Translations under genes and position numbers: made by a program
Shown here: positions 1-41,137 of the stretch, one piece after another
How positions within the stretch are numbered: the stretch's first letter is position 1
Layout: the number at the start of each line of letters is the position of its first letter
Notes under the pieces: generated by a model
What the model was told of the DNA's origin: nothing
The model's database searches: none
Seen by the model: the letters and a program-made list of their open reading frames with translations, nothing else
UHGV virus genome: UHGV-0139000
Origin: a virus
DNA length: 41,137 nucleotides
Reading direction: 5' to 3' (one strand)

Positions 1-55
1 GTAAATAATGCGCGTATAATGCCCGCCCGGTTTGTGTTGTTTTGAGAGTTTCCTT

Positions 56-103
56 ATGGCGCTGTTAATCACTAAAAAATGCATCAATTGTGATATGTGT
101 GAA
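56..103 (+). pseudogene. yfhL: orphaned native 5' end of host ferredoxin gene (first 16 codons) left at attL
   Basis: ATG at 56 encodes [16 protein letters not shown], then reads into phage DNA and stops after 2 codons (stop 110..112). A near-identical N-terminus ([16 protein letters not shown]) heads the intact ferredoxin ORF at 40827..41087. Confidence 0.6.
86..103. repeat. attL core (18-bp direct repeat)
   Basis: Exact copy of 40857..40874; flanking bases show partial similarity further left. Confidence 0.8.
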
Positions 104-298
104 ATTAAATAAAAATACATTTATTTTCATGGTGATGCAGTAATGTGTTATTGAATGTGTTATTGAATTTATGGTGCAAAAAAATTTTGCATACGTTCAG
201 CAACACAAAGAGCTCCCCTTTCTATAAAGGTTCATTTGAGACTCCCCCTTGACTCCCTCTTCGAAATTGAAGACCATTAACTGTACATAATTACAGTC

Positions 299-577
299 AT
301 GGATAATATTATGCGCAGAAAAGAATCAAACGTTAGCAGTTTGCCGGAACTCACCAATTTTGAGGTAAGCTATTCCCTAGTTACCAATGAAGTTTACTTG
401 TCTGCATCCTTCACTGATAACATGGCCTGTATACCAAACTGGCCCTTACAAGAATTTCCGGATCAACTAATATGCATTTCTCGAGCAAAAGCTATTGCCC
501 TAATCGAAGAGCTCCAGAAGACCATCGACTATATGGACGCAGGAATCGATCGACAATCAGGTAGCCTGCTCCAGTAG
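299..577 (+). CDS. hypothetical protein (92 aa), cargo gene
   Basis: ORF in visibly AT-rich DNA between attL and the tail-fibre switch; no recognisable motif. Confidence 0.35.
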   Translation: MDNIMRRKESNVSSLPELTNFEVSYSLVTNEVYLSASFTDNMACIPNWPLQEFPDQLICISRAKAIALIEELQKTIDYMDAGIDRQSGSLLQ

Positions 578-710
578 CTGGCGAGTTTTATACTCGTTCC
601 CTGCAACAATGGGCTTTTGGTAAGGCACTCACAAATAAGGAATTCGTTAAGGCTTTTGTTCTGGAGACTCTGAAAGATACAAGGAATCAGTTGATGGCTG
701 GTTTGATCAT

Positions 711-751
711 ACTAATTAATATATTGTCAGACTCACAATATATTAATTAGT
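711..751. repeat. perfect 17-bp inverted repeat with 7-nt spacer (actaattaatatattgt / cagactc / acaatatattaattagt)
   Basis: Arms 711..727 and 735..751 are exact reverse complements; lies between the two cargo ORFs. Confidence 0.7.
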
Positions 752-878
752 GGTAGAACATAAAACCGAGTTCTTGACTTTCAATAGCTATTATATGCGA
801 TCAACAACCTTAACCACCTCCTTATATTTTATGAGATACTCAAACAATTTAAATTTATGAGCAAAGGAAAATAATAAA

Positions 879-1724
879 GTGAATAAAAATCCCTGGGATA
901 TTCCAGCATGGCACGCTCTGGGCCGAGAAGCATCTTTAGTTACACAGCTCATTGGTTCTGGGGCAACAGCCATAGGTAAAGCCAATTATGCAGACAAAAT
1001 AGGTGAATATTACACAGCATTTTTTGGGCTTTCTGTAGGTTTTGAGAGACTTGCTAAACTAATACTTGTTGCACACTATGCCATTGAACACAAAGGGAAA
1101 ATGCCTGATGAGAATATTGTAAGAAAATTTGGACATAAGCTCATTGAATTAACCAACGAGGTTGATAGTATTTCTAAAAAAATGCAACTATCTCTGAGAT
1201 ATTCACGTCCTACACATAAAATTACCTACAAAATACTTGAATGTTTAGATTCCTTTGCTGATGCCCGACGGGGACGTTACGCAAATTTCTCCTCATTAAG
1301 CAGCCCCAATTTAACCAATAATGAACCTATTAATAAATGGTGGGGAGAAGTAGCCGAGAGTATCCTTGAAAAACATTATTATTATACAGTTGAACAAAGA
1401 CGTGTTGAAGAAAATGCTAGGTTTATCAATGCCACTCTTTCACCGTATACAACGGTCATGTATATGAATGAAAGTACCAACATTATGCAAGACCTTATAT
1501 CAGCCTCCATCCGTACTGGACAAAATACCATTGTTCAAAAGTGGGGAAGATTCTATTCTCTTAGCATCGCTCGTTGGCTTGCCACAGTATTAGCAGAACT
1601 GTCTGATATAGCTTCTCATAAATATGGAATAATTAGTTTTTATGGCCTTAGTGAACATTGTTGCAGTTATATAGTTGAAGATAGTTTTTTAAAAAACAGA
1701 AAAATATGGCCACTTCGCCAATAG
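879..1724 (+). CDS. hypothetical protein (281 aa), cargo gene of unknown function
   Basis: Long ORF with GTG start at 879 preceded by aaggaaaa; AT-rich codon usage unlike the surrounding phage genes; occupies the position where the invertase 3' half should be. Confidence 0.6.
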   Translation: MNKNPWDIPAWHALGREASLVTQLIGSGATAIGKANYADKIGEYYTAFFGLSVGFERLAKLILVAHYAIEHKGKMPDENIVRKFGHKLIELTNEVDSISKKMQLSLRYSRPTHKITYKILECLDSFADARRGRYANFSSLSSPNLTNNEPINKWWGEVAESILEKHYYYTVEQRRVEENARFINATLSPYTTVMYMNESTNIMQDLISASIRTGQNTIVQKWGRFYSLSIARWLATVLAELSDIASHKYGIISFYGLSEHCCSYIVEDSFLKNRKIWPLRQ

Positions 1725-1728
1725 TTAA

Positions 1729-2043
1729 CTAGAAAATCTGCATAAGGGGGAGAAATCCCCCACCTGTAATAACATAACTACTAAAATTAACACCTTGTTC
1801 GCACAACTCCTCCACCAGCACGACAAGATGCCGCACACTGCGCCCCAGCCGATCCAGCTTCCAGACAACCAGAGTGTCACCTGCCGATAATGTCCTGAGC
1901 AGTTTTTTCAGTCCCGGCCTTTCGGACTTTGTACCGCTTATCTTGTCTTCAAAAAACAGCTCGCATCCTGCACAGTTCAGCGCATTACGTTGTAGATCTG
2001 TGTTCTGGTCATTTGTTGACACACGTACATAGCCAATAAGCAT
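1729..2043 (-). pseudogene. truncated Gin/Pin/Hin-family serine DNA invertase (N-terminal catalytic part only)
   Basis: MLIGYVRVSTNDQNTDLQRNAL...DTLVVWKLDRLGRS matches the invertase catalytic domain as I recall it; similarity ends after about 88 residues (near 1780) and the C-terminal HTH domain is missing. Confidence 0.8.
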
Positions 2044-2069
2044 AGTGGATCCCTCTGACAAAAGCAGGA

Positions 2070-2501
2070 ATGATGCCATTTGCTCGTTATTTCTGCATTT
2101 TCATAAACGTTGGTTTGGGAGAAGCGGCAACGAGGAACGTCGGAACGGATACCGGGCAAGTACCAGATATGAGTAGTTTTACAACGGGGCACTCTGGAGC
2201 AGCAGACTGGCCGAATCCTAAATCTGGATGGAGTAAGGGGCCGGATGGGGTAATTACACAATGGGGTATTTTCGGTTTCCCCGTTGGACAGACAGGGACG
2301 AATGTTGTTTTCCCGCTACCTTTCCCCGCGCGGGTCGAATCAATTACACTGACAATGGCAGATATCCAGGAGTCTCTGCTTTCTCCAGCAACCATGCCTG
2401 CTTATGGAGTTAACTCAACTGGTACTTCAAGAACGGGTTTTACAGCCCGTATGTCAGGCGCCGGTGGGTTTAATCTTTGCTATATAGCGAAAGGGAGATA
2501 A
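2070..2501 (+). CDS. alternative (currently unexpressed) tail-fibre C-terminal cassette inside the invertible segment
   Basis: Reading frame runs through gix-like site L encoding ...NVGLGE, the same peptide the active fibre encodes across site R; followed directly by a Tfa gene. The true coding part begins at the crossover (about 2110). Confidence 0.55.
   Translation: MMPFARYFCIFINVGLGEAATRNVGTDTGQVPDMSSFTTGHSGAADWPNPKSGWSKGPDGVITQWGIFGFPVGQTGTNVVFPLPFPARVESITLTMADIQESLLSPATMPAYGVNSTGTSRTGFTARMSGAGGFNLCYIAKGR
2097..2124. other. gix/hix-like recombination site L of the invertible segment
   Basis: ttggtttgggagaag (2110..2124) is the exact reverse complement of cttctcccaaaccaa at 3948..3962; the site is an imperfect 26-bp palindrome of the AAACC-NN-GGTTT type. 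Confidence 0.65.
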
Positions 2502-2505
2502 CAGA

Positions 2506-2949
2506 ATGAATAAAGTTAAAAGTGTTTACAGCCCGTCCGAAAATGCAATCTACAACGCAGCGCTATATGAAAGTTATATCAAGGAGGGGACATGGCCGCA
2601 GGATGGTATTGAAATCAGCGATGAGGATGCTGTCAGATTTAATGGGGGAAATAAGCCAACAGGAAAAATGCTGGGAATGGTTTCAGGGACCCTTGCATGG
2701 GTTGATGAGCCGCCGCTTTCACCAGAACAGAAAATATCAGATGCAGAAAACATGAAAGCCACATTTCGTGCAAAAGCTGACAGTGAAATATCCTGGCGTC
2801 AGGATGCTGTTGATGCTGGTATCGCAACTGATGAAGAAACTTCAACTCTCACCCAATGGAAGAAATACCGTGTGCTGCTGATGCGTGTTGATACGTCAAC
2901 AGCACCCGATATTGAATGGCCTACGCCTCCGGCAGCTCAGGCCAGATGA
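2506..2949 (+). CDS. tail fibre assembly protein (alternate copy, Tfa')
   Basis: 147 aa; C-terminus TSTAPDIEWPTPP mirrors the C-terminus of the convergent Tfa at 2921..3514; sits after the alternative fibre cassette. Confidence 0.7.
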   Translation: MNKVKSVYSPSENAIYNAALYESYIKEGTWPQDGIEISDEDAVRFNGGNKPTGKMLGMVSGTLAWVDEPPLSPEQKISDAENMKATFRAKADSEISWRQDAVDAGIATDEETSTLTQWKKYRVLLMRVDTSTAPDIEWPTPPAAQAR

Positions 2950-3514
2950 CATCAGGCGCGGTGCTGGTATCTGTTGCCGTCACCGCGTCAATGTAATCCA
3001 GCACGACGTTAAGTCGGGTTGTTTCTGCCTGCGTCAGTTTCCGCCCGGCCTGTAATTTCAGCTGAATCAGACTAATGGAAGCCATTGCTGCATCAATCAG
3101 TGACTGGCGCTGTGCTTCTGCCGCGTCTACTGCGGCACTGTGTTGTGCCTCAGTGTCTGTCACCCATTTCTCACCATCCCATTTATCGTATGGCGTTAAC
3201 GGTGAAATCGTGACATAACCGTCTTTGATGGCACCGATATAATCCACTGTAACAGCTGCGCCATTTTCAGTTGAGTAAACGGTCTCATTGCGATGGTCTT
3301 CTTCATGGCTCCATCCCTTACCCGTAAATACTGCCACTTTTCCCGGAATGTTTTCGCCCGGGTCAATACCAGTGGAACAGGCGGGTATACTTACGCCAGT
3401 ATTAATATATTCATCAGACCAGCCGGTATATTCATACGTTACTGCATTATAATAAAAACAACGCATATCGCCCGGCACTGTAGCCAGCCCATTTTCATCA
3501 AAAACAGGTTTCAT
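2921..3514 (-). CDS. tail fibre assembly protein (Tfa, active orientation)
   Basis: 197 aa immediately downstream of the tail-fibre gene; C-terminus TSTAPDVIWPELP shared with the Tfa' copy. Confidence 0.7.
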   Translation of the reverse strand: MKPVFDENGLATVPGDMRCFYYNAVTYEYTGWSDEYINTGVSIPACSTGIDPGENIPGKVAVFTGKGWSHEEDHRNETVYSTENGAAVTVDYIGAIKDGYVTISPLTPYDKWDGEKWVTDTEAQHSAAVDAAEAQRQSLIDAAMASISLIQLKLQAGRKLTQAETTRLNVVLDYIDAVTATDTSTAPDVIWPELPEA

Positions 3515-4326
3515 TATTTAGCCCTCACCAGAAAGTTAAATGCAATATTTCGCGGTCTGACAGCAACAAAATTCACACCATCACCCACAGAGTTACTGGT
3601 GAAATTAAATCGTGAAAATCCTGGCTGATTTCCGGCGATGCCATCATGAAAGTTAATTGCGTGTCCCGCACCTTCGCCTACATTCCCGGCAAACTGAGAA
3701 AAGTTTGTAGCTGCCTGCCAGCTTAATAATTCGCGACCACCGTCTGCACCTCGCCCGTCATCCCAGATACGAATGAAATCACCGCGGGCTTCAGGTAATA
3801 CCAGCGAAGGAAATACTTTCGCCAGCACAGGATAATCAGTGGCAGAGAATTTCGCGCCGTTGAACTTCAAAAACACCATACTGGACCAGCTGTCGATTAC
3901 AGTATTTGGCATTGCAGCGGACGGCCAGAAGAACGGAACGCCAATAGCTGGAGCACCTTCTCCCAAACCAAGGTTTTCGAGAGCTGTTTTCACCGTGCCG
4001 TCCGATTTGATATCGCCAAACGGATTCTTGCGGCTCAGGTATTCAACAGCAAACCCCGATCCCAGCAATTCAACAAAACCGGGCAGATCACCATTATCAA
4101 GCACATCCCGTTGCGTTTTATCACTTACAAACTGGGCCAGAGCTGCAGCAATAAAGCTGGCCTGCCGAATAACCTTATTGACTTGCGCACTGGAGGCTTT
4201 CCCTGCTGTAAATCCAGATAAAAGCGCGGGCAACGCTTCCCATTCCTCCTGCGATATAACATTGGCATTTCGATCCGTTGCAAACGCTTTAAAGTCATTT
4301 TTCGCCATCAGAGTAATACTCCCCAT
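3514..4326 (-). CDS. tail fibre protein (constant N-terminal part plus currently joined variable C-terminal part)
   Basis: 270 aa; gix-like site R lies inside it and encodes [10 protein letters not shown]; downstream Tfa; preceded by baseplate genes. Confidence 0.7.
3948..3974. other. gix/hix-like recombination site R inside the tail-fibre gene
   Basis: ttctcccaaaccaaggttttcgagag: 26-bp imperfect palindrome; 15 bp identical in inverted orientation to site L. Confidence 0.65.
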
Positions 4327-4988
4327 GCTCCTACATCAAAACCACTGATGAATTCGTTATCCATATCAAAACCAAAAAATTTTGAGCCTTCCGATGGGGT
4401 TTCCACCGAAGGTGTTTCAATGCCACCCGCCCATACCCCGGCGGCTTTTACTGTGAGATACCCCTGTTTAATTGCCGCAATTAACTCACGCGATACATCT
4501 GAAATATCAGTATCAGGAAAGACCCAGACCGATATCGTCATGTCCTGGTTATCGACTATCTGCATTCGCAGCCCGGATCCTGCTGTTGCCGCGTCAAGAA
4601 TTGCCGGAAGCGAATCATTCCGTCCGTCCCAGTTATTAATCGCAATCTTCGCTTTAAGAATGACACGATAAGTTTCATCGCTGAGATACATGTATCCTGA
4701 ATCAGGATCGTATGGTCCCTGCCATACCCCCTGATCATATCCAAGCCCGTCGGTATCCCAGCTGAAATAGACACCTGAGATAGGCTGGCTGACAACACGG
4801 CTACGTCCGATCCACAATCCAAGGATGTCAAGTTGCACACCAACCGCAGAGTCAATATCAAATGCACTAATCAGCCCTCTGGTGGCAGCCGCAACATCAA
4901 TAAGTGGCCGGGTCATCAGATCAACATGCGCAAGAAATTTAGGTTTGGTGGCGTGGTAGTTCGTGATTAGTTCGGTGTATTTGCTCAT
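4308..4988 (-). CDS. baseplate/tail protein (P2 gpI / Mu gp48-like position)
   Basis: 226 aa between the baseplate J-like gene and the tail fibre; assignment by synteny. Confidence 0.5.
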
Positions 4989-6184
4989 GACTCCACCGTT
5001 ATAACGATATTTTTCGGGGTACAGGACGCAGATTCGTTGTATCTGATATCAATGTTTGATGACGACAAAGCCCCCGGGGATTTCCCAATCGTCAGTTCCT
5101 GAATATCGTAATAGCGTGCATTCCCGCCACTCACCACGCCAAGATTCGCCGGTGAGTAAATGCGACTTAAAAGGACCGAATCACCAATCATCAGACTATT
5201 GATATAGTCGGAAATAGCCTGCTGGATCTGCTGCCCTATCTGTGAGGTATAACCCGTAAAAACTTTTAATTTAATCAGGGCATAAACAGGCACATCACTG
5301 GAACGCGAGAATTTGATTACATGGGGATTGCCGTATTTATCCGGAACCGTAACGGATGTTGTACCGTGAGTGGCTGTCCCCTGGCCTTTATTCCCTCTGA
5401 TAGCCTGAGCAATATCCGTTACATCACCGCCATCCACAATTACAGCAACAGAGTGTGGCGGTAACCCGTTACCGTCCTCCGAACCAGTATCGTTTTCATA
5501 GAGTTTGTGGCGGGTTACACCGGTAACATTAGAAACAGCACCATCCAGTGCTTCAAATGGGGTTATTGATGGCAACGCAACACTTTGCGACTGGCGGATA
5601 CGTAACTCAGCGTCAGTTTCTGCCGGAGTGCCCACAGTGGCTGCAGCAGGATTGGTTACCGAAACCCAGCCACGGGTTGGCGTATTAATTTCAGTGATAG
5701 TTCCAGCCAGCGCCGCCACTGCACCACTGACGGAACATGTTGCGGTCACCATCACTGTACCATCCACGCCTACCACCACTGAAGCAGGCAAACGCCATAT
5801 CACATTATTACTGTCTTTCACGCTGCCATTAATGATGGTTGTTCCGGCAGTTCCTGTAAGAAGCAAATCAACCGTAGAGTTCGTCGCGCCTTTACGTGAA
5901 ATACCATTTATTTTCACGTTACAGGTCAGTGCAGCCCCATAGCCGGTTGCCGGTGAAAAACAGTTGTAGACAGTTATCGCCATATTATTGGCATCATGAA
6001 TCGCCAGCGCCATCAGAGCCACCATCTGGCCGTCTTTGCTATCCGGTTCGAGGTAGGCATCACTGCCATAAATCTGCTGAAAATAGCTAATCAGGGTGCT
6101 GAGTATCGTCTGATAATCAGGCGCACTGATCCCCTCCGCGGTTACCTTTGCAGATAAACCGAGAGAATCAAGGTTCAGAGCCAT
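4985..6184 (-). CDS. baseplate J-like protein
   Basis: 399 aa; position and size fit the P2 gpJ / Mu gp47 family; follows the gpW-like and gpV-like genes. Confidence 0.6.
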   Translation of the reverse strand: MALNLDSLGLSAKVTAEGISAPDYQTILSTLISYFQQIYGSDAYLEPDSKDGQMVALMALAIHDANNMAITVYNCFSPATGYGAALTCNVKINGISRKGATNSTVDLLLTGTAGTTIINGSVKDSNNVIWRLPASVVVGVDGTVMVTATCSVSGAVAALAGTITEINTPTRGWVSVTNPAAATVGTPAETDAELRIRQSQSVALPSITPFEALDGAVSNVTGVTRHKLYENDTGSEDGNGLPPHSVAVIVDGGDVTDIAQAIRGNKGQGTATHGTTSVTVPDKYGNPHVIKFSRSSDVPVYALIKLKVFTGYTSQIGQQIQQAISDYINSLMIGDSVLLSRIYSPANLGVVSGGNARYYDIQELTIGKSPGALSSSNIDIRYNESASCTPKNIVITVES

Positions 6185-6537
6185 TACGCCTCCGATGTAA
6201 CAGTCGTTATTCCATAAAGAGTGTCGATTTCAGCGGAAAACATGACACGTCGGGTCGTGGTATCCACCGTCGTATTGAAATAGAGGATTGATTTAACGCC
6301 CTGCGTTTCCAGAATGCGCTTACGGATCGCCAGGTTGTAGGTTTCCGGCTTCTGCCTGCCCAGCACGGACTGGATCCATGGAGTCCCTTCGGTGGTGTCG
6401 AGAAACCATTGCCCATACCACAATTCGAATCGCGTTTTTACCGCCTGCGCCACGGCCTCCGGTGAGTTAATCAGCCAGGTGTCATCACCGCTGCCAAAGG
6501 TGTAATCGCCATCGGCGTCTTCACGTCTGTATCGCAT
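6184..6537 (-). CDS. small baseplate protein (gpW / gp25 / gp46-like position)
   Basis: 117 aa between the spike and J-like genes; synteny only. Confidence 0.45.
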   Translation of the reverse strand: MRYRREDADGDYTFGSGDDTWLINSPEAVAQAVKTRFELWYGQWFLDTTEGTPWIQSVLGRQKPETYNLAIRKRILETQGVKSILYFNTTVDTTTRRVMFSAEIDTLYGITTVTSEA

Positions 6538-7289
6538 CAGTTTACTCCGTCGGTATTGCTTCCACCGCGCTGAACACCACCATGAGTGTGCGTATCATCG
6601 ATTAGCTTGCCGTTAGCCTTCACGCTACCCAAAAACTCAACAGCACCAGTGATTTTTGAAGCCACACCAGAAACCACAGACCCCACCATGCCCCCCATCC
6701 AGGTTAACAGGCCATGAATGGTTACTTTCTCAGAAAAATCAGCCAGAGGGGCAACCACATCAAGGCCCCCCGGAGCGACAATTTTAATTTTCCTGGTATC
6801 AGGATTAAGCTCAAAATAGGTGCTGCCGTCATCACTACGCAACTGTGTGGCACTGGTATTAATACCGCTAATCTTCCTTGCCTGCGACTGGGGACCGACA
6901 ATACAAAACGCATCCGATAAATCATGCATTCTGTCATCGACCGGCTCCTGTATCCCGCCACTCTGCCACCAGAAATCAATACAACGATCGGCAAAAATCA
7001 CCAAACATTCATCACCGGCTTTAACTGGAAAAGTCAACGTACAGCCTCCGCCGCGCGGAAATACCACTGGCACATCCACCAGCAGGGGTAATGTCGTCGA
7101 CTGGTTGATTCCATTTGAGTCCGGCTCATAGCCTTTAATCGCAGGTTGAACAACCACTGTTACCGTGTCCGGATCAAATGACTGGACGATGCCGGGCATA
7201 GAAACACGCAGCGCCGACATGACAGAGCCAGCAAGTCTTACATCGGCCTGTTCTTTGCTACCAAGTTGAGCGCTTAAAGAAACGGGCAT
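6537..7289 (-). CDS. baseplate spike / assembly protein V-like
   Basis: 250 aa; N-terminal region (MPGIVQSFDPDTVTVVVQP...LPLLVDVPVVFPRGGG) resembles the gpV OB-fold spike family. Confidence 0.6.
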   Translation of the reverse strand: MPVSLSAQLGSKEQADVRLAGSVMSALRVSMPGIVQSFDPDTVTVVVQPAIKGYEPDSNGINQSTTLPLLVDVPVVFPRGGGCTLTFPVKAGDECLVIFADRCIDFWWQSGGIQEPVDDRMHDLSDAFCIVGPQSQARKISGINTSATQLRSDDGSTYFELNPDTRKIKIVAPGGLDVVAPLADFSEKVTIHGLLTWMGGMVGSVVSGVASKITGAVEFLGSVKANGKLIDDTHTHGGVQRGGSNTDGVN

Positions 7290-7306
7290 TCATATGTCTC
7301 CAGAAA

Positions 7307-7332
7307 GTAAAAAACCCGCCGGGTGGCGGGTT
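7307..7332 (-). terminator. rho-independent terminator downstream of the 79-aa membrane-protein gene
   Basis: Hairpin aacccgcc-gggt-ggcgggtt (7313..7332) followed on the minus strand by a run of six T (plus-strand A run 7309..7314). Confidence 0.6.
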
Positions 7333-7348
7333 CATTATTGAAGTTTCA

Positions 7349-7588
7349 TTACTGCTTGTTTGCTTCTAACGCTTCAGCTATTCGGCGAAGATACTCATTG
7401 TTTTTAAATGAAACCATGATGCACTCAAAGAATATTCGGCAAAATACAGCACATAACAAAAGCACTAAAGCGCCAGCAGCCTTCCCATTAACAAACGTTA
7501 TAATGGCGGCAACAACCAGAAGTAACATTGTGATGCCATACAGAACGTTGATGATTTTTGGAGTTATTAATTTATCAAATCCGAACAT
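7349..7588 (-). CDS. small two-helix membrane protein (79 aa), moron
   Basis: Two hydrophobic helices (ITMLLLVVAAIITFV, ALVLLLCAVFCRIFF); AT-rich; own terminator; inserted between baseplate genes. Confidence 0.55.
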   Translation of the reverse strand: MFGFDKLITPKIINVLYGITMLLLVVAAIITFVNGKAAGALVLLLCAVFCRIFFECIMVSFKNNEYLRRIAEALEANKQ

Positions 7589-7727
7589 GCGACAAATTCC
7601 TTATCGTGAAAGTAGAAGTATCACATTATAATTACGGGTGATTAATCAACAATCTTTTTGCATGGAAAGGAACCGATGATTTTCGGCGCATCCATGCTGT
7701 TCTGCAGAAGCTGGACGCAAATGTAAT

Positions 7728-8063
7728 TCACTTCACCTTCCGGCAATCATACGTCCAGAACTCCCGAGGCTCGTCCATATTTTTGCGGATAACTTCAACG
7801 TTGAGGATCGCTTTTTTGTTTCGTTTGATGTAGTCCATACCTAACCAACGTCCAGTATTAGGATCAGGTAACATCCATTGCATCATGACATTATCGAAAT
7901 CGTCTTTTTGTTTCAAAAAGGTCATTTTTTGTGTTTCTGGCTTTTGACCATTGATGTGCATGAGGCCATCATTACCAGCATCAAAGCGGAATGGTCCGCA
8001 CTGCGTTGCCGCCGAAACTGTTAACGGCAGGGCCAAGAATAAACAAAAAAATACTTTTTTCAC
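7728..8063 (-). CDS. secreted/periplasmic small protein (111 aa) with signal peptide, moron
   Basis: N-terminal MKKVFFCLFLALPLTVSA signal-like sequence, two Cys in the mature part; AT-rich; stop overlaps the start of the upstream tail gene. Confidence 0.55.
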   Translation of the reverse strand: MKKVFFCLFLALPLTVSAATQCGPFRFDAGNDGLMHINGQKPETQKMTFLKQKDDFDNVMMQWMLPDPNTGRWLGMDYIKRNKKAILNVEVIRKNMDEPREFWTYDCRKVK

Positions 8064-9094
8064 TCTACATCTCCGACTTTGTCCAAAGTGCCTTTTGCCA
8101 ATAGTTCTTTGCCACCTTTAGCCAGGCAAAGCAGGTCCATATACCACGCCTGCCCTCGGGTGTCGCCAGTATAATCAATGCTGCCCACAATGTAATCACC
8201 GTCAGTATTAATGCTGGCAGGCTGTGACATGCCTGGCAGACCGTTAACGTAGAGATTACCGTCGCTTTCAGACTCATCCAGTCGTGCTGGCGATTTCGCT
8301 ACCTGGTCATTACTCAAAGAGGCACGGTATACAGATGCCTGATCCAGACGAATAAGCCCACCGAGCTTAATATTTGGATTAATCAGGCATCTGACATTTA
8401 CGCCAGCTCCCATCGTCTGCTGTGGCATACCGATAAGCCCGGTGTTAGCATTCAACACCGTAGCAACACCAATATATTTATCTTCAGGAACAATATTTAC
8501 CAGATTATTTTCATACCACCAGTTAGCCTTACACTGCCCTGCGATATGATTCATCAACCTTGATGTGTTTTGATAAACAACGCGCCCCCGGGGAAATACC
8601 GTTTCAGGCATGTCAGGAACTGCGCCGGATTCGATGCCATATGGTTCGAATGATTTCATACCCAGACTGAAAAGATCTCTGTACTTCCAGCCAGCTGCCA
8701 CTGTGGTTTTCACACTTGCGTTCAGGTGGCCTTCCCAGCTGTCAATACACTGCAACATGATCCAACTGTCTGTGGCATTATCTTTACCAGTGACAGTAAA
8801 ACGGATATCTCCATTGAATATCATACCAACGTTTTCATCAGGATAATTACCTGCTGCATCCGGTTGCCCCTTGTATCCGGCAATAACCTGTATACGCGAA
8901 AACTCCTTCTGCATAATCCGGTTCTGAGTGGTAGGAGACAGGTTATAAACCTTAAAATTTCCAACGAATCCATTAAATATGGTCGCAGGCATTTTCTGAA
9001 TATTGAAAGTGACTTTAAGCTCAGAAAATTTTATCCCGTCGCCCTTATCATCAACAAGTAATAATTCAAAGTGACGCATCCAGTTTTTCGACAT
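8060..9094 (-). CDS. tail/baseplate hub protein (putative)
   Basis: 344 aa between tape measure and spike genes; synteny only. Confidence 0.45.
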   Translation of the reverse strand: MSKNWMRHFELLLVDDKGDGIKFSELKVTFNIQKMPATIFNGFVGNFKVYNLSPTTQNRIMQKEFSRIQVIAGYKGQPDAAGNYPDENVGMIFNGDIRFTVTGKDNATDSWIMLQCIDSWEGHLNASVKTTVAAGWKYRDLFSLGMKSFEPYGIESGAVPDMPETVFPRGRVVYQNTSRLMNHIAGQCKANWWYENNLVNIVPEDKYIGVATVLNANTGLIGMPQQTMGAGVNVRCLINPNIKLGGLIRLDQASVYRASLSNDQVAKSPARLDESESDGNLYVNGLPGMSQPASINTDGDYIVGSIDYTGDTRGQAWYMDLLCLAKGGKELLAKGTLDKVGDVE

Positions 9095-9096
9095 TG

Positions 9097-9399
9097 TTAC
9101 TCCGTGAAAACATAGAGGTGTGAGAGCGTTCCAAGATCGAATTGCGTCGGATTCTCCTGCCCTGCCACGTCGCAGAGCACCACCAGAGAAAAACCCAGAT
9201 CCATATATCGATACTGTGCCAGCAGGTCAGCCCCAGTAATCATCGGTATACCTGATATAATGGCGGAGCCATTGCTGTCAGCAAGATCCAGAACCCAGTA
9301 CTCGCCTCGCCAGATGACAGACAGGTGATAAACCGAACCGTTAATTGTGGTGGCAAAAGTCTGATTGTCAGCAACCAGTGGGATTTCTACGGCTTGCAT
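9097..9399 (-). CDS. tail protein, hypothetical (100 aa)
   Basis: Tightly packed within the tail operon. Confidence 0.4.
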   Translation of the reverse strand: MQAVEIPLVADNQTFATTINGSVYHLSVIWRGEYWVLDLADSNGSAIISGIPMITGADLLAQYRYMDLGFSLVVLCDVAGQENPTQFDLGTLSHLYVFTE

Positions 9400-9402
9400 G
9401 AA

Positions 9403-10053
9403 TCACCTTCCCAGAAATAAATTGCTCAAATACCCATCAACAGTGGAGATACCTTCTTGCGCCATCTGTGGCAGCGATTTCAGAATGGAATTATTCGGCA
9501 GCACCGTTGTTTTGGTGCCTGTATTCTGCACAGCAGACGTTCCGACTCCCTCGGTCATATTGTTTTTCGGGGCAACCCTGACTGACTGCGTGGAGGTAAT
9601 AATTACTTCCCTGAGGGTAAATGTCGCCAGAAGCACATTTTCACTACTCTTATCGGTCGTAACCTCCAGCGTTTTTATCAACATATTGTTGTAAATACGC
9701 TTGCCGGTTGTCACATCGAAAGGAATACGATTCCGCTGCAGGTTAAGCAGTTCCTGATACAGTTCTTTCGGGCTCAGCCCCAGTAAACTGGTAGCCGTCA
9801 GGTTACTGGCAAAATCAAGCAGCGATCCGCCTCCGGAAAAACCGGTTTCCATCACAACCTCAGAAGGGCGCCTGAATGCGTGTTCTGATATATAACCAGC
9901 GCCCTCACCACTGGCACCAGCATTCGTGGGCTGTTCAACCGGATGTTCCGTAATTTCCAGGGCGTCAGTGTGCTTTTCGGTAATAACCACATCAGGAATA
10001 ATGATTCCTATTGAGCGGGTTCGCTGCTGCAGTAAAACAGATAAAAAGTCCAT
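9403..10053 (-). CDS. tail protein, hypothetical (216 aa), directly downstream of tape measure
   Basis: Start overlaps the tape-measure stop; synteny only. Confidence 0.4.
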   Translation of the reverse strand: MDFLSVLLQQRTRSIGIIIPDVVITEKHTDALEITEHPVEQPTNAGASGEGAGYISEHAFRRPSEVVMETGFSGGGSLLDFASNLTATSLLGLSPKELYQELLNLQRNRIPFDVTTGKRIYNNMLIKTLEVTTDKSSENVLLATFTLREVIITSTQSVRVAPKNNMTEGVGTSAVQNTGTKTTVLPNNSILKSLPQMAQEGISTVDGYLSNLFLGR

Positions 10054-12059
10054 TACGCAGGTCCTTTCAATTGCTGTACCGCCCTGGCATTTACAGCCCC
10101 CTGCTTGTCAGCGATCAGATTAGCCGCCTCCTGAGGGTTGTTAACTCCATGAACATTTATAACAGTCTGCTGGTTAAGGCTGCCAGCGGCGGCCTGATAC
10201 GCCAGCGGGCTGTTCCAGTTTGAATAACCTTCTTTGCGCGCCATCGACTGCATCAATGCTCCCATAGTCTGGGGATCTGTAAGATTCAATATTGCATTCG
10301 GTGATACTCCCATCCATTTCGCAACATCCTGTGCATACTTTTTCGGATCGTTGTTATCACCTGCCGGGGCCCAGGTACTGACAATATCCTGAATAGTCTG
10401 TAATGCTCGTCCGGTTGTTTTCCCGGTAAAGTAACGCATGAGCTGATTTTTCATCGCCTCCCAGCCCTCAAGAGCTGATTCGAAAAACCGGAACCCTTTA
10501 CCGCTCACCGGGCGAATGTTCCCGGGGTTATTGTTGCGATCAGCAAGAGTACCGCCGCCGGGGATGTCGGGCTGGACGTTGGAGCCATGCACTACACCGT
10601 TACTCTGTCCCTGCCGGATAACTTTACCGGGTCCCCCGTGCAACCAGTCCATCCACGCAGGCCATTCACGGACCTCACTGACATCCCTGCGTCCGATATC
10701 TGTTTTTATACCAATAGCAGCCAGCGTGTCGCCGATAATTCGCTTCGTATACCTCAGTGAAGATTTTGCGCTATCGGCAATATTTTCTCTGTCACTAACA
10801 ATATAGCCCGCGTAAAGCGCCCACAATTTAAGCCAGGGTGGGACCGGTAAACCTGATATTTTTCCGAAAGCCCCCAGAACCTTGGATACCCAGACACCCG
10901 CGATGAATGTACCGAGGATTTCCAGTGCATTTTGCCAGCCGCCAACACCATCTTTTAGTTCCAGAAGGTGATCACGAAGCCAGGTGATCGCATCCTTCGC
11001 TTTATCTATTGCCGGTTGCCATTTTTCCCAGTCGATAAGACTGTTACCGCCTTCTTTCCATGTTTTGTAGTCTTCCCACAAGAGACCGAGAGCCACGATC
11101 AGACCGGTAATCAGCCCTATAGGTGACATCCAGAAAGTAGAGTTAAGTATCCGCATGGCGACAACCAGACCGCCGATAACCTCTATCAGGGTTTTCGTTT
11201 CGGCATCCAGTTTCCCCCACCACTCGATGATATCGCCGACACCATCGACTATCCGAAATGCTACCCGCCCGACTATCTCACCCAGCCAGAGGATCCCCTT
11301 TATGACCTTTGTGATGGTGACTTCAATTTTGGGAAAATTTTCAATTATCTTTTTGCGCAGGTTATCAATCTGCCCCGCCAGTCCGTCCGCAAGATTCGAT
11401 CCGATTTTGTCCCGCGCCATCCCGGCCATTTCACCGAGCGATTTCAGCGAGGTCATAAACCGGTTTGACGATAAGGCAGCCTGATCGGCATTAAATCCGA
11501 TCGCTTTCACCATTTCTGAATACTGAGCGCTGAACTGCCCCACACCACGACGCATGGCCATCAGGGTATTTTCGTCAATGCCCAGCATCTGCGCATACTG
11601 GTTAGCCCGGTAATACGGCATACCGCTGAGCTTCTGGCCTACACCTGTAAAAATAGCGGCCATGTCACGCATGTTGCCGCTGGCATCACGGGTCTGTACG
11701 CCCAGGCGATTCAGAAAGCCTTCTGCTCCGGGATTGTTACGAATAAACCGGGAGAGGCTTTCCAGAGAAGATCGCGCAGCGTCCACACTGCCGCCAACCT
11801 GCGAAACCGCATAGCCAATAGACTGAATTCCCTGGACTGTCGCGCCGGTGCGCTGTGACGCCCAGTAAAGATTATCCAGGCCGGAGGCGATCTTAGCCGT
11901 GAAGGCCACCACGGACAGCGCAGCTCCTTCAACGGCCAGTCCCATTTTGATGACATTTGCAGTTGTACCGGCGAGGACAGAACCGAACTTTTTCGCTCCT
12001 GCATCATCCACACTGAAGCCAAGCGAGACGAGGAAATCTTTAATAGTTTCAGCGTTCAT
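10053..12059 (-). CDS. tail tape measure protein
   Basis: About 668 aa with Ala/Gly-rich helical segments and a hydrophobic central region; downstream of sheath, tube and chaperone genes. ATG at 12059 with upstream GGAGAGAGG preferred over the TTG at 12080. Confidence 0.75.
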   Translation of the reverse strand: MNAETIKDFLVSLGFSVDDAGAKKFGSVLAGTTANVIKMGLAVEGAALSVVAFTAKIASGLDNLYWASQRTGATVQGIQSIGYAVSQVGGSVDAARSSLESLSRFIRNNPGAEGFLNRLGVQTRDASGNMRDMAAIFTGVGQKLSGMPYYRANQYAQMLGIDENTLMAMRRGVGQFSAQYSEMVKAIGFNADQAALSSNRFMTSLKSLGEMAGMARDKIGSNLADGLAGQIDNLRKKIIENFPKIEVTITKVIKGILWLGEIVGRVAFRIVDGVGDIIEWWGKLDAETKTLIEVIGGLVVAMRILNSTFWMSPIGLITGLIVALGLLWEDYKTWKEGGNSLIDWEKWQPAIDKAKDAITWLRDHLLELKDGVGGWQNALEILGTFIAGVWVSKVLGAFGKISGLPVPPWLKLWALYAGYIVSDRENIADSAKSSLRYTKRIIGDTLAAIGIKTDIGRRDVSEVREWPAWMDWLHGGPGKVIRQGQSNGVVHGSNVQPDIPGGGTLADRNNNPGNIRPVSGKGFRFFESALEGWEAMKNQLMRYFTGKTTGRALQTIQDIVSTWAPAGDNNDPKKYAQDVAKWMGVSPNAILNLTDPQTMGALMQSMARKEGYSNWNSPLAYQAAAGSLNQQTVINVHGVNNPQEAANLIADKQGAVNARAVQQLKGPA

Positions 12060-12291
12060 TATCCTCTCTCCATTTCTCAATGCGCCGCTGGTTATCTGCT
12101 TTTACCGCCAGATGGTCATTCAAGAGAGCAATGTCATACAAATCGACAGAGCCATCTTTAAGTGCTGTATAGGGAATTAACCCGGCGTCAACCGGATTGA
12201 GAAGGTAGGACAGCCCGTCCGGCAGGCTGTTAAACGTCAGCCCTGTTGCAGGCTCTGCGTCGTGCTGGTAAGGGGTGTAGGCAAAAAATTT
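12049..12291 (-). other. -1 frameshift extension of the tail assembly chaperone (G/GT or E/E' type)
   Basis: Minus-strand run AAATTTTTT (12283..12291) 15 codons before the chaperone stop; the -1 frame is then open for about 79 codons and ends at TGA 12049..12051, overlapping the tape-measure ATG. Confidence 0.5.
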
Positions 12292-12689
12292 CCCAGCGAA
12301 TCGGCGACCACCCGCGCCACCAGCTGCAGCATGACCAGCAGGTCAATATCATCAAACATCAGTTCACCCTGGGTAAATACCGGAACCCATCCGTCCATAT
12401 GACGCCGCGATACCACCGCAAGACAGGGATGAATAATCGCATCGGTGTCATCTTCGGTCAGGGAAGACAGTTCCTCAGCGATACGCGGGAGCATGGTTTC
12501 AAACACCGGTTTTAACTGCTCGAATTTCACGGTGTCGATTTTGCCATCAGCAGGCAAACGGGAGCGAATGCTCCCGAAATCTGACATCATTCCTGCCAGC
12601 ACCGGCAGAAGTTTGCGGGTCACTTTCAGCTGGTCAAAAACGCTGAGTTTTGCCGCGCGATATTTCACGCCTTTAATTTCGAATTCCAT
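12237..12689 (-). CDS. tail assembly chaperone
   Basis: 150 aa between tube and tape measure; carries the slippery site and -1 extension. Confidence 0.6.
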   Translation of the reverse strand: MEFEIKGVKYRAAKLSVFDQLKVTRKLLPVLAGMMSDFGSIRSRLPADGKIDTVKFEQLKPVFETMLPRIAEELSSLTEDDTDAIIHPCLAVVSRRHMDGWVPVFTQGELMFDDIDLLVMLQLVARVVADSLGNFLPTPLTSTTQSLQQG

Positions 12690-12692
12690 GTA

Positions 12693-13133
12693 TTAAAACT
12701 CCCCGAGAACCTGGTCAATCTTGCCACAGTCAAACACCCACGGCATCGTATTACCGGTTTTAGCGTTGGCGTTATCCGGTTGCTTCTGGAACGCAACACT
12801 GCGTGCCGTGATGATGTCGCCGCTGACCTTGTTGCGGATCACGATAACGTTATTCCCCCATGTGGCAGAAGACTGGCTCTGTGCGTTATACGCCAGCGAC
12901 AATTTTTTATTTGTCGGTGATGTCTTCAGAAGGTTAACGGTAATCGTCCCGCTTTTATCTGCATGGAGACTGTGCATCACTTCGCCATCAGCACCGATGG
13001 TCATGGTGTTTTTAGGACCGCCCATCGCAACCACAATCCCCTCTTCAGAACTTGCCGAACCGTACCCGAGGTCAATCGAACCTGTCGGCCCGGTCAGCGT
13101 CGCAGTGACATCCATAAAAGAATAGGTAGACAT
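12693..13133 (-). CDS. tail tube protein
   Basis: 146 aa immediately downstream of the sheath gene; myovirus sheath-tube-chaperone-tape measure order. Confidence 0.55.
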   Translation of the reverse strand: MSTYSFMDVTATLTGPTGSIDLGYGSASSEEGIVVAMGGPKNTMTIGADGEVMHSLHADKSGTITVNLLKTSPTNKKLSLAYNAQSQSSATWGNNVIVIRNKVSGDIITARSVAFQKQPDNANAKTGNTMPWVFDCGKIDQVLGEF

Positions 13134-13143
13134 TCACTTCCCC

Positions 13144-14289
13144 TTAGCGAACAACGTTAATCTGTACGTCAGCGTAATGAACCGCGCCTGCAAGTTTTAT
13201 TGCAGCCTGAATCACCGGAGCCTTACGGGCTTCACGTTCTGATTGTGCCTGTTCATCCAGCGGCTGGGCGTATACGTAATAACCTTTGGGCAGTGTGTCA
13301 CCTGATGACAACTGACCAAGGTCGCCCCCGCTCCATACGCCCGGAGCAATCAGTCCATTCTGAACGGCCTGATCCAGTGATTTTTCAACATTTGATAACA
13401 GTCGGGTAATACCGGCTTCAGTCTGGGGAACTTTCGTGGTGCTGGTATAAAGCAGGTTATAGAGGTTGGTCTGCACATAATTCTGTAACCAGTCCAGGCC
13501 GTGGCGTTCATCAAAGAAATCGCCGTTAGCCATCACTCCCTGCTGGAGGATAGCCGTATCATTCTGGTAGTACACGAATACATTGCAGTTTTTTGCATCA
13601 AGTGCCGATGCCTGGCTGACTGTCAGTGTTTCATACCCGACACCCGGCTCCTGCTTAAACTTGAGCGTAATCGCGGTATTACTGCCATTGAAATTAACCG
13701 TGAATACCCGGCCAAATGCAGATAACGCAGCGTATTTATTACCCGATGAATACTGAATAAAACTGCGTGAATATCCGGCGGTTTTCAGTTTTGATGCCAA
13801 ATCATCGCTGGATGCAGTCTGCAGGCATTTATCATCGCTTGTCGTAATCGCCAGAATACGGCTTACAGAAGAGGATTCGATCGCCGCAGCCACTTTCAGC
13901 CAGTCTGCATCCGGAATATCTTCATCGTCTGCAATCCCCAGCCCATACCATGAAGTATAATCGAGCATGGCATTCACAGCCTGCTCCAGCGTCTCAGGCG
14001 TGGCCTGTTCGCTGTCTCCCTTCGTTTTCACCCAACGACCAACAAAAACCTCCTGAGGTTTCGGTGATTGTGAGAAAAACACCTGCGCAGCTTTATATTC
14101 TGGTGATTCCACGCCAAAATCTTTTCCAATATCTTCCGCGGCAGAATAACGACGAATGCGCTCACTTACCGGAATGATTGTGGACGGGCCGAGAATGAGT
14201 AATGCACCAAAATTTCGCCCTGATGCTGCACGCGGCGACATGATCACATCAACATTAACAACGTTTGATACAGGCAAGCCCTGTGCCAT
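13144..14289 (-). CDS. tail sheath protein
   Basis: 381 aa, first gene of the tail-shaft block; synteny. Confidence 0.55.
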
Positions 14290-14292
14290 AGC

Positions 14293-14859
14293 TTAATCTC
14301 CGAAAAAGGTGACTGGTGCTTCCACCAGCGATTTAATACCGTACTCGCGCACAACCTTCCGGCGCAGACGCACCGTCATATCGTAGCGGCGGACCCATTG
14401 CTGATTAATAAGTTCAGGGAAGGGAGTCAGACCTGTGTAATCGCCAAGAGACAGCCCCAGCGCATTCAGTGCTGCATTGTTCTGCGGCACAGATATACCG
14501 TCACGAAACCGGGACGCATACACCATCCCCGCCGGTCCATAAAACGAAGCCATACACTCAATCGTTTCATGCCGCCAGAGCTGAGAGCCATCATCGGTCT
14601 GTCTGGTGAATGCCGGACTGTCATCACCTGACCATCCGATAACCCCAAACGCACACCAGTTCGTTTCAACCGGTAGCAGTGGCGGCTGCTCTTTCTGCCA
14701 GCGCGGGCGAACCATCCCGGCAGACAGACCGGAAACGTTACGCATCCACTGGCTTAACAGCCTGTCGAGCGCTTCGTCATAATCCGGATCGCCACTGGTT
14801 GGTATTAACCATCCGCGCTCTGTACTGGTGTTATTGCTCAACCGGAGTTCCCCCATCAA
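14293..14859 (-). CDS. head-tail/neck structural protein, hypothetical (188 aa)
   Basis: Compact operon position between head and sheath. Confidence 0.4.
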   Translation of the reverse strand: MMGELRLSNNTSTERGWLIPTSGDPDYDEALDRLLSQWMRNVSGLSAGMVRPRWQKEQPPLLPVETNWCAFGVIGWSGDDSPAFTRQTDDGSQLWRHETIECMASFYGPAGMVYASRFRDGISVPQNNAALNALGLSLGDYTGLTPFPELINQQWVRRYDMTVRLRRKVVREYGIKSLVEAPVTFFGD

Positions 14860-15220
14860 ACGGCATCAACTCACAATGCGCCTGAACGAATCCGGCCCCA
14901 TAAGCTGTATACGGGTCGACGAAGGTCACACGATAATCACGGCCCTGATACGTCACGATATCGGCATCACGGCCAGTCTGTCCCTGCGTCAGTCGCTCAG
15001 TCGTCACAATCAGAATTGCACCGCTGATTACCTGCCCTGCCTGCATACGGCGGTTTTCCAGAGAGCGATCAACAGTTACGACTCCGGCAAACTGCTTTTT
15101 AACTTCACTGTCGCTGCCGATCCCGTCCTCATCCACCGTTTGCACTCGGCGTGTTACCCACAAATTGAAGTCGCAAAAATCGGGGTCAAAAAGCACATCT
15201 GTTACATCAAGAGTCGGCAT
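14831..15220 (-). CDS. head-tail joining protein, hypothetical (129 aa)
   Basis: Operon position; overlapping starts and stops. Confidence 0.4.
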   Translation of the reverse strand: MPTLDVTDVLFDPDFCDFNLWVTRRVQTVDEDGIGSDSEVKKQFAGVVTVDRSLENRRMQAGQVISGAILIVTTERLTQGQTGRDADIVTYQGRDYRVTFVDPYTAYGAGFVQAHCELMPFDGGTPVEQ

Positions 15221-15761
15221 CTTTATCCCTCACTACATGGGTAATCGCTCTGCGATATTGCCCGGTGTCAATTAATGGTTTCGCCAGATCGGTTCCGGGA
15301 GATTCGCCAGCAACACGCCGGGAAAGTTCCAGTGTTGCCCCCTTGCGCCCCCGACGAGCCCGGGCTTCAACAGTGCTGTCAGCAAGCGGCGTAAAGCCGG
15401 TAATAGTCATGTAACGCCTGACGCCATTAGCGGCCAGCGTTCCGGCACGGTTGAGTGCGCGTTCTGCTCCCGCAGCATTACCATCAAGAGCAGCCTGCGC
15501 CGCGGTTTTGAGCTGCGGCACCGTCTGCTCTTCTGCCGATTTAACGCCGGGGACCAGGTGAGGTCGTGGCGGGATGTTCTGCTCTGGTGAGCCGTATTCG
15601 TTGAGGTAACCGATGCCCGCATTACCAAACGGAACATCATCCCGCTCGCTGTCTTCCGAAGGGATGCCGACCAGCACATCTTTTTTGGTTAACGACCTGA
15701 GCGCATCCAGAATGGCCTTAGCGTTATCCACCCTCGTTGTTACACCGCTTTTGAAACTCAT
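15207..15761 (-). CDS. head-tail joining/neck protein, hypothetical (184 aa)
   Basis: Operon position. Confidence 0.4.
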
Positions 15762-16165
15762 AGCTGGCGACCGCCTGCACCGAACATCGTGATCAACTGA
15801 TAAAATTCAGCGCCATATCGGGTGTTATTCCAGAAACCTGCATCAGGATTCAGCGTCGCGCTGGTGTCATAGCTGACGCTTACCTTATCCACGGACTTTG
15901 AGGACTGAACACCATTGGTTGAACCGCCCGGACCACCAGCCAGCATCGCTCTGCTGTCTGCCGCCCAGAGCGTCATGTAGTGCGCAACGAACAATCCGGC
16001 AAAGTACGGAAACAACTTTTTGCCGGTGACGTTTTCACTCAGCAGTTCATCGGCCAGATTCAGACGAAACTGGATTTGCGCTTCGGGATATTTGGCAGGG
16101 TCAGCAAACTGCGGGAAGTCGCGGCGAAAATCACTTACCGCTGGCAGACTTTGATTCTTTGGCAT
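15758..16165 (-). CDS. head-tail connector protein, hypothetical (135 aa)
   Basis: Operon position after the capsid gene. Confidence 0.4.
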
Positions 16166-16352
16166 TTTTTACCTCGTTACGCGCGTCTGTGGCTTTGCCA
16201 ACGGATACTTCCGCGTGCGCACGAGTGAACCAGTGCGTGGCAACTTCTTCCTCCACAGCATGACGGCCTTTAACAAACTCGCGCCGTGAACCGTCGGGAA
16301 GCGTGAGCACAAACGGGGTATGTACGTGTATTACTGCATTATTTTTTGCCAT
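16131..16352 (-). CDS. hypothetical small structural-module protein (73 aa)
   Basis: ORF between the capsid gene and connector genes. Confidence 0.35.
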
Positions 16353-16393
16353 CGGGTCATCCTTAATGGCCCCGCCAGGGGGCCATGTGGCTG

Positions 16394-17335
16394 TTAAATG
16401 CCATCAACGTACGAAATGGTTTCTTTGTACACTGGCTCAACCGCACCCAGCTTGCCGTAGTAAGTGACGATCTGATACAGACCGCGATACTGCACCGGCA
16501 CGCTCTGAAGCGGAACCAGCGGGTAGCGGACGTATTTTTTATCGTTGGTGTACGCAACCATGCGATCCTTTTTCCCCACACCACGGCCTTTCAGCCATTT
16601 AACCGCGCGGATATTCAGCGGAACACCGTTCTGGTGATAGCTGATGGTGTTGGTCTGAAGATACGTCAACAGGGACTGGTTACCCGCAGATGAAACGATG
16701 ATGCTGGACAACAGAGCAAACTGCTCAGGCGGGATCAGCAAATCACGCGGAACCACAGAGTAACCGGAAGCGGCCCACGCATCAGACAGCACCTGGTTAA
16801 TGCTTGCGCGGATTTCGTCCGGTGTTGAGGTTGCCCACGTTTTAGCAGCGTTGTTGACAGGCACGCCGTCCAGGGTAACAAGGCCTTTCAGGTTTAATGC
16901 GGAATCGCCAACATATACCTGTTCATCGTTATCCATCTGCCATTTCAGTTGCATACCGTCATACTTCTGCGTATCAATCGGGCGGCCGACCTGCTGAGCA
17001 GCCTGCAATTCTATGACCGTCCAGCCAAGTTCCATCCCCCACAGGTTCAGCGGGTTACCGGATTTGCCGATATCCACGTTCACGCCAGCAATAGCGGTTG
17101 AGTCTTTGCCTACCCAGTTTTTGCCATTCGGATTTGCACCAGTACCCGCAGCGGCGAAGCTGGTATTCGTCCAGCTGGAAATGTCATCTGCGATGGAGAC
17201 ATCTTCACGCAACTGAATATCGCGGGTCCAGGTGTACCCCACCAGTGGCAGGTTCAGCGTCTGGTCGAGTCGCTCCAGCTCCCCGATGAGAAAGGCACCA
17301 GAGCTGTCAACGGTTGCCTGATCAAAAGTAATCAT
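16394..17335 (-). CDS. major capsid protein (putative)
   Basis: 313 aa following scaffold-like and decoration-like genes; a GC-rich hairpin (16362..16381) follows the stop. Confidence 0.55.
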   Translation of the reverse strand: MITFDQATVDSSGAFLIGELERLDQTLNLPLVGYTWTRDIQLREDVSIADDISSWTNTSFAAAGTGANPNGKNWVGKDSTAIAGVNVDIGKSGNPLNLWGMELGWTVIELQAAQQVGRPIDTQKYDGMQLKWQMDNDEQVYVGDSALNLKGLVTLDGVPVNNAAKTWATSTPDEIRASINQVLSDAWAASGYSVVPRDLLIPPEQFALLSSIIVSSAGNQSLLTYLQTNTISYHQNGVPLNIRAVKWLKGRGVGKKDRMVAYTNDKKYVRYPLVPLQSVPVQYRGLYQIVTYYGKLGAVEPVYKETISYVDGI

Positions 17336-17346
17336 TCGTCTGTTCC

Positions 17347-17853
17347 TTAAATCTTCCAGGAAATTTCTGCATTGCCGTCAGCATCACCGGCACCTGTGAA
17401 TTCAGCGTTGGTCAGCACCACATTTTTGCCACTGACTGACGTGGACATGAATCCACCCAGCGGCACTTTGATGGATTCATCAGTGGAGACGACAACGTAT
17501 ACCGGGTCGCCTTTTTTGATGGTGCTGGCATCAAAATCAGAACCGAGATTAACAGTCACGTAGCCACGCTTCATGGCGTCGCCCGGGAAGTTCTTGCCTG
17601 TTCCCACCTGGCGAACCATGTCCGGCTGCGACGTGGTCGGATAAGGGCGCACGTAGATCCCCTTCACCTTGTCTGCGGTATCACCATCTGCCAGCGGCAC
17701 GAAAAAACCGTCATCATCGTATTTACCAGCCAGGCCATAGGCAGCGAAGGCGTTATCGGATTTAAGGACCACCGGTTCGACGGTTAAGTCCTGCGGGCGA
17801 GAGATAGCCCCGGCAATGCCAACAGGCATCCGGTACAGAAATACATTATTCAT
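17347..17853 (-). CDS. head structural/decoration protein (putative)
   Basis: 168 aa between scaffold-like and capsid genes. Confidence 0.4.
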   Translation of the reverse strand: MNNVFLYRMPVGIAGAISRPQDLTVEPVVLKSDNAFAAYGLAGKYDDDGFFVPLADGDTADKVKGIYVRPYPTTSQPDMVRQVGTGKNFPGDAMKRGYVTVNLGSDFDASTIKKGDPVYVVVSTDESIKVPLGGFMSTSVSGKNVVLTNAEFTGAGDADGNAEISWKI

Positions 17854-17856
17854 TTT

Positions 17857-19077
17857 TTACCCTTTACGGTTTGCCCAGAATTCAGCGTTTTGTTTGTTCA
17901 GGGAAGCGATACTGGTCATGCCCATGTTTGGGCGCTGTGCATCGCCGGTGGTGGCGCGGGTGTTTCGCCCTTTGGCAATCTCAGACACGGCATTAAACGC
18001 CATGTCGACCGATTGTTTCGGCAATTTGCGGATATCCGCATCACCGACGATCTGGCGAACCAGCGTTTTATCTGCGGAAGCCAGAACCTCGCGTTTGAAC
18101 TCGGTCGGTTTCATCTTACGGCTCAGATCGATACCCGGAACGATAACTTCGGCACGCCAGGCTGAGTCACCAGTAATCGTGGTTTCCTCTTCATCGTCCT
18201 CGCCGTCACCGGTCGGATTATCGTCAGGTTTATTATCGTTATCACCCGTGGCATTTCCTTCCAGCTTAGCCAGCAGGGCTTTCAGTAATGTTTTGAGGTC
18301 ATCATCACTGTCGCCGGTTGGACCTCCACCCATCTCTGGTGCTTTGTCCGGTAGTGGTTGCTGCGGGGACAGGTTGATGTTGAGATTAACGCCCTGCGGC
18401 AAATCTCCCTCATCTCCTGTAACCGATGCGGGAGCCGACTCCACCAGTTCGTTCATGGTGTCGGCATCTCCTGTCTTGATGGCTGCACGCATGCGGTTCC
18501 ACCAGTTTTTCTTTTGATTTGCCATTGTGTCTCTGTCTCCAATTGCACAACGATTTCCGGCTCTGCCTTTGGGGACAAGAGCCACATGGTTTCCGGTAAT
18601 ATCGACCTGCTCGGCTTTACCTGGCTCGGTCTGCTCGTACTCCGCGTCATAGCCGCACGACACTTCACGCAGGCCATCTTCGATAAGCTGAATGGCGTTT
18701 TCGTCTTTGACGATAAGGTCAGCCAGCATTAAATCAGACTGCTCACCCGTCCCGCGCCGGACATTCTGGAGGTGCCCGACAGCAAGCTCTTTCCAGTTCT
18801 CGGGATTTACCAGCCGCACATTCCCGTTTTCATCTTCAGGATGCAGGATCGTGATGCTCATCCCTTCGAATGAGGCAAGCGTGGCCGGATGGAATACCTG
18901 CTCAGGAGAACGCGTGACGACTATTTCACCGAACTTATCGGGTTTCAGTTTTGGCAGATCATCAGCACCATAGAGCTGCTTACCTGTTCGTCCTATCGGC
19001 ACGTCTCTGCACAGCAACGAGCCGTCAGCCAGCTGGTAGCGGGTTTCTCCCAGCCGGGTATTGAAAAAATATTTCAT
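17857..19077 (-). CDS. head scaffolding / prohead maturation protein (putative)
   Basis: 406 aa with a strongly acidic low-complexity stretch (GDSDDDL...DGEDDEEETT) typical of scaffolds; lies between the Mu F-like and capsid genes. Confidence 0.5.
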   Translation of the reverse strand: MKYFFNTRLGETRYQLADGSLLCRDVPIGRTGKQLYGADDLPKLKPDKFGEIVVTRSPEQVFHPATLASFEGMSITILHPEDENGNVRLVNPENWKELAVGHLQNVRRGTGEQSDLMLADLIVKDENAIQLIEDGLREVSCGYDAEYEQTEPGKAEQVDITGNHVALVPKGRAGNRCAIGDRDTMANQKKNWWNRMRAAIKTGDADTMNELVESAPASVTGDEGDLPQGVNLNINLSPQQPLPDKAPEMGGGPTGDSDDDLKTLLKALLAKLEGNATGDNDNKPDDNPTGDGEDDEEETTITGDSAWRAEVIVPGIDLSRKMKPTEFKREVLASADKTLVRQIVGDADIRKLPKQSVDMAFNAVSEIAKGRNTRATTGDAQRPNMGMTSIASLNKQNAEFWANRKG

Positions 19078-19091
19078 GGGTTACCTGCGAT

Positions 19092-19865
19092 TCAGGCGGG
19101 ATAAGATTGGGAGGTGGGAAAAACGATTTCTTTATAACAGCGACAATTCGGGAGCTCGCCAGCATGACCTGTCATGCCGTCAAGCGTTGGAGGTTTGCCC
19201 CATTCGACAAATTTACCTTCCATTTCCTGATGAGAATGCCTGACGTCACCATCTTCGGCTGTACGCCAGATATAACCATTCGAACCAATTGACAGCGCAC
19301 GCGCCTGATCCAGCGCTCCGGTTGCACGTCCAAGTTCAGTACGGGCAATCAGGTCAGCTCTGGACTTTGCTATATCACCCGATGCGGCTATTTCTTTAGC
19401 AAAATGTTCCGCTCTCCCACCGGTAACAACAGCTTCTGTCGCCCGATTCTGGATGTCGTACACCCTGTCAGCCGCCTCGAGGGGTAGCGATTTGATGTAC
19501 TTAACCTGTTCAGCAACGATGGATTTCATCACCTGCCCTGGAGGGGCACTGTTTACCAGATTGCGTAGCTCACGGCTGATGGTTTTGCTGTGTTTACGCC
19601 ACTGCTCATCATTCTTGCGCACAATGTCGGCGGTAAAGTTTTCCGCGACCTTTGTCGCCCAGGGGGTGATGATTTCACTGTAGCGTTCCAGCGCCTCAAT
19701 AATTTCCGTGATACTGTCATTTGAACCATCGTAGCGACCATTTACGATGTCCCCGACCGCCCGCGCTATCCTGCGTAGACTGGTTCGATACCGGATTTCC
19801 GCCTGACGGTTCCTGCGGTTCGTCATCAGGTTCGCCGATGCCGGGCGGCGCTTCGTCTTCGGCAT
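19092..19865 (-). CDS. minor head morphogenesis protein (Mu gpF / SPP1 gp7-like)
   Basis: C-terminal ARTELGRA and HAGELPNCRCY motifs recalled from the Mu F family; immediately downstream of portal. The start may be an internal Met because of the long overlap with portal. Confidence 0.65.
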   Translation of the reverse strand: MPKTKRRPASANLMTNRRNRQAEIRYRTSLRRIARAVGDIVNGRYDGSNDSITEIIEALERYSEIITPWATKVAENFTADIVRKNDEQWRKHSKTISRELRNLVNSAPPGQVMKSIVAEQVKYIKSLPLEAADRVYDIQNRATEAVVTGGRAEHFAKEIAASGDIAKSRADLIARTELGRATGALDQARALSIGSNGYIWRTAEDGDVRHSHQEMEGKFVEWGKPPTLDGMTGHAGELPNCRCYKEIVFPTSQSYPA

Positions 19866-21183
19866 TCTCTATGTCCTCGTCGGTAATGGATGCCCCGATG
19901 CCGGTTACGTCAGAATTTTCGCGCAAATCAGTCATAGCGGCTTTCAGTGTCATCAGACCATCACCCAGCGCTGTACTGATTGCGTTGGTGGTATTTAGCG
20001 CCACCGTTGAACGATCGACATCAGACATTTGCCAGAGCGGGTTAAACTCAAACGTGAAATCATCCGGGAGCGGCTTGCCAAGTTCCGAACGATGCATGAT
20101 GTCCAGTATCCGCCGCACCGGAAGACGTAAACGCCTCTCCTGCAACGAGCTTACCCGGTCGTAATAGTTGGCAAGGTCTGCATCGCCGGTAGAAAATCCC
20201 TTCGGGGACTGTCCGAACAACCGCACCAGAGGGATACCAACAGCGCCACTAATCTGTTCTGCAAACTGTGAAAGGATGTCATCCAGACCACTGAAGCTGT
20301 ACTGATGGGTTTCAAACTTATCCCGCGAGTCCATGAGAGTCATGCCTTCATTGCTCTGGAACTGTCGAATCAGGTCAATATTCTTCAGCAACGCTTCATA
20401 CGCAGGACCACCAAATGCGATAAGCTCGCGTAGCTTCTCCACGCTGTAGGTACGCAAATGCGCTTTGTAGACCAGCTGCGCCGTGCCGACAGTAGCGCTG
20501 TCGAACGCAGTAAGACGATCCCAGATACGCTCTACAACCGACATTCCCCATTCGTTCTCGGTCATCTTCTGCTGAAATGGCAACGTGACGCCATCAAAGC
20601 GAATCAGGCGACTGTGATGAATGCGCCAGGCAGGAATTCCCGTTGCTGTGGTCACCACATCGTAAAACTCAGGTTTACCCAGGTCCGGCCCCATATCTTT
20701 AATGCGGCGGGTCAGTACCGGGTCGATCATCCAGCGGTCGAGCGGGAGAATCCCCTTAAACTTGCCCTTACCGATGGTTTCGGGTCGCAGCGGGGTCATT
20801 GGTGCCTGCCCCTCAATCATGATGAAACCCACCGCGCCGCCGTAGAGGCGCGACCATTTCAGCACGTCATTCAGCGCATCCCAGATTTGCAACTCATCCA
20901 GTTGTGATTCGAGAATGCCACGATCTTTTGCATCAATTTCCGAAGTGATGCGAATGCCTTTGCGGGTCATATCATCCGGGATAGCATCGACTGCTTCGCC
21001 GATAATCCAGGATGAACGATAGGACCATTCCACCAGCATGCGGTTACGACTGGTGAAATTAGCCCGGTAGGTGGATGCTGAGTGCTGGTTAGGTGTCTGC
21101 ATCCCTACGCGGGCAATAAAATTCTCATAACCATCAGCTGTGGCCTGCGCAGTTCGCCGCAGGGCTTGTTTGTTTCGTGCCAT
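19717..21183 (-). CDS. portal protein
   Basis: 488 aa directly downstream of (and overlapping) the large terminase; acidic C-terminal tail. Confidence 0.7.
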   Translation of the reverse strand: MARNKQALRRTAQATADGYENFIARVGMQTPNQHSASTYRANFTSRNRMLVEWSYRSSWIIGEAVDAIPDDMTRKGIRITSEIDAKDRGILESQLDELQIWDALNDVLKWSRLYGGAVGFIMIEGQAPMTPLRPETIGKGKFKGILPLDRWMIDPVLTRRIKDMGPDLGKPEFYDVVTTATGIPAWRIHHSRLIRFDGVTLPFQQKMTENEWGMSVVERIWDRLTAFDSATVGTAQLVYKAHLRTYSVEKLRELIAFGGPAYEALLKNIDLIRQFQSNEGMTLMDSRDKFETHQYSFSGLDDILSQFAEQISGAVGIPLVRLFGQSPKGFSTGDADLANYYDRVSSLQERRLRLPVRRILDIMHRSELGKPLPDDFTFEFNPLWQMSDVDRSTVALNTTNAISTALGDGLMTLKAAMTDLRENSDVTGIGASITDEDIENAEDEAPPGIGEPDDEPQEPSGGNPVSNQSTQDSAGGRGHRKWSLRWFK

Positions 21184-22805
21184 CAGACCTGTCTCCCTAG
21201 CAGCTCCCAGATGTTCAGGGCTGAATTCATTGGGGCATAGTTGATCATCACCGAGTCGGCAAGATTTGGCGACCGGGTCCCATCAGGCTGTTTATCAATA
21301 ACGATTTTTCCCACACCATTAATGGAATAGGTCGGCTGCGAAAGCTCGATGATGAGTTTATCTTTGAGTGCCATGCTACTGCTGATTGAGATGATTTCGT
21401 CCGGGTTGTAAGCCATACCTTCAACCACGGCGCGCCAGGTATTCTGAAAAAGTTTACGTAACCGCCACCAGCTTTGGGCTTTGGCGTTAGCGAAGAAGTC
21501 CTTGTTCAGACGTGCGGCTTGCCCGTTGTCCCCGCGAACAGCTTCATCATCCGGATCAAATACCGCGCCACTACCTCGAAACGGTGTGGCGAGTATTGAC
21601 GGTCGACGCGCAGCGTTACGCAGTTCGTTGATAGCGCGTGCATCGCCGCGAACGCCAGCGCCCAGCCCGTCCTCGTCAAAGCGAAACTCTTCGAGGTTAT
21701 CCTGTTCGCAAAAGCCGAAAACCTTCTCGACGGACTGATAAATGTAGCTGCCCACACCAGACCATTCCCGCACATTTTCCAGGAGGAAGCCATGACGGGT
21801 GGAAAAGGCATTTTTGTCCCTGCCTTCGTCGGCGACATCCATCGCGCCAAGTCGTTTGCCTGTTGGCTGGATACCCAGTTTGATATGCGCATCAACGGCA
21901 GCCTGTACCCATTCGGATGGAATCAGGACGCCTTCCGCTGATGCGCTGTAGTTCAGATCAAGTTCCTGTGCCACCACCACCGGATTATCGATTTTCTCGC
22001 ATTCCCTGCGATACCACTCTTCATCCTTGCGAGGATCATCCCGCCAGTGGAATGTGAATACCGGTATCTTCCCGCCATGACGCTTCTGAGCGAACGGGTT
22101 AGCCATGCCGTTAACTGAACTCAGGTCAATACGGCAACGCGTCGTTTGTGACAACGCCGCATCAATCAGCAGAGGACGCTGAAGGAATGCAGCCTCATCA
22201 ACCAGATAAAGCGTGGTACGGTCACCACGACCAATATTATCGCCAGCCTCGCCTTTGATAACGGCACCAGTTTCAGGAAACTCAACACGCATATATGGCG
22301 CGTGCTTCTTCTCGCTCCACGAACCGCGAAACTCTACAGGTAGTGTTTCCACGAACTTGCGCGCCTTCCAGAACAATGCTTTCGGGTCACCGGTGCTGTC
22401 GACGTATTCCTCTTTACGGGAGCCGAAACCGATAACCATTTCTTTGTTGAAGAGACAAAGCGAGCAGGCCAGTCCGATCGCGGTCCAACTGAGCCCCATT
22501 TCACGGGATTTTTCGGTAATACCATTCTCCCGATTGCCCCAGCGTTCCATAATCCAGTGGATCCACTCCTCCTGTTTAGGGAAGAGTAAAAACGGAATGG
22601 TCACCGGCAGGCCATAATCAATATTACGCGGGTCTGTTGTCATGCCCCAGTCGATGATGAACTGAGCCGGGTTGGTACGGTAAAACTGCTTCAATACGGG
22701 CAATATTTCAGGATTCTGGCGAATGCGCTGTAGGCGTTCCATCCGCCATTCAAAAACCATCTGGTAATCAGGATGTTTAAAATCGAAGGGAAATGGTAAC
22801 GGCAT
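21183..22805 (-). CDS. terminase large subunit
   Basis: 540 aa at the head of the structural operon, directly upstream of portal; size and position typical. Confidence 0.8.
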
Positions 22806-22877
22806 ACCTAGCCCTAACTGTTGAAGTTATTATAAACTGGAAGCATATTACTTATGTTTATTTGAAAAGGAGATTTT

Positions 22878-23084
22878 ATGACGCCCGCAGTTAGTACCCG
22901 ATTATTAGAACTGACTCGTGATTTAAATAACGATATTAGAATCGCTGCTATCTATGCTTTAGGAGAAGGAGGTAATGCTACGCTATCAGCCGTTAACCGT
23001 CTTCTTGAGTTAACTCGTGATTCAAATAACGACATTAGAATTGCAGCAACCAAAGCTCTCGGACGTATTTTTCGGAGCAAATAA
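22878..23084 (+). CDS. HEAT-like repeat mini-protein (68 aa, two tandem repeats)
   Basis: Strong RBS (aaaggag, 6 nt before ATG). Protein has two tandem copies of RLLELTRD(L/S)NNDIRIAA...ALG; the DNA copies differ at synonymous positions. Antisense between terS and terL. Confidence 0.6.
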   Translation: MTPAVSTRLLELTRDLNNDIRIAAIYALGEGGNATLSAVNRLLELTRDSNNDIRIAATKALGRIFRSK

Positions 23085-23117
23085 GTAAAAATGCCGCTCT
23101 CTCCACGAGCGGCATAC

Positions 23118-23690
23118 TTAGCCCATCATTTTTCTATACGCCTCTGCAGCCTGCTCCGGCGTTAAGTTGGTAATTTCTGTTCTGACTGGTCCTCCATCAG
23201 CGCCAGTCACTTCATTTTTGACGTTGTCTTTAAACGCCTGAACAGAAACATGACGCCCAAGCAACTCAAGGTTTTTAACCTTATCAGGCCACTTAATCTT
23301 TTTAAGGATCCCGACCATTTCTCTGTCATCTCCTCGCCCCTCAAACATTTCAGCGAGGTTAAATCCACTCAGGTACCGACGCCACGATTCCGGCCACGCA
23401 GACAGAGGCTTAATACTTAAATCGTCCTCCAGGATGTCAGCCACATCGAGCCTGTCGATCTCAACCAGTCGCATCAGCACATAATTCGCATCAATGCCCA
23501 GTTGATCAATACGCTCCTGCTTTAGCTCGTTAATGCGGGCGCGTATCTCAGGTTTACCATATAGTTCAGCCCCCGTAACATGTGCTCGCCTGGAGGCATA
23601 GCCTGCGCGAATAGCTGCTTGTGTAGCATTCAGATCGACAAGAAACTCGCGACAAAACACCTCGTGTTTTGCTTTCAGCTTCTTAGTCAT
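23118..23690 (-). CDS. terminase small subunit
   Basis: 190 aa with N-terminal HTH-like [25 protein letters not shown]; upstream of terL. Confidence 0.7.
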
Positions 23691-23751
23691 TTTATTTTCC
23701 AGTTATCAGGTCATTATCGAAGCCCCTCCTGGAAGAGCTTCTGTAATGCTA

Positions 23752-24276
23752 TTACCGGGACTGTTCTATTTGTCGGACACCAGCCAACTGGTTATTCGCC
23801 TTCTCGATGGCTGCCAACAGTGGGTTAATCCACAGAACAGCCTGGCAATATGTCAACGTTCTGGTGGTAGTGGCACGATCACTGGCTGAGTCAATGTCCC
23901 CGGAATCGGCGTGCAATGCGCTGGCGCGTAAACGGTTCGCGTAGTTGAGCAACCCGACAGCAATATCAGCAGGAACAGGGAAATCACAGTTCTTTTCACG
24001 GAGCAGAACCTCACGGTATTTGATGACTGTCTTCTCGTGACCGATGTCGACCAGAGAATTTAATCGGCTTGCGTTTTCTGCTATCTGGTTAAAACGATTG
24101 AAGTTTAATGCCTGATTAGCTATCACTTTCCCTTGATATTCAGCTTCACCTTCCGCTTTATCAGCCCGCAACTTTTCTGCCTGATACTTGCTGTGGTAAT
24201 GGTTTGCAGACCAGACGAGCGCCCCAAAGGCAGAGAAGAAAAATGCCGCGATGACAATCTTATAAGTCAGCTTCAT
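23752..24276 (-). CDS. Rz-like i-spanin
   Basis: N-terminal transmembrane helix then a charged coiled-coil-like region; last gene of the lysis cassette; contains an embedded lipoprotein ORF. Confidence 0.7.
   Translation of the reverse strand: MKLTYKIVIAAFFFSAFGALVWSANHYHSKYQAEKLRADKAEGEAEYQGKVIANQALNFNRFNQIAENASRLNSLVDIGHEKTVIKYREVLLREKNCDFPVPADIAVGLLNYANRLRASALHADSGDIDSASDRATTTRTLTYCQAVLWINPLLAAIEKANNQLAGVRQIEQSR
23853..23999 (-). CDS. Rz1-like o-spanin lipoprotein embedded in the +1 frame of Rz
   Basis: GTG start with GAGG 9 nt upstream; translates VKRTVISLFLLILLSGCSTTRTVYAPAHCTPIPGTLTQPVIVPLPPER: lipobox LLSGC, Pro-rich, 48 aa; wholly inside Rz. Confidence 0.65.
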   Translation of the reverse strand: MKRTVISLFLLILLSGCSTTRTVYAPAHCTPIPGTLTQPVIVPLPPER

Positions 24277-24736
24277 TTACCACCCCACCAGCATCTTTAA
24301 ACCTGGAAATCAGGTCACCGATTTTATGTTCATACTGACCGTAACCTGCGCCAGGTAACGACGCCCAGATATTGCTGCAACGGTCGATTGCCTGACGAAT
24401 ATCGCCACGGTCAATCATCGGTAAAGCGCCACGCTCTTTAATCTGCTGCAGCGCCACAGCGTCCTGACTTTCTGGCGAAAAATCTTTCAGGCCAAGCTGC
24501 TTGCGGTAGGCATCCCACCAGCGTGAAAGAAGCTGATACCGGCCTGCAGCTGTTGATTTAAGCTTCGAGTTTAGCGTGACAAGTTTGCGAGGGTGATCGG
24601 AGTAATCAGTGAACAACTCACCTCCGACGATAACGTCATAACCGTGATTACGTGTCGGTTGTCGCCCATTATCCGTTCCTTCTGACCATGCCACCATATC
24701 CAGGAAAGCTTTACGTTGGGAATTTAGTGTCTGCAT
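24260..24736 (-). CDS. R: endolysin, lambda R-like lytic transglycosylase
   Basis: QRKAFLDMVAWSEGTDNGRQPTRNHGYDVIVGGELFTDYSDHPRKLVTL...GRYQLLSRWWDAYRKQLGL is very close to lambda gpR as I recall it. Confidence 0.8.
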   Translation of the reverse strand: MQTLNSQRKAFLDMVAWSEGTDNGRQPTRNHGYDVIVGGELFTDYSDHPRKLVTLNSKLKSTAAGRYQLLSRWWDAYRKQLGLKDFSPESQDAVALQQIKERGALPMIDRGDIRQAIDRCSNIWASLPGAGYGQYEHKIGDLISRFKDAGGVVNEADL

Positions 24737-24739
24737 GAA

Positions 24740-25099
24740 TTACTCCTTAGAGCCACCAAACTTGTTACCGATTACTCGCATTGCAGCCCCACGAATAGCA
24801 TCGACACCGATCAGCCCAACACCACCACCAATGGCAACAGAAAGCGATTTAGGCCATCCAACATACTCAAGAGCGGATGCAAAGGTCAGCGTCAGAGCAC
24901 CACAGAGCAAAATCTCAAGCGTTTTTCGTTTCCAGCCGCCGCCACCGCCAAAATAGGCAATGCGCAAGCCAGCCATAACAATTGACATAACCACTGCGCC
25001 CAACGGCGTATCTCCACGCCACCAACTTTGTAAGAGTTCCAGTAAGTCAGGCCAGGAATGAGGAGCATTGTGCATTTTCATACTTCCCACCTCCGCCAT
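24740..25099 (-). CDS. holin (putative)
   Basis: 119 aa with hydrophobic helices and Gly-rich stretches, directly upstream of the endolysin; possible dual-start N-terminus (M...MKM). Confidence 0.55.
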   Translation of the reverse strand: MAEVGSMKMHNAPHSWPDLLELLQSWWRGDTPLGAVVMSIVMAGLRIAYFGGGGGWKRKTLEILLCGALTLTFASALEYVGWPKSLSVAIGGGVGLIGVDAIRGAAMRVIGNKFGGSKE

Positions 25100-25182
25100 T
25101 ACGGGGTGTTGTTGAAAGGCGGGCCCTGCGTATACGCCCGTAGGATTGGGTTATGAGCCGTCCTTCGGTGGGCCCTGAATAC

Positions 25183-25205
25183 AAAAAAAGTTCGCCATAG
25201 CGAAC
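25183..25205 (-). terminator. rho-independent terminator in the late leader (tR'-like)
   Basis: Minus-strand hairpin gttcgc-tatg-gcgaac (25190..25205) followed by seven T (plus-strand A run 25183..25189); about 85 nt upstream of the holin start. Confidence 0.55.
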
Positions 25206-25435
25206 CTTGTTAAATTTGTTAAAAAAGGAAGTTATTTAACATAATGTACGTTATAGGAACCACACGATCCCCGCTCGCAATAGATTTGCGATGAAAGGCC
25301 TATTTAATCAACTTAAGTGGTCCAGAATGACGAAATTCGAGTGAATAAAAGGTGCATAAAAAAGGGCAAAAACTGCATAGCGTTTTTTCGCGACGAAAAC
25401 CCTGTTTTATTAACTTTTACTGAGAATAGAGCATT

Positions 25436-25459
25436 AAAAAAGGCCCCCTTGCGGGAGCC
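25436..25459 (-). terminator. rho-independent terminator downstream of the Q-region genes
   Basis: Minus-strand hairpin ggctccc-gcaa-gggggcc (one mismatch) followed by six T (25436..25441). Confidence 0.45.
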
Positions 25460-25526
25460 TCTTCGTGATGAACTGTTTTCAACAGATATCAGGCTAATCG
25501 GCTTTTTGGAATTCCACAACTATTTT

Positions 25527-25868
25527 TTATCTTACCTTGATGCCTGATGCCGTCAGATGTTTACGACAGTCCTGAATACCTTCGTTATAACCCGCATCGT
25601 AGAAGCTATCCGGCTTTGCCTTCAGCGCAGGAAGCGTAACGCTGGTAGCTCTTCGTTCGGCCAGAACACCTGCCTGAAAGAGTGTCCACATCAACTGAAC
25701 TGCTGAATCACAGTAAGTAACATCTTCACTGTACAATTCTCGTTCAATCCTGATGCCAAGTTGAGCCTTCATTGATGCGCCAATATTACCTTTGGCCTGC
25801 AACGACAGGTCTGGGTACCTCTGTTCCATGAAGCTTTCAAATCTGTTGCGAACGCTGATCAGAGCCAT
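25527..25868 (-). CDS. hypothetical protein (113 aa) downstream of Q
   Basis: ORF with phage-like codon usage; no motif recognised. Confidence 0.45.
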   Translation of the reverse strand: MALISVRNRFESFMEQRYPDLSLQAKGNIGASMKAQLGIRIERELYSEDVTYCDSAVQLMWTLFQAGVLAERRATSVTLPALKAKPDSFYDAGYNEGIQDCRKHLTASGIKVR

Positions 25869-25899
25869 CTGGTTCCCTTACGTGATTGATTGCTGGATA

Positions 25900-26322
25900 T
25901 TATGCCGCCGAGCAGCTCCTACGCAAAGTCCTGATAGCCTGAGGCTTTGACTGAACCGACTGATCCATTTCGAGCACCACATCCAGCATGGCTAAGCAAC
26001 CGTCAATAAATCCCTCTGCCGCCTGAAGCCTCTTCAGAACGTGGGTGTGAGATACGCCGAGCTTCTCACCCATCGCCCTCACGGGCATGGCCTGGACGTA
26101 ATGCCACTCAAGGAGCGTGCACAGATACGGATCTTTTTTCTTCAGGCAGCTCATAGCGGAGTTGATGATAAGACCGTCATTGTCACTGCATTTCAGCCTT
26201 CCAGACTGCGTCGCGGGTAGCAGATTCTTAAACCCGGCTGCAACAGGAGGAAAGTAGACGCTACCACCTTCACTCGCTGCCCAGCCACCCCAGCGCTCTA
26301 AAACCTGTTGAATATTACGCAT
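25900..26322 (-). CDS. late-gene antitermination protein Q-like
   Basis: 140 aa, N-terminus MRNIQQVLERWGGWAA resembles enterobacterial prophage Q-type antiterminators as I recall them; sits upstream of late leader, terminators and lysis genes. Confidence 0.55.
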   Translation of the reverse strand: MRNIQQVLERWGGWAASEGGSVYFPPVAAGFKNLLPATQSGRLKCSDNDGLIINSAMSCLKKKDPYLCTLLEWHYVQAMPVRAMGEKLGVSHTHVLKRLQAAEGFIDGCLAMLDVVLEMDQSVQSKPQAIRTLRRSCSAA

Positions 26323-26449
26323 AGCTCTGACCTCTACGTTTTGCTACGAAAAAATTTTCTGAGAACTACGTCTGTATATCCGTGGGTGTGGATAACGCAG
26401 TTCCGATTCGCATATTGCATGTATCAACATGCAAAAAGTTGCTAATGCG

Positions 26450-26645
26450 GAGTGGAACCACCTGCCCCCACCTGGAACCACCTTTTCCTAACCTTTCCCT
26501 CAATCGACTTATATATATATATGGGGTTTCTAGTAGAAAGGCGGTTCCAGTGGTTCCAGTGGTTCCGCCCCGCTTGCCACAAGGTCTGCAAGGTGGAACC
26601 TCCTTCTCTTTTAGGTGGTTCCGCGTGGTTCCAGCGGTTCCCAAA
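26450..26645. repeat. iteron-type replication origin
   Basis: Nine copies of GGTTCC/GGAACC (26454, 26474, 26543, 26552, 26561, 26595, 26617, 26627, 26636), several as GTGGTTCCA in both orientations, flanking (TA)n at 26509..26522; overlaps the 3' end of the primase gene. Confidence 0.7.
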
Positions 26646-28797
26646 CCTTGCATTTTTTCCCCCCAATTCGCCTTTGGGCACGCTTATACCCGCAATTTTG
26701 CAAAACATTACTAATTCGCATTTCTTCGCGTTTTCCGATGCGGTCAGGATTTAGCCCAATCGCATCACGCAAAACATCACTTGCGCGTAAAAATTCGCAA
26801 TTTCGCGGAAGTTCATTAGCCATCAGGTCTGGCGTGTCGAGCCATTTCTCTACCGTTTCAAGCCAAGCATCCTTGATGGTGTACTGTTCATGGACACTCG
26901 CTGCCAGTTGTTCAGCCTCACGGAACTGGATACCCCCCAGACGCTGAAACACCTCACGAGCCTCAGCCCAAAGTAAAAGGAGATCTCTTTTTATCGCTTT
27001 CACGTCGACTTTCGACACTTCCACGGGGAGCCAGCGACGGTTACCAGTCTTGTCCGCAAGGAATTCGTCCTCATTGGTGGTACCAACGAACACCAGGCGA
27101 CGAGGAAACTGGGTGGCGAACTCCCGGTATTTCGGGATCCAGTTTTCGTGAGTACGCGTCACAAACGCTTTGATTGACTCCAGCTCTTTGGTATTAAGTC
27201 CGCGCAGTTCACCAATCTCTGCCACCAGCCGACCACGCATTTTTCGAGCGAGATCATCGTCTTTTTCGGCAAAAGAGATTTCAGTAAAAAACGCAGGATC
27301 AGGGCTCAGTGCCTCCACTCCGGAAGACTTACCGCAGCCCTGCGGACCAACGAGGATCGGCACCATATCCGCTTTGATGCCTGGCTCCAGTACTCGCCCC
27401 GCCAACGCGGTCCACATGTACATAGACACCGCACGGGTATAAGGCGTGTCGGCTGTACCGAAGTGCGTATGGTAGAAACATTCGATGCGCGGCACGCCAT
27501 CCCACTCCAGCCCGTTCAGCCAGGTGATCGCTGAATCGAATGGTTGTTCATCGGCTGCAAGTAACACCACATCGCGAATAAGTTCACGACCAACAGGTTT
27601 AAATCCCCGCTTTTCCATCGTGATGCGCAGGCGCGCATAATCCGCATCGGTGAATGCTCGCCATTGTCCGGATCCTGCAGGGGCAAACATGATTTCGTCG
27701 CGGAACTGGTCAAAGCGAATATCGATGTCCACAAAATCAGGGCGTACTACTGCTTTGGCTGCGTTGCTGATGGTTGCCTCGATACGCCCCCATTTATCAC
27801 GCTCGAAAGCAGGCAGCGGTAAAGGTTCCGCCACTTCGGTGCTGGTCAGATCTTCGAAATCGTCGTTGCGGATCCCGATGGCATTAAGGAAATCTCCGTC
27901 ATCACGATGCGCACAACTGGCATGCAGGCATTTAAAATGCCCCTGCTCAAAGCCCGCGGTTCCCGCAGGAAAATAAGCTGTGCTTGTTGGATCGCCCCCG
28001 CTACTGTGGCCGTCTTCAAACGGACAGCGGATATATCGTTCACCATTTGCGCCATCCAGCAGCGTCCAGCCATTGGCATCAAGATATTCAGCTGTATCAT
28101 CCGTCGCGCCGGGCGTGAATGCTGATCGGTCGCGCATCTTCGTGTTGCCCGCTTCGGTGGTTACCGACACAGGGAGTTGTTCAGCCAGGCGCTGCCACAG
28201 CGTTTCAAGCTGCTCACCAGTAATAGCCGGAGGTTCATCCGGCAAACCACCGTCCCATTCAATACGCGCGCCGCTGCTGTGCGTACCACAGGCAACGAAC
28301 TGCTGCCCGTTCGCCAGCAACTCGATAATGCCCATATCCCCCGCCAGGCGATGGATACGCTTACGGAAATCACCATCAACGGCCAGCAGATACAGACACT
28401 TATTACTGTTTGCTCGCCAGCGTCGCGGCGGCAACTCCCCCAGAAGTTGCACAAGCGTTTTGCGAATATCTGCCTGAATGTCTTCATCTTCGCTATCGCA
28501 GTCCAGCGCCAGCCAGCCATGGCCTGTACGCACGCAGATGCCATAATCCGGTTCATTCGACCAGCGGGCAAAATCATGCTCAGTAACAACATACCCGGTC
28601 CATTGAGCAATACCGGTGACCTGGCGGTCCCGGTTATAGCGACTTGGCGTCTTACCCAGCGCTTTCAGTTTACTATCAGGGGATATGGTCGCACCGGGGT
28701 TACATACAACTGGGAGAAGATGCTCAGTTCTCCCCAATACCAGGTCGAAATGAAACCACTCATCAGGCGTAGCTCCCCATGGTTTGCTATCGGACAT
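26611..28797 (-). CDS. replicative primase-helicase (P4 alpha-like)
   Basis: 728 aa; Walker A VGPQGCGKSSG in the C-terminal half; N-terminal region primase-like; origin iterons at its 3' end; start 3 nt after the cro stop. Confidence 0.75.
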   Translation of the reverse strand: MSDSKPWGATPDEWFHFDLVLGRTEHLLPVVCNPGATISPDSKLKALGKTPSRYNRDRQVTGIAQWTGYVVTEHDFARWSNEPDYGICVRTGHGWLALDCDSEDEDIQADIRKTLVQLLGELPPRRWRANSNKCLYLLAVDGDFRKRIHRLAGDMGIIELLANGQQFVACGTHSSGARIEWDGGLPDEPPAITGEQLETLWQRLAEQLPVSVTTEAGNTKMRDRSAFTPGATDDTAEYLDANGWTLLDGANGERYIRCPFEDGHSSGGDPTSTAYFPAGTAGFEQGHFKCLHASCAHRDDGDFLNAIGIRNDDFEDLTSTEVAEPLPLPAFERDKWGRIEATISNAAKAVVRPDFVDIDIRFDQFRDEIMFAPAGSGQWRAFTDADYARLRITMEKRGFKPVGRELIRDVVLLAADEQPFDSAITWLNGLEWDGVPRIECFYHTHFGTADTPYTRAVSMYMWTALAGRVLEPGIKADMVPILVGPQGCGKSSGVEALSPDPAFFTEISFAEKDDDLARKMRGRLVAEIGELRGLNTKELESIKAFVTRTHENWIPKYREFATQFPRRLVFVGTTNEDEFLADKTGNRRWLPVEVSKVDVKAIKRDLLLLWAEAREVFQRLGGIQFREAEQLAASVHEQYTIKDAWLETVEKWLDTPDLMANELPRNCEFLRASDVLRDAIGLNPDRIGKREEMRISNVLQNCGYKRAQRRIGGKKCKVWEPLEPRGTT

Positions 28798-28800
28798 GGG

Positions 28801-29013
28801 TTAAGCCTTTTTATCGTTTTGTGAGCCATACAACAGCCAATTAGGGTCGCAATCCAATGCTATAGACATTTCAAGAAGATAACGTGGCCGAGCAATAACA
28901 CCACTTTCAATTCTGTTTATTGCCTGCTGGCTCACTCCTGTGAGCTCAGCCAACGTAACTTGCGTCATTTTGAGTTCTTTACGTCGTTCTTTTACTCGGG
29001 TCGCTAAGGTCAT
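28801..29013 (-). CDS. Cro-like HTH repressor
   Basis: 70 aa from the ATG at 29013 (GAGG 8 nt upstream); HTH MTQVTLAELTGVSQQAINRIESG; divergent from cI. Confidence 0.75.
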   Translation of the reverse strand: MTLATRVKERRKELKMTQVTLAELTGVSQQAINRIESGVIARPRYLLEMSIALDCDPNWLLYGSQNDKKA

Positions 29014-29133
29014 TGCTTTCACCTCATACAATTTTAGTGGTATTTAGCAACAACAAACGAGGTTTGTCAAATACAACAAAAATTGTTTTTAATGTGGGTA
29101 TACACATTAATACAACCCAGAAGGACTAATCCC
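29014..29133. promoter_or_regulatory. divergent cro/cI promoter-operator region
   Basis: Contains the operator-like dyad atacaa-N6-ttgttt (29071..29088), palindrome caaac-gag-gtttg (29054..29066) and an extra atacaa half-site (29110..29115). Confidence 0.55.
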
Positions 29134-29757
29134 ATGTCTCTCGCAGCCCGTTTTAAAGCACGTCGTTTGGAATTAGGAATGACTCAAGTGGAAGTAGCGA
29201 ATTCTGCAGGGGTTAGCCAACAATCCATAGAATCCATCGAAAGTGGACGAACCAGAAAGCCACGCAATCTTCTGGATCTGGCTAAGGCCTTGAAATGTAG
29301 CCCAGACTGGCTACTGAACGGTAAAAATATTATGCCTCTCGCGGAGATAAGTACCAGACGCATACCTATATTAAGTTACGTTCAGGCAGGAGAGCTTACA
29401 GAAGCAAGAGACATAACAGATCTGACAGGGGAATTTGAATATATTTTGGCAGACTCTGACATTCCAGAAACATGCTTCGCATTACGTATTGATGGCGACA
29501 GCATGCAACCAGAGTTTAAAGAAGGAGACATTGTTATCATCGATCCTGATCTATGTCCTGCACCAGGGGAGTTTGTTGTCGCCAAAAACGACGGTCACGA
29601 AGCTACATTTAAAAAATACCGTCCATTAGGAATCGGCATCGACGACTTTGAATTAATCCCCCTAAATCCTGATTACCCTATTTTTCGTAGTGCAGATATG
29701 AACTTACAGATCATAGGTGTAATGATCGAACACCGTATTTACCGCCGTAAACGTTAG
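29134..29757 (+). CDS. CI-type repressor with LexA-like S24 autopeptidase domain
   Basis: N-terminal HTH (MTQVEVANSAGVSQQSIESIESG); Ala-Gly cleavage site in SYVQAGEL; C-terminal domain with GDSM (Ser) and FKKY (Lys); AGGA 8 nt before the ATG. Confidence 0.85.
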   Translation: MSLAARFKARRLELGMTQVEVANSAGVSQQSIESIESGRTRKPRNLLDLAKALKCSPDWLLNGKNIMPLAEISTRRIPILSYVQAGELTEARDITDLTGEFEYILADSDIPETCFALRIDGDSMQPEFKEGDIVIIDPDLCPAPGEFVVAKNDGHEATFKKYRPLGIGIDDFELIPLNPDYPIFRSADMNLQIIGVMIEHRIYRRKR

Positions 29758-29775
29758 TATTCCCACCGTAAATAT

Positions 29776-29795
29776 CGGGAGGCGTAACAGCCTCC
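29776..29795 (+). terminator. hairpin immediately after cI (weak terminator candidate)
   Basis: gggaggc-gtaaca-gcctccc, 7-bp GC-rich stem; only a weak T tract follows. Confidence 0.35.
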
Positions 29796-29883
29796 CTTAC
29801 CCCATTTGTAAAGTCTTACAAATTAAATTCACTTAAATATCAATAAAGTAGTATTCACACCCCACAAAATACCACATTTGTGG

Positions 29884-29912
29884 TTTACACAATACAACTC
29901 AAATTGTATCTT
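29884..29912 (+). promoter_or_regulatory. early (PL-like) promoter overlapped by a perfect operator palindrome
   Basis: -35 tttaca (29884..29889), 16-nt spacer, -10-like gtatct (29906..29911); operator atacaa-ctcaaa-ttgtat (29892..29909) matches the 29071..29088 site at 17 of 18 positions. Confidence 0.5.
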
Positions 29913-30079
29913 TAGCCACAAGTCGAACGGCGCGACTCTAAACCATGCGTCGGGACCGTGGCGGGACAGGATGTCGGCAATACGGGTCAGTAAGTTCCCT
30001 TTGGGGTGCGGCGAAGCACTGTCTACTGATACAAGTCGAAGCCGCCGAACCACCAAAGTGAACTGAATGAGGAAACGGC

Positions 30080-30274
30080 GTGAAAACGTATAAACCGCTC
30101 AAAGGTGAATGCCCTGCTTGCCAAACACAGCTTCAGACACCAAAGCCAAAACGATACCAAATCAACGAATGTTATGAGCACTGCCCTGGATGTGGTGCTT
30201 TCCTGCATACCATTGCAACGCACTGGCGTGTCCGCTTCAACCTTGTGGTACCACGTACGCACAATACCAACTGA
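30080..30274 (+). CDS. small Cys-pair zinc-ribbon-like protein (64 aa), first early gene
   Basis: GTG start with GAGG 7 nt upstream; CPAC...CPGC pairs; followed by an intrinsic terminator. Confidence 0.5.
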   Translation: MKTYKPLKGECPACQTQLQTPKPKRYQINECYEHCPGCGAFLHTIATHWRVRFNLVVPRTHNTN

Positions 30275-30305
30275 ATCATCCATGTAATTGCTGTGTGTAG
30301 TCTTT

Positions 30306-30331
30306 GCCCGCCGCAAGTGACGGGCTTTTTT
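30306..30331 (+). terminator. rho-independent terminator after the first early gene
   Basis: gcccg-ccgcaagtga-cgggc followed by tttttt. Confidence 0.6.
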
Positions 30332-30390
30332 ATGTCTGAAAGCGCACTCGCAACAGCGCGCTCCCCGATATGAAAAAAGGAATACAACCG

Positions 30391-30540
30391 ATGAAACCTG
30401 AACACCTCTATCGACTGACGGGGCGCGATGTTCTCCGTTATCGCCGTAAAAACTTCGATTTGATGACCGGTCTGGCCGTTGCCACTGCGCTCGGTCTGAT
30501 CATCACTTTCATTCTCCTTGTAGCGAGGACCACAGTATGA
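30391..30540 (+). CDS. small membrane protein (49 aa), below the ORF-track length cutoff
   Basis: ATG at 30391 with AAGGA 10 nt upstream; [49 protein letters not shown] (basic N-terminus, C-terminal helix); stop overlaps the next ATG (ATGA). Confidence 0.4.
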   Translation: MKPEHLYRLTGRDVLRYRRKNFDLMTGLAVATALGLIITFILLVARTTV

Positions 30541-31439
30541 GTTTAGAAACCAGTCTCGAACTTAATAATCAACTTCTGGCACAACATAATGCGCTGCTTG
30601 AACGTCTTATCCGCACGATGGCATCAGGTATTGTTATGCATCCTGACACGATTTCACGAGTGCAGGAATGTCGGGATACAGCAACTGAAACTGAAAATAT
30701 GTCAGCGGCAATGACACTGGATGATCTGGAGTTCAGCGACGTTATCGCACTGGCTGGTTTCTACCCGGTAGCCACCCCTATCACAGAAGACATGCTGCAA
30801 CGTGCTGTTGCCTACCGTGATGCTGAAGGCGATAAACGAGTAGTTCAGATTGATGCTCTCGACAGCGCATTGCAGGGCGTCAAACGAGCCAGGGCACTGC
30901 ATAAACCCGCTCTTCTGGACCTGTCCCGTAACATTCTTAAGTTCTGGGACGACCTGCCAACCATCGGCGAGCGACGTGCTTTTGCCGAGCAACTACTTGA
31001 TGCACCTGCAGATGGGCGTGATGAAGTTAAGCCGAAAAAGGCCAGTAACAAAGATGGAGAACGCACGGGGCCGTTTTACGTCAAAAATGTATCCGGCACA
31101 GCAGCCAGTGAACTCCACACCTTACGCAAGTTGAACGAGATGCTTAAAAAAGGCCATATCGAGATCAACCGTGTTGAGTACCTTCAGCTGCAGGAAGAAT
31201 TTGCACGCAGAGACGCAGCAAATTCCAGCCAGAATAATGACGCCAAAGATGACCATACAATTGATTTCGCTGCACTACGCAAACAAGCTGAAGGGTTGAT
31301 CCTCCAGTTAGCAAAAGGGGGTTACCGGGCAGAAGCTATTGCAATTCTGGAAAAACAGGGAGCCAGGAAACTTGGTGAAGTAACGGATGAAAATCTCGCT
31401 GAAGTAATCACCCTGGCTGAAAAAGCACTGGAGGGTTAA
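30537..31439 (+). CDS. hypothetical early protein (300 aa)
   Basis: Operon position before the nuclease and polymerase genes; no motif recognised. Confidence 0.55.
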
Positions 31440-31441
31440 TC

Positions 31442-32743
31442 ATGCCAGACGTTCATGCACAACTTTCTCCATCATCAGCGCATCGATGGATGCGCTGCCC
31501 AGGAAGTCTGGCGCTGGAGGCCACACAACCGGATAAAGAAACAACTTTTGCAATCGAGGGCACTGCAGCGCACGCGCTTGCTGAAAAAGTTCTACGAAAC
31601 AGGCAAAGCCACCCGGAACACTACGCCGGATGCAATGTTTCTATGTTTCTCGGCTCATACCCCCTTCGCGAAAATCCTGATGATACATCTGGCCCACAGG
31701 TGGATGATGAAATGGTCGAAGCCGTTGGCCGGTATGTTGATACGGTCTGGACTCTTGCACAGAATAATGAACTATTGGTTGAACAACGTGTTGATTTCTC
31801 ACATATAACGGGGGTGGAAGAATCTTTCGGAACTGCCGACGGCATAATCATCGCTGGTAACGAATTACAAATCCACGACCTGAAATATGGCAAAGGCGTC
31901 CGCATTGATGCAGAACAAAATGAGCAACTACAACTGTATGCTCTGGGTGCGCTCGAACAATTCAGCATGCTGTATGACTTTGAGACTGTAAGATTATTTA
32001 TTCACCAGCCAAGGCTCAACCACGTTTCAGAATGGTCGTTAACCGTGCAGGAACTTCAGTCTTTCGGTAAACGAGCACAGGAGGCCGCAACCAGTGCGAT
32101 CCTTGTTCTCAATATTGCTGAATGCGAAGGCATTGAGACACTACCGCTGGAAAACTTCATACCTGGAGAAAAACAGTGCCGCTTCTGTAAAGCAAAAGCT
32201 ATTTGCACTGCCCAGAAAATGCAGCATTTACAAACAGCGGCCAGCGACTTTGAAGATCTGACAAAGCCTGTCAGCGAAATAATCACCAATGCCAGCGCAC
32301 GTGTACCTCTGTTAACCATTGAGCAGCTTGCGGAGATCTATAGCCAGGCCGACTTTATTGAGTCCTGGCTAAAGGCAGTACGGGACCGGGTTCACAATGA
32401 ACTCAATGCCGGACATCCGGTACCGGGGTTTAAACTGGTAACAGGAAAACAAGGTAACCGGGCCTGGAGTGATGAAGAGGCAGCTCGCGCACTTCTGAAG
32501 GACCAGTTCAGGTACAAAACTGAAGAAGTATTCGACTTTAAACTTATTAGTCCCACAAAAGCCGAAAAACTTATCAAAAAGGCCAGTCCACGCCGTTGGT
32601 CAAAAGTCGAGGCACTGATAACACGAGCTGATGGTAAACCAACCGTCGTTCCCGAGTCAGACCCACGCCCCGCACTCAATATCAACCCTGTAAATGATTT
32701 CGACGACGTATCCGACGATACGCTAACCGCAGACCTCATCTGA
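31442..32743 (+). CDS. PD-(D/E)XK family nuclease (Cas4/RecB-like, DUF2800-type)
   Basis: N-terminal [14 protein letters not shown], central IHDLKYGKG motif and C-terminal Cys cluster ([10 protein letters not shown]); typical companion of phage PolA modules. Confidence 0.65.
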
Positions 32744-32758
32744 TTTAAGGAAATACCC

Positions 32759-33307
32759 ATGAAACTGAAGCTGAACAATGTTCGTCTGGCCTTCCCGTCT
32801 CTGTTTGAAGCTAAAACTGTAAACGGCGAAGGCGATCCGCGTTTCTCCGCAGTATTTTTAATGTCTCCCAAACACCCACAACTGGAAGAAATCCGTAAAG
32901 CTATGAAGCAGGTAGCGAAGGAAAAATGGGGAGAGAAGTGGGAGCCCATTTATAACCAGCTGGAGAAAAAACTCAATCTGTGCCTGCATGATGGTGATGA
33001 AAAAGCAGAGTATGAAGGCTTCCCCGGCAATTTCTTCCTGAATGCTGCTAACAAAGCGCGCCCAGCTGTTCTTGATCGCGATCGTTCGCCACTTATTCAG
33101 GCTGACGGACGTCCTTATGCAGGGTGCTATGTAAACGCCGTTATCGATATCTGGGCACAGGACAATAATTTCGGTAAACGCATTAATGCCTCACTCGGCG
33201 GAGTCCAGTTCCTGCGAGACGGCGATGCATTCGCTGGCGGCGGAGTGGCAAGCGCTGACGATTTCGACGATATCAGCGAAGGTGCTGATGCTGAAGCACT
33301 AATTTAA
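32759..33307 (+). CDS. ssDNA-binding-like protein (DUF2815-type) of the replication module
   Basis: 182 aa directly after the nuclease; assignment from recalled family and synteny. Confidence 0.5.
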   Translation: MKLKLNNVRLAFPSLFEAKTVNGEGDPRFSAVFLMSPKHPQLEEIRKAMKQVAKEKWGEKWEPIYNQLEKKLNLCLHDGDEKAEYEGFPGNFFLNAANKARPAVLDRDRSPLIQADGRPYAGCYVNAVIDIWAQDNNFGKRINASLGGVQFLRDGDAFAGGGVASADDFDDISEGADAEALI

Positions 33308-33359
33308 CCCTACTTCATAGACGCCCGGTTAAACACCGGGCTACTGATTAGGCGTATAA

Positions 33360-33989
33360 TCACTCAGGAATCTTAATCTTTCTCAATTCTTTATTTAGTT
33401 CACAGATCTTTTTCTTAGACGGGAAAGTATCATACATCCAAAAACCAACAGTCTCTAAAACTATTATCATAACCATATACACAAGATAATTTAAAAGGCC
33501 TTCATTTTGCCCTATGGAAATAATGCAGATAATAGAAAAAAGGGTAAACAGCACAAAACACAGAAAGGAAAACAGACGACTAATAATAAATAAAAAACCT
33601 GAAAAATCAACATTAATAAAAAACACTCCGTTATCTTTCTCTATATAATTCTGAAGCTTAATCAACTGATTTATATACTGTCTTTTTTCTAATCTATTGC
33701 AAATGTAAATAACATCTCTTCGGTTATAAGAGGATTGCAATTTCAGCGCATCACGAATAATTTTATCATTTATTCTTTTTTCTATGGCTTTCTTATCCTC
33801 CTTATCCAGATAACGTTCATACTTAATTAAATATAAAATTAACTTCTTGACATATTTAGGCTCTTTATACTTATAATTAAAAATAATCTTTCTTATCCAG
33901 ACTCCCATAACAATCAAACATGAAAAAATATATCCAGCTATTTTCTCCAGATGCTCTGTATGGTCAATCAAGTATTGGATCATATGCAT
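33360..33989 (-). CDS. membrane protein (209 aa), antisense AT-rich insert in the replication operon
   Basis: One N-terminal and two C-terminal hydrophobic helices with a Lys/Glu-rich central region; strongly AT-rich codons; opposite strand to all neighbours; stem-loop at 33325..33343 on its 3' side. Confidence 0.6.
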   Translation of the reverse strand: MHMIQYLIDHTEHLEKIAGYIFSCLIVMGVWIRKIIFNYKYKEPKYVKKLILYLIKYERYLDKEDKKAIEKRINDKIIRDALKLQSSYNRRDVIYICNRLEKRQYINQLIKLQNYIEKDNGVFFINVDFSGFLFIISRLFSFLCFVLFTLFSIICIISIGQNEGLLNYLVYMVMIIVLETVGFWMYDTFPSKKKICELNKELRKIKIPE

Positions 33990-34035
33990 AATTAATCTTT
34001 TAATCAGTTAATAGAATAAAAACCAAGGTAAACAC

Positions 34036-36099
34036 ATGTCCAATATACTATGGGGCGACCTGGAAACCTATTGCGAAATCCCTATTACGAACGGTACCCA
34101 TGCGTATGCCGAAGGCGTTGAAGTGATGCTTTTCGCATGGGCTATCAACGACGGGCCAGTAAACGTGTGGGATATCACTGCCGGTGGTGGTATTCCACAC
34201 GGCTTATACGAAGCAATCGCAGACCCTGAAACCCTGCTTTATTTTCATAACTCTCACTTCGACCGCACCGTCCTGCGTTATGCAATGCCGCGCCTGGCAC
34301 CGCCAGTCGAACGTTGGCGCGACACAATGGTGCAGGCGCTGGCGCACGGTCTCCCGGGGTCTCTGGGGGAACTCTGCGAAATACTCGGCGTCCCGCAAGA
34401 CAAAGCGAAGGACAAAGAAGGTAAAGCGCTGATCCAGCTGTTCTGTAAGCCCCGCCCGAAAAACAGCAAACTGCGCCGTGCCACCAGCAAAACCCACCCG
34501 GAAGAATGGCGGCGCTTTGTTGCTTACGCCGGACTGGATATCGAGGCAATGCGCGAAGTCTATAAACGTCTGCCGAAGTGGAATTATCAGGGGACAGAGC
34601 TGGCGCTCTGGCATCGTGATCAGCAGATCAACGACCGGGGCGTCTGCATGGACATGCAACTCGCGCGCGCTGCGATCGAAGCGGTAGACCAGGAGCAAAA
34701 GCGCCTGGCAAAGCGTACACAGGAAATGACTGATGGCGAAGTGCAGGCAGCCACACAACGAGACGCGTTGATTAAGCACATTGTTGAATCCTACGGTGTG
34801 GAGCTACCAGACATGCAACGCAGTACTCTGGAACGTCGTATTGCCGACCCCGATTTACCATCTGCCGTGAAAGAACTGCTGGCTATCCGCCTGCAGGCCA
34901 GTACTACCAGCACCAGTAAATACAAGGCACTGATGAAAGGCGTAAGCCACGACGGGCGCTTACGCGGTACGCTACAGTTCTGCGGGGCGTCACGTACCGG
35001 TCGTTGGGCCGGACGGCTATTCCAGCCCCAGAACCTTCCCCGCCCTTCACTAAAACAGGAACAAATAGACGAAGGCATCGAAGCACTGAAAGCCGGATGT
35101 GCAGACCTGCTGTTTGACAATATCATGGAACTAACCAGTTCAGCGTTACGTGGCTGCATTATCGCGCCAACAGGCAAAAAGCTGGTGGTAAGTGACTTGT
35201 CGAACATTGAAGGCCGTATGCTGGCATGGCTGGCGGGAGAAGAATGGAAACTGAATGCATTCAGAGAGTACGACGCCGGAACGGGTCCGGACTTATATAA
35301 ACTGGCGTATGCAAAAGCTTTCGATATTGCACCAGATGATGTTGATAAACACATGCGTCAGATCGGTAAAGTCATGGAACTCGGTCTGGGTTATGGTGGT
35401 GGTGTGTCGGCCTTCATCACTTTTGCACTGGTTTACGGTCTCGATCTCGACGAGCTGGCGAACGCCGCACTACCAAACATTCCCCGCGATGTTATCCGCG
35501 AGGCGAAAAGCTGGTACGACGAATCTGTTAAACGCAAGTCAACCTACGGGCTTTCTGAACGGGTATTTATCGCCTGCGACTCACTTAAACGTCTCTGGCG
35601 CCGGGCGCATCCCGCGACCTGTGATTTCTGGTACGAACTGGAGCGCACCGTCCGCACTGCAATCGCCACACCGCAAAAAACATTGTATTGCGGTTATCTT
35701 AAAATCCGCCGCGATGGCGCGTGGCTGCGCATACAGCTACCATCCGGACGCGCTGTATGCTACCCGTCTCCGGTTATCGAAAAAGGGAATATCACCTACA
35801 TGGGGGTTAACTCTTATTCGCGTAAATGGCAACGACTCAAAACCTACGGCGGAAAGCTGGTGGAGAACATCACCCAGGCGGCCGCCCGCGACATTCTGGC
35901 CGGAAACATGCCGCTTATCGAAGATGCCGGTTACAGCATTGTGCTGACGGTACACGACGAGGTGATCACCGAAGCACCTGACACAGAAGATTTCAACGAT
36001 AAAGCGCTTTCCGCACTTCTCTCCACTAACCCCGAATGGGCGCCCGATATCCCACTGAACGCTGGCGGTTTTGAGGCGTACCACTACCGTAAGGATTAA
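34036..36099 (+). CDS. family A DNA polymerase (phage type)
   Basis: Motif A DLSNIEGR, motif [17 protein letters not shown], motif C VHDEVITE; 687 aa. Confidence 0.85.
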
Positions 36100-36104
36100 C
36101 TCCT

Positions 36105-36320
36105 ATGTCATTTAAATACCGGGACAATCCACTTTATTACAGGGCTGCAAGGGAAGCTTTGCGACTTGAACAATCCGGCGAATATGACCGGGCAGCGGAG
36201 GTCTGGGCAAAAGCCAACCGCGAATCACATCACGAACTGAATCAGGAATGGAGTGAACGCAGATCTGATTTTTGCCTGATGCAGAACATGCGTGAAAAGC
36301 GTAAGGCGGTCGAAGAATGA
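36105..36320 (+). CDS. hypothetical small protein (71 aa)
   Basis: Translationally coupled within the replication operon. Confidence 0.45.
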   Translation: MSFKYRDNPLYYRAAREALRLEQSGEYDRAAEVWAKANRESHHELNQEWSERRSDFCLMQNMREKRKAVEE

Positions 36321-36616
36321 TCGTTTACGTTGCCGGGCCGATGAGCGGTTACGAGCAATTTAACCGCCCGGCCTTTCATTCCGCAGCAAAGAGGCTAACG
36401 GACAAGGGATATGTTGTGCTTAACCCCGCAACTTTACCCAATGGTTTGACACAGGCTCAGTACATGGACATCTGCCTCGCAATGCTTCGCTGTGCCGATA
36501 CGATTTATATGCTCAAAGAGTGGGAGTACTCTGCTGGCGCACGTGCAGAAAACGCGTTGGCAGAGAAACTGGAATTGAATGTGCTTTTTGAAGAGTGGGA
36601 TTCAGATGGCCTATGA
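36317..36616 (+). CDS. DUF4406-type protein (nucleoside 2-deoxyribosyltransferase-like fold)
   Basis: N-terminus MIVYVAGPMSG and overall size match the family as I recall it. Confidence 0.5.
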   Translation: MIVYVAGPMSGYEQFNRPAFHSAAKRLTDKGYVVLNPATLPNGLTQAQYMDICLAMLRCADTIYMLKEWEYSAGARAENALAEKLELNVLFEEWDSDGL

Positions 36617-36875
36617 ACGTGAAAGCCTTATCGAAAAGCACCTCGTCGCTGAAGTGAAAAAAGCTGGCGGAGTGGCCTTTAAGTTTGTATCTCCCGGTCA
36701 CCGCTCGGTACCGGATCGCATTGTCCTGCTACCAGGCGGTCGTATCGTTTTCGTTGAATGTAAATCTCCCGGCAAGCCACCACGGCCTGACCAGTTGCGC
36801 GAACATGAACGTCTGCGAAAACTGGGCTTTACCGTGGTGGTGCTGGATAGCAAAAATTTAGAGGGGATATTGTGA
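36606..36875 (+). CDS. VRR-NUC domain nuclease
   Basis: About 90 aa with ...PDRIVLLPGGRIVFVECKSPG... (D...E-x-K core); usual position beside the helicase. Confidence 0.65.
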   Translation: MAYERESLIEKHLVAEVKKAGGVAFKFVSPGHRSVPDRIVLLPGGRIVFVECKSPGKPPRPDQLREHERLRKLGFTVVVLDSKNLEGIL

Positions 36876-36880
36876 GACAA

Positions 36881-37606
36881 TCATTCTGAGCGATTTTTCT
36901 TGAGCTTAGAAGCTTTTAAAAAACATACTTTTAGTTGTTGTGTTTCTTTTATGCTTACAGGAATTAATTTCCCCTCAATTCCTTCGACACTCATAAATTC
37001 AGAGCTATTTTTTTTACAGTTCCCCAAGACAAATTTTCCGTTATAGCTTTCGATAATATAAGCATCATATTTTTTAGAATAAAAAAGAGGCTCATCTGAT
37101 AAGTATGCCCATGCCCACCCAAGGACTGAAGGAAGCATTGCTATGGATATAAAAAGCATAACCCCATGAGTTTTGTTTTTTATTCTAAATTCATTCCTAA
37201 TAAAAACAGATACTGCCCTGACACTGATAGGGCTAATAAATCCCAACAGTATTGCTTGGGTAGCCACATCCCTTATGGATTTTTCATAAAGGTATGAGCT
37301 ACCGCCATATAAATACATTGTCCAGTATGAAAGCAAAGAGGCCAAAATGAAGAAAAATAAATACACCCACCATGGAATATTCTTCTCTTCAGTATCAATA
37401 TGCAGCAAAGCGACTAAGGTGCACAAAAGTCCTAATGCAATAACAGAAAATTTAACTATTTCCTCAATCCCAATAGAAATAAAACTTACAGGGAATCCAT
37501 AAAATGAGCTGTACCCTTTGTAAAAAGAAAAAGCCATAAAATAAAGGGCGGCCAAGAGAACCGTTGTAATTGATAAATCTTTTACATTCATGATGTTCAA
37601 GAGCAC
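36881..37606 (-). CDS. polytopic membrane protein (241 aa), antisense AT-rich insert between VRR-NUC and helicase
   Basis: Four to five predicted hydrophobic helices in the first ~160 aa then a Lys-rich soluble tail; strongly AT-rich; opposite strand to both neighbours. Confidence 0.6.
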   Translation of the reverse strand: MLLNIMNVKDLSITTVLLAALYFMAFSFYKGYSSFYGFPVSFISIGIEEIVKFSVIALGLLCTLVALLHIDTEEKNIPWWVYLFFFILASLLSYWTMYLYGGSSYLYEKSIRDVATQAILLGFISPISVRAVSVFIRNEFRIKNKTHGVMLFISIAMLPSVLGWAWAYLSDEPLFYSKKYDAYIIESYNGKFVLGNCKKNSSEFMSVEGIEGKLIPVSIKETQQLKVCFLKASKLKKNRSE

Positions 37607-37629
37607 CTTTCTAATCAGGGATTTTCTTC

Positions 37630-39021
37630 ATGATAACTTTTAAACCACGTCCCTACCAAGATCTCATCATCAATCATCAAATCGAGACCCTGCGCGGCAA
37701 CATCTGGGCAGGGATGGGGATGGGTAAAACCGTAGCGACACTCACCACGCTGGAAGATCTTTTCATGGCTGGAGCAGAAACACGCCCCGCGCTGGTCCTC
37801 GCGCCGCTACGCGTTGCAGCAAGCACTTGGCCTGATGAAGCTGTTAAATGGGGGCATCTGCGTAATATTGAGGTACAGCCGATCATCGGTAACGCCAAAG
37901 CGCGCTCTACAGCGCTGGCGAACAGCAACGCGAGCGTGTTCACAATCAACTACGATAACCTTGTCTGGCTGGTTGAAGAATTGGGAGAACGATGGTCGTT
38001 CGGTACTGTCATTCCAGATGAAAGCACCCGGCTAAAATCCTTCCGGCTGCGAGGTGGTGGTAAGCGCGCGGCGGCGCTGGGCAAAGTGGCGCACAAGTAT
38101 GTCCGGCGCTGGATAAATCTCACCGGTACGCCAGCACCGAACGGCCTGGTAGATTTGTGGGGACAATCGTGGTTTGTGGACCAGGGGCAACGTCTCGGGC
38201 GCACTTACGGCGCGTTTACCTCACGCTGGTTCAAATCGATACAGTTTCCGGGGCAGAGCTGGACCAAACTGGAGCCTTTTGCTCACTCACAGGGTGAAAT
38301 ACAGCGAGCGTTAGCCGATGTGACCCTCTCGCTGGATGCGGCCGACTGGTTCGATATCAAAGACCCCATCCATAACGTAATCCGCGTGGATATGCCGCCG
38401 AAGGCCCGTCAGCAGTATCGTGAAATGGAAAAGGAAATGTTCCTCGAGCTGAATGGCGAAGGCATCGAAGCACCGAACGCCGCGGCAAAGACACTGAAGT
38501 GTCTGCAAATCGCCAGCGGCGCAGTATACACAGATGACACCGGAAGTTGGTCAGAACTGCATGACACCAAACTACAGGCGCTGGACAGCATACTGACCGA
38601 AGCAGCTGGCGCACCTGTGCTGGTTGCTTATCACTGGAAACACGATCTTGAACGCTTGCTTAAAGCATTCCCTCGCGGTCGTCACCTCGACCAGGCTCCA
38701 CAGACACTGCGCGACTGGAATTCCGGAAAGATTCCTGTTCTCTTTGCACACCCAGCCAGCGCGGGCCACGGCCTGAACATGCAGGACGGCGGAAATATAC
38801 TGGTATTTTTCTCACACTGGTGGGACCTGGAGCAATATCAGCAAATTATTGAACGTATCGGCCCAACCAGACAGATACAGGCCGGACACAATCGTCCGGT
38901 ATTTATTCACCACATTATTGCTGCCGACACTATGGACGAAATGGTGATGGAGCGGCGCAACTCAAAACGAACAGTGCAGGACATCCTGCTCGATGCCATG
39001 AAAAAGAGAGGTATAGCATGA
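37630..39021 (+). CDS. SNF2/DEAD-like superfamily 2 helicase
   Basis: Walker A AGMGMGKTV and DExx-like IPDESTRL; 463 aa; last gene of the replication operon. Confidence 0.7.
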   Translation: MITFKPRPYQDLIINHQIETLRGNIWAGMGMGKTVATLTTLEDLFMAGAETRPALVLAPLRVAASTWPDEAVKWGHLRNIEVQPIIGNAKARSTALANSNASVFTINYDNLVWLVEELGERWSFGTVIPDESTRLKSFRLRGGGKRAAALGKVAHKYVRRWINLTGTPAPNGLVDLWGQSWFVDQGQRLGRTYGAFTSRWFKSIQFPGQSWTKLEPFAHSQGEIQRALADVTLSLDAADWFDIKDPIHNVIRVDMPPKARQQYREMEKEMFLELNGEGIEAPNAAAKTLKCLQIASGAVYTDDTGSWSELHDTKLQALDSILTEAAGAPVLVAYHWKHDLERLLKAFPRGRHLDQAPQTLRDWNSGKIPVLFAHPASAGHGLNMQDGGNILVFFSHWWDLEQYQQIIERIGPTRQIQAGHNRPVFIHHIIAADTMDEMVMERRNSKRTVQDILLDAMKKRGIA

Positions 39022-39218
39022 GCGAGAAACCCGACGATTTACTCACCCCGGATGAAGTATGCCAAAAGTTAGGTATTACACAGAAAACGCTATGTGAGTG
39101 GAATATTAAGCATCGTCATCGGGCTATCCTGGCACCAATTCGTTTCAGTGCAAAAGTAGTTCGTTATGAGCGCCGAAATGTCGACGCTTTTATTCAAAAA
39201 TGTCGCAGCCAGTATTAA
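39018..39218 (+). CDS. excisionase / AlpA-like small DNA-binding protein
   Basis: 66 aa next to and overlapping the integrase 3' end; LLTPDEVCQKLGITQKTLCEW HTH-like segment. Confidence 0.55.
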   Translation: MSEKPDDLLTPDEVCQKLGITQKTLCEWNIKHRHRAILAPIRFSAKVVRYERRNVDAFIQKCRSQY

Positions 39219-40618
39219 CCTCGCCGCCGTAGCAATGCCACCTGCGCAAGTATGCTCCGCTCGTGAGCCTCGAAAGCTTCGCGCTTCAACGCAATCTCTT
39301 CCTGTAAAATCTCATCAGAAAAGTCGTAATGTTCTGCCATCGGGTCATCTGACTTGCTGGAGTGGTGAAGGCAAAGGAGGCTGATTTCCCTTCGGTCTGA
39401 GCGGGAATAGCCTCTTTCCTTCATCAAGGCAATAACATTGCTCTTAAGGAATTTACGGCACATCGTATTAAATGCACCGTCTTTCCCTTTAACAGTCCCA
39501 TCATGTTTTATTCCTTTTACAGCCCCGTCCGGGCTGTATGTTTTCACCAGCTTATCCAGTGATCGTTTTGAAAATGGCTGCATTGGATCACGTGGCTGCA
39601 AAAATACATAATCCCTGTTGCACTCAGGAACTGAATCACGCCAGGCTTTCTGCTCGTCGATAATCCGCCGGATCTCAGGCGTTATCGGCAGGCGGAAAGC
39701 CTTTTGTGTTTTCATAGCCCCTCGCATGCCGATAACCCCTTCCGGATAAACAATTTCACCAGCCTCCTCGTGAACGTAGTCCCAGCGCAGGTTATGGACA
39801 TTAATCGGACGAACACCAGTGATGATCATGAAACGAACAGCATTCTTCTGGTGTACAGAGGTGCAGGCAGCAACATTGAGCCAGAGTCGGGCGATTGATT
39901 CAATATCGGTAAAAAGCCGTGTGGGGGTAGGTTTCTGTACGCGGGAGGAAACATAATCATCTGGCAGACTGGCGGCAACATTGCGGCCGTTGCAAAGAGT
40001 AGGTGCGCAGAACTTCCAGAACCGACGGAGCTCGGCAAACAACTCCAGGGCGTTATTGTTCGAGCGAGTGGCGATCCACTCGTCCAGCACTTCCACCAGC
40101 CGACTGTATGTTACGTCGCTGAACACCTCGCGCTCGCCGAACGTTGATTTAATCCGGTCGATACGCACCCCGTAGGTTGTGAAACTGTCCGGGCTCAGCT
40201 TCTGACGGGCTACTTTGGCTTTGAGGTCATCCCGGTACATTTCCAGCGCTGCATGTACGGACTCTGCCCGCAGTCCACCGTCAGCCATACCTAGTGCTTT
40301 TTCGCGCGCCAGCTGGATAGCGAGCTCCGGCCACTCGCCGAGCTTTTTACCTTTGAGGCCCATCTTTTTTGGAAACTCGGCGTAAAATGTAACCTTACCG
40401 GCTTTGCTGAAATCGATACGGAGATAGTTCTCTTTTTCGTATTTGGAACGGCGAGCCACGCCGGAAGCAGCGAGGATGATTTTGGCGGCAGCAACACAGA
40501 TTTTCATGTGTGCGCTGGTATAAGGGGGTTTACAGGCGTCCCATTTTTCAGAAGCGGCTAAAACATCGTCATTATTGGGGCTATCCGGATTATGTGTTAC
40601 AGTGCGCGGCATTCTCAA
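39215..40618 (-). CDS. int: tyrosine integrase
   Basis: 467-aa ORF adjacent to attR with an N-terminal arm-binding-like segment; the true start may be an internal Met (e.g. MKICVAA). Confidence 0.8.
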   Translation of the reverse strand: MRMPRTVTHNPDSPNNDDVLAASEKWDACKPPYTSAHMKICVAAAKIILAASGVARRSKYEKENYLRIDFSKAGKVTFYAEFPKKMGLKGKKLGEWPELAIQLAREKALGMADGGLRAESVHAALEMYRDDLKAKVARQKLSPDSFTTYGVRIDRIKSTFGEREVFSDVTYSRLVEVLDEWIATRSNNNALELFAELRRFWKFCAPTLCNGRNVAASLPDDYVSSRVQKPTPTRLFTDIESIARLWLNVAACTSVHQKNAVRFMIITGVRPINVHNLRWDYVHEEAGEIVYPEGVIGMRGAMKTQKAFRLPITPEIRRIIDEQKAWRDSVPECNRDYVFLQPRDPMQPFSKRSLDKLVKTYSPDGAVKGIKHDGTVKGKDGAFNTMCRKFLKSNVIALMKERGYSRSDRREISLLCLHHSSKSDDPMAEHYDFSDEILQEEIALKREAFEAHERSILAQVALLRRRG

Positions 40619-40817
40619 TCCTTATCTGCGTAGGCGCAGAAAACAAGCTCACACATACAAGTCTTTTCTACGGGACAAAATGCAATGTGTTGCGGTTTTG
40701 TGTTGCTGGACTGAGTTTATCAAGGTTAAATACACTGGATCAACATACAGTAAGTTAATGACAGTAAAGCATACAAACTCGATACAACTTACTGATTTTA
40801 AAATGATTTAACGGTAA

Positions 40818-41087
<270 letters not shown>

Positions 41088-41137
41088 TATTCTACTCTGG
41101 ATGTAGAGTGTTAATTATTTTATAGAGAAACCTTAAC

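Follow-up and report, generated by a model that had tools for sequence, protein, structure and literature searches.

What does the AT-rich DNA at the left end of this prophage encode, how much of it is cargo, and what could that cargo do for the phage and its host? The window, that is the whole stretch of 41,137 nucleotides analysed here, holds a prophage at whose left end (104..1780) the original prediction had placed a single cargo island, acquired at the cost of a DNA invertase and coding for a possible new defence protein. We show below that only part of this end is cargo, and that its one complete gene, ORF281, belongs to a large and mobile family for which an antiviral role is a plausible reading.

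A composite left end next to a truncated tail-fibre invertase

The prophage is delimited by an 18-bp att core, AATTGTGATATGTGTGAA, of which the window contains exactly two copies, at 86..103 (attL) and 40857..40874 (attR), where chance would predict none; as the core occurs at these two places only, the prophage starts at about position 104. A truncated host gene, yfhL' (56..112, plus strand), spans the left junction on our reading of the sequence, with yfhH immediately upstream in the matching genome, and its putative promoter reads into the left end of the prophage. At attR, by the same kind of reading, yfhL is rebuilt with a 5' end supplied by the phage (40827..41087, plus strand). The ORF at the right end beside attR, taken from the ORF list and the sequence (39215..40618, minus strand), is read as the integrase from that adjacency and from the int/attP/ORF92 layout of Salmonella phage SEN34, in which an integrase is annotated. 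The host of the prophage is E. coli and the phage belongs to a SEN34-like lineage of myoviruses whose integration site is the 5' end of yfhL.

The left end is as AT-rich as predicted. GC content is 37.0% in 104..1780 and 49.7% in 2080..40830, and no stretch of the same size in the rest of the prophage falls as low (mean 49.8%, sd 3.2, minimum 40.3%). Both expected ORFs lie on the plus strand, ORF92 at 299..577 (92 aa, ATG start) and ORF281 at 879..1724 (281 aa, GTG start). The idea of one island, however, stood only for the part from 593 to about 1780. Comparison of the sequences indicates that the stretch is composite, 104..592 (the attL side and ORF92) being backbone and 593..~1780 swapped cargo: positions 1..592 are about 94% identical to the equivalent place in related yfhL prophages, 104..592 occurs without the cassette in about 85 other E. 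coli genomes, and the similarity to sister prophages ends at 592, to pick up again inside the invertase gene. ORF92 itself, which had been counted as cargo, is an att-proximal backbone gene (phrog_17793, PHROG match E = 6.7e-46) kept beside attP across the lineage. It is intact and 96.7% identical at the amino acid level in H10407, KOr019 and 2014C-3061, and has a counterpart with 83% identity in SEN34, likewise adjoining int/attP. Neither ORF92 nor three other AT-rich ORFs of the window matched anything in Pfam, PADLOC or the PDB.

The cargo proper (593..1780, plus strand, bounded by the similarity break) is 1.19 kb long with 36.3% GC; in it a leader precedes ORF281 and a hairpin forms the 3' end. 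It is present in full in 44 of 5426 E. coli genomes, and IS elements interrupt the region in the carriers H18, H52 and H56. On sequence grounds we regard it as a horizontally acquired one-gene cassette. The AT-rich leader contains a near-perfect palindrome of 41 bp (711..751; 20-nt arms, 95% complementary, 1 nt between them) with a folding energy of -19.8 kcal/mol (z = -5.6; none of 200 shuffles equally stable), possibly an operator or an RNA hairpin. The predicted GC hairpin, GGGGGA-GAAA-TCCCCC, is found 21 nt past the stop codon of ORF281 at 1746..1761 (plus strand), one base off the 1745..1760 first given, and folds with -14.6 kcal/mol (z = -2.7); enterobacterial homologues have a different hairpin in the same relative place. 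It was rejected as an intrinsic terminator, having no U-tract and receiving no call in a terminator scan. Entry of the cassette by attC recombination was also rejected, neither junction having an attC or a convincing core site.

A hot spot had been proposed for the slot that separates attL from the tail-fibre switch, and related prophages at yfhL do carry varied cargo there, including known defence genes. We found five different cargo sets among the sister yfhL prophages and SEN34: besides that of the window, KOr019 has a pair of genes that match ThsB1 (TIR; E = 7.7e-43) and PDC-M50A (E = 3.7e-26), other sisters at the same yfhL site have either a hexapeptide acetyltransferase or an unknown gene of 215 aa, and SEN34 has an acyltransferase. 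Frameshifted baseplate and tail-fibre genes are seen in sister prophages.

The present cassette would have replaced the earlier cargo of the slot and, with it, the 3' half of the neighbouring serine invertase gene (Gin/Pin type), of which only the N-terminal catalytic half persists (1777..2043, minus strand; a RefSeq pseudogene 'missing C-terminus'). The corresponding minus-strand ORF, 1729..2079, covers only positions 2-98 of the 145 of the Resolvase N-terminal model and also matches the phrog_125 DNA invertase. Protein similarity to the full-length invertase of H10407 ends after GVNF(S/R)S, at about nucleotide 1780, just where the homology had been predicted to stop, so that the catalytic domain is incomplete and the C-terminal helix-turn-helix DNA-binding part is missing. 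Among the matches listed, every full-length one overlies a 'recombinase family protein' feature. The cassette abuts the same truncated invertase in H1, 22AR0747 and M-17, the carriers whose annotation was inspected, and sister prophages show other states of invertase decay. The invertible tail-fibre segment is bounded by a left crossover site at 2105..2124 and a right one at 3957..3976, within the tail-fibre gene 3514..4326 (minus strand), the two forming an inverted repeat with 95% complementarity; matches to other genomes stop at 2124 or 2130. In strain 22AR0747, with an identical cassette and the same truncated invertase, the segment 2902..3976 lies in the opposite orientation. As both crossover sites are intact and the segment is inverted in that strain, the switch may not be frozen by the loss of its invertase.

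An unannotated family in many genomic settings

ORF281 matched no HEPN or defence profile in Pfam, NCBIfam or PADLOC (v2.0.0, 2023), even at E <= 1, and had no usable match in PHROG; nor did ten longer or more distant relatives have one in the profile libraries. Searches of PDB sequences, whether with the single protein or with full-length and N-terminal-only profiles, yielded nothing beyond chance matches to designed helical proteins. Neither WP_001039127 nor the peptide motifs of the family were found in the literature, including the supplements on mobile-integron defence and of a language-model defence atlas, a coverage that is incomplete.

The family is large: close relatives number 486, clustering at 50% identity gives 955 clusters, and nearly all members have 265-290 aa. 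With copies from Mycobacterium, Nitrospinota, Fibrobacteraceae and Binatia the window protein shares 50-56% identity. The genes have 37-43% GC in hosts of 50-55% GC, which fits the approximately 40% GC of Vibrio integron arrays. Taken together, the sequences describe a strongly conserved, unannotated family that appears to move as a single gene.

Its settings were tallied over 57 loci, one per species. The commonest flanking families are those of type I restriction: HsdR in 7 loci, as the next gene downstream, HsdS adjacent in 6 and one gene further in another 3, and HsdM in 7. The family gene is placed in the order hsdM-hsdS-X-hsdR in about 7-9 of the 57, often 10-20 nt from its neighbours, and this order was confirmed in one of them (L045). 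In Enterobacter the gene comes directly after hsdMSR, in an integrase island with DUF4917, Vsr and HNH genes. Two P2-like prophages carry it as well, (i) in Serratia, where gpA and the portal gene flank the site and a PvuII restriction system adjoins it, and (ii) in Morganella between the tail-fibre assembly and sheath genes. P2 prophage cargo sites host the exclusion genes old, tin and Z/fun, and we take the two sites occupied here to be these known hot spots, at the old/tin and Z/fun positions.

The V. cholerae and V. vulnificus copies sit in cassette arrays as single genes between attC sites, with VCR-type repeats on either side (for the gene at 3038-3880 of locus L025, at 2884-3016 and 3883-4015), and toxin-antitoxin cassettes are among their array neighbours. 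The window copy has no attC, while some enterobacterial copies retain a GTTAGGC-like core about 45 nt upstream. A further member (hhalign probability 99.9) lies in an IncX1 plasmid backbone near hns, hha and topB, and many relatives are lone genes amid housekeeping genes. For most members, whether in integron cassettes, P2 hot spots, IncX1 plasmids or as singletons, there is no restriction system nearby. Across these contexts we found no conserved partner or antitoxin gene beside the family members and no flanking element common to all, the flanking hairpins differing between copies.

Predicted fold and likeness to known effectors

The AlphaFold model of ORF281 is all-alpha and of high confidence (pLDDT 96.1, pTM 0.93). 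Foldseek comparison of it with the PDB gave nothing significant. The predicted structure is a four-helix up-down bundle whose core helices 2 and 3 are separated by a long insert, as in HEPN domains. A PD-(D/E)xK nuclease, to which an E...K spacing had pointed, was ruled out by the all-alpha model. Conservation was counted over 121 sequences, 26-74% identical to the window protein. In the motif E56-R-L-A-K60, E56 and K60 are invariant, giving the E-x3-[KR] of HEPN helix 2. The only invariant histidine, H86, is found in the helix 2-3 insert, separated from R/K82 by a spacer of 3. Beyond the third core helix (114-127), R133 is 99% conserved, and the residue that follows it is an invariant Tyr (R133-Y134-x-N136) rather than N, D or H. 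The canonical Rx4-6H is absent from the family, R133 having no His at +5 to +7 (a D or E is at +5 in about 60%). An E-x3-[KR] motif with an alternative His from the helix 2-3 insert has been described for HEPN proteins such as AbiV and AF0298 (PMC3710099), and by sequence the placement of R/K82-H86 resembles that variant. Two of the 121 relatives match HEPN_AbiV in Pfam (E = 0.0022) and three match CARF_HEPN_mCpol in PADLOC (E = 0.0031), in each case the commonest family among the weak hits to that library. We infer that the N-terminal 150 residues or so form a divergent HEPN-type bundle in a compact all-helical protein, and the invariant E, K, H, R and Y resemble an active site more than a docking surface.

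The closest parallel is AbiV, the abortive-infection HEPN RNase of Lactococcus (PF18728, PDB 9bj5), which degrades rRNA and has its R/H motif in a flexible insert about 24 residues after the conserved E67/K70; in ORF281, R/K82 lies 26 residues after E56. The two differ in several respects: ORF281 has no match to the Pfam model, it is larger (281 aa against 201) and has an extra C-terminal helical half, its R/H spacer is 3 rather than 5, it has no evident RNA-antitoxin partner where AbiV has abiV2, and AbiV, unlike the relatives of ORF281, has not been described from type I restriction operons or from integrons. A second parallel is offered by the anticodon nucleases PrrC and RloC. The nuclease domain of PrrC is also HEPN, and relatives of ORF281 hold what is presumably the same slot as prrC in EcoprrI, between hsdS and hsdR, which suggests, by analogy, a latent RNase backing up restriction. 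PrrC and RloC have an N-terminal ABC-ATPase fused to a C-terminal HEPN nuclease, however, whereas ORF281 has no ATPase family match, no canonical Rx4-6H and no sequence similarity to them, and the window copy, in a prophage, is like most of its relatives unlinked to a restriction system.

Other systems are comparable in kind only. HepS, the HEPN abortive-infection protein of the Gifsy-1 prophage (PDB 9oik), has no sequence relationship to ORF281, possesses the histidine of classical HEPN proteins (replaced by alanine, H105A, in the solved chain) and is triggered by the lambda J tail tip. The integron-cassette HEPN protein Vpc_cass2 (PDB 3jrt) belongs to a different family, of 166 aa with a canonical Rx4-6H. 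The P2 exclusion genes old, tin and Z/fun, TgvAB and HEC-08 are unrelated proteins with demonstrated phenotypes, unlike the candidate ORF281, with which they share a genomic logic: one or two accessory genes, foreign in composition, occupy a fixed variable slot of a temperate phage or lie within a restriction operon. Phage defence has been proven for genes that are part of type I restriction or Hma operons, namely TgvAB (PMC11411939) and the HEC systems, among them the HEPN protein HEC-08 (10.1101/2024.01.29.577857).

Possible functions of ORF281 and their significance

The proposal that the 281-aa protein is a single-gene defence candidate fares well on its context (restriction, integron and P2 sites) and on its predicted fold, and ORF281 is most likely a stand-alone abortive-infection RNase. 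The whole explanation, a composite island that carries a mobile ORF281 cassette for a latent HEPN-type RNase of abortive infection, has in our judgement an even chance of being right. ORF281 would be a latent, metal-independent RNase, made in the lysogen either from an AT-rich promoter region of its own, where promoter-like sites lie at 801..875, or through transcription that continues from the interrupted yfhL, and would be kept inactive by its own C-terminal half, a role that the restriction complex may play for the relatives embedded in operons. Infection by another phage would activate it, and the ensuing shutdown of translation would exclude that phage.

Several points weigh against this. 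An identity of 50-56% across phyla exceeds what is usual for fast-evolving immune proteins, and counts against a role in defence. A constitutively expressed RNase needs an inhibitor, yet no conserved partner gene was found. The negative results with HEPN profiles, defence profiles and the PDB, the missing Rx4-6H and the lone housekeeping-gene settings also tell against it.

Among the alternatives, the one that survives best, though still unlikely, is that ORF281 is a maintenance or stress toxin of mobile elements, acting through addiction or dormancy, or another fitness factor unrelated to phages that stabilises its carrier. The IncX1 backbones and the integron arrays with toxin-antitoxin cassettes would suit such a role, and dormancy-inducing functions have been proposed for integron HEPN proteins (Anantharaman et al., PMC3710099). 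An antitoxin gene is not conserved next to the family gene, however, which between attC sites is a single cassette, and the recurrence beside restriction systems and at what we take to be the old/tin and Z/fun positions of P2, sites of exclusion genes, tells against this reading.

Somewhat less probable is a portable PrrC-like guard of type I restriction, a divergent HEPN enzyme silenced by the complex of its own operon or of the host and firing when a phage anti-restriction protein disables that complex. Such a one-gene module would travel as an integron cassette or as prophage cargo and plug into the type I system of each new host; if so, a prophage-borne gene would both depend on and reinforce the restriction system of the host chromosome.

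Slightly less probable again, ORF281 could serve type I restriction-modification as an accessory subunit or a regulator (controlling restriction during establishment, alleviating restriction or tuning HsdR) rather than act as an autonomous immune effector, and the prophage copy would then modulate the resident type I system of the host in favour of the phage. The tight spacing within hsdM-hsdS-X-hsdR at about 9 of the 57 loci and the Enterobacter gene after hsdR are in keeping with this, and prophages do carry restriction-alleviation genes, such as ral of lambda and lar of Rac. Against it stand the majority of members that have no restriction system nearby, the active-site-like character of the invariant E, K, H, R and Y, and the fact that other genes proven in this slot (TgvAB, HEC) are independent defences.

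Finally, that the cassette is a decaying, non-functional remnant with an unexpressed ORF281 in a degrading prophage, as the invertase pseudogene, the IS elements in H18, H52 and H56 and the frameshifted genes of the sisters might suggest, is very improbable: the ORF is intact and the protein identical (WP_001039127.1) in the three carriers with inspected annotation, all four nucleotide differences of the M-17 copy are synonymous in spite of about 4% divergence in its flanks, the ribosome-binding region is conserved with the homologues, and the family has been kept across phyla.

In this lineage the exchange of cargo in the attL-proximal slot has come at a cost to the tail-fibre invertase. If the cargo described here is indeed an anti-phage effector, ORF281 represents a new and very widespread single-gene defence family (955 clusters, in Proteobacteria, Actinobacteria and several other phyla), invisible to the copies of Pfam, NCBIfam, PHROG and PADLOC (v2.0.0, 2023) that were searched. 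Its non-canonical, AbiV-like active-site layout, if true, would broaden what counts as a catalytic HEPN domain, and the recurrent hsdS-X-hsdR order would provide the PrrC principle, an RNase backing up restriction, with a second case open to testing. Found as integron cassette, type I insert, prophage cargo and plasmid gene, the family would, if immune in function, offer an unusually clear view of a module moving between vehicles.

The prophage and its attachment site

The E. coli prophage in the window, of about 40.8 kb, is flanked by an 18-bp att core, AATTGTGATATGTGTGAA, of which the window has exactly two copies (86..103 and 40857..40874). The left copy falls in the initial codons of yfhL, a ferredoxin gene that directly follows yfhH. 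The gene is split after codon 16, leaving a stub (56..112) whose promoter is directed into the prophage, and a complete yfhL is restored at attR (40827..41087), its 5' end and upstream region being supplied by the phage. Read-through from the host yfhL promoter could bring about expression, specifically in the lysogen, of the two ORFs at the left end, ORF92 (92 aa, 299..577, plus strand) and ORF281 (281 aa, 879..1724, plus strand). In gene layout the prophage follows the related Salmonella phage SEN34 (Brunovirus), with int, attP and a small conserved ORF followed by the cargo, the tail-fibre chaperone and fibre, DUF2612 and baseplate J. The ORF at 39215..40618 (minus strand) is a putative integrase on the strength of its location beside attR and of the SEN34 layout, not of a family scan. 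Strain 82.0312 has a nearly identical locus (99.9% over 1..2600), and 42 genomes in all contain most of 1..2600.

An AT-rich stretch encodes a CI/LexA-type repressor (29083..29757; HTH_3 and Peptidase_S24), presumably the lysogeny repressor of the prophage. Three more AT-rich patches (<40% GC), at 33360..33989 (minus strand), 36881..37606 (minus strand) and 7251..7950, look like additional accessory genes; they have no Pfam or PADLOC match, and two of them hold ORFs of 209 and 241 aa, which lie on the strand opposite to the plus-strand early genes around them and have no PDB match. We also noted that ON470579 ('Escherichia phage vB_EcoM-606R2'), deposited as a complete phage genome, starts with the host genes tadA, yfhB and yfhH (1..2254 of L002, its locus) and is therefore a prophage region with host flanks, not a packaged genome; the same stretch of the window is also matched by ON470588 and ON470593.

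Backbone, cargo and the invertase remnant

The original prediction was of an AT-rich cargo island at 104..1780, ending where homology to the invertase gene stops. The observation itself is confirmed: both ORFs are present as described, the stretch has 37.0% GC where the remainder of the prophage has 49.7% (the lowest equal-size window elsewhere in it has 40.3%), similarity with the full-length invertase of ETEC H10407 stops at about nucleotide 1780, and a GC hairpin, GGGGGA-GAAA-TCCCCC, is present at 1746..1761. Nucleotides 1..592 are common to related yfhL prophages, with ~94% identity, and similarity to these ends 15 nt past the ORF92 stop, to restart only within the invertase gene. Among 129 complete E. 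coli genomes matching part of 104..1780, 44 hold most of it and the others 104..592 only. ORF92, which matches a PHROG of unknown function, is intact in relatives (96.7% amino acid identity in E. coli yfhL prophages, 83% in SEN34) and always adjoins the attachment site in both. Given its conservation and the break in similarity after its stop, 104..592 with ORF92 counts as backbone of the lineage, which leaves 593..~1780 as the swapped cargo. The AT-rich leader of this cassette holds a near-perfect 41-bp palindrome (711..751; 20-nt arms, 95% complementary), which as RNA would fold at -19.8 kcal/mol (z = -5.6) and which overlaps promoter-like hexamers on both strands.

The slot had also been proposed as a cargo hot spot, and comparison at the same att site bore this out, as the cargo differs among sister prophages (yfhL-integrated relatives in E. 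coli) at the same position. H10407 has a 215-aa gene of unknown function and a full-length but frameshifted invertase. KOr019 (7562..8843 of its locus, L016) has extra genes of 152 and 272 aa, a pair matching PDC-M50A and the Thoeris TIR protein ThsB1 (E = 3.7e-26 and 7.7e-43, respectively), and retains only 105 nt of invertase; 2014C-3061 has a hexapeptide acetyltransferase and no invertase, and SEN34 an acyltransferase. Cargo exchange at the slot thus repeatedly erodes the invertase gene. The 215-aa gene (1610..2257 of the H10407 locus, L015) is annotated at the slot in all three sister prophages inspected (H10407, KOr019 and 2014C-3061) and may therefore be its commonest occupant; neither Pfam nor PADLOC has a model that matches its product, a further uncharacterised candidate among the cargo.

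The invertase of the window is itself a remnant. Of the serine-recombinase catalytic domain, the minus-strand ORF 1729..2079 has only the first two-thirds (positions 2-98 of the 145 in the Resolvase model), and it also matches the phrog_125 DNA invertase; similarity with the H10407 copy ends after ...GVNF(S/R)S, and RefSeq records 1777..2043 as a pseudogene without C-terminus. The tail-fibre switch need not be frozen. The inverted crossover sites are intact (2105..2124 and 3957..3976), and in strain 22AR0747, which shares both the cassette (identical ORF281) and the truncated invertase, 2902..3976 is nevertheless inverted (5605..6679 of its locus, L032). Enzymes of the Gin/Pin/Cin/Hin group can act for each other in trans, and the window keeps that 5' portion of the invertase gene where the recombinational enhancer is located. 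Either flipping continued in trans or the segment was exchanged by recombination, an alternative raised by the fact that 2902..3976 is only 94.6% identical in 22AR0747. Other cassette carriers have different alternative fibre-tip cassettes. The invertase remnant of E. coli strain M-17 (5123..5523 of its locus, L033) differs from 1725..2124 of the window at 54 of 400 nt, against only 4 of 846 for the adjacent ORF281; hence, after the arrival of the cassette, recombination with another prophage lineage has affected the remnant and the crossover-site region.

The ORF281 family and its predicted fold

ORF281 has no match in Pfam, NCBIfam, PHROGs or PADLOC and none by sequence in the PDB; its family is absent from the 2023 PADLOC set, and a literature search with its accession and peptide motifs found no paper. 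Its 486 close relatives are all named 'hypothetical'. The family comprises 955 clusters at 50% identity (E <= 1e-3), and full-length members are almost all 265-290 aa long. Across 121 aligned sequences, 26-74% identical to the window protein, E56, K60, H86, Y134 and W154 are invariant, and conservation is 93% or more at E17, G28, R57, F126, R133, N136, E198 and R232. When one genome per species was scanned, copies with 50-56% identity turned up in Mycobacterium, Nitrospinota, Fibrobacteraceae and Binatia, a pattern that points to horizontal spread under strong constraint.

The AlphaFold model from a deep alignment (pLDDT 96.1, pTM 0.93) is all-alpha with a single beta-hairpin (194-204). Foldseek returned nothing significant with it, so the whole protein is without a close solved relative. 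HEPN chains recur among the model matches (YutE, sacsin, TT1696, HepN toxins, Csm6, AbiV 9bj5, the AbiA C-terminal domain, AF0298, HI0074 and Gifsy-1 HepS), as they do with a weaker first model. No HEPN profile matches ORF281 significantly; in a permissive scan of all 121 members, the commonest recurring weak matches were HEPN_AbiV in Pfam (2/121, E = 0.0022) and CARF_HEPN_mCpol in PADLOC (3/121, E = 0.0031).

HEPN features of relevance here are an E-x3-[KR] motif on helix 2, seen in many families, and Rx4-6H at the end of helix 3; in the AbiV and AF0298 variant, the His is replaced by a conserved His of the helix 2-3 insert (Anantharaman et al., PMC3710099). ORF281 has an invariant E56-x3-K60 on helix 42-70, an invariant H86 in the insert with R/K82 before it, and R133 after helix 114-127 with no downstream His, a non-canonical motif. 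By residues and model, it appears to fit the AbiV/AF0298 variant. In AbiV, E67/K70 are the most conserved residues, the catalytic R91..H97 follows ~24 residues later in a flexible insert, R, H and their spacing are not strictly conserved in the family, and rRNA is degraded without metal (10.1101/2024.05.05.592566). The distance from E56 to R/K82 in ORF281 is 26 residues, which suggests a positional match along the sequence.

Genomic contexts and proposed function

We propose, with moderate confidence, that ORF281 is a divergent HEPN-type enzyme acting on its own and travelling as a one-gene cassette, most probably an abortive-infection or exclusion RNase. The strongest support for this predicted role is genomic context, namely the hsdS-hsdR slot, immune operons and the ThsB pair of a sister prophage; its main weaknesses are the failure to match a HEPN profile significantly and the non-canonical motif. 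Genes that experiments have shown to occupy that slot or other immune operons are defences, as for TgvAB (PMC11411939) and the HEC systems, which include a HEPN protein (10.1101/2024.01.29.577857).

Relatives are found on many kinds of mobile element. The V. cholerae and V. vulnificus copies belong to arrays of short genes that all point one way, with VCR-type repeats of 120-135 nt on either side of each gene; the gene has 37-43% GC in enterobacterial hosts of 50-55% GC, in agreement with the ~40% GC of Vibrio integron arrays. Every enterobacterial copy is followed, past its stop codon, by a hairpin whose sequence differs between copies, and some have a GTTAGGC-like core ~45 nt upstream. In P2-like prophages the gene is flanked by gpA and the portal gene, with a PvuII restriction system alongside (Serratia), or by the tail-fibre assembly and sheath genes (Morganella), sites which we take to be the old/tin and Z/fun positions of P2; a Klebsiella copy is at a prophage end, adjoining umuDC. 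The Motiliproteus copy adjoins an IS110 transposase, and Alphaproteobacteria have lone insertions among housekeeping genes. Of 134 matching plasmids, 133 carry a distant member; these come from Klebsiella, E. coli and Salmonella, most are conjugative, and IncX1 plasmids are among them. The member on the IncX1 plasmid pRHB25-C19_3 (4968..5789 of locus L034; 273 aa, hhalign probability 99.9) has hns, hha and topB downstream of it. The foremost rival reading of ORF281, though an unlikely one, is that of a maintenance or stress toxin or some other fitness factor.

Among Pfam families counted in the genes flanking 57 species-level loci, the commonest were HsdR (immediately downstream in 7) and HsdM (two genes upstream in 7), with HsdS immediately upstream in 6 and one gene further in 3 more. 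With X as the ORF281 relative, direct inspection gave the order hsdM-hsdS-X-hsdR for Nitratireductor, hsdS-(204 aa)-X-hsdR for Erythrobacter and hsdM-hsdS-X-TIR protein for Mesorhizobium; in Enterobacter the relative follows hsdMSR in an integrase-bounded island with DUF4917, Vsr and HNH genes. The 204-aa protein of Erythrobacter ani (5368..5979 of locus L076) has a weak PD-T4-4_B match (E = 5.5e-7), so some operon-embedded versions may be two-gene systems. That ORF281 is an accessory or regulator of type I restriction seems less probable still. We see hardly any chance that the cassette is a dead remnant; in M-17, whose flanks are ~4% different, all four ORF281 substitutions are synonymous.

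As a defence RNase, ORF281 would be made in the lysogen from promoter-like sites at 801..875 or by read-through from the interrupted yfhL, and would be kept latent by its own C-terminal half; for operon-embedded relatives the restriction complex might do this, as it does for PrrC. The predicted mode of action is likened most closely to that of AbiV, but ORF281 has no PF18728 match; its operon-embedded relatives are likened to PrrC, but ORF281 has no ABC ATPase domain. It also lacks Rx4-6H and came out as a member of neither. On sequence and model, ORF281 probably represents a new family of the HEPN-type defence repertoire; its wide distribution, its strong conservation and the regularity with which it occurs in immune contexts make it worth testing.

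Follow-up and report, generated by a model that had tools for sequence, protein, structure and literature searches.

The prophage genome UHGV-0139000 (hereafter the window, meaning the whole stretch of 41,137 nucleotides that was analysed) carries an invertible tail-fibre switch that is very likely of the e14 P-segment type, orphaned by the loss of its own invertase and flipped in trans by a Pin-family invertase resident in the same cell. The host element is an apparently complete 41-kb myovirus prophage, integrated in Escherichia coli at the 5' end of yfhL. As the cis elements (both crossover sites and the enhancer region) appear to have survived while the adjoining invertase gene was destroyed, the switch would be an orphan, with Pin-family invertases from other loci of the cell doing the flipping.

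Crossover sites and fibre cassettes

The arms of an inverted repeat, at positions 2105-2124 and 3957-3976, are complementary at 19 of 20 positions, and exact alignment recovers the 15-bp exact inverted core announced in a preliminary description of this DNA (TTGGTTTGGGAGAAG). Exact inverted pairs of 15 bp are expected by chance about 0.004 times per 3 kb. The 14-mer TTCTCCCAAACCAA is found as two exact copies in the 41-kb window, one per strand, and no further copies were found there with up to two mismatches allowed. The arms overlap two 26-bp sites that are imperfect palindromes in opposite orientation with a matching central dinucleotide (TT/AA): a left site of the pixL type at 2098..2123 (TTTTCATAAACG TT GGTTTGGGAGAA, central TT at 2110-2111) and a right site of the pixR type at 3958..3983 (TTCTCCCAAACC AA GGTTTTCGAGAG, central AA at 3970-3971). 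The coordinates given earlier for the left site are sound, whereas those of the right one (3948-3974) lay about 10 bp too far to the left. No third crossover site, of the kind that underlies multiple inversions in p15B Min, is present in the 41-kb window.

From site centre to site centre the segment measures 1862 bp, and ORFs and Pfam matches (PF21882, PF02413) agree that it holds two convergent cassettes of a fibre tip and a Tfa chaperone, as had been proposed. The expressed fibre gene (3514..4326, minus strand, 270 aa, ORF start at 4326) consists of a constant N-terminal part lying outside the segment (3972..4326, minus strand; NCBI start at 4308, longest-ORF start at 4326) and a variable, currently expressed tip within it (3514..3969, minus strand), the DNA of which is 92-96% identical to tips of lambdoid mEp213/mEp043 and of phage 500465-2. 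The expressed Tfa chaperone paired with this tip is encoded at 2921..3514 on the minus strand (PF02413, E 1.4e-27). On the plus strand lie a silent alternative tip with a gp53-like_C domain (2112..2501; PF21882, E 1.4e-10) and the silent Tfa chaperone paired with it (2506..2949; PF02413, E 9.8e-33). Each fibre tip is followed by its Caudo_TAP chaperone, and the two tfa genes overlap by 29 bp, tail to tail.

The peptide G-L-G-E is encoded in frame at both crossover sites. When the segment is inverted in silico at the central dinucleotides, the silent tip (2112-2501) becomes fused to the constant fibre part and the fibre changes from 270 aa to an uninterrupted 248 aa; the fibre ORF thus stays open, which agrees with the in-frame swap through a GLGE junction that had been predicted. 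Sites, in-frame swap and cassettes all fit the original identification of a switch of the tail-fibre C-terminus of the Gin/Cin/Pin/Hin type. The exact cassette pair of the window occurs in one genome only, and the opposite orientation of that pair was not seen.

The truncated invertase and what it retains

Next to the left site lies the remnant of a Pin-type serine invertase gene (1729..2043, minus strand), of which positions 1777-2043 encode residues 1-89, including the region of the catalytic Ser10, and positions 1729-1776 are an unrelated read-through of 16 codons followed by a stop. Alignment to residues 1-89 of K-12 PinE (83/89 identical) confirms the earlier view of a fragment of about 88 residues devoid of the DNA-binding domain. 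Of the 145 positions of the Pfam Resolvase profile (PF00239), the remnant matches 2-98 alone; there is no Pfam match to an HTH domain, and helix E is missing along with the HTH DNA-binding domain. The identical locus is annotated by NCBI as a pseudogene ('incomplete; missing C-terminus'). Since the same junction is common to 43 complete E. coli genomes, the truncation is not a sequencing error; a frameshift was likewise rejected, there being no invertase homology downstream in any frame. No other invertase fragment, the missing 3' half included, was found in the 41-kb window, and its displacement within the window by a quasi-site inversion was rejected on that ground.

The place of the invertase 3' half is taken by a cargo gene of 281 aa (879..1724, plus strand) together with its flanks (about 233-1776), so that the prophage's own invertase would have been lost when this block replaced everything past codon 89. 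The cargo protein is a member of a conserved family with no match in Pfam, PHROGs, PADLOC, NCBIfam or PDB sequences; its AlphaFold model is all-alpha (pLDDT 83), with no fold match in the PDB. The gene, possibly defence-related, is carried by 44 E. coli genomes, in single copy in each. Taken together, the remnant and the left site share 93.7% DNA identity with the K-12 pinE region. A diverged invertase remnant and a variant left site occur in strain 357900.

A recombinational enhancer was looked for as a pair of Fis sites within the 5' part of the invertase gene, spaced by about 48 bp and lying some 100 bp from the closer crossover site. The retained 5' part harbours a candidate at 1959..2022, with two Fis-like 15-bp cores of the form G-N13-C (GTGTCAACAAATGAC at 2022-2008 and GTGCAGGATGCGAGC at 1973-1959) situated 49 bp apart, the distal one not being A/T-rich. 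The centre of the proximal core lies 95.5 bp from that of the left site; in the Hin system the proximal Fis site is about 100 bp from hixL. This region, which hardly differs from its K-12 pinE counterpart and is also conserved in Mu gin, is to judge by that conservation a probable recombinational enhancer.

In the mechanism that we propose, each 26-bp site would be bound by a serine invertase dimer and the two sites would synapse on the Fis-bound enhancer in the retained part of the invertase gene, with strand cleavage and exchange taking place at the central AA/TT. Turnover of the 1862-bp segment would then replace the last 150 or so fibre residues and their Tfa with the alternative pair, and the swapped tip would presumably alter the receptor and hence the host range of the virion. 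We infer the action of a serine invertase in trans, the functioning of the enhancer and the change in host range alike.

Inversions among prophages sharing the truncation

Evidence for flipping comes from the comparison between assembled genomes. Three pairs of sister prophages differ in orientation, the first two being independent of each other. In the first (phage record ON470579 and E. coli 22AR0747), the flanks are 100% identical around a reversed segment of 1834 bp, and once this segment is turned round in silico at the central dinucleotides, the two agree with 0 mismatches over 9616 bp; among the near-identical prophages of this pair, 18 genomes have one orientation and three the other. 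A search for published literature on the vB_EcoM-606R2 phage records found none. The second pair, from an STEC lineage with another cassette set (97-3250 versus 01_3327, 03_3013 and B1_2), shows 0 mismatches over 4901 bp with in-silico inversion and 1213 without it. In the third (EPSSH018 and CAU16175), the segments are 99.83% identical and lie in opposite orientations relative to the remnant.

A further rearrangement is found in CAU16175, where the right crossover site has undergone recombination with a quasi crossover site corresponding to 219..244 of the window (TTTCTATAAAGG TT CATTTGAGACTC, where the attL arm meets the cargo region). The exchange was reciprocal and conservative and took place at the central dinucleotide, both hybrid junctions matching the prediction exactly with no bases gained or lost; the longest exact run common to the two sites is 5 bp. 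The block inverted in this way includes the cargo gene and the truncated invertase gene. An exchange with these features bears the mark of a serine invertase.

As an identical truncation occurs in both orientations and alongside the quasi-site inversion, the segment must have flipped repeatedly since the truncation. Comparison of these genomes shows that precise inversions and one quasi-site inversion took place after that event. The preliminary description had considered the switch probably frozen, a view that is not upheld, since prophages with the same truncation are found in both orientations and the first two pairs differ by inversion alone. A relic locked after truncation, with one fixed tip per lineage, would agree with the lack of a functional invertase in cis or anywhere in the 41-kb window and with the single orientation of 18 of the 21 near-identical prophages; many carriers, moreover, have no detectable PinE-like or PinQ-like gene, and the segment may be locked there at present. 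Such a relic is nonetheless unlikely, being contradicted at the lineage level by three orientation pairs with an identical truncation junction and by a quasi-site inversion that takes in the truncated gene, because these inversions must postdate the truncation. Judging by the 18:3 skew, flipping may be rare in many hosts or not occur there at all.

That the host inverted the segment by homologous recombination between the 20-bp inverted repeats, with no invertase taking part, is very improbable. Exchange anywhere in the 15-bp exact core gives the same products as exchange at the central dinucleotide, so that the three orientation pairs alone cannot separate the two mechanisms. However, repeats of 15-20 bp are too short to be efficient substrates of RecA-dependent recombination, and yet inversions arose in at least two lineages within intervals in which 4.9-9.6 kb of DNA gained zero substitutions. 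The event in CAU16175 also argues against it, as sites sharing only those 5 bp underwent reciprocal exchange exactly at the central dinucleotide of the quasi-site. That the opposite orientations are assembly artefacts, or stem from independent identical truncations in prophages already oppositely oriented, is scarcely credible: nothing supports it directly (an assembler's choice from a mixed population would itself imply flipping), complete-genome assemblies are not confused by a 20-bp repeat, the pattern repeats in genomes from many laboratories, and independent truncations are implausible given an identity of 99.6-100% among carriers in both cargo gene and junction.

Candidates for an enzyme flipping this orphaned e14-type switch in trans exist in some of the hosts. 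The chromosome of the window's own strain holds two more PinE-family 3' halves, as deduced from place counts; these counts, from which extra invertase copies in 82.0312 and other carriers were scored with the cargo gene joined to an invertase piece as query, cover number only, and the extra copies could be defective. A PinE-like or PinQ-like gene is present in all three inverted genomes of the first pair, and no such chromosomal gene was detectable in 10 of the 18 forward-orientation genomes, in CAU16175 or in 8D. The PinE-like gene by itself occurs in two of the three inverted genomes versus one of the 18 forward ones (Fisher p of about 0.04, with shared ancestry ignored), and any candidate invertase in 3/3 versus 8/18 (p of about 0.12, not significant and confounded by shared ancestry). 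Orientation is suggestively but weakly associated with a PinE-like gene, and no conclusion is drawn from this comparison.

It is conceivable, though we would not favour it outright, that this is a naturally 'outsourced' host-range switch, in which the fibre made depends on the invertase-bearing elements sharing the cell and stray invertase activity also drives quasi-site rearrangements such as that of CAU16175. If so, neighbours would set the host-range state of a prophage. A truncated invertase beside an invertible segment should not be taken as a locked switch, and both fibre alleles need to be considered by annotation pipelines and in predictions of prophage host range.

Comparison with known systems

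The e14 P segment and its invertase PinE, from a cryptic prophage of K-12, are a closer relative of this system than Mu G, because both 26-bp sites, with their central AA/TT, are identical in sequence to those of e14. The earlier designation as Mu G-segment-like thus stands for the type of switch and not for the nearest relative. As is the case here, e14 combines 26-bp sites having this central dinucleotide with a constant fibre part, a tip and Tfa, a reversed Tfa and tip, a 29-bp overlap of the tfa genes and an adjoining invertase. The repeat TTGGTTTGGGAGAAGG reported for e14 (PMC12529663) is the one found here, and the segment measures 1797 bp in e14 (PMC12529663) versus 1862 bp here. The e14 segment flips in vivo (PMC4272514, PMC12529663) and is inverted by PinQ of Qin (PMC12529663). 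Unlike in e14, the invertase is here cut after residue 89 and its place taken by a cargo gene, the prophage seems to be complete and not cryptic, and the fibre-tip cassettes are different.

The G segment of Mu with Gin and the C segment of P1 with Cin resemble the present system in mechanism and in the arrangement of a constant part, a variable tip with its chaperone, and alternatives to these. Their enhancer is part of the invertase gene, at its 5' end, a region conserved at the DNA level between the window and Mu gin. They differ in having segments of 3-4 kb, much longer fibres and intact invertases, and the Mu sites (TTATCCAAAACC TC GGTTTACAGGAA and TTCCTGTAAACC GA GGTTTTGGATAA) have other central dinucleotides than the AA/TT found here. 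Mu deficient in gin is flipped in trans by Pin of e14. Iida and Hiestand-Nauer reportedly found in 1987 that Cin uses quasi-sites sharing the central dinucleotide.

A natural parallel is provided by prophage Phi4 of EC958 (E. coli ST131; Forde et al. 2014, PMC4134206), which likewise has an invertible tail-fibre segment bounded by 26-bp sites and an adjoining invertase that is severely truncated, with no HTH domain. PacBio reads contained both orientations, and the authors inferred an enzyme acting in trans (PMC4134206). Phi4 is a different prophage, with Mu-type sites having a central TC and a segment of 3106 bp (PMC4134206), and the evidence there is of reads within one culture, whereas here it consists of genome comparison and a quasi-site event. 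No new mechanism is proposed, the same inference having been drawn for Phi4 in 2014 (PMC4134206).

Other cases are known in which a prophage invertase inverts DNA outside its own element, as seems to happen here: PinQ and PinR act on e14 (Kirigo et al. 2025, PMC12529663), and the Salmonella H segment is acted on by Fin of Fels-2, according to the mention of Kutsukake 2006 in PMC4272514. The targets in those cases have kept their own invertase, or lost it only in laboratory mutants, whereas the loss seen here is natural and fixed in 43-44 sequenced genomes. These prophages, with the quasi-site event included, offer natural population-level evidence of cross-talk between prophage invertases, which fits the work on PinQ and e14.

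The prophage and its fibre cassettes

E. coli strain 82.0312 carries a prophage 99.9% identical to the window, situated downstream of yfhH at the 5' end of yfhL. It extends from about position 105 to the integrase gene near 40.6 kb (39215-40618, 467 aa), which occupies its far end. As the window holds the start of host yfhL (57-104, the first 16 codons) and then prophage sequence, the prophage is integrated inside the 5' end of that gene. The prophage looks complete, since genes for tail (tail sheath, tape measure, baseplate), packaging (terminase) and replication (DNA polymerase, primase-helicase) are all encoded. Unusually among temperate E. coli myoviruses of this baseplate type, it has a replication set of its own (26611-39021), with a 728-aa primase-helicase, a 687-aa family A-like DNA polymerase and a 463-aa SNF2-type helicase.

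The tail-fibre gene (3514-4326, minus strand) is followed by a gene for the fibre chaperone Tfa (2921-3514, minus strand). On the plus strand, this expressed pair is opposed by a fibre tip (2112-2501) that lacks a promoter and has a gp53-like C-terminal domain, and by another Tfa gene (2506-2949). The one strong inverted repeat returned by a repeat finder pairs 2105-2124 with 3957-3976, 19 of the 20 positions being complementary. The 26-bp crossover sites read TTTTCATAAACG TT GGTTTGGGAGAA on the left (2098-2123) and TTCTCCCAAACC AA GGTTTTCGAGAG on the right (3958-3983); the preliminary description had the left one correct and the right one about 10 bp off. The 14-mer TTCTCCCAAACCAA is present in exactly two copies in the 41 kb, one per strand, and the expected number of 15-bp exact inverted pairs in 3 kb is about 0.004. 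The inner half-site common to the two sites specifies G-L-G-E in either reading frame, and after in-silico inversion of 2110-3971 the 270-aa fibre becomes one of 248 aa, uninterrupted and ending in the gp53-like tip. The paired inverted sites and in-frame swap of the fibre C-terminus proposed at the outset are thus confirmed.

The expressed tip and Tfa cassette (2902-3984) has 92-96% DNA identity to cassettes of the lambdoid phages mEp213 and mEp043 and of phage 500465-2. The silent cassette varies among otherwise near-identical prophages, the window's version occurring together with this truncation in one genome only. This likeness and this variability suggest that cassettes have been swapped between unrelated phages.

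The truncated invertase and the cargo block

The ORF beside the left site (1729-2043, minus strand) shares 83 of its first 89 residues with K-12 PinE, the invertase of cryptic prophage e14; 16 unrelated codons and a stop follow. Pfam recognises only positions 2-98 of the 145 of the Resolvase domain and finds no HTH in this remnant. That the truncation is real and inherited follows from a tblastn search with full-length PinE, which found no other PinE piece in the window, from the NCBI annotation, where the locus is a pseudogene that lacks the C-terminus, and from the identical cargo-to-remnant junction in 43 complete E. coli genomes (44 have the cargo gene). The earlier claim of a truncated invertase without its DNA-binding domain is therefore borne out, residues 1-89 alone being left.

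Everything past codon 89 has been replaced by a cargo block (about 233-1776) with two ORFs, of 92 aa (299-577, plus strand; sole match PHROG 17793, function unassigned there) and 281 aa (879-1724, plus strand). A related prophage that O55:H7 DEC5E carries at this site has different cargo and a pinE that is full-length but frameshifted. A perfect G+C-rich hairpin (GGGGGAGAAATCCCCC, 1746-1764) stands exactly where invertase homology stops, between the convergent cargo ORF and remnant, and may be a bidirectional terminator that arrived with the cargo. In E. coli 357900 (locus L017, 1152-1348) the same cargo junction is joined to a remnant whose 5' part is only 81% identical, and the left site is a variant (TTTTCTTAAACG TT GGTTTAGGAGAA), which suggests a mosaic locus formed via recombination with another Pin-type locus.

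The 281-aa protein has no match in any domain library and no annotated domain in its family, which is well conserved (56-74% identity) in many Gammaproteobacteria and some Alphaproteobacteria; its AlphaFold model is all-alpha (pLDDT 83), with no fold match in the PDB. A 73%-identical homologue in Enterobacter lies directly after a type I restriction-modification operon (hsdM-hsdS-hsdR), beside an integrase, a neighbourhood that suggests a possible defence role.

Inversions later than the truncation

The segment has inverted since the truncation. Near-identical prophages sharing the truncated gene hold it in one orientation in 18 genomes (forward) and in the other in 3 (inverted). The truncated gene is present both in phage record ON470579 and on the E. 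coli 22AR0747 chromosome. Their flanks, of 4378 bp and 3444 bp, are 100% identical and enclose a 1834-bp stretch that is reversed between the two; when one sequence is inverted in silico at the central dinucleotides, 0 mismatches remain in 9616 bp. STEC strains, of a different lineage and with a different cassette set, behave likewise: the deposited sequence of 97-3250 shows 1213 mismatches in 4901 bp to those of 01_3327, 03_3013 and B1_2, and 0 once it is inverted in silico. EPSSH018 and CAU16175 share one segment, 99.83% identical between them, but its orientation relative to the remnant is opposite in the two.

In CAU16175 a whole block that reaches from window position 233 to the right crossover site is inverted; it comprises the 92-aa ORF, cargo gene, remnant and segment as well as an IS421 insertion (about 3.7 kb plus IS421). 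As the truncation junction lies inside this block, the inversion must be later than the truncation. The partner of the right site was a quasi crossover site, Q (219-244, TTTCTATAAAGG TT CATTTGAGACTC), at the boundary of the attL arm and the cargo region. Both new junctions, TTTCTATAAAGG TT GGTTTGGGAGAA and GAGTCTCAAATG AA GGTTTTCGAGAG (locus L019, 1757-1782 and 6821-6846), match exactly the reciprocal hybrids that Q and the right site give on exchange at the central dinucleotide, and 0 bases were gained or lost. Serine invertases acting at quasi-sites exchange strands in this way, conservatively and reciprocally at the central 2 bp without homology, as Iida and Hiestand-Nauer reportedly described for Cin in 1987, in a paper cited in PMC4134206.

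Judged from these genomes, the segment is not frozen: sister prophages of opposite orientation and the quasi-site inversion contradict the view that the switch was probably frozen. It may be a locked relic in individual hosts without a suitable invertase, but for the whole lineage this is contradicted. RecA-mediated exchange within the 15-20 bp repeat could be invoked for the simple inversions; it is unlikely, as it would hardly recur within zero-divergence intervals, and it cannot account for the quasi-site event, where the longest exact run common to Q and the right site is 5 bp and where homologous recombination is not known to yield such a homology-free exchange at the central 2 bp. Assembly artefact, or independent identical truncations, is implausible.

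Proposed source of the invertase and relation to known systems

As the window contains no intact invertase, the enzyme must come from elsewhere. Candidates were counted with a joint query of cargo gene and invertase piece; the cargo gene being single-copy in each of the 44 carrier genomes, extra match places per record could be taken, by count alone, as invertase copies. In strain 82.0312 two PinE-like 3' halves were counted, one of them at high and the other at lower identity. Among the inverted genomes, 22AR0747 and MSB1_6C have one PinE-like 3' half each, and 1296KP has a pinQ-like gene instead. The forward genomes (n=18) yielded a distant PinE-like piece in 1, a pinQ-like gene in 8 and neither in 10. 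Match-place counts gave no candidate invertase on the chromosomes of CAU16175 and 8D. The association of orientation with a co-resident invertase, kinship being ignored, is only suggestive. Forward-group ST38-like genomes have a second high-identity match to window 1500-2097 elsewhere on the chromosome and, even by sensitive search, no PinE-like 3' half; this match may represent a further invertase remnant, or else an invertase gene whose 3' half has diverged.

That fibre segments can invert is textbook matter. It has been known since the 1980s that Gin, Cin, Pin and Hin cross-complement one another, and e14 Pin was discovered through complementing gin-deficient Mu. A truncated invertase with a still-flipping segment has already been reported: in the EC958 prophage Phi4 the invertase is severely truncated and both orientations appear in PacBio reads, from which the authors inferred an enzyme acting in trans (PMC4134206). 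PinQ, encoded by prophage Qin, inverts the P segment of e14 (PMC12529663), and Fin of Fels-2 reportedly flips the Salmonella H segment (Kutsukake 2006, cited in PMC4272514). Given these precedents, action in trans by a co-resident invertase is the natural reading; what the present locus adds is clean evidence from comparison between genomes and a quasi-site rearrangement that arose in nature.

The truncation has probably spared the putative cis-acting enhancer. In the 267 bp that remain of the invertase gene, two Fis-like cores are spaced 49 bp apart, and 95.5 bp separate the centre of the first from that of the left site, a distance similar to that in Hin, where the proximal Fis site is about 100 bp from hixL (PMC3798978); the region is almost unchanged relative to K-12 pinE and conserved in Mu gin. 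We infer the identity of the enzyme, the function of the enhancer, present-day flipping in 82.0312 and an effect on host range, as follows. A Pin-family invertase from a co-resident element would bind the two sites, which would synapse on the Fis-bound enhancer kept in the remnant; strand exchange at AA/TT would invert the 1862-bp segment, and the last ~150 fibre residues and the chaperone would be swapped, changing the receptor specificity of progeny phage.

The preliminary description likened the switch to the Mu G segment, and the working principle is indeed the same. By sequence, however, the nearest known system is the e14 P segment with PinE: its two 26-bp sites are identical to both window sites, the remnant and left site share 93.7% DNA identity with the e14/pinE region, and the gene layout is the same, including a 29-bp tail-to-tail tfa overlap. 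The e14 P repeat, TTGGTTTGGGAGAAGG (PMC12529663), is the one found here, whereas Mu gix sites have TC/GA rather than AA/TT at their centre, which makes Mu G a more distant member that works alike.

Follow-up and report, generated by a model that had tools for sequence, protein, structure and literature searches.

Independent passengers at the baseplate hub-spike junction of an Escherichia coli prophage: an accessory-gene slot holding two predicted envelope proteins

The gp15 protein of phage HK97 is a small inner-membrane protein, encoded by a moron in the tail operon, which blocks the entry of the phage genome (Cumby et al. 2012, summarised in PMC3594210). The term moron is used here as defined by Juhala and Hendrix (PMC3594210). 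T4 Spackle (gp61.3) is a small, disulfide-bonded periplasmic protein that inhibits a tail enzyme, the tail-spike lysozyme (PMC7677548). The hotspots of P2 and P4 are fixed sites between conserved phage genes, where related prophages exchange a diverse and largely unannotated cargo, of which known defence and toxin-antitoxin systems form part (Rousset et al. 2022, PMC9122126). Here we describe a junction between two baseplate genes that resembles these hotspots and that holds, in one prophage, two genes whose predicted products recall gp15 and Spackle, respectively.

The DNA analysed, UHGV-0139000 (41,137 nt, hereafter the window), is an E. coli prophage with a contractile tail and lambdoid-type regulation. 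Downstream of the late-gene antiterminator Q, its minus strand carries the holin, the terminase, the head genes and the tail genes in this order. The region under study lies among the latter, between the baseplate hub and the central spike, as indicated below.

29083-29757, plus strand: CI-like repressor
25900-26322, minus strand: late-gene antiterminator Q (PF06530, Phage_antitermQ, 5e-42)
10053-12080, minus strand: tape measure
9403-10053, minus strand: Dit-like protein
9097-9399, minus strand: plug
8060-9094, minus strand: baseplate hub, 344 aa, upstream anchor of the slot (Pfam E217_GP41, 1.5e-07; PHROG 196 'baseplate hub', 9e-80)
7307-8063, minus strand: two-gene insert region between hub and spike
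6537-7289, minus strand: baseplate central spike, 250 aa, downstream anchor of the slot (PF18352, 1.5e-44, with a GpV Apex motif; 'membrane-puncturing spike protein' in RefSeq)
6184-6537, minus strand: sheath initiator
4985-6184, minus strand: baseplate J
4308-4988, minus strand: wedge

The C-terminus of the tape measure is endolysin-like, i.e. the phage has a tail-borne peptidoglycan hydrolase domain.

The hub-spike junction in the window and in related loci

The original prediction, made from the letters of the window, had described an AT-rich insert that interrupts contiguous baseplate genes. Its three elements, a 111-aa ORF with a signal peptide and two cysteines (ORF-A), a 79-aa two-helix ORF (ORF-B) and a strong terminator, were all recovered on the minus strand at the positions given below. 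The GC content of 7307-8063 is 0.407, which corresponds to the 0.4th percentile among windows of the same size in the late region and bears out the AT-richness. An Rfam scan of 7200-8200 returned a chance-level match only (E = 0.9).

7728-8063, minus strand: ORF-A ('famA'), 111-aa precursor, signal peptide in codons 1-18 (8010-8063); predicted periplasmic, disulfide-bonded 8-stranded beta-barrel
7642-7716, minus strand: 75 nt left over from the 3' end of another, diverged famA allele (...VQLLQNSMDAPKIIGSFPCKKIVD*); this recombination scar arrived together with the ORF-B cassette
7625-7652, minus strand: sigma-70 promoter-like site for ORF-B (TTGTTG at 7647-7652, 16-nt spacer, TATAAT at 7625-7630)
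7597-7602, minus strand: Shine-Dalgarno-like AAGGAA, 8 nt upstream of the ORF-B ATG, by direct sequence reading
7349-7588, minus strand: ORF-B, predicted 79-aa DUF4282 inner-membrane hairpin, moron cargo (PF14110, 1.2e-10; PHROG 12129)
7306-7333, minus strand: intrinsic terminator (9-bp stem at 7312-7333, then a U-run), conserved downstream edge of the slot

To compare this junction with its counterparts, spike proteins were aligned, and loci were retrieved from species-representative genomes and from viral contigs, 80 in each case. Hub and spike genes were located with profile HMMs and the intervening ORFs were listed, which left 73 species-level loci with both genes. The junction was empty in 22 of these, the hub adjoining the spike at a distance of 65 nt or less, and this confirmed that the segment interrupts genes that are otherwise contiguous. 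It was occupied in the other 51, by highly diverse cargo. A homologue of ORF-A (famA) was present in 35/73 loci, in each case immediately 3' of the hub; 32 of these copies were intact, two lipoprotein-fused forms included, and three were decayed fragments (L024, L034 and L074). Sixteen loci contained only cargo other than famA.

Clustering by sequence divided the ORFs of the slot into 61 groups, part of which may be chance ORFs, and the majority of the ORFs are without a Pfam match. PADLOC recognised SNIPE/PD-lambda-1 (4.8e-83) and PDC-S42 (1.7e-36) among them. SNIPE, a nuclease of the membrane, cleaves the DNA of a phage while it is being injected (PMC13190303). The slots of relatives also contained a YafO toxin, a T5orf172/MUG113 nuclease, a DUF2335 membrane protein, a P22-type antirepressor, a Phd/Fic pair and an Arc/Bro-N cluster. 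One further cargo showed a weak resemblance to PycTM. The alternation of empty and occupied junctions, together with a diverse cargo that includes SNIPE and toxin modules, indicates that the hub-spike junction is an accessory-gene and defence hotspot of this prophage lineage.

Like the P2/P4 hotspots (PMC9122126), the slot is a fixed site between conserved phage genes, and its diverse, largely unannotated cargo includes known defence and toxin-antitoxin systems and is exchanged among related prophages. It differs from them in belonging to another phage lineage, in lying inside the baseplate operon, as part of a lambdoid, Q-regulated late operon, in being bounded by a conserved terminator and in having famA in first position in most occupied cases. 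Cargo would be swapped by recombination between the conserved flanks, i.e. the end of the hub gene or famA upstream, and the terminator and start of the spike gene downstream.

Histories of ORF-A and ORF-B and signals for their expression

We considered the possibility that ORF-A and ORF-B form a single exclusion system, in which a periplasmic and an inner-membrane component cooperate and are acquired and expressed together, with a terminator of their own. The exclusion proteins of T4, periplasmic Sp and the membrane protein Imm, provide a precedent for such an arrangement. The two ORFs are adjacent and co-oriented, both are predicted to encode envelope proteins, and all surveyed hub-spike slots that bear DUF4282 also hold famA. 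Yet the two genes occurred together in only 1/73 species-level loci, as compared with 34 in which famA stood alone or with other cargo, and at least four other contexts contain ORF-B but no ORF-A. In Salmonella, three different cargos were observed behind one and the same famA protein sequence.

The DNA between the two genes also argues for separate arrival. The gap of 139 nt that separates ORF-A from ORF-B contains the 75-nt famA remnant, and from 7716 down to the start of ORF-B the sequence has two mismatches only with prophages of another type (L123), which carry the other hub lineage. In the latter, the stretch corresponding to the remnant forms the undamaged 3' end of the resident famA allele, and the same DUF4282 cassette comes next. 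Furthermore, with many E. coli genomes, coverage by megablast is lost at about 7716. Because the remnant matches the end of the other-lineage famA and coverage is lost at this point, we conclude that the ORF-B cassette was imported by recombination, leaving a scar. The facts that the terminator is common to all cargo types and that the expression signals of the two genes differ (see below) also speak against a cooperating pair, which we consider very improbable. ORF-A and ORF-B are not one unit, as had been proposed, but independent passengers with separate histories. The survey of related prophages that had been suggested as a check therefore upheld the status of insert (22/73 junctions empty) but not the notion of a pair travelling together (1/73).

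ORF-B is a rare occupant of the slot in the species-level survey (1/73), was found in 17 of 69 viral-contig loci and is carried by 83 of 5426 complete E. coli genomes. In contrast, famA follows the hub. There are two hub lineages in E. coli, with about 98% or about 50% identity to the hub of the window, whereas the spikes stay at about 90%. The famA proteins associated with the 98% hub are 100 or 73% identical to ORF-A, as compared with about 30% for those associated with the 50% hub. Across species, pairwise identities gave a Spearman coefficient of 0.51 for famA and hub and of 0.32 for hub and spike. Since its identity tracks that of the hub, famA belongs to the upstream (hub) module, which puts the mosaic joint on the downstream side of famA. 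These sequence relationships point to a long-standing association of famA with the hub module.

The GTG start codon of ORF-A overlaps the stop codon of the hub gene (GTGA), and a GGAG motif is present 7 nt upstream. famA is thus translationally coupled to the hub gene, and hence probably made with the late operon. A specific famA promoter was not detected upstream of the gene. One candidate embedded in the 3' end of the hub gene (ATTACA-17-TATACT) was rejected, as it encodes a conserved hub motif, DG(V/D)YIV..I.YTGDTRGQ, and is kept in loci devoid of famA; a Mann-Whitney p value of 0.006 obtained for this site was confounded by phylogeny and was set aside. Because famA is coupled to the hub and has no detectable promoter of its own, its expression from a repressed prophage is doubtful.

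The situation is different for ORF-B. Its promoter-like site, a consensus match identified in silico, has a PWM score of 10.5 (99.99th percentile over window positions) and ends 36 nt 5' of the ATG. Comparable sites precede the DUF4282 genes of Klebsiella (9.3) and Pantoea (11.8). The earlier proposal that the insert is expressed from the prophage may therefore hold for ORF-B; for ORF-A it was not sustained, the candidate site being a coding motif.

The terminator that follows ORF-B is strong (-16.7 kcal/mol, z = -3.7; none of 200 shuffled sequences was as stable), and there is no terminator between ORF-A and ORF-B. As for its being private to the insert, the same hairpin (AACCCGC-loop-GCGGGTTTTTT) was found 5' of the spike gene in 39 of the 51 occupied slots, whatever the type of cargo, and in 5 of the 22 empty ones. 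It is also conserved across genera, its loops being variable and its stem showing compensatory changes (AACCTGC/GCAGGTT, AAGCCGC/GCGGCTT). The DUF4282 cassettes of Klebsiella and Pantoea likewise end in terminators. RNA polymerase modified by a lambdoid Q protein reads through terminators, and the late transcript may cross the slot terminator in this way. Such read-through, permitted by the phage's own Q antiterminator, would account for the tolerance of a strong terminator inside an essential operon. The slot would then be a clean example of Q antitermination allowing terminator-bounded cargo within such an operon.

With respect to the definition of morons, the region is extra DNA when compared with related phages, 22/73 junctions being empty and others holding alternative cargo. 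Its base composition is deviant (GC of 0.375 for ORF-B and 0.426 for ORF-A versus 0.45-0.53 for the neighbouring genes, including 0.50 for the spike gene). A terminator follows ORF-B, though the hairpin is conserved in the slot irrespective of the cargo. A putative promoter precedes ORF-B, and similar sites are present in two other contexts, whereas ORF-A is without a specific site. ORF-B therefore appears to correspond to a moron, apart from expression in the lysogen, its promoter being an in silico assignment.

Predicted products of ORF-A and ORF-B

Each ORF aligns over its whole length with a PHROG family (PHROG 3443 for ORF-A and PHROG 12129 for ORF-B), and these families, as well as DUF4282, are without functional annotation. 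The N-terminus of ORF-A, MKKVFFCLFLALPLTVSA|AT, is a textbook Sec signal, and residues 2-20 form the sole hydrophobic peak of the protein. Among homologues the signal is variable in sequence, yet always hydrophobic and ending in AxA, while the mature domain is strongly conserved. The latter contains exactly two cysteines, C22 and C107, both invariant across 61 homologues. Its AlphaFold model is an 8-stranded barrel (pLDDT 87.8), with a generic match only to calycin/avidin-like folds. In Phytobacter and Enterobacter variants, the famA domain forms the C-terminal part of a lipoprotein with a lipobox, which independently places this domain outside the cytoplasm. The N-terminal domain of these fused forms (about 170 aa) had no match in a Pfam scan.

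The famA family is tiny (56 representative clusters in a set of 1.84 billion proteins), and all the contexts that we inspected correspond to this tail module. The profile search also returned two long repetitive proteins (P0247 and P0261), which were ignored as apparent compositional or repeat matches. RefSeq names WP_000755137.1, whose gene is 99.7% identical in DNA to ORF-A, 'STY1065/STY2022 family phage-derived protein'. As hmmscan against NCBIfam release 20 gave no match with either ORF, this name presumably stems from a non-HMM rule.

ORF-B matched Pfam DUF4282 with 42.2 bits (cut-off 27) over profile positions 2-85 of 86. It had a second, weak and sub-threshold Pfam match to the host inner-membrane protein YbhQ. 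AlphaFold predicted a helical hairpin (helices 10-33 and 37-78; pLDDT 87.6). Lysine and arginine number 2 in the N-terminus, 1 in the loop and 4 in the C-tail, and because this charge distribution favours such an orientation, both termini are predicted to face the cytoplasm (N-in/C-in). Within DUF4282, R51 and E55 in the second transmembrane helix are invariant and the C-terminal tail KNNEYLRRI is conserved. The signal-peptide and topology analyses proposed at the outset thus agree with the initial view that both products are envelope proteins, by virtue of a Sec signal in ORF-A and a membrane hairpin in ORF-B.

These predictions bear on the idea that one or both ORFs encode virion or tail-assembly parts of the baseplate. 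It could be supported by their position in the middle of the baseplate cluster and by the coupling of famA to the hub gene. A signal peptide or lipobox and a transmembrane hairpin, however, are expected to direct proteins to the envelope, whereas tails are assembled in the cytoplasm. Furthermore, both genes are missing from many related tail modules that appear intact, and neither matched a structural family. We regard such a role as hardly credible, the least probable of the explanations considered here.

Another possibility was that ORF-B does not block injection but is an effector that damages the membrane, either a toxin (holin-like or of the abortive-infection type) or a modulator of lysis. 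The protein is small, with two transmembrane helices, and the invariant charged residues R51 and E55 inside the second of these would suit an oligomeric pore; small transmembrane effectors are also common in defence systems, and, as mentioned above, one cargo of this slot weakly resembles PycTM. Against this, ORF-B consists of one gene only, whose promoter looks constitutive and which is accompanied by neither a sensor nor an antitoxin; the prophage has a holin of its own, and ORF-B is stably kept in the 83 complete E. coli genomes that carry it. An effector function therefore seems quite improbable.

DUF4282 genes were also observed elsewhere. They lie directly 3' of tape-measure genes in a Klebsiella siphophage, a Salmonella prophage and the Edwardsiella phage GF-2, and in the latter there is no gap between the two genes. 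This gapless abutment indicates that the DUF4282 gene is not always an independent transcription unit. Other copies are found near gtrABC in Pantoea prophage remnants and, in Franconibacter, in a non-prophage part of the chromosome beside stress and regulatory genes.

The Franconibacter copy is of interest for the view that both genes are host-fitness morons, which would act on envelope physiology, stress tolerance or virulence in the manner of lambda Bor and Lom. Morons with such roles are well documented (PMC3594210), and the weak, sub-threshold similarity of ORF-B to YbhQ points in the same direction. So would the calycin/avidin-like barrel of famA. Barrels of this type often bind small ligands. 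Yet ORF-B recurs beside tape-measure, hub and spike genes in three tail types, known anti-phage systems occupy the same slot, and the tiny famA family is confined to this tail module where inspected. We find it distinctly unlikely that host fitness explains the two genes.

Proposed function at the stage of phage entry

Direct searches for a function were negative within their scope: neither ORF matched PADLOC-DB v2 at E values up to 1, PDB sequence searches with both family profiles gave chance-level matches only, and nothing relevant was found in the literature on DUF4282, STY1065/STY2022 or the RefSeq accessions. By analogy with described systems and from the content of the slot, superinfection exclusion at the envelope is, we infer, the likeliest role of both proteins. 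We assign a probability of about 0.6 to the reading in which the slot is a hotspot holding two independent envelope passengers, both acting against incoming phages. As a whole, the first interpretation of this region fared well as regards the insert, its AT-richness, the envelope products and the anti-phage or toxin genes present in the slot, but not as regards the single unit, the private terminator and a promoter for ORF-A.

In this proposal, the DUF4282 cassette would be a classical moron, consisting of promoter, ribosome-binding site, membrane hairpin and terminator, and derived from a prophage of the other hub lineage. In the lysogen, its promoter would drive constitutive synthesis of ORF-B, and the terminator would keep the transcript initiated in the cargo out of the spike gene. 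In the lytic cycle, RNA polymerase modified by Q would pass the slot terminator without stopping. ORF-B, in the inner membrane, would block a step of genome injection that depends on the tape measure or the tail-tip channel, as HK97 gp15 does. Because of the recurrent adjacency to tape-measure, hub and spike genes and of the defence content of the slot, such a block is our best guess for this protein. famA, exported by Sec, would fold in the periplasm into a beta-barrel (about 11 kDa) held shut by a disulfide between C22 and C107. Like T4 Spackle, it would bind a part of the tail tip there, in this case that of phages whose hub module is related.

The likeness to HK97 gp15 (Cumby et al. 2012, summarised in PMC3594210) extends to several features. 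ORF-B is, by prediction, a small inner-membrane protein, and its gene is an AT-shifted addition to the tail operon of a lambdoid-regulated prophage, near tail-tip and tape-measure genes. Both genes have promoter and terminator signals, in silico in the case of ORF-B, and both have chromosomal homologues outside prophages. However, ORF-B belongs to DUF4282 and gp15 to the YebO family, of which no match was found in the Pfam scan of ORF-B. ORF-B also differs in being a predicted two-helix hairpin encoded at the hub-spike junction of a contractile tail, and its exclusion role is put forward by analogy.

Similarly, famA resembles Spackle in that it is small, Sec-exported and predicted to contain one disulfide, and in that it is genetically tied to tail-tip functions in a phage with a tail-borne peptidoglycan hydrolase. 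In contrast, Spackle is an alpha-helical bundle, the product of an early gene of a virulent phage, whereas famA is a predicted 8-stranded beta-barrel, coupled to a late gene of a temperate phage, and the two share neither homology nor fold. We considered the tape-measure C-terminal hydrolase as a target of famA and rejected it, as the co-occurrence of this domain was flat (15 of 28 loci with famA, 8 of 16 with other cargo and 7 of 22 empty loci). Since the presence of famA does not track the hydrolase domain, a Spackle-like target is unsupported.

A role of famA in the lytic cycle is a serious rival to exclusion. famA would then be a late periplasmic factor of the phage life cycle rather than a moron protecting the host, and might for example guard against lysis from without or late superinfection, modulate lysis, or mask a component of the periplasm or the outer membrane so that progeny are not lost to debris. 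Its coupling to the hub, without a specific promoter, its constant first position in the slot and a divergence that tracks the hub all fit this view, as does the strong conservation of the mature domain. On the other hand, famA is dispensable: tail modules that look functional lack it at the 22 empty junctions and at the 16 with other cargo. It has decayed to fragments in three loci, and it is AT-richer than its neighbours. These observations make a life-cycle function rather unlikely, though less so than the other alternatives.

To return to exclusion by both proteins, the kind of element is already known, i.e. a prophage moron in an accessory hotspot, while both proteins are uncharacterised and a hub-linked periplasmic protein is unusual. 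If the proposed function holds, the DUF4282 and STY1065/STY2022 families would gain a role in an envelope-stage block of phage entry. The hub-spike slot would also be an easily recognised source of candidate defence genes through 'guilt by location', as the P2/P4 hotspots were. It belongs to a widespread Enterobacterales prophage lineage, and dozens of unannotated genes lie there beside SNIPE/PD-lambda-1, PDC-S42 and toxin-antitoxin modules.

A more specific version, in which the slot, with its 61 ORF clusters, would be a rich and so far unexploited catalogue of anti-phage genes acting at the envelope and at injection, is highly tentative and unlikely to be right. In this version, famA would be a hub-linked periplasmic factor of self-exclusion or immunity in temperate phages with contractile tails, a beta-barrel that recognises the tail tip (hub, spike or tape measure) of phages with the same hub module and neutralises it in the periplasm, its alleles co-diversifying with the hub, and DUF4282 would be a portable inner-membrane blocker of injection that moves among sites beside tape-measure or hub genes in unrelated tails. 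When alleles were compared between the two E. coli lineages, the identity amounted to about 30% for famA and about 50% for the hub.

Additional cargo and terminators in the hub-spike slot

Between the hub and spike genes, in the slot that holds variable cargo, some relatives carry a SNIPE/PD-lambda-1 homologue (409 aa, with a T5orf172 nuclease domain) directly 3' of famA, which encodes a predicted exported protein and immediately follows the hub gene. The hosts of these prophages are Erwinia, Pantoea and Dryocola. The famA domain was also found fused at the C-terminus of a lipoprotein of about 290 aa in the relatives' loci L026 and L077 and in P0213, a protein from the profile search; the N-terminal domain of these fusions (about 170 aa) had no Pfam match.

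Other slot genes in relatives' loci
L031: 3407-4636, SNIPE/PD-lambda-1 homologue
L036: 2830-4059, SNIPE/PD-lambda-1 homologue
L097: 3637-4863, SNIPE/PD-lambda-1 homologue
L026: 2831-3697, lipoprotein-famA fusion
L077: 3651-4541, lipoprotein-famA fusion

Five 'empty' junctions (L069, L076, L083, L086 and L091) contained a terminator hairpin and nothing else; the hairpin lay about 30-61 nt before the start of the spike gene. Either it marks where cargo was lost, or it was already there as a landing pad.

Mosaicism around the slot

Among E. coli viral contigs (L098-L177), hubs were either about 98% or about 50% identical to that of the window, and spikes were steadily about 90% identical; a mosaic boundary lies at the hub-spike junction. 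Some prophages of E. coli (L101, L102, L104, L105) had a famA only 72-73% identical to the window's copy next to a hub and spike that were 98-99% identical; partial megablast matches covered only the 3' 86-127 nt of famA. Recombination inside famA itself appears to be common.

The interval between the spike and sheath initiator genes was about 240 nt longer in four Salmonella relatives (L179-L182; about 6065-6306), and two of these four had a called ORF of 45 aa there; another Salmonella locus, L183, lacked the spike gene entirely. These differences possibly represent a second variable point, or decay.

Tape-measure C-terminus and tail-fibre region

The last 200 or so residues of the tape-measure protein (10053-10670) matched Gp29 (9vvp_L, 1.2e-6) and a solved endolysin chain (7q47_A, 1.2e-5), so the tail bears a peptidoglycan hydrolase of its own. 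An SLT domain replaces this endolysin-like part in relatives.

Genes of the tail-fibre region
1729-2079, minus, ORF with resolvase/invertase N-domain (PF00239, 1.5e-28)
2070-2501, plus, tail-fibre C-terminus, adjoining that ORF
2506-2949, plus, assembly protein, adjoining that ORF
2921-3514, minus, assembly protein of the active fibre, opposite the plus-strand fibre genes
3514-4326, minus, active fibre, opposite the plus-strand fibre C-terminus and assembly protein

With its resolvase/invertase ORF and opposed fibre/assembly gene pairs, 1729-4326 resembles the G segment of Mu and looks like an invertible host-range switch of that type.

Follow-up and report, generated by a model that had tools for sequence, protein, structure and literature searches.

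What is a gene of 68 codons doing between the two terminase genes of a prophage, and on the strand opposite to theirs? The question is raised by a window of 41,137 nucleotides, the whole stretch of the viral genome UHGV-0139000 analysed here. To one side of the small gene lies terL, for the large terminase (540 aa, 21183-22805, minus strand; phrog_2, E=1.6e-31; RefSeq ‘TerL protein’), and to the other lies terS, for the small terminase (190 aa, 23118-23690, minus strand; Pfam Terminase_2, E=2.8e-31; phrog_51, E=3.4e-45). A Q-like late antiterminator gene is found at 25900-26322, also on the minus strand (phrog_79, E=1.5e-38; RefSeq ‘antiterminator Q family protein’). A first-pass annotation, made from the sequence alone, had described a HEAT-like mini-gene inserted antisense between terS and terL and had offered two ideas about its product, a small protein-binding adaptor or an anti-defence factor. 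We argue that the insert is a phage moron, which we regard as the best explanation overall, with a probability of roughly 70%. The first-pass annotation lacked the moron class, and also the 15-nt duplication, the empty sites, the second allele and the family-wide terminase geometry that are described below.

A 295-bp insert at the terS/terL junction

The segment 22815-23109 is a true insertion, placed where the terS stop meets the terL start in an E. coli prophage that is lambdoid and Q-dependent. Related terS and terL genes occur in 350 of 5,426 complete E. coli genomes, and the insert is present in only two of the 5,426 (CAU16175 and EPSSH018). Among the 40 matching records listed are 35 that span the junction with matches to both flanks, and every one of these is shorter by exactly 310 bp. 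Four E. coli phage isolates, vB_EcoM-606R2 and its relatives, match the flanks at 99.2% and skip the middle. Window positions 10827-25583 are collinear with vB_EcoM-606R2 at ~98.6%, and the insert is the sole interruption. At the empty sites, including that of phage 606R2, the terS stop and terL start codons are 2 nt apart, a coupling that the insertion removes. The proposal of an antisense insertion between terS and terL is therefore borne out by the empty sites of some 350 E. coli genomes. The existence of isolated phages such as vB_EcoM-606R2 that do without the insert shows it to be dispensable.

The boundaries are marked by a 15-nt direct repeat, of which the alignment of filled and empty sites places one copy at each edge of the insert (consensus CGGCATAC[C/T]TAGCCC). 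The right copy, CGGCATACTTAGCCC (23110-23124), is the native junction and includes the terS stop codon; the left copy, CGGCATACCTAGCCC (22800-22814), is a duplicate of this terS-stop/terL-start junction, which is present in single copy at empty sites. The two are identical at 14 of 15 nt with a spacing of 310, and a match of this quality exactly at both boundaries excludes chance. The left copy now provides the ATG of terL together with the 9 nt upstream of it. The duplicated junction carries an A-to-G change (TAAGT to TAGGT on the late strand), which might make up for the translational coupling lost by the insertion. Because the junction was duplicated by 15 nt, terS retains its TAA and terL retains its own start codon and upstream sequence. 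Between the copies lie 295 bp of foreign DNA (22815-23109, read on the plus strand), the moron proper, absent from about 350 related prophages and from the four phage isolates. Its GC content is 0.380, against 0.522 for terL, 0.483 for terS and 0.491 for the whole window, so the insert was rightly described at first as AT-rich.

The candidate routes of insertion are a staggered-break duplication, microhomology-mediated template switching and the integration of a small circle. The hairpin described below has the CGGCAT of the right repeat copy at the base of its stem, which suggests a part for microhomology. A transposon, insertion sequence or MITE was considered and rejected, for although a 15-nt flanking duplication is present there is no transposase and none of the inverted repeats found is a terminal one. 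The 295-bp sequence occupies one site per genome, in only two of the 5,426 E. coli genomes. An integron cassette was also rejected, since inspection of the boundaries by eye revealed no RYYYAAC/GTTRRRY core pair. No donor was found for allele 1, the version of the gene in the window; its other copies (L024, L054 and the two E. coli genomes) are all the same locus, and a metagenome scan with a 32-nt exact word from it gave zero matches.

A two-repeat HEAT-like protein and its family

The ORF in the insert (22878-23084, plus strand, ATG start) encodes a two-repeat HEAT-like protein of 68 aa, of the PBS-lyase/alphaRep type, as judged from profiles, alignment and structure prediction. The first repeat (nt 22899-22964, plus strand) spans residues R8-G29 and the second (nt 22998-23063, plus strand) residues R41-G62. 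The same residue is found in 19 of the 22 aligned codons, and in 10 of the 19 it is specified by different synonymous codons, which agrees with the tandem copies and synonymous differences noticed at first reading. The Pfam family HEAT_2 (PF13646) matches with 38.9 bits against a cut-off of 27.7 (E=1e-9) and HEAT (PF02985) with 37.2 bits against 23.5, and RefSeq already names the protein ‘HEAT repeat domain-containing protein’ (WP_024246483.1).

An AlphaFold2 model (pLDDT 90.8, pTM 0.80) has four helices, at residues 3-12, 18-30, 36-45 and 51-67, and in this model tandem antiparallel helix pairs would form an alpha-solenoid. Profile search and structure prediction, the checks that had been proposed for the HEAT/PBS-lyase-like assignment, thus uphold it. 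The closest PDB structures are alphaRep proteins (TM 0.82-0.84, rmsd 1.2-1.4 A, 28-35% identity), artificial binders built from a PBS-lyase HEAT-like consensus (e.g. PDB 3ltj and 4jw2). We infer a soluble, mildly basic product in which two PBS-lyase-type HEAT repeats make up a four-helix alpha-solenoid. A module of two HEAT repeats cannot be an enzyme and must act by binding. Two motifs are invariant throughout the family: AIYALGEG, which closes the first repeat, and GR..R, which closes the second. Residues Y26, E30 and R63 fall on what we take to be the alphaRep positions that are randomised to create binding surfaces, and their invariance suggests a conserved ligand. The idea of a protein-binding adaptor accordingly fits the fold, as its nearest structures are binders, although the function itself is not established.

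Other collections returned only general resemblance. The best viral structural match in BFVD was a generic HEAT protein of a giant virus (E=0.076), and PHROGs and NCBIfam gave generic HEAT-repeat matches only. PADLOC-DB contained no specific defence model, merely generic partial HEAT matches to much larger models (HEAT-ARM_XIII, 3.4e-5, at positions 583-636 of 1972; HEAT_CxxC_PD-DEXK, 0.0055). In the papers searched, neither WP_024246483 nor any HEAT-repeat gene located at terminase genes is mentioned.

When 5.8 billion proteins were searched, 12 homologues emerged, each 68-72 aa long and 50-97% identical; their sources are metagenomes and the genera Pantoea, Serratia and Enterobacter. Scanning of contigs, both viral and genomic, extended the family to 47 related loci, a count that excludes L054, a copy of the window locus. 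The frame is intact in all 47, which come from Serratia, Pantoea, Enterobacter and Citrobacter as well as from viral contigs. The majority of the proteins are mildly basic (pI 9-10), and inspection by eye of the family members found no obvious signal peptide or membrane segment. Where dS could be calculated dN/dS is 0.09-0.28, synonymous sites being saturated in most pairs, and in clade A, the group that includes the window gene, variable columns are distributed 35/23/62 over the three codon positions. By these measures of its sequence the ORF is a real gene under purifying selection. Selection on the protein, which had been argued from the two repeats, is hence seen across the family, in frames intact at all 47 loci.

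A chance ORF or antisense artefact is ruled out by the dN/dS values and the codon-position pattern. A minus-strand ORF of 42 aa overlaps the gene, and its frame has a stop in every homologue. A degenerate fragment of a larger HEAT gene, with disrupted frames in related phages, was one outcome that the first-pass annotation said would count against it; none appeared, and this origin was rejected because every homologue measures 68-72 aa and keeps its frame intact. Among 1.84 billion representatives a profile search matched 10,770 proteins, and those listed are nearly all large multi-repeat proteins, several hundred to thousands of residues long, with generic repeat similarity. The small proteins among the best 150 of the 10,770 are family members (68 and 72 aa) and one protein of 138 aa. 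On the sequences searched, the standalone form of 68-72 aa is confined to a prophage family located at terminase genes, and this mini-HEAT family with its head-to-head placement beside the terminase is previously undescribed. No member occurs in 50,697 sequenced phage records, and the gene is rare and dispensable; together with its presence in 2 of 5,426 E. coli genomes this agrees with its being, as had been said, no standard phage feature.

Arrangement beside terminase genes and putative control signals

In the window terL and the HEAT gene are divergent, their start codons lying 72 nt apart, and terS and the HEAT gene are convergent. The orientation is general. At every locus with readable flanks the HEAT gene is antisense to the late operon, and at all of them except L044 it stands head-to-head with a terminase gene or the remnant of one.

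Three clades can be distinguished. Clade A comprises the E. coli allele of the window and those of Serratia, Pantoea and other Enterobacteriaceae, at >=56% identity. Here the HEAT gene separates terS from terL, whose start is 72-75 nt away. The terL genes of this clade are orthologous, 69-86% identical and without a Pfam family. The body of terS varies, being a Terminase_2 of 190, 340 or 164 aa or a DUF2280 protein, and the terS proteins have in common a C-terminal tail of ~39 residues ending ...AAEAY(R/K)K(M/L)MG. Identity is 37-53% for clades B (Enterobacter) and C (Citrobacter and others). At 19 of their 22 loci, 26-33 nt separate the start of the HEAT gene from the 5' end of a Terminase_2 terS on the other strand. 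Ten of these adjoining terS genes are complete or almost complete (171-190 codons); the other nine are decayed remnants of 18-104 codons, and in at least seven of the nine (L016, L021 and L047-L051) a different, more distant terS does the work. Genes of these two clades occur with three types of terL. Since they stand beside terS fragments even when these are decayed, the HEAT gene travels with that fragment.

A second allele occupies the same slot in the E. coli phages L033 and L035, whose terS and terL are 99% identical to those of the window. Allele 2 encodes 70 aa, is 62% identical to allele 1 and was found in 5 of the 5,426 E. coli genomes, which brings both alleles together to 7/5,426. 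Its slot has no direct repeat, and it has brought along its own first ~11 terL codons, which points to exchange of the cassette by homologous recombination. An identical allele 2 adjoins either a Terminase_2 terS or a DUF2280 terS.

The signals around the gene would be those of a self-contained unit. A Shine–Dalgarno sequence, AAGGAG (22867-22872, plus strand), lies 5 nt before the ATG, just as a ribosome-binding site had been reported for the 68-aa ORF, and the GGAG upstream of the ATG is invariant in clade A alignments. Further upstream there is a promoter-like element (22821-22849, plus strand) with a -35 sequence TTGAAG (22821-26), a 17-nt spacer and a -10 sequence CATATT (22844-49), the end of which is 28 nt upstream of the ATG. 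It has 8 of 12 consensus matches and falls below the threshold of a generic promoter scanner, which reports sites at >=9/12, so its status as a promoter is putative. The pattern TTGAnn-17-nATAnT is kept 27-30 nt from the ATG in seven of nine diverged clade A alleles; the remaining two have weaker variants (the best-scoring pair in L038, and one found by eye in L006). The rest of the 72 nt between terL and the ORF does not align in this clade. Clades B and C contain no convincing conserved -35/-10 pair.

Downstream, a hairpin is formed on the minus strand by ATGCCGCTC-GTGGAGA-GAGCGGCAT (23115 to 23091; nine pairs, six of them G-C), followed by the T run TTTTACTTAT (23090 to 23081), which exists on the minus strand only. 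The hairpin and minus-strand T run seen at first inspection are therefore present, with the hairpin spanning 23091-23115. Its folding z-scores against shuffled controls are -6.5 on the plus strand and -4.5 on the minus strand. Judged from these letters, hairpin and T run resemble an intrinsic terminator that would serve the late-operon strand. On the plus strand the hairpin comes directly after the HEAT stop codon and lacks a T run, so that the predicted HEAT transcript could run antisense into terS. Hairpins lie 3' of the stop codon in 17 of 18 loci examined, some of them canonical terminators, and at L045 the HEAT gene is followed by a canonical or bidirectional one. Neither the sequence of the hairpin nor its flanks is conserved between alleles.

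The moron reading, its rivals and known systems

Morons have been described as additions relative to related phages, with deviant GC content, a promoter and terminator of their own and expression from the repressed prophage (PMC3594210). In the present case extra DNA lies between genes that are adjacent in close relatives, and its nucleotide composition is unlike that of the flanking genes. As all the testable features of the published description are either found or compatible with what is found, we assign the insert to the morons, and it very probably has their architecture, that of a horizontally acquired, self-contained transcription unit.

How such a unit might work can be sketched. A sigma-70-type promoter, TTGAAG-17-CATATT, would drive the HEAT gene independently of, and against, the late operon, and a promoter so opposed suggests expression mainly from the repressed prophage. 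In the lysogen, by analogy with other lambdoid phages, unmodified polymerase would be halted at the minus-strand terminator before running antisense into the HEAT gene. During lytic growth, if lambdoid biology is a guide, the combination of a minus-strand terminator with a Q-like antiterminator implies that late transcription should read through the insert, and the head-on late transcript would dampen the HEAT gene. The 68-aa scaffold would bind another macromolecule, probably via the conserved AIYALGEG / GR..R face. Its most likely role would be that of an accessory factor of the prophage with a conserved target inside the cell, and competition between phages, or between phage and satellite, is the most plausible setting. 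That it is a protein (or nucleic-acid) binder expressed from the lysogen seems to us rather probable. That the target is a packaging component is doubtful.

Among more specific roles, the one that survives best is host-directed lysogenic conversion, in which the protein would bind a host cytoplasmic protein and alter physiology or fitness, the terminase site being a tolerated insertion spread by recombination. We consider it unlikely, even as the leading rival. Most characterised morons benefit the host (PMC3594210), and the putative binding face (Y26, E30, R63 and AIYALGEG) is invariant in loci from Escherichia, Serratia, Pantoea, Enterobacter and Citrobacter, which fits a conserved host target better than a fast-evolving phage target. 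The cassette also moves with fragments of its flanks, namely the 11 terL codons of allele 2 and the terS remnants of clades B and C. However, the rarity of the two alleles (seven E. coli genomes) argues against a strong general benefit to the host, the protein has no signal peptide or membrane segment such as most known conversion morons possess, and the strict head-to-head geometry of three diverged clades is left unexplained.

That geometry is what a model of packaging interference would account for, one resembling the action of TerI. TerI, from Listeria comK prophages, is a protein of 65 aa that is antisense-encoded, transcribed in lysogeny and directed at the terminase (bioRxiv 10.1101/2025.02.27.640495). 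By analogy, mini-HEAT protein made in the lysogen might block the packaging of related superinfecting phages, or of TerS-hijacking satellites, by binding their TerS or TerL. Its own phage might be spared because Q-antiterminated late transcription, running head-on, would silence the HEAT gene when the phage's own terminase is made. The precedent is strengthened by several unrelated small proteins at the TerI locus that act alike (bioRxiv 10.1101/2025.02.27.640495), and the position head-to-head with a terminase gene at all readable loci except L044, the constant antisense orientation to the late operon and the small, soluble product with its predicted binder fold are all as this model would have them. 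Yet there is no co-variation with the functional terminase, as identical copies of allele 2 adjoin terS genes of two kinds, clades B and C are associated with three terL types, and nine loci adjoin a dead terS remnant; nor was a self-immunity partner gene seen. The mismatch between HEAT allele and terminase weakens the model, and hitch-hiking of a promoter-bearing fragment explains the pattern equally well. Strict adjacency to the terminase could hence reflect hitch-hiking rather than function. Packaging interference is in our estimation quite unlikely, and we would say the same, if anything more firmly, of the further suggestion that mini-HEAT proteins are a new Enterobacterales class of such factors, with self-immunity from head-on placement rather than from a partner protein.

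The other early suggestion, an anti-defence factor that inhibits a host immune system and so helps its own phage to replicate, has gained no specific support. Small, single-domain, accessory proteins of patchy distribution in phages are often anti-defence proteins, and the predicted binder fold would suit one. Anti-defence genes typically belong to early operons or leading regions and are expressed early in infection, whereas the HEAT gene is antisense inside the late operon, opposed by late transcription and apparently served by its own sigma-70-like promoter; the PADLOC matches, moreover, are generic HEAT matches only. These points make the suggestion very improbable. Least likely of all is a role for the DNA or RNA instead of the protein, in which the insert would separate terS from terL as a terminator or insulator, or would give rise to an antisense RNA that tunes the terminase: such a role would suit the canonical form of the putative minus-strand terminator, a HEAT transcript that would be antisense to terS and has no T-run terminator on its strand, and the lost 2-nt coupling, but the strong constraint on the protein (dN/dS 0.09-0.28, a length fixed at 68-72 aa, and residues kept while synonymous sites are saturated), the unconserved hairpin and flanks, and the absence of matches to any RNA family anywhere in the window at Rfam gathering thresholds all speak against it.

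If a moron of this kind is made into protein in lysogens, the product would be among the smallest natural alpha-solenoid binders, in essence a natural two-repeat alphaRep, and the genes would form a new accessory family of Enterobacterales prophages. The locus offers a natural experiment, since near-identical phages exist with the slot empty, filled by allele 1 or filled by the 62% identical allele 2, and this series allows phenotypes (superinfection exclusion, packaging interference, host fitness) to be compared directly. That a normally coupled terS/terL junction tolerates a 310-bp antisense unit with a putative terminator bears on how late-operon antitermination buffers mosaic insertions. 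The class, a moron, is familiar and the case is otherwise an ordinary one of phage mosaicism; what goes beyond routine is the two-repeat mini alpha-solenoid and the head-to-head linkage to the terminase across three clades.

Three known systems invite comparison. With HEAT_2 (PF13646) and the alphaRep proteins the 68-aa protein shares the repeat consensus ..L..L..D.d..VR..Aa.ALG..g, a helix–turn–helix repeat of ~31-33 residues and the nature of a non-catalytic scaffold working by binding. It differs from both in having only two repeats and no dedicated N- or C-cap, and from HEAT_2 in that the natural relatives found by profile search are nearly all multi-repeat.

With TerI/TERi the likeness is one of analogy: each is a prophage protein of ~65-70 aa encoded on the strand opposite the lytic operon, and mini-HEAT is a candidate for expression in lysogeny with a conceptual link to the terminase. 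TerI, however, is an early-module gene that overlaps another gene on the opposite strand, and it has dedicated anti-TerI immunity genes; the HEAT gene sits in the packaging module, in an intergenic insert of its own, and no such genes were seen at its locus.

The closest comparison is with the phage morons themselves. The bor gene of phage lambda is antisense to the late operon, as is the HEAT gene. Like other morons, among them HK97 gene 15 and lambda bor (Juhala et al. 2000; Cumby et al. 2012, PMC3594210), the insert is extra DNA of deviant GC content between genes that are neighbours in close relatives, is not needed for phage growth, is located in the late region and carries promoter-like and terminator-like elements. 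Unlike them, it splits a normally coupled terS/terL pair instead of standing at a module boundary, it encodes a predicted soluble mini alpha-solenoid rather than a membrane protein, lipoprotein or secreted factor, and the family to which it belongs keeps a fixed head-to-head geometry to terminase genes.

Second HEAT allele and the terS/terL junction

The slot between the small (terS) and large (terL) terminase genes that holds the antisense HEAT-like gene of the window (22806-23117) is filled in two related loci (L033:3975-4285 and L035) by a second HEAT allele, which encodes a protein of 70 aa and is 62% identical. The terS and terL genes of these phages are 99% identical to those of the window. 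The second allele has no direct repeat at its flanks, brings its own divergent terL start (the first ~11 codons) and was found in 5 of 5,426 E. coli genomes. The terS adjoining it is not always Terminase_2 and belongs to the DUF2280 type in some phages.

The two copies of the 15-nt direct repeat that flanks the window's own insert (22800-22814 and 23110-23124) differ at a single position, window 22808 in the left copy and 23118 in the right. On the late-operon strand, this mismatch changes TAAGT-ATG to TAGGT-ATG directly upstream of terL. The change might provide a stronger Shine-Dalgarno-like AGG, given that translational coupling of terL to terS has been lost.

A metagenome copy of the locus (L054:455-1155) differs from window 22600-23300 at 2 of 701 nt. 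Both differences are nonsynonymous changes within the HEAT ORF (R47H and S67I); they could be sequencing noise or a sign that the protein is still changing.

terS remnants and a shared terS tail

In clades B (Enterobacter) and C (Citrobacter and others), a terS of the Terminase_2 family has its 5' end on the opposite strand, 26-33 nt ahead of the HEAT gene (L016:5738-5971, L021:3855-3914, L045:400-486 and similar loci). In nine clade B/C loci all that is left of this terS is a decayed remnant of 18-104 codons, which in L021 and L047-L051 lacks the start codon; for at least seven of these nine, the functional terS is a different one. The promoter of the HEAT gene may lie within this remnant.

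Otherwise unrelated small terminases that precede a window-type terL have in common a C-terminal tail of ~39 residues ending in AAEAY(R/K)K(M/L)MG. It corresponds to window 23118-23234 (terS residues 152-190) and is also found at the terS C-termini of L006, L010 and L018; the proteins sharing it are Terminase_2 of 190, 340 or 164 aa and DUF2280 of 157 aa. The tail looks like a swappable TerL-docking module, inherited along with terL.

Comparison with phage vB_EcoM-606R2

Another small ORF (25317-25547, plus strand) is antisense to the late operon; it sits between the holin gene and the late antiterminator gene Q, where a late promoter and terminator would also be expected. Its counterpart in the close E. 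coli phage isolate vB_EcoM-606R2 (27323-27529, 207 nt) is annotated as a hypothetical protein.

The window and vB_EcoM-606R2 are 96-99.5% identical outside four divergent segments with no match or a weak one (66-71% identity), at 7092-10827, 25583-25865, 26347-30278 and 36087-37641. These are mosaic replacements in the tail/baseplate region, the spacer between Q and the holin gene, the immunity region and a segment of early genes. The window has no counterpart to a segment of vB_EcoM-606R2 at ~38.8-40.1 kb, in which one gene is annotated 'TIR-like domain-containing protein'.

Follow-up and report, generated by a model that had tools for sequence, protein, structure and literature searches.

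Xer recombination sites that come with accessory sequences are a textbook feature of small plasmids, and the dif-like sites of phages are known mainly as the attachment sites of filamentous phages. Among related elements, the loxP site of phage P1 lies near pac and also helps terminally redundant DNA to circularise; plasmid pdif modules are usually bounded by inverted sites. To our knowledge, partial parallels to the phage element described here are confined to loxP of P1 and to filamentous phages that integrate in a Xer-dependent way.

Sequences of psi from pSC101, which is served by XerCD with PepA and ArcA, and of cer from ColE1 were fetched for comparison, and a PepA-wrapped architecture has been described for both sites. 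The dif site of E. coli reads GGTGCGCATAA-TGTATA-TTATGTTAAAT (PMC3025954). CTXphi and other filamentous phages integrate via Xer through dif-like XerC/XerD sites, and in these elements the site serves as attP at chromosomal dif and usually has degenerate arms and longer central regions (PMC3025954); dif-like XerC/XerD sites are also carried by Acinetobacter plasmid pdif modules (PMC12907356). In P1, loxP and Cre provide a temperate phage with a site that keeps circular genomes monomeric (PMC2409434), an idea that would be shared by the element described here.

The DNA analysed (the window, a stretch of 41,137 nt from UHGV virus genome UHGV-0139000) is an E. coli prophage, 100% identical over the queried interval to strain ETEC-2264 and ~97.5% identical to the induced phage vB_EcoM-606R2. 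Our analysis indicated that the interval between its Q and holin genes is probably a Q-dependent late leader in which a psi/cer-type Xer site is embedded between two terminators, T1 and T2. The leader part is ordinary lambdoid biology, and neither half is new in kind. Their combination, in which a tailed prophage has a psi-homologous site and its accessory sequences within the late leader, paralogues occupy other late gaps and each copy has its own central region, had no counterpart in the literature covered by a limited search, and the same limited search returned nothing on Xer sites in tailed phages. In comparison to P1, which has its own recombinase and persists as a plasmid, the phage here would borrow host XerCD and integrates by its own integrase. 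Unlike the sites of Xer-integrating elements, the site here is intact inside the prophage, with a perfect XerD arm and plasmid-type accessory sequences, and its copies are direct, unlike those of pdif modules.

Gene setting and the probable late leader

The minus-strand gene order of the window is a cro-like gene, a VapE-type primase gene (26611-28797), a 290-nt gap, Q, an ORF of 113 aa and the interval, which is followed on its 3' side by a lambda-type holin, endolysin and Rz and then by terS, TerL, portal and head genes. Genes for a CI-type repressor and a tyrosine integrase, together with a DNA polymerase A module, are found on the divergent arm. The features that frame the interval are:

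25900..26322, minus strand: Q antiterminator gene, 140 aa (PF06530 Phage_antitermQ, E = 5e-42, full-length; PHROG 79)
25527..25868, minus strand: ORF113, an extra gene separating Q from the late promoter (split PHROG matches)
25082..25182, minus strand: 5' UTR of the holin gene, structured (folding at -38.1 kcal/mol, z = -2.39)
24740..25081, minus strand: lambda-type holin S with an MKM dual start, the first late gene (PF05106, E = 1.2e-27)

These profile matches bear out the original prediction that a Q-like gene lies upstream and a holin downstream of the interval. Identity between the Q protein of the window and those of 933W-type Stx phages is 42-46%, and PF06530 is the Q21/Q933W antiterminator family (bioRxiv 10.1101/651190); the sole PDB match obtained with Q, to Q21, was non-significant (E = 0.13). 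ORF113, which occurs in a subset of relatives only, had no Pfam match. The first late gene is annotated as a holin in relatives as well and opens an S/R/Rz lysis cassette of lambda type, and a hairpin in its 5' UTR covers the Shine-Dalgarno sequence GGAGGTG (25093-25087), this structure being conserved jointly with the holin module. The interval had been given as a non-coding stretch of ~430 bp. Its non-coding character stood, as no convincing gene was found in 25100-25526 among the ORFs of either strand, where a 68-aa minus-strand ORF and a 76-aa plus-strand ORF overlap the terminators and the conserved non-coding element. Its extent did not, because the holin start is the MKM motif at 25081 and the true intergenic span is therefore 25526-25082. 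The 76-aa ORF appears as a hypothetical protein in a few database records.

The leader itself comprises the following features:

25514..25519, minus strand: candidate PR' -35, TTGTGG, which aligns with TTTACG of Sakai Sp5 PR' and with four other Q cassettes
25507..25516, minus strand: palindrome TGGAATTCCA, a candidate Q-binding element, with an A5 tract (25507-25503) after it
25491..25496, minus strand: candidate PR' -10, TAGCCT, after a 17-bp spacer (aligned column TAnnnT in 6/6 sequences)
25483..25487, minus strand: predicted transcription start at ~25484, 7 nt past the -10 by homology with Sp5
25472..25477, minus strand: AACAGT, a -10-like candidate sigma-dependent pause element at ~+8 to +13, read by sequence
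25437..25464, minus strand: intrinsic terminator T1, at ~+21 to +48 of the predicted transcript (-19.9 kcal/mol, U6)
25183..25208, minus strand: intrinsic terminator T2 (-10.4 kcal/mol, U7, z = -4.08)

The candidate promoter TTGTGG-17-TAGCCT was not called by a promoter scan, its hexamers each matching the sigma-70 consensus at 3/6 positions, and was instead obtained by alignment with Sp5 PR'. The start of Sp5 PR' was mapped by dRNA-seq to 258 nt upstream of the Term-seq 3' end of tR' (PMC7547250). This distance was used in place of the published coordinate because the latter is off by 142 nt from the current RefSeq numbering; applied to the Sp5 sequence, it places the start 7 nt past TATCAT and 22 nt past the stop codon of Q, with a hairpin and T7 at +24 to +50. 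Six promoter sequences were aligned, namely those of the window, of Sp5, of three further Q cassettes located ahead of the element and of the Q-proximal site of terS-TerL-type phages, and in this alignment AAAAAATAGTTGTGG..CCAAAAAGCCGATTAGCCTGATA of the window corresponds to AAAAAATAGTTTACG..GTAAAAATCTGCATATCATGATA of Sp5 PR'. All six have in common a TT-rich -35, a cassette-specific palindrome of 10-12 bp, an A tract, TAnnnT and a hairpin with a T-run. A promoter regular expression applied to Q 3' ends at loci from 62 other genera gave 7 matches, the pattern being too narrow to inform.

The palindromes found in the other cassettes at the place of TGGAATTCCA are TACGATCGTA, TGTGCGCACA, TGTAATTACA and TGCGGGCCGCA. 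In the closest pair of Q proteins (57% identical) the palindromes TGGAATTCCA and TGTAATTACA are one symmetric base pair apart, and this co-difference is the behaviour that would be expected of a Q-binding element; the Q-binding element of phage 21 is a direct repeat and not a palindrome (PMC6606751). AACAGT might conceivably act as a pause element, its place matching that of TACATT at +7 to +12 in Sp5. Among known systems, the leader comes closest to the PR'-tR' leaders of 933W/Sp5-type Shiga-toxin phages (StxS) and of lambda (6S RNA), and the Q family is the same. As in the Sp5-type leader, the candidate promoter lies across or just beyond the end of the preceding gene, the -35, palindrome, A tract and TAnnnT have the same layout, and a hairpin with a T-run at ~+24 to +50 is followed by a second terminator a few hundred nt on. 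Unlike that leader, the locus has an extra ORF between Q and the promoter and a Xer site in place of the StxS sequence, and its transcription start is a predicted one.

Both minus-strand terminators are real, as originally proposed: each is a hairpin with a T-run that folds at z ~ -4 and has divergent equivalents in relatives. T1 has the GC core GGCUCCC-GCAA-GGGGGCC followed by U6 (z = -4.05, 0/200 shuffles as good) and would double as the end of the early Q operon. The stem-loop of T2, AAGGUUCGC-UAUG-GCGAACUUU with a seven-U run, sits 25 nt past the XerD arm described below. A generic terminator scan returned 2 sites in 4 kb against 4.0 +/- 2.3 in shuffles, an uninformative count, and missed T1. 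Relatives carry a hairpin and T-run at both positions with stems of different sequence, the T1 equivalents being GGCTCTC/GAGGGCC, GCTCCAA/TTGGGGC, GCCCCAA/CAGGGGC and GGCTCCG..CGGAGCC, and the recurrence of unrelated stems at the same two positions argues for selection. Terminators come after the Xer core in 28 of the 66 distinct contexts found downstream of it, again with non-homologous stems, and in those 28 the distance from the first base of the XerD arm to the beginning of the hairpin is 35-46 nt. At Q loci from other genera, a rough scan found a hairpin with a T-run within ~150 nt of the Q stop codon in 29/62.

The position of the candidate promoter upstream of T1 makes T1 the promoter-proximal terminator and T2 the second one. 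A sigma-70 promoter of 933W/Sp5 type (25519-25491) would start RNA near 25484; without Q, polymerase would halt at T1 and leave a main RNA of ~48 nt (25484 to 25437), and polymerases that escape T1 would halt at T2, giving a read-through product of ~300 nt. Q made from the early operon would load at the promoter-proximal palindrome, and the Q-loaded polymerase would pass T1 and T2 into S-R-Rz, the terminase genes and the head genes. The lambdoid PR'-tR' arrangement first suggested for the interval is thus retained in its Q family, lysis genes and Sp5-like promoter, which together make a Q-antiterminated late leader with two terminators the best reading. What is given up is the use of the terminator spacing as an RNA length, and a terminated RNA of 200-250 nt is no longer predicted.

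The probable Xer site between the terminators

T1 and T2 are ~200 bp apart, and between them lie a 28-bp core (block B) and, on its XerC side, ~170 bp of accessory sequence:

25262..25430, minus strand: accessory sequences of the Xer site, conserved in >100 loci
25412-25341, minus strand: block A of the accessory sequences
25361-25341, minus strand: tandem 11-mers TTTTATGCACC/TTTTATTCAC
25278-25274, minus strand: core-proximal GCGAG box
25251..25261, minus strand: predicted XerC-binding arm GGTTCCTATAA, 8/11 against dif GGTGCGCATAA
25245..25250, minus strand: central (crossover) region CGTACA, 6 bp, which differs between positional classes while the arms are conserved
25234..25244, minus strand: predicted XerD-binding arm TTATGTTAAAT, 11/11 against E. 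coli dif

By strong sequence criteria block B is a Xer core, and we infer that it would be bound by XerCD. The stretch 25261-25234 reads GGTTCCTATAA-CGTACA-TTATGTTAAAT, a pattern that occurs once in the window and in 0/100 shuffles. The XerD arm is invariant in 32/32 aligned representatives from three classes. The XerC arm is GGTGCCGATAA or GGTGCGGGTAA in relatives, matches dif at 8-9/11 positions overall and varies outside G.T.C...TAA, the arm of the window being the most diverged of the set. The inner bases form a palindrome, TAA-N6-TTA, that is kept across copies, and the central regions by class are CGTACA, CGACCA, GAACCC, CAGTCA and CGGTCA, with at least six different ones in all. This pattern of arms and central region agrees with the recognition rules for XerCD sites (bioRxiv 10.1101/2024.04.05.588136). 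A literature search on the invariant 11-mer TTATGTTAAAT led to papers on dif sites, and dif then explained the conservation pattern exactly.

Additionally, homology to psi extends into the accessory sequence. The core-proximal box, GCGAG in the window, is GGCGAGTG in close relatives, and psi has GGCGAGTG at an equal distance from its XerC arm; at this place close relatives read CTGTGGCGAGTG-N10-GGTGCC against TTGTGGCGAGTG-N10-GGTGCG in psi, and the window reads TATTGCGAGCGG. In the alignment, the tandem 11-mers of block A share their columns with the ArcA site of psi. Measured from the XerC arm to its centre, the repeat box lies at 92 bp in the window, at 82 bp in terS-TerL copies and at 91 bp in scaffold-proximal copies, the reference distances being 88 bp for the ArcA site of psi and 106 bp for the ARG box of cer. 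The window repeat box, TTTTA-N6-TTTTA, matches the ArcA direct repeat TGTTA-N6-TGTTA at 8/10 positions, and that of the scaffold-proximal paralogue (site iii), TGTTA-N6-TGTTG, does so at 9/10, for which the chance of a match anywhere in 198 nt is ~2%. The accessory protein of the window copy is uncertain because its box is of TTTTA type and not of the ArcA-type TGTTA, and because its spacing is 1 nt off that of an ARG box. The spacing from block A to the core is quantised at either 133 or 143 bp, and such 10-bp steps, taken with the lack of a shared RNA fold or Rfam match, would fit a PepA-wrapped DNA-protein architecture.

Compared with psi as a whole, the element shares a 28-bp core with a 6-bp central region, an XerD arm that differs by one base (TTATGTTAAAC in psi), accessory DNA on the XerC side and a direct-repeat box ~90 bp from the arm. 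It differs from psi in residing in an integrating tailed temperate phage of ~40 kb and not in a small plasmid, in lying, flanked by terminators, inside a probable Q-controlled late leader, in the TTTTA-type repeat box of the window and in an accessory sequence that is not alignable past its core-proximal part. With cer it shares a Xer core with ~200 bp of accessory sequence, a terminator soon after the XerD arm and -10-like hexamers that overlap the core. In contrast, cer has a central region of 8 bp against 6 bp here, an ARG box (12/16 at 106 bp) against an ARG spacing off by one, and the promoter Pcer with its transcript Rcd, whereas sequence analysis gave no evidence of an Rcd-like RNA in the element.

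Distribution and paralogous copies

Distant BLAST matches placed conserved copies of part of the interval in settings that do not involve Q, for example in the terS-TerL gap of another E. coli prophage and of Yersinia phage YP3. A scan of IMG/VR with the block A pattern recovered 97 viral contigs, to which the core pattern added more (>100 in total). The cassette was present in 146 of 5,426 complete E. coli genomes (~3%), including ETEC H10407 and several STEC serotypes, and 148/148 matching places in E. coli were chromosomal (prophages); a 77-kb Enterobacter plasmid record contains one relative. Gene mapping gave two main contexts, either directly after Q, as in the window, or in the terS-TerL gap, the latter in about half of the loci. 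A profile search found that terS-TerL phages have a second, diverged copy ~4 kb downstream in the gap between head-morphogenesis and scaffold genes, and the core-pattern scan gave further classes in the TerL-portal gap (CAGTCA, 21 loci) and after a primase-adjacent ORF. Overall, the cassette occupies at least five intergenic positions of the late region and, in every case examined, has the orientation of the flanking late genes. The core-pattern scan also matched unrelated small GC-rich contigs and dif itself.

Unlike central regions should block recombination between two sites of a tyrosine recombinase. Among loci with two cores, 26 of 27 had directly repeated cores with different central regions, and deletion of the DNA between the copies should thus be prevented. 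The exception was Yersinia phage YP3, which has three identical cores in a genome that looks rearranged or misassembled and was left out as evidence on function. Copies of the cassette elsewhere have no flanking terminators and stand ~25-30 nt upstream of start codons, so that shielding from transcription cannot be a general requirement of the site. Block B showed no co-variation with the type of Q, the same block B being found with Q proteins 44% and 100% identical to that of the window.

Competing readings and possible roles

The conserved block 25262-25234 could alternatively be a late promoter or a Pcer-like promoter, from which a start within the core would give an RNA of ~50 nt ending at T2, like Rcd of ColE1, with T1 merely ending the early operon. 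In a position-weight scan of 32 representatives the overlapping -10-like hexamers TACATT, CATTAT and TATGTT were the most recurrent promoter-like signal, and some copies have a good -35 partner (e.g. TTGCCA-17-TATGTT, 10.9 bits), but the best partner in the window is poor (TTGCGA-19-TATAAC, 4.1 bits) and a PR'-type promoter homologous to a mapped one is present upstream of T1. The block does stand at a fixed ~25-35 nt upstream of a Shine-Dalgarno sequence and start codon, or of a terminator, and there is precedent in the Pcer promoter of cer, which makes Rcd and is believed to be under the control of XerCD occupancy (PMC4393325). The invariant bases, however, are exactly those of the two Xer arms and end at the arm edges, and the 6 bp between them vary, unlike a -10/-35 arrangement. 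We therefore regard a promoter as a rather unlikely explanation of the block, although the block could be a Pcer-like promoter and a Xer site at once. A promoter between T1 and T2 was sought by eye and by position-weight scan, the motifs covered being sigma-70, extended -10, sigma-28 (GCCGATAA), sigma-54, Mu C-type dyads and T4 late-type, and the sole recurrent signal was the Xer core itself. Block A, which has a similar string, CG.AAAAAACG, was also tried as a 933W-type promoter and dropped because its TATGCA is without the -7 T and its spacing is off.

A structured or regulatory small RNA, in the form of a 200-300 nt leader stable in lysogens and comparable to lambda 6S RNA or StxS, is improbable to a greater degree. 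Stx phages provide the model, as their PR' is reported to be constitutive and its 258-nt terminated leader to be processed into the Hfq-binding StxS (PMC7547250), and the whole interval does fold somewhat better than shuffles (z = -2.95). Little long RNA would be expected, on the other hand, from a strong T1 at ~21-48 nt from the predicted start. The interval had no Rfam family match above chance, RNAalifold gave -1.1 kcal/mol for context 1 with site ii and 0 for all classes, and a compensatory hairpin considered upstream of the GAGT box failed to hold across classes. Shifts in spacing by exactly 10 bp and the homology to psi point to a function at the DNA level. The stable leader RNA of the original prediction thus gives way to a conserved psi/cer-type XerCD site in the inter-terminator stretch. 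Least probable by far is a pac or cos site or a replication origin. Such a reading can draw on the element adjoining terminase genes in most relatives, on its phased T tracts and tandem repeats and on TTATNCAC motifs that resemble DnaA boxes (TTATGCAC and TTATTCAC each at 8/9, read by eye); it has to contend with two or three copies per genome (terS-TerL, TerL-portal, head-morphogenesis/scaffold) and with others after Q or the primase-adjacent ORF, and with a 28-bp block that matches dif arm for arm beside a flank that matches psi. DnaA boxes, IHF sites and the pac/ori reading were rejected on account of these multiple copies and positions, and the iterons in the primase-Q gap are a better origin candidate.

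Under the preferred reading of a Xer site within a Q-dependent leader, host XerC and XerD would bind the 28-bp core, and the accessory DNA would be wrapped by PepA and by a protein of response-regulator type (ArcA or similar) bound at the tandem 11-mers. This would confine recombination to direct copies on one supercoiled molecule, and circular dimers of the phage genome would be resolved. We infer that such resolution is the simplest role, assuming a circular replicative form, and T1 and T2 may keep transcription off the Xer site until Q is made. It is important to note that Xer resolution dependent on accessory sequences is thought to be inefficient on large replicons, which counts against this role in a phage of ~40 kb, and that a phage with its own tyrosine integrase has no obvious need of a Xer site.

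More speculatively, and with a low probability in our judgement, host XerCD may act in a transcription-gated recombination device, the cassettes may be site-specific linkers between late modules, or both. As a gated device, the site would be free of polymerase before Q is made, barred as it is by T1 and T2, and circular genomes would stay monomers, favouring clean single-copy integration or orderly early theta replication; Q-driven late transcription would then displace PepA and XerCD and let multimers or concatemers build up for headful packaging. As linkers, cassettes at the Q-lysis, terS-TerL, TerL-portal and head-morphogenesis-scaffold borders could swap late-gene modules between related phages, or could cyclise terminally redundant DNA beside pac, as P1 loxP does. 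The locus would accordingly offer a natural example of a recombination site that antitermination could turn on or off, and the cassette is a testable candidate for the conserved linkers long postulated behind modular phage evolution. The paralogous copies in late-region gaps suggest that tailed temperate phages depend, in a way yet to be explored, on host XerCD and its accessory proteins. In the annotation of prophages, the conserved 28-mer and its flank are easily misread as promoters, small RNAs or small ORFs.

Possible recombination and other features of intergenic gaps

The gene between Q and the late leader is present in only some of the relatives, its two halves match different PHROGs, and a Pfam search of it returned no match.

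25527-25868, minus strand: ORF113, between Q and the candidate late promoter

The candidate promoter lying 3' of ORF113 is similar to the coding sequence with which Q genes of the 933W type end at their 3' side, and this resemblance suggests that recombination took place in the past.

Two other gaps in the window carried features of their own.

26453-26483 and 26543-26566: tandem arrays of TGGAACCACC (3.1 copies) and GGTTCCAGT (2.7 copies), respectively
22878-23084, plus strand: antisense ORF of 68 aa, occupying the terS-TerL gap

Both arrays are short and mutually inverted and fall inside the 290-nt gap from the VapE primase gene to Q, where they look like iterons and form a candidate replication origin. 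The spacing between terS and TerL was 5 nt in most close relatives in comparison to 312 nt in the window, and in the other phage group this gap is the location of the Xer cassette (a psi/cer-like site with a XerC/XerD core and an accessory sequence). The antisense ORF encodes two repeats of approximately 30 aa (LLELTRD.NNDIRIAA..ALG) and had no match in PHROG.

Leader and holin 5' structures

25075-25182, minus strand: holin 5' region, with an MKM dual start, a hairpin over the Shine-Dalgarno sequence and an upstream stem
669-696 of Sakai Sp5 (L168): hairpin followed by T7, GAACCCGCCGATGCGCGGGTTTTTTT, at about +24 to +50 of the mapped Stx2a-phage PR' leader

The dual start codons of the window holin, at 25081 and 25075, are like those of lambda S107/S105, and the predicted hairpin CACCCCGUAAUGGCGGAGGUGGG that spans its Shine-Dalgarno sequence resembles the lambda sdi structure, with a GGGCCC...GGGCCC stem located farther upstream. 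The Sp5 hairpin is strong and lies well ahead of tR', which the published account places at +258 of the mapped leader (PMC7547250).

Xer cores and cassettes in other genomes

15475, 17876 and 34307 of Yersinia phage YP3 (L169): three identical Xer cores, central region GAACCC, with terminators
3188-5464 of Enterobacter plasmid pE76_003 (L066): interrupted Xer cassette
L176, L181, L276 and L277 (GC-rich IMG/VR contigs of 6-8 kb): Xer core AGTGCGTATAA-CACCCA-TTATGTTAAAT

In the deposited YP3 genome the flanks of the cores are duplicated as well, which together with the identity of the three cores points to either rearrangement or misassembly at these repeats. In the phage relative pE76_003, whose record describes a non-mobilisable plasmid of 77 kb, the Xer accessory sequence is separated from the core by an additional ORF together with an insertion sequence of the ISKpn21 family. 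The core of the four IMG/VR contigs adjoins arrays of DnaA-box-like CTGTGGATAAC repeats; these contigs are probably Xer-using plasmid-like or filamentous elements and are without relation to the window phage.

Follow-up and report, generated by a model that had tools for sequence, protein, structure and literature searches.

The stretch of DNA analysed here, referred to as the window (41,137 nt), is an Escherichia coli prophage that encodes terminase, portal, head and tail proteins, a holin and the antiterminator Q. A query covering positions 26200-27000 (801 bp) was 98-99% identical to chromosomal segments of O55:H7 CB9615, O103:H2 12009, ETEC H10407 and other strains; 140 of 5,426 complete E. 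coli genomes contained a match to it, which covered 80% or more of the query in 96 of these genomes. The window is also 98.7% identical over 10 kb to the isolated Escherichia phages vB_EcoM-606R2 and relatives. The isolated phages with the same structural genes (the vB_EcoM-606R2 group and SEN34) carry a different replication module, so no direct comparison can be drawn from them. At the locus of interest, a cI-like repressor gene (29083-29757, plus strand) is followed by a Cro-like helix-turn-helix (HTH) gene on the minus strand (28801-29031; Pfam HTH_3, E = 2e-14; probable start ATG at 29012 after GAGGTG), by a long gene on the same strand for a 728-aa protein, the putative initiator (26611-28797), by a stretch without a convincing gene (26323-26610) in which most of a repeat array lies, and by the Q antiterminator gene (25900-26322, minus strand), which starts 130 bp past the last repeat. 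In E. coli genome annotations, the 728-aa product is named only as a 'VapE domain-containing protein'.

The junction between cro and the putative initiator gene, AAGGCTTAACCCATG (28795-28809, minus strand), consists of the cro stop codon TAA, 3 nt and the initiator ATG, with an AAGG Shine-Dalgarno sequence within the last cro codons. The distance from the cro stop to the initiator ATG was 3 nt in 66 of 67 loci, and the junction AAGGCGTAACCCATG was conserved even behind unrelated cro genes or genes of an unrelated HTH family. Judged from its sequence, this geometry is compatible with translational coupling, as the earlier note on this DNA had suggested. The same note had stated that the module is not a lambda O/P pair, and indeed no O/P-like gene was found between cro and Q: the space from cro to the repeats is taken up by a single ORF, whose only matches are to VapE and Prim-Pol. 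A lambda O/P module was thus rejected for this locus.

The array had been noticed as nine GGTTCC/GGAACC hexamers in both orientations. Nine exact hexamers do lie within 26454-26641 (starting at 26454, 26474, 26543, 26552, 26561, 26595, 26617, 26627 and 26636) and make up nine of the 22 in the whole window. From their density in the rest of the window, about 0.07 hexamers would be expected in 211 bp (Poisson P of about 1e-16), and in 300 shuffles of the window no more than three hexamers fell in any 200 bp. The hexamer count needs one correction, however, in that the true unit is longer, 8-10 bp (GGAACCAC, or CTGGAACCAC with its flanks), and occurs in ten copies if a degenerate one is included. 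The cluster contains six exact copies of GGAACCAC and three with one mismatch. The rest of the window contains two exact copies, isolated at 16749 and 25256, which is close to the random estimate (2 x 41137 / 4^8, roughly 1.3), and no second iteron cluster resembling the crr site of P4 was found elsewhere in the window.

The ten units are spaced at 9-10 bp within four groups that together span 26452-26641. The gene-end group (26615-26641, minus strand, 9-10-bp spacing) comprises three units over the last nine codons of the putative initiator gene, GGAACCGC at 26634-26641 and GGAACCAC at both 26625-26632 and 26615-26622. Directly past the stop codon lies a single unit in the opposite orientation, GGAACCTC (26595-26602, plus strand), whose position and orientation recur in relatives. 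The central triple (26541-26566, minus strand), GGAACCGC, GGAACCAC and GGAACCAC in exact 9-bp phase, occupies the gene-proximal side of an AT-rich core, and most of the related loci have such a triple, built from the sequence of their own lineage. The distal triple (26452-26481, plus strand) is inverted and in 10-bp phase, with GGAACCAC at 26454-26461 and 26474-26481 and the degenerate tenth unit, GCCCCCAC, in phase between them at 26464-26471; a degenerate middle unit is kept in the relatives L054 and L082. A single strand of the region is foldable (z = -3.8), but this follows from the symmetry of the inverted triples and hence is no independent evidence.

The stop codon of the putative initiator gene is located at 26611-26613, and the hexamers at 26617, 26627 and 26636 lie inside its last nine codons (EPLEPRGTT), in agreement with the earlier observation that the last three hexamers fall within the final codons of this gene. 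The outermost gene-end unit extends further, over two bases of the Trp719 codon. The protein ends in EPLEPRGTT because the iterons (GGAACC) encode these residues in that frame, and in lineages with TAA or TAG inside the iteron the ORF ends at the first iteron.

Between the central and distal triples lies the AT-rich core (26490-26540), which we propose to be a DNA-unwinding element and helicase entry site; it has a GC content of 23-30% and carries the motif GGAAAGGTT on the sense strand. The (TA)n stretch reported between the hexamers corresponds to an alternating TA run of 13 nt (26510-26522) in this trough of 23-30% GC, and the bordering repeat blocks have 60-67% GC. The core sequence ACTAAGAACCCCATATATATATATAAGTCGATTTGGGGAAAGGTTAGAAAA is conserved across all iteron types, and a Burkholderiales metagenome-assembled genome (MAG; L087), in which the protein is only 50% identical, still has both the TA run and GGAAAGGTT. 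On the Q side of the array, a palindrome, TTGCATGT-ATCA-ACATGCAA (26415-26434), forms the distal edge of the exchanged cassette described below and falls within the block in which the related locus L014 departs from the window; at this position most of the representative loci examined have a T-run followed by TTGCA, and many also have the ...TGCAA arm. Farther out, outside the cassette, is a perfect DnaA box, TTATCCACA (26387-26395, minus strand), the only one in the window. Its conservation is limited to loci that share this Q-upstream flank; it is degenerate in L027 and L029 and absent elsewhere. A DnaA-dependent origin would have a conserved cluster of DnaA boxes beside the unwinding element; here there is one perfect box and it is not conserved, and its candidacy as a core part of the origin was rejected. 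The interval from the putative initiator gene to Q has no predicted promoter or terminator, and no Rfam RNA family was detected in the window.

Four ORFs of 88-110 aa were listed across the repeats, on both strands, and a strong AAGGAGG precedes the TTG at 26591, as would suit repeats that were part of small genes, or that had arisen by tandem or inverted expansion without a function. The ORFs, however, have no conserved counterpart in 12 representative related loci: their strand, position and length vary between relatives, and L035 lacks them altogether. We therefore rejected them as genes, and their earlier description as repeat artefacts holds. Functionless expansion, for its part, is contradicted by an architecture that is kept from Escherichia to the Burkholderiales MAG at 50% protein identity, and we regard both versions of this explanation as extremely unlikely.

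The protein whose gene ends inside the array had been called a primase-helicase. This description is correct in outline, since a Prim-Pol domain is joined to a VapE-type helicase, but the primase is of the archaeo-eukaryotic Prim-Pol type (AEP) and not of the DnaG type. When the N-terminal 299 aa were scanned alone, Prim-Pol (PF09250) was assigned to aa 76-188 with an E value of 2.4e-10, above the curated cut-off, and many of its close homologues likewise have a precomputed assignment to this family; no Toprim domain was matched in the 728-aa protein. A VapE-like domain spans aa 427-639 (Pfam E = 2.3e-60), and the match to the D5-like family DUF5906 remained below the Pfam cut-off (24.2 versus 27.6 bits). 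The only solved relative identified by sequence was the DNA-bound SaPI1 Rep1 (PDB 7PDS; E = 8.6e-34), which also matched an AlphaFold model of residues 400-728 (Foldseek E = 3e-12, approximately 359 columns); weaker Foldseek matches were to the helicase regions of the phage NrS-1 and ASFV primase-polymerases.

The C-terminal part, about aa 640-721, is likely a winged helix, judging from medium-confidence models. For the last 90 residues, AF2 predicted three helices followed by a beta hairpin, including a helix at 689-701 and strands at 704-711 and 714-721, with pLDDT values of 74-89 in the long model and 65-89 across the models of this part. With the C-terminal domain alone, Foldseek returned no significant neighbour (best E = 0.03), and the top matches were nearly all winged-helix proteins; a sequence profile of the C-terminal 100 aa gave no meaningful match among PDB chains. 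Among 70 distinct relatives, the helix 690-704 before the wing strand is almost invariant, and the most variable six-residue windows are the tail at 720-725, the first six residues of the protein and residues 712-717 in the wing. Of these, the tail is iteron-encoded. The hexapeptide KKCKVW (aa 714-719; codons at 26641-26658, minus strand), the proposed determinant of iteron specificity, lies in the second beta strand of the predicted wing.

To compare this arrangement across relatives, we collected 80 loci from viral contigs, 25 from one genome per species and 4 by exact protein look-up, and judged the layout in those with enough downstream DNA. The relatives occur in Salmonella, Enterobacter, Citrobacter, Klebsiella, Yersinia, Serratia, Xenorhabdus and Photorhabdus. 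The layout and the AT-rich core were kept in approximately 95 related loci, from Escherichia to the Burkholderiales MAG, indicating that relatives with the same primase do not lack the repeats, a point on which the earlier note had made its proposal depend. In the recurrent layout, two or three units over the stop codon are followed by one inverted unit, a spacer, usually three units at 9-bp phase (only two in a few loci, such as L106), the core, and then up to three inverted units. The iteron sequence, by contrast, is lineage specific, and nearly all copies within one locus are alike; the types observed were GGAACCAC, GTACCAAC, GTTACCAC, GTAACCAC, GTA(A/T)CCAC, TAGACAAC, TAGACCAC, GTCCCAAC, GTCCCCAC, GCAACCAC, G(A/T)AGCCAC, GTAACAAC, AAGACAAC and GTCACCAC. 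In the Yersinia phage YeP4, whose protein is 73% identical to the putative initiator over the whole length, the array downstream of the gene has the same arrangement and keeps the 9- and 75-bp spacings, but is built from the iteron GGTTGTCTA instead of GGTGGTTCC. Given that the positions and the core are fixed and that the motif is replaced at about ten sites together, the array appears to co-evolve with its reader.

The relatives also bear on whether the array could be mainly regulatory, with the initiator or another protein bound to it to tune PR read-through into Q or to autoregulate, and with replication starting elsewhere. Transcription toward Q has to pass through the array, with no promoter or terminator predicted from the initiator gene to Q, and Q begins 130 bp beyond the last iteron. 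However, loci in which a gene other than Q follows (type-B flanks: L025, L032, L035 and L054) have the same array and AT-rich core, no other iteron cluster that might act as an origin is present in the window, and a symmetric layout around a TA run is what has been published for the origins of the homologous SaPI Rep system. We consider a mainly regulatory array very improbable. A secondary roadblock effect on read-through into Q may coexist with an origin function.

Comparison of the wing hexapeptide with the iterons revealed a consistent correspondence: approximately 20 wing variants map to approximately 12 iteron sequences, and each wing is associated with one type, without exception. The wings KKCKVW, KKSKVW, KKCK(L/I)W and KKRKVW accompany GGAACCAC; KMTRIF, KVTRIF, KMVRIF and KVARIF accompany GTACCAAC; KLMKVW accompanies GTTACCAC; KVQRVW and KVSKVW accompany GTAACCAC (for KVSKVW, GTAACCA(A/C)); and KVCKVW and KVLKVW accompany GTA(A/T)CCAC. 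The remaining associations are KQQR(V/I)F with TAGACAAC, KQIRVW with TAGACCAC, KKMRIF with GTCCCAAC, KKQRIW with GTCCCCAC, KSQRVY with GTAACAAC and KMTKAW with G(A/T)AGCCAC. In every wing, a final Trp goes with ..CCAC and a final Phe or Tyr with ..CAAC, a rule that rests on roughly three independent switches, and Gln at wing position 2 goes with (T/A)AGA in both backgrounds. Three near-minimal pairs illustrate these regularities: KQQRVF/TAGACAAC versus KQQRVW/TAGACCAC, the only pair one residue apart; KKMRIF/GTCCCAAC versus KKQRIW/GTCCCCAC; and KSQRVY/GTAACAAC versus KVQRVW/GTAACCAC. After the rules had been formed, four wing variants were looked up together with their DNA, and all four fitted (KQQRVW with TAGACCAC, KGCKVW with GCAACCAC, KQYRGF with AAGACAAC and KVARIF with GTACCAAC).

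Neither the sequence next to the wing nor overall protein similarity tracks the iteron. The nine residues preceding the hexapeptide do not follow the iteron type (KRVQRRVDG occurs with at least five types). The L014 protein is 98% identical to that of the window, yet it has KMTRIF and GTACCAAC, and the L105 protein from Photorhabdus is only 72% identical, yet it has KKCKVW and GGAACCAC. In a three-way alignment, the window and L014 do not differ up to and including the RRIGGK codons, diverge from the wing codons to approximately 26409, and from there on agree fully once more, across the DnaA box and Q. As read from these alignments, a cassette of approximately 245 bp, comprising the wing, the tail, all iterons, the core and the palindrome, has been exchanged in one piece.

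Because the wing codons lie 0-25 bp from the first iteron, their covariation could be due in part to linkage within this cassette, and the iterons, whether as an origin or as some other cis site, might then be read by another protein, such as Cro, a DnaA-like host factor or some other prophage protein. The adjacency of the wing codons to the iterons, with which they move as one unit, would allow this, as would the perfect DnaA box 60 bp away. The DnaA box, however, is outside the cassette and is not conserved. With regard to Cro, one and the same protein is found upstream of as many as four iteron types, a given iteron type may follow Cro proteins of unrelated families, and the same initiator is preceded by at least three such families; Cro was therefore rejected as the iteron reader. 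Loci of one iteron type also have different neighbouring genes on both sides. Finally, the residue-base regularities recur on different backgrounds and predicted the four new cases, which linkage alone would not do. We consider a different reader very unlikely.

If the initiator is the reader, its second wing strand, and not the near-invariant recognition helix, may set the specificity through an almost residue-by-base code of an RFX-like kind, a proposal that we make tentatively and to which we give somewhat less than even odds. Under such a code, position 6 of the wing would specify iteron base 6 (Trp for C, and Phe or Tyr for A), and the residue at position 2 would matter as well (Gln for (T/A)AGA, Val for GTA(A/T), Leu for GTTA, and Met for GTAC or G(A/T)AG). 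Off-type copies exist, including the degenerate middle unit and the mixture of GTAACCAC and GTATCCAC in L027 and L029, so recognition tolerates variation beyond a simple code. If the code is real, nature would have produced a dozen or more mutually orthogonal initiator/origin pairs on one scaffold through swaps of the cassette of approximately 245 bp, and the selective pressure behind the series would likely be the avoidance of cross-firing or hijacking among co-resident prophages and satellites.

The prediction from which this work started, an iteron origin overlapping the 3' end of the primase-helicase gene, is supported by the clustering of the units, the conserved layout, the SaPI-like initiator and the wing covariation. 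We conclude, with a probability of about 0.85, that 26452-26641 is the origin of vegetative replication and that the protein whose gene ends inside it is the initiator. On the basis of homology to SaPI Rep and of the anatomy of the locus, we propose the following mechanism for this phage. The C-terminal winged helix of the Prim-Pol/VapE protein would bind the iterons, with the near-invariant recognition helix probably reading those positions that stay constant (CTG....C.AC), and the variable ones being read by the wing strand KKCKVW. The central and distal inverted triples would set two hexamers of the initiator face to face across the TA run, as has been proposed for SaPI Rep. The run would melt, and the helicases would load themselves around the single strands without a separate loader. 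Priming for the host polymerase would begin with the fused N-terminal Prim-Pol domain. The 3+1 group over the end of the gene is probably auxiliary and may provide extra loading sites or copy control.

This analysis assigns a predicted origin and a single-protein initiator to a widespread enterobacterial prophage group, for which our literature searches found no paper describing the replicon, and it places an origin layout that has been called a hallmark of PICI satellites in full-size phages as well. The origin itself is expected from known systems; the wing/iteron series is the part worth experiment. As a natural series that includes one-residue/one-base pairs, it is a ready system for studying how winged helices read DNA, and its pairs could supply orthogonal replication origins.

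Among known systems, the lambda O/P module has the same genome position, to the right of cro and upstream of Q, and its iterons also overlap the initiator gene beside an AT-rich stretch. Lambdoid phages exchange initiator specificity and iterons together among relatives, as do the relatives of the phage studied here. In contrast to lambda, in which the iterons are in the middle of the gene, those described here are at its 3' end, and the phage has no O/P-like protein; as its initiator is itself a helicase and a primase, no DnaB loader is implied.

The alpha protein of P4 is a single polypeptide with primase and helicase parts and, at its C terminus, a winged-helix domain that binds the origin and reads 8-bp repeats. 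Its primase is of the DnaG/Toprim type, and P4 requires two separated sites, ori and crr. PMC2777425 cites 1KA8 as the winged helix of P4 alpha. The phage initiator resembles alpha in being a single polypeptide with primase, helicase and, as predicted here, a C-terminal winged helix, and in having short repeats, here of 8-10 bp, but it differs in having a Prim-Pol domain (PF09250) instead of Toprim and one iteron cluster instead of ori plus crr. We rejected an assignment to the alpha-type primase-helicases given the AEP Prim-Pol domain at the N terminus and the absence of a second repeat site from the window. The domain order of the initiator is also that of pRN1 ORF904 and of the NrS-1 protein, the latter with weak fold similarity in the C-terminal region (E of about 1e-3). 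ORF904 comprises Prim-Pol, helicase and a C-terminal winged helix, and no iterons could be found for it (PMC2777425), whereas the candidate cognate sites of the phage initiator are explicit and numerous.

The closest correspondence is with the SaPIs and other PICIs. SaPI origins have 6-12 iterons directly after rep and an AT-rich centre with at least two opposed iterons on each side; the C-terminal winged helix of SaPI Rep recognizes the iterons, binding and melting proceed without ATP, and two hexamers are probably loaded, one per side, without a separate loader (PMC9371898). E. coli PICIs share this origin layout, and for EcCICFT073 it was assayed, with deletion controls, whether the cloned pri-rep-ori maintains a plasmid (PMC6092414). 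In the phage, the initiator is a VapE-like, Rep-type helicase homologous to SaPI1 Rep, ten iterons lie at or after the end of its gene, compared with 6-12 downstream of rep, and the opposed triples at 26541-26566 (minus) and 26452-26481 (plus) flank a centre of 23-30% GC. As in PriRep5 of SaPI5, a single chain contains both primase and helicase, and the proposed iteron reader is again a C-terminal winged helix, here a predicted one. The differences are that the primase part of the phage protein is an AEP Prim-Pol domain, that its iterons are 8-10 bp long instead of 5-6 bp, and that the first iteron group is inside the coding sequence. The element is not itself a PICI satellite, as it has the head, tail, lysis and Q genes of a complete temperate phage. 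By function and helicase homology, as far as sequence comparison can indicate, its replicon is very probably of the SaPI/PICI pri-rep-ori type.

The TA run within the proposed origin was longer in the near-identical relatives L017 and L030, which carry 11-12 overlapping ATATATA heptamers versus 7, and its length is therefore polymorphic, resembling that of a microsatellite. An expanded origin was found at the related locus L105 (Photorhabdus caribbeanensis), where the 0-330 bp past the stop codon contain at least 11 copies of GGAACCAC and the extra iteron groups lie on both sides of the TA core. Individual iterons also departed from the type of their lineage. The middle distal unit of the window, at 26464-26471 (CTGCCCCCAC), is degenerate, with one mismatch to the GTCCCCAC class, and off-type units were listed among the gene-end units (those over the initiator stop codon) of L014, L025, L027 and L029: the first gene-end unit of L014 belongs to the GTCCCAAC type, and GTAACCAC and GTATCCAC are mixed in L027 and L029. 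Such units may be remnants of earlier specificity switches or, alternatively, tolerated variants.

On the minus strand at 26591-26606, a strong AAGGAGG motif within the inverted iteron is located 7-8 nt upstream of a TTG, which begins a 49-codon frame spanning the origin. This frame was not conserved among the relatives and is therefore probably a side effect of the iteron sequence.

At the distal edge of the origin cassette, a T-run is followed by a TTGCA...TGCAA palindrome (26415-26434) with perfect 8-bp arms in the window. The site occupies the equivalent position in L001, L014, L029, L035 and L087, and the T-run with TTGCA was found in most of the representative loci examined, the Burkholderiales relative (AATTTTTTGCA) among them; some of these loci have an imperfect palindrome or none. 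Read along the direction of transcription, the site does not resemble a terminator, and no promoter was predicted at this position. A perfect DnaA box, TTATCCACA, lies on the minus strand at 26387-26395, 60 bp past the last iteron, and no other perfect DnaA box occurs in the 41-kb window. The box belongs to the flank common to the window and L014, which lies beyond the exchanged cassette. Its counterparts in L027 and L029 are degenerate, and loci with a gene other than Q downstream lack it.

At the other end of the initiator gene, the 15-nt junction AAGG(C/T)(G/T)TAACCCATG (28795-28809), directly before the initiator ATG, was kept in L001-L081 despite at least three unrelated HTH/Cro families upstream. 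Because of this conservation, the Cro proteins of all these families have K-A (or K-V) as their last two residues. The junction resembles a fixed recombination joint in which the ribosome-binding site of the initiator is also located. For the cro-like gene, the ORF list gives a TTG (29031) as the start; the ATG at 29012, with GAGGTG in front of it, is the more likely one, and TTGACA-17 nt-TAAATA just upstream resembles PR.

Phages whose head and terminase genes are 98.7% identical to those of the window have a different replication protein. In Escherichia phage vB_EcoM-611R5 (ON470588.1, 11829-13079), the N-terminal half of this protein is 53% identical to residues 1-407 of the window initiator and the C-terminal half has no match to it, indicating shuffling between the Prim-Pol and helicase parts at the domain level.

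Follow-up and report, generated by a model that had tools for sequence, protein, structure and literature searches.

Phage lambda has 17-bp operators of a sequence unrelated to those discussed below, a leaderless cI mRNA and antitermination of the N/nut type. In the phage 434 paradigm, the second protein of the switch is Cro, which acts on the same operators as the repressor. Phage 434 carries six 14-bp sites, in which the outer 4 + 4 bases are, one exception aside, conserved (PMC1636474). For the present comparison the sequence of the 434 genome itself served as the source of these six operators; the operator annotations of record OL657227 were left unused because the annotated positions fall inside the cI coding sequence of that record. 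In phage HK022, the putL element lies directly downstream of PL (PMC9378689).

The region described here belongs to a viral DNA sequence of 41,137 nucleotides, hereafter the window, and can be regarded with considerable confidence as a switch of phage 434 design that controls the immunity of a lambdoid-type E. coli prophage, and for which we infer binding, the order of affinities, activation from OR2 and the exact start sites. The switch is of the textbook lysis/lysogeny type, contains no novel class of element and leaves the understanding of phage switches unchanged; it offers, for an immunity specificity hitherto uncharacterised, a concrete operator map. Two matching repeats had been proposed in the initial annotation as a candidate OR/OL pair. 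It is very probable that both are repressor operators of the prophage, one right and one left, since the cI and Cro proteins are homologous to the 434 repressor and Cro, the core of the sites equals the 434 operator consensus, the sites are co-linear with 434 OR and OL, and they are very strongly conserved in relatives. The proposed pair is nevertheless incomplete, and its members are best read as two of the five or six sites predicted from the sequence for a 434-like repressor and Cro, flanking cI.

Repressor, Cro and gene order

The cro-like gene (28801..29013, minus strand), taken from the list of open reading frames and a Pfam match to HTH_3, encodes 70 aa and is the first gene of the leftward operon, divergent from cI and on the opposite strand. 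The best solved relative of its product is phage 434 Cro (1ZUG/2CRO/3CRO; E 1.9e-19). The cI-like repressor gene (29134..29757, plus strand) encodes 207 aa comprising a 434-type HTH domain and an S24 self-cleaving peptidase domain (Pfam HTH_3 and Peptidase_S24, the latter with E 1.8e-21). The N-terminal domain matches the 434 repressor chains 1PER/2OR1/1RPE with E 5.9e-16, the protein matches lambda repressor with E 5.8e-15, and the C-terminal domain gives UmuD/LexA-type matches. The S24 motifs are represented by a predicted cleavage site at Ala85-Gly86, by Ser123 in GDSM and by Lys160/161 in TFKK.

Overall identity to 434 cI is 38%. In the alignment, the equivalents of 434 Gln17, Gln28, Gln29, Arg10 and Arg43 are invariant, residues whose DNA-contact roles we take to be those seen in the 434 co-crystal structures; the Gln-Gln pair that opens the recognition helix is likewise invariant. 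The residue equivalent to 434 Gln33, also in the recognition helix, is Ser in the window. The closest repressors of isolated phages, at 58-60% identity, are those of Enterobacter phage CobraSix, Klebsiella phage ST16-OXA48phi5.2 and Yersinia phage vB_YenM_29.18, and none more than 60% identical to the window cI was present in the collection searched.

The operon layout follows the annotation that RefSeq gives for the same prophage. The leftward operon runs through cro, a VapE primase, Q, lysis and morphogenesis genes, and the opposite flank is occupied by a DUF2800/DUF2815/DNA polymerase operon, so that the flanking modules, unlike those of 434, are not lambda-like. The window also differs from 434 in having neither a rex-like gene nor an N gene after cI, a put-type RNA following PL instead. 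The divergent arrangement of cI and cro, the homologous proteins, the 14-bp ACAA-N6-TTGT operators and the S24 self-cleavage domain are shared with 434; the divergent PR/PRM pair around a tripartite operator, the co-directional orientation of cI and PL and the homologous cI C-terminal domain are shared with lambda. The immunity region occurs in about 44 of 5,426 complete E. coli genomes, including O55:H7 and other O-typed strains. A megablast search returned no isolated phage with this immunity region, matches being limited to the downstream early-operon DNA.

Predicted operators and promoters on either side of cI

The conservation values given below refer to 35 diverged relatives whose recognition helix is the same, identity being measured against the window; in this set, the third codon positions of cI are 45% identical and neighbouring non-operator patches 46-53%.

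The cro-cI intergenic region extends over 29014..29133. The repeat ATACAA-N6-TTGTTT previously noted here was confirmed as ATACAACAAAAATTGTTT at 29071..29088, and a search for further copies of the motif, suggested in the initial annotation, yielded a third of equal quality, ATACAATTTTAGTGGTAT at 29026..29043. Together with a degenerate site between them, these define three positions at OR. Their cores start at 29028, 29050 and 29073, as against 2411, 2433 and 2456 in 434, the steps of 22 and 23 bp being identical. This co-linearity, together with that of the OL sites described below, identifies the originally proposed pair as OR3 and OL1. The same comparison contradicts the assumption of one shared operator per promoter: OR1 and OR2 had been overlooked, and at least two positions are seen at OL. 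The two proposed sites, described as identical at 17 of 18 positions, in fact agree at 15 of 18 overall and at 11 of 12 over the half-site positions.

The OR1-equivalent operator, ATACAA-TTTTAG-TGGTAT (29026..29043, core 29028..29041), has one mismatch to ATACAA-N6-TTGTAT. It immediately precedes the ribosome-binding site of cro, overlaps the -10/start region of the leftward cro promoter and is 15 nt from the cro start codon, compared with 14 nt in 434. The site is 98% conserved, and across 51 loci of the same specificity it is essentially invariant, variation being confined to the first flanking base and one base of the right half. Its TGGT half-site may be the one preferred by the repressor.

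The OR2 equivalent (29048..29065, core 29050..29063) is degenerate, with the core ACAA-CAAACG-AGGT, but is spaced as in 434; it is located inside the PR spacer and abuts the shared -35 block. The left half ACAA is retained in 49 of the 51 same-specificity loci, while the right half reads ATGT or GTGT in most of them and AGGT in the subgroup of the window, where it matches the consensus at two of four positions. With 82% identity this is the least conserved OR site, and its assignment from the sequence is the weakest of the three.

The OR3-equivalent operator, ATACAA-CAAAAA-TTGTTT (29071..29088, core 29073..29086), contains an exact ACAA-N6-TTGT and falls between the -35 and -10 of the putative promoter for cI maintenance, at the same position after TTTGTCAAAT as in 434. 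This TTTGTCAAAT -35 block, between OR2 and OR3, is itself identical in the two phages. Core and spacer of the site are invariant across the 51 loci, and its identity over the 35 relatives is 94%. In contrast to 434, OR3 rather than OR1 is the best consensus match within OR, and the classical order of affinities therefore cannot be read from the sequence.

The putative PR-equivalent promoter for cro (29042..29070, minus strand) consists of a -35 TTGACA (29070..29065), a 17-nt spacer and a -10 CTAAAT (29047..29042), co-linear with the 434 stretch TTGACA-17-GAAAAT-OR1, and the TTTGTCAA block of this region is retained by almost the whole family. A PRM-equivalent promoter for cI is inferred from the 434 and lambda precedents at 29064..29093 (plus strand), with -35 TTGTCA (29064..29069), an 18-nt spacer and -10 TTTAAT (29088..29093). 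The TTTAAT block after OR3 is kept in relatives, while the remaining cI leader diverges; a perfect dyad in this leader, TTAATGTG-GGTATA-CACATTAA (29089..29110), was considered and set aside, as it is not conserved in relatives. In a promoter scan of 28700..30400, the hexamers of PR and PRM were below threshold and only the early PL-like promoter was returned, so that PR and PRM rest on the alignment.

On the other side of cI, that PL-equivalent promoter, TTTACA-17-TATCTT (29884..29912, plus strand; -35 29884..29889, -10 29907..29912), is the only sigma-70-like promoter reported by the scan, and its -35 and -10 line up with those annotated for PL in phage HK022. Relatives retain positions T1, A2 and T6 of this -10, which reads TAGATT, TACATT or TATATT in them. 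The perfect palindrome previously seen to overlap this promoter is present as ATACAACTCAAATTGTAT at 29892..29909, with perfect half-site symmetry, between TTTACA and TATCTT. This OL1-equivalent operator, ATACAA-CTCAAA-TTGTAT (core 29894..29907), has no mismatch to the pattern, fills the -35/-10 spacer, occupies the same position relative to TTTACA as 434 OL1 and is 93% conserved.

The OL2-equivalent operator, ATACCA-CATTTG-TGGTTT (29869..29886), had escaped notice. Its core ACCACATTTGTGGT (29871..29884) is a symmetric ACCA-N6-TGGT variant, sharing the TGGT half-site with OR1. The first base of the PL -35 hexamer falls within it, and its conservation is 99%. The OL2 and OL1 core starts are 23 bp apart, as in 434 (3616 versus 3639), and OL1 follows TTTACA in both. 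A candidate OL3 equivalent, ATATCA-ATAAAG-TAGTAT, is found at 29837..29854 (84% conserved). Its left half ATCA is poor and the OL3-OL2 spacing is 1 bp off that of 434, the core starting 32 bp upstream of the OL2 core compared with 31 bp in 434 and CobraSix. The right half reads TGGTAT in relatives, identical to that of OR1, and CobraSix has a good operator at this position. The assignment of OL3 from the sequence is tentative. The half-sites are of two classes, ACAA/TTGT at OR3 and OL1 and ACCA/TGGT at OR1, OL2 and the candidate OL3; the use of TGGT/ACCA at OR1 and OL2 and the degenerate OR2 and OL3 are differences from 434.

According to this map, the cI-like repressor and the Cro-like protein would bind as dimers to 14-bp operators with an ACAA-N6-TTGT core, with TGGT/ACCA as a half-site variant that is either tolerated or preferred. 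With OR1 and OR2 occupied by repressor, the leftward TTGACA-17-CTAAAT promoter would be blocked and cro, primase, Q and late genes kept off; the OR2 dimer, its centre some 43 bp before the cI start site, could aid RNA polymerase at the weak cI promoter, which excess repressor or Cro on OR3 would shut. On the left, repressor at OL1, in the PL spacer, and at OL2, over the -35, would silence the rightward early operon, with the weak OL3 candidate about three helical turns upstream. The early-operon transcript would open with a putL-like RNA rendering polymerase resistant to termination, and upon DNA damage, repression would be relieved through RecA-stimulated cI self-cleavage at Ala85-Gly86.

Dyads and A/T-rich box upstream of the early promoter

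The 158-nt spacer between cI and the early promoter holds three distinct perfect inverted repeats, as against about 0.17 expected pro rata from the 43 in the window (arms of at least 7, loops of 2-10). At the 3' end of cI, a GC-rich perfect inverted repeat, GGGAGGC-GTAACA-GCCTCCC (29777..29796, plus strand), is followed by no U tract; the fold of 29760..29830 as a single sequence has -20.5 kcal/mol, and in the consensus structure of 13 relatives this hairpin is the only helix, with seven pairs, three of them showing compensatory changes. It may serve as a terminator or RNA stabiliser. The two other dyads reported earlier are genuine perfect inverted repeats, each lying one base further right than stated: ATTTGTAA-AGTC-TTACAAAT at 29804..29823 (dyad 1), whose right arm falls in an A/T-rich box, and CCACAAA-N8-TTTGTGG at 29862..29883 (dyad 2), whose inner part is the OL2 equivalent.

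The A/T-rich box (29816..29837) is found in most family members, and a CAAAnTAAAT-like box occurs at the same position in groups with other operator specificities; a non-repressor factor may therefore bind there. One possibility, which we consider rather unlikely, is that 29816..29855, comprising this box and ATATCAAT, is a host-factor site (IHF, Fis or an UP/curvature element) modulating the early promoter and not OL3. IHF modulates lambda PL from upstream, and its consensus is WATCAANNNNTTR. The left half ATCA of the OL3 candidate, poor as an operator, is almost invariant, and TATCAA is the IHF consensus core; relatives L083-L092 read TATCAATTAATTG, a full consensus match, and the upstream box is independent of operator specificity. 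The window, however, fails the IHF TTR element (TATCAATAAAGTA), the right half TGGTAT/TAGTAT is of the OR1 type, and the position is within 1 bp of OL3 in 434 and CobraSix. The two roles are compatible with each other.

A more speculative pair of proposals concerns the same box and the half-sites: that the A/T-rich box and dyad (29804..29837) might bind an extra host or phage factor tuning the put-driven early operon, and that the two half-site classes, with the Gln33-to-Ser change, might discriminate between cI and Cro, unlike in 434, where ACAG in OR3 and the central bases are involved. Taken jointly, these are quite improbable.

The initial annotation, which assumed a single shared CI/Cro operator at each promoter, had taken the reversed polarity of dyads 1 and 2 as a sign that a second, distinct protein binds DNA in the interval from cI to the early promoter. 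Both dyads are perfect and locally enriched, dyad 1 is 74% conserved compared with 45-53% at unconstrained positions, and its right arm shares the box that recurs across operator specificities. The idea is nonetheless unsupported, because dyad 2 contains the operator-like ACCA-N6-TGGT (29871..29884) at the exact OL2 position and has its outer left arm in a variable patch, and because the symmetry of dyad 1 is lost in same-specificity relatives (L082, L083-L092 and L086), which keep the flanking box. The patch in question, 29856..29868, is 53% conserved, near the level of cI third codon positions, and CCACAAA reads CCCATAA, CCAATAA or CTCAAAA in relatives. Moreover, no candidate gene for an extra regulator was found adjoining the region, a small ORF at 30080..30274 giving only sub-threshold zinc-ribbon matches, and in the 434 paradigm it is Cro that shares the operators of the repressor. 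A different second protein is thus very unlikely, and dyad 2 is better understood as OL2 joined to a non-conserved arm.

Other assignments for these elements were tried and rejected. Compared by eye, dyad 1 misfits in spacing or sequence the consensus sites of CRP (TGTGA-N6-TCACA), TyrR (TGTAAA-N6-TTTACA) and LexA (CTGT-N8-ACAG). Inspection of both strands of 29800..29860 by eye gave no sigma-70 hexamers with the key -10 bases, as a second promoter in the conserved box would have. As for a conserved RNA hairpin or terminator at dyad 1, the RNAalifold consensus keeps the GC hairpin alone.

Operator specificity among relatives and the put-type leader

In the 41-kb window, ATACAA-N6-TTGTAT with at most one mismatch has three matches, all flanking cI, compared with 0.11 expected, and none of 100 shuffles reached three. 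The exact 14-mer ACAA-N6-TTGT occurs twice (29073 and 29894) versus 0.91 expected, which alone is not significant, and the 18-mer with two mismatches allowed gives 3 versus 1.71 expected, within chance. It is hardly credible that the repeats are promoter-associated A/T-rich sequence or a chance likeness of two promoters without repressor binding: operator regions are indeed A/T-rich and these two looser counts are unremarkable, but the near-exact sites, three in number, far exceed expectation; the operators show dyad symmetry, coincide in place and spacing with those of 434, keep 93-99% identity against 45% at cI third codon positions, and vary in their half-site with the recognition helix, which the -35 block does not.

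This covariation was followed over about 100 loci of Enterobacterales. Position 4 of the half-site is A or G depending on the type of recognition helix: QQS[IV]E[ST], QQAIES, QQGIVS and the QQSIEQ of 434 pair with ACAA half-sites, and QQSW.. and QQSIEA with ACAG, while operator spacing and -35 block remain constant across helix types. The reach of the 434 design is thereby illustrated, the same tripartite spacing and -35 block recurring throughout the set, and the tracking of half-sites with the helix possibly makes these loci a natural data set for repressor-operator specificity.

CobraSix, ST16-OXA48phi5.2 and vB_YenM_29.18 have the tripartite arrangement of both OR and OL in common with the window, along with its spacing, its -35 block and the co-linear order of terminator, A/T box, OL3, OL2, OL1 and -10. 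They differ in having canonical U-tract terminators after cI, cII genes after cro, the ACAG/CTGT half-site and a QQSW.. recognition helix; given this half-site and helix, they should be heteroimmune to the window prophage.

With HK022, whose repressor and operators are of another specificity, the window shares the PL-putL arrangement, an early promoter with co-linear -35 and -10 followed by a put-type RNA of about 70 nt. A search of the window for a second, putR-like copy was negative, and Rfam returned no family for the leader in 28000..31000 or 29880..30400, a sub-threshold RprA match lying further downstream. In heteroimmune E. coli prophages, similarity to the window begins at 29916 and extends rightwards only, which marks a mosaic junction, and where they share the put leader, their operator positions are occupied by repeats of unrelated sequence. 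The leader itself (29916..29995, plus strand), predicted to be transcribed from the PL equivalent directly upstream, resembles the HK022 putL antiterminator RNA: its single-sequence fold does not cleanly recover the two put stems, but it is 79% identical over about 85 nt to the annotated putL of HK022, HK75 and O276, and in the alignment the first stem shows a compensatory change (GTCG..CGAC versus GACG..CGTC).

Probable operator sites and their likeness to phage 434

The immunity region around the cI-like repressor gene (29134..29757, +) is a new representative of the 434 family. The two 18-mers reported in the initial annotation are found at 29071..29088 (ATACAACAAAAATTGTTT) and 29892..29909 (ATACAACTCAAATTGTAT), with 15 of 18 positions identical (11 of 12 over the half-sites) rather than the 17 of 18 claimed. 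The search it proposed for further copies of ATACAA-N6-TTGTAT yields a third site, overlooked there, at 29026..29043 (ATACAATTTTAGTGGTAT). With up to one mismatch, the pattern occurs three times in 41 kb against 0.11 expected, a count reached in 0 of 100 shuffles, and all three matches flank cI. The site at 29892..29909 lies, as had been noted, inside a promoter-like pair, TTTACA-17-TATCTT (29884..29912), the only one returned by a scan of 28700..30400, which supports a PL-equivalent early promoter.

The outer four plus four bases of the six 14-bp phage 434 operators are conserved with one exception (PMC1636474). The consensus of these six sites, taken directly from the 434 genome sequence, is ACAA-N6-TTGT, the same as the core of the window sites. 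Furthermore, the non-coding regions of both phages are co-linear. In the comparison locus L005, from the 434 record OL657227.1, the OR cores begin at 2411, 2433 and 2456; those of the window begin at 29028, 29050 and 29073, with steps of 22 and 23 bp in both, and TTTGTCAAAT between OR2 and OR3 is common to the two; the OR2 equivalent (core start 29050, ACAACAAACGAGGT) is degenerate. In both phages OL1 follows TTTACA (window core 29894..29907, ACAACTCAAATTGT) and lies 23 bp from the OL2 core (29871..29884, ACCACATTTGTGGT). A possible OL3 equivalent at 29837..29854 (ATATCAATAAAGTAGTAT) has a poor left half, and its core lies 32 bp upstream of the OL2 core, compared with 31 bp in phage 434. By this co-linearity, the originally reported pair corresponds to OR3 and OL1. 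The initial observation is partly confirmed and its interpretation partly supported: the assignment to OR and OL holds, but too few sites were counted.

In L005, the GenBank protein_bind features OL1-OL3 (2641..2722) fall within the cI coding sequence, while the ACAA-N6-TTGT sites of OL are actually at 3585, 3616 and 3639; the record seems to give wrong coordinates here.

The cro-like protein (gene 28801..29013, -) has phage 434 Cro as a close homologue (E 1.9e-19). The cI-like repressor is homologous to that of 434 in its N-terminal domain (E 5.9e-16) and to lambda cI, UmuD and LexA in its C-terminal part. Its Pfam domains are HTH_3 and Peptidase_S24, with Ala85-Gly86, Ser123 and Lys160/161 in the expected motifs. 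Identity to the repressor of any isolated phage in the collection searched does not exceed 60%, so the specificity itself is uncharacterised among those phages. The design of the switch is textbook.

Conservation and specificity among relatives

The comparison drew on 124 loci: 114 that encode repressor relatives, together with annotated phage and E. coli records. On registration at the TTGTCAA block, all groups whose recognition helix is of the Gln-Gln type have the same three OR positions. Where the helix is that of the window (VSQQSIES, 51 loci), no change is seen in the core and spacer of OR3, changes in OR1 are confined to the first flanking base and one right-half base, and OR2 keeps ACAA in 49, with ATGT, GTGT or AGGT on its right side. 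The fourth half-site base tracks the helix: ACAA occurs with QQS[IV]E[ST], QQAIES, QQGIVS and 434's QQSIEQ, and ACAG with QQSW.. and QQSIEA.

For a set of 35 diverged relatives with this helix, whose repressors are 86-95% identical, identity to the window is 99% for OL2, 98% for OR1, 94% for OR3, 93% for OL1, 84% for the OL3 candidate and 82% for OR2. The corresponding values are just 45% at cI third codon positions, 53% in the patch 29856..29868, and 46% in 29788..29803, which comprises the 3' arm of a GC hairpin and the following bases. In heteroimmune prophages of this phage type, for example vB_EcoM-606R2 and those of strains STEFF_1 and 93_0495, the repressors are unrelated, and so are the repeats that occupy the operator positions. 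Several heteroimmune prophages resume matching the window exactly at 29916, just past the early-promoter -10, indicating that the immunity module ends at the transcription start.

Promoters, leader and additional dyads

The early-promoter -10 keeps T1, A2 and T6 in relatives, and the promoter is co-linear with the annotated PL of HK022. The hexamers of the cro promoter (TTGACA 29070..29065, CTAAAT 29047..29042, leftward) and of the cI promoter (TTGTCA 29064..29069, TTTAAT 29088..29093) are below the scan threshold, so we infer both from alignment with 434 and conservation. The sites, their spacing, their conservation and the homologies are shown by the sequences, and the proposed working of the switch adds predicted binding, affinity order, activation and start sites. 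In a lysogen, cI dimers would block the cro promoter at OR1/OR2 and the early promoter at OL1/OL2, and the OR2 dimer, ~43 bp upstream of the putative cI start, would aid the weak cI promoter. OR3, within the cI-promoter spacer, would let cI limit its own transcription and let Cro switch the promoter off, and induction would follow RecA-stimulated cleavage at Ala85-Gly86. The best match to the consensus is OR3, so the sequence does not reveal whether the classical order of affinities applies.

An HK022-type put leader and non-lambda replication modules accompany this 434-type switch. DNA annotated as putL in HK022, HK75 and O276 is 79% identical to 29916..29995 (+), the 80 nt after the early promoter, which probably encodes a putL-like antiterminator RNA directly 3' of it. 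The putL of HK022, immediately downstream of PL, renders RNA polymerase terminator-resistant (PMC9378689). No Rfam family matches this leader, and no second, putR-like copy was found within the window. Same-specificity prophages (loci L007, L055-L066, L083-L092 and others) carry one of two leaders after the early promoter, put-type or GCTCTTTAACAA-containing, and switch right after the -10 (window 29913..29916). The GCTCTTTAACAA element resembles boxA of nut and rrn antiterminators.

Two further dyads had been taken to suggest a second DNA-binding protein. Both are perfect inverted repeats, located one base to the right of the original coordinates, at 29804..29823 and 29862..29883. The latter, CCACAAA-N8-TTTGTGG, consists of the OL2 equivalent and, outside it, a left arm within the variable patch, for which relatives have CCCATAA, CCAATAA or CTCAAAA; conservation is limited to the inner ACCAC(A/G)TTTGTGGT. 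The former, ATTTGTAA-AGTC-TTACAAAT, persists in the nearest relatives (74% overall), and its symmetry is absent in the comparison loci L082, L083-L092 (CCGCAAAATTTTACCA) and L086. The second-protein proposal is not supported; nothing here requires a phage DNA-binding protein beyond Cro, which in phage 434 acts on the same operators as the repressor. The right arm of the 29804..29823 dyad belongs to an A/T-rich box (~29816..29837, 85% conserved). Since a CAAAnTAAAT-like counterpart occupies this position in groups whose operators differ in specificity, the immunity repressor is an unlikely reader of this box, which may be a host-factor site or curvature element.

As a conserved RNA structure, the 29804..29823 dyad was dropped by RNAalifold on 13 relatives, where the sole helix retained is the GC hairpin 29777..29796 (+; 7 pairs, 3 with compensatory changes). 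This hairpin, 3' of cI, lacks a U tract, whereas ACAG-group relatives carry canonical terminators with T7-8 in its place. A perfect dyad, TTAATGTG-GGTATA-CACATTAA (29089..29110, +), at the start of the putative cI leader, is confined to the subgroup closest to the window and is not kept where the repressor is 92-94% identical.

Gene layout and an RprA-like element

Chromosomal prophages of many E. coli strains (e.g. 2013C-4465, O55:H7 CB9615) are 99.5-100% identical over 1.7 kb around the sites. According to RefSeq, the CB9615 leftward operon encodes a cro-like HTH protein, a VapE-domain primase, a Q antiterminator, lysis genes, terminase and head genes; on the rightward side, a LexA-family repressor precedes an operon with DUF2800, DUF2815, DNA polymerase, VRR-NUC and SNF2 genes. 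About nine GGAACCAC/GTGGTTCC repeats in both orientations, on either side of a ATATATATATATAA run (~26440..26650), lie partly within the 3' end of the VapE gene for the primase and partly in the gap before the Q gene. This array looks like an iteron-type replication origin.

An RprA-like small-RNA element (30226..30335, +; strongest part 30279..30335) is located at and past the stop codon of a small ORF (30080..30274), the first in the early operon. It matches Rfam RprA with 48.2 bits (E 5e-5), under the gathering score of 70, and its 3' two-thirds (AAUUGCUGUGUGUAGUCUUUGCCCG...CGGGCUUUUUU, terminator included) are nearly identical to the consensus. Among 30 matching papers, the 10 titles listed pointed to no description of such a phage element. 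It may represent a phage-borne copy of the region through which RprA pairs; it is retained in heteroimmune relatives (the vB_EcoM-606R2 group and loci L006 and L007), and the Erwinia phages Ea9-2, Frozen and Rexella contain a similar stretch.
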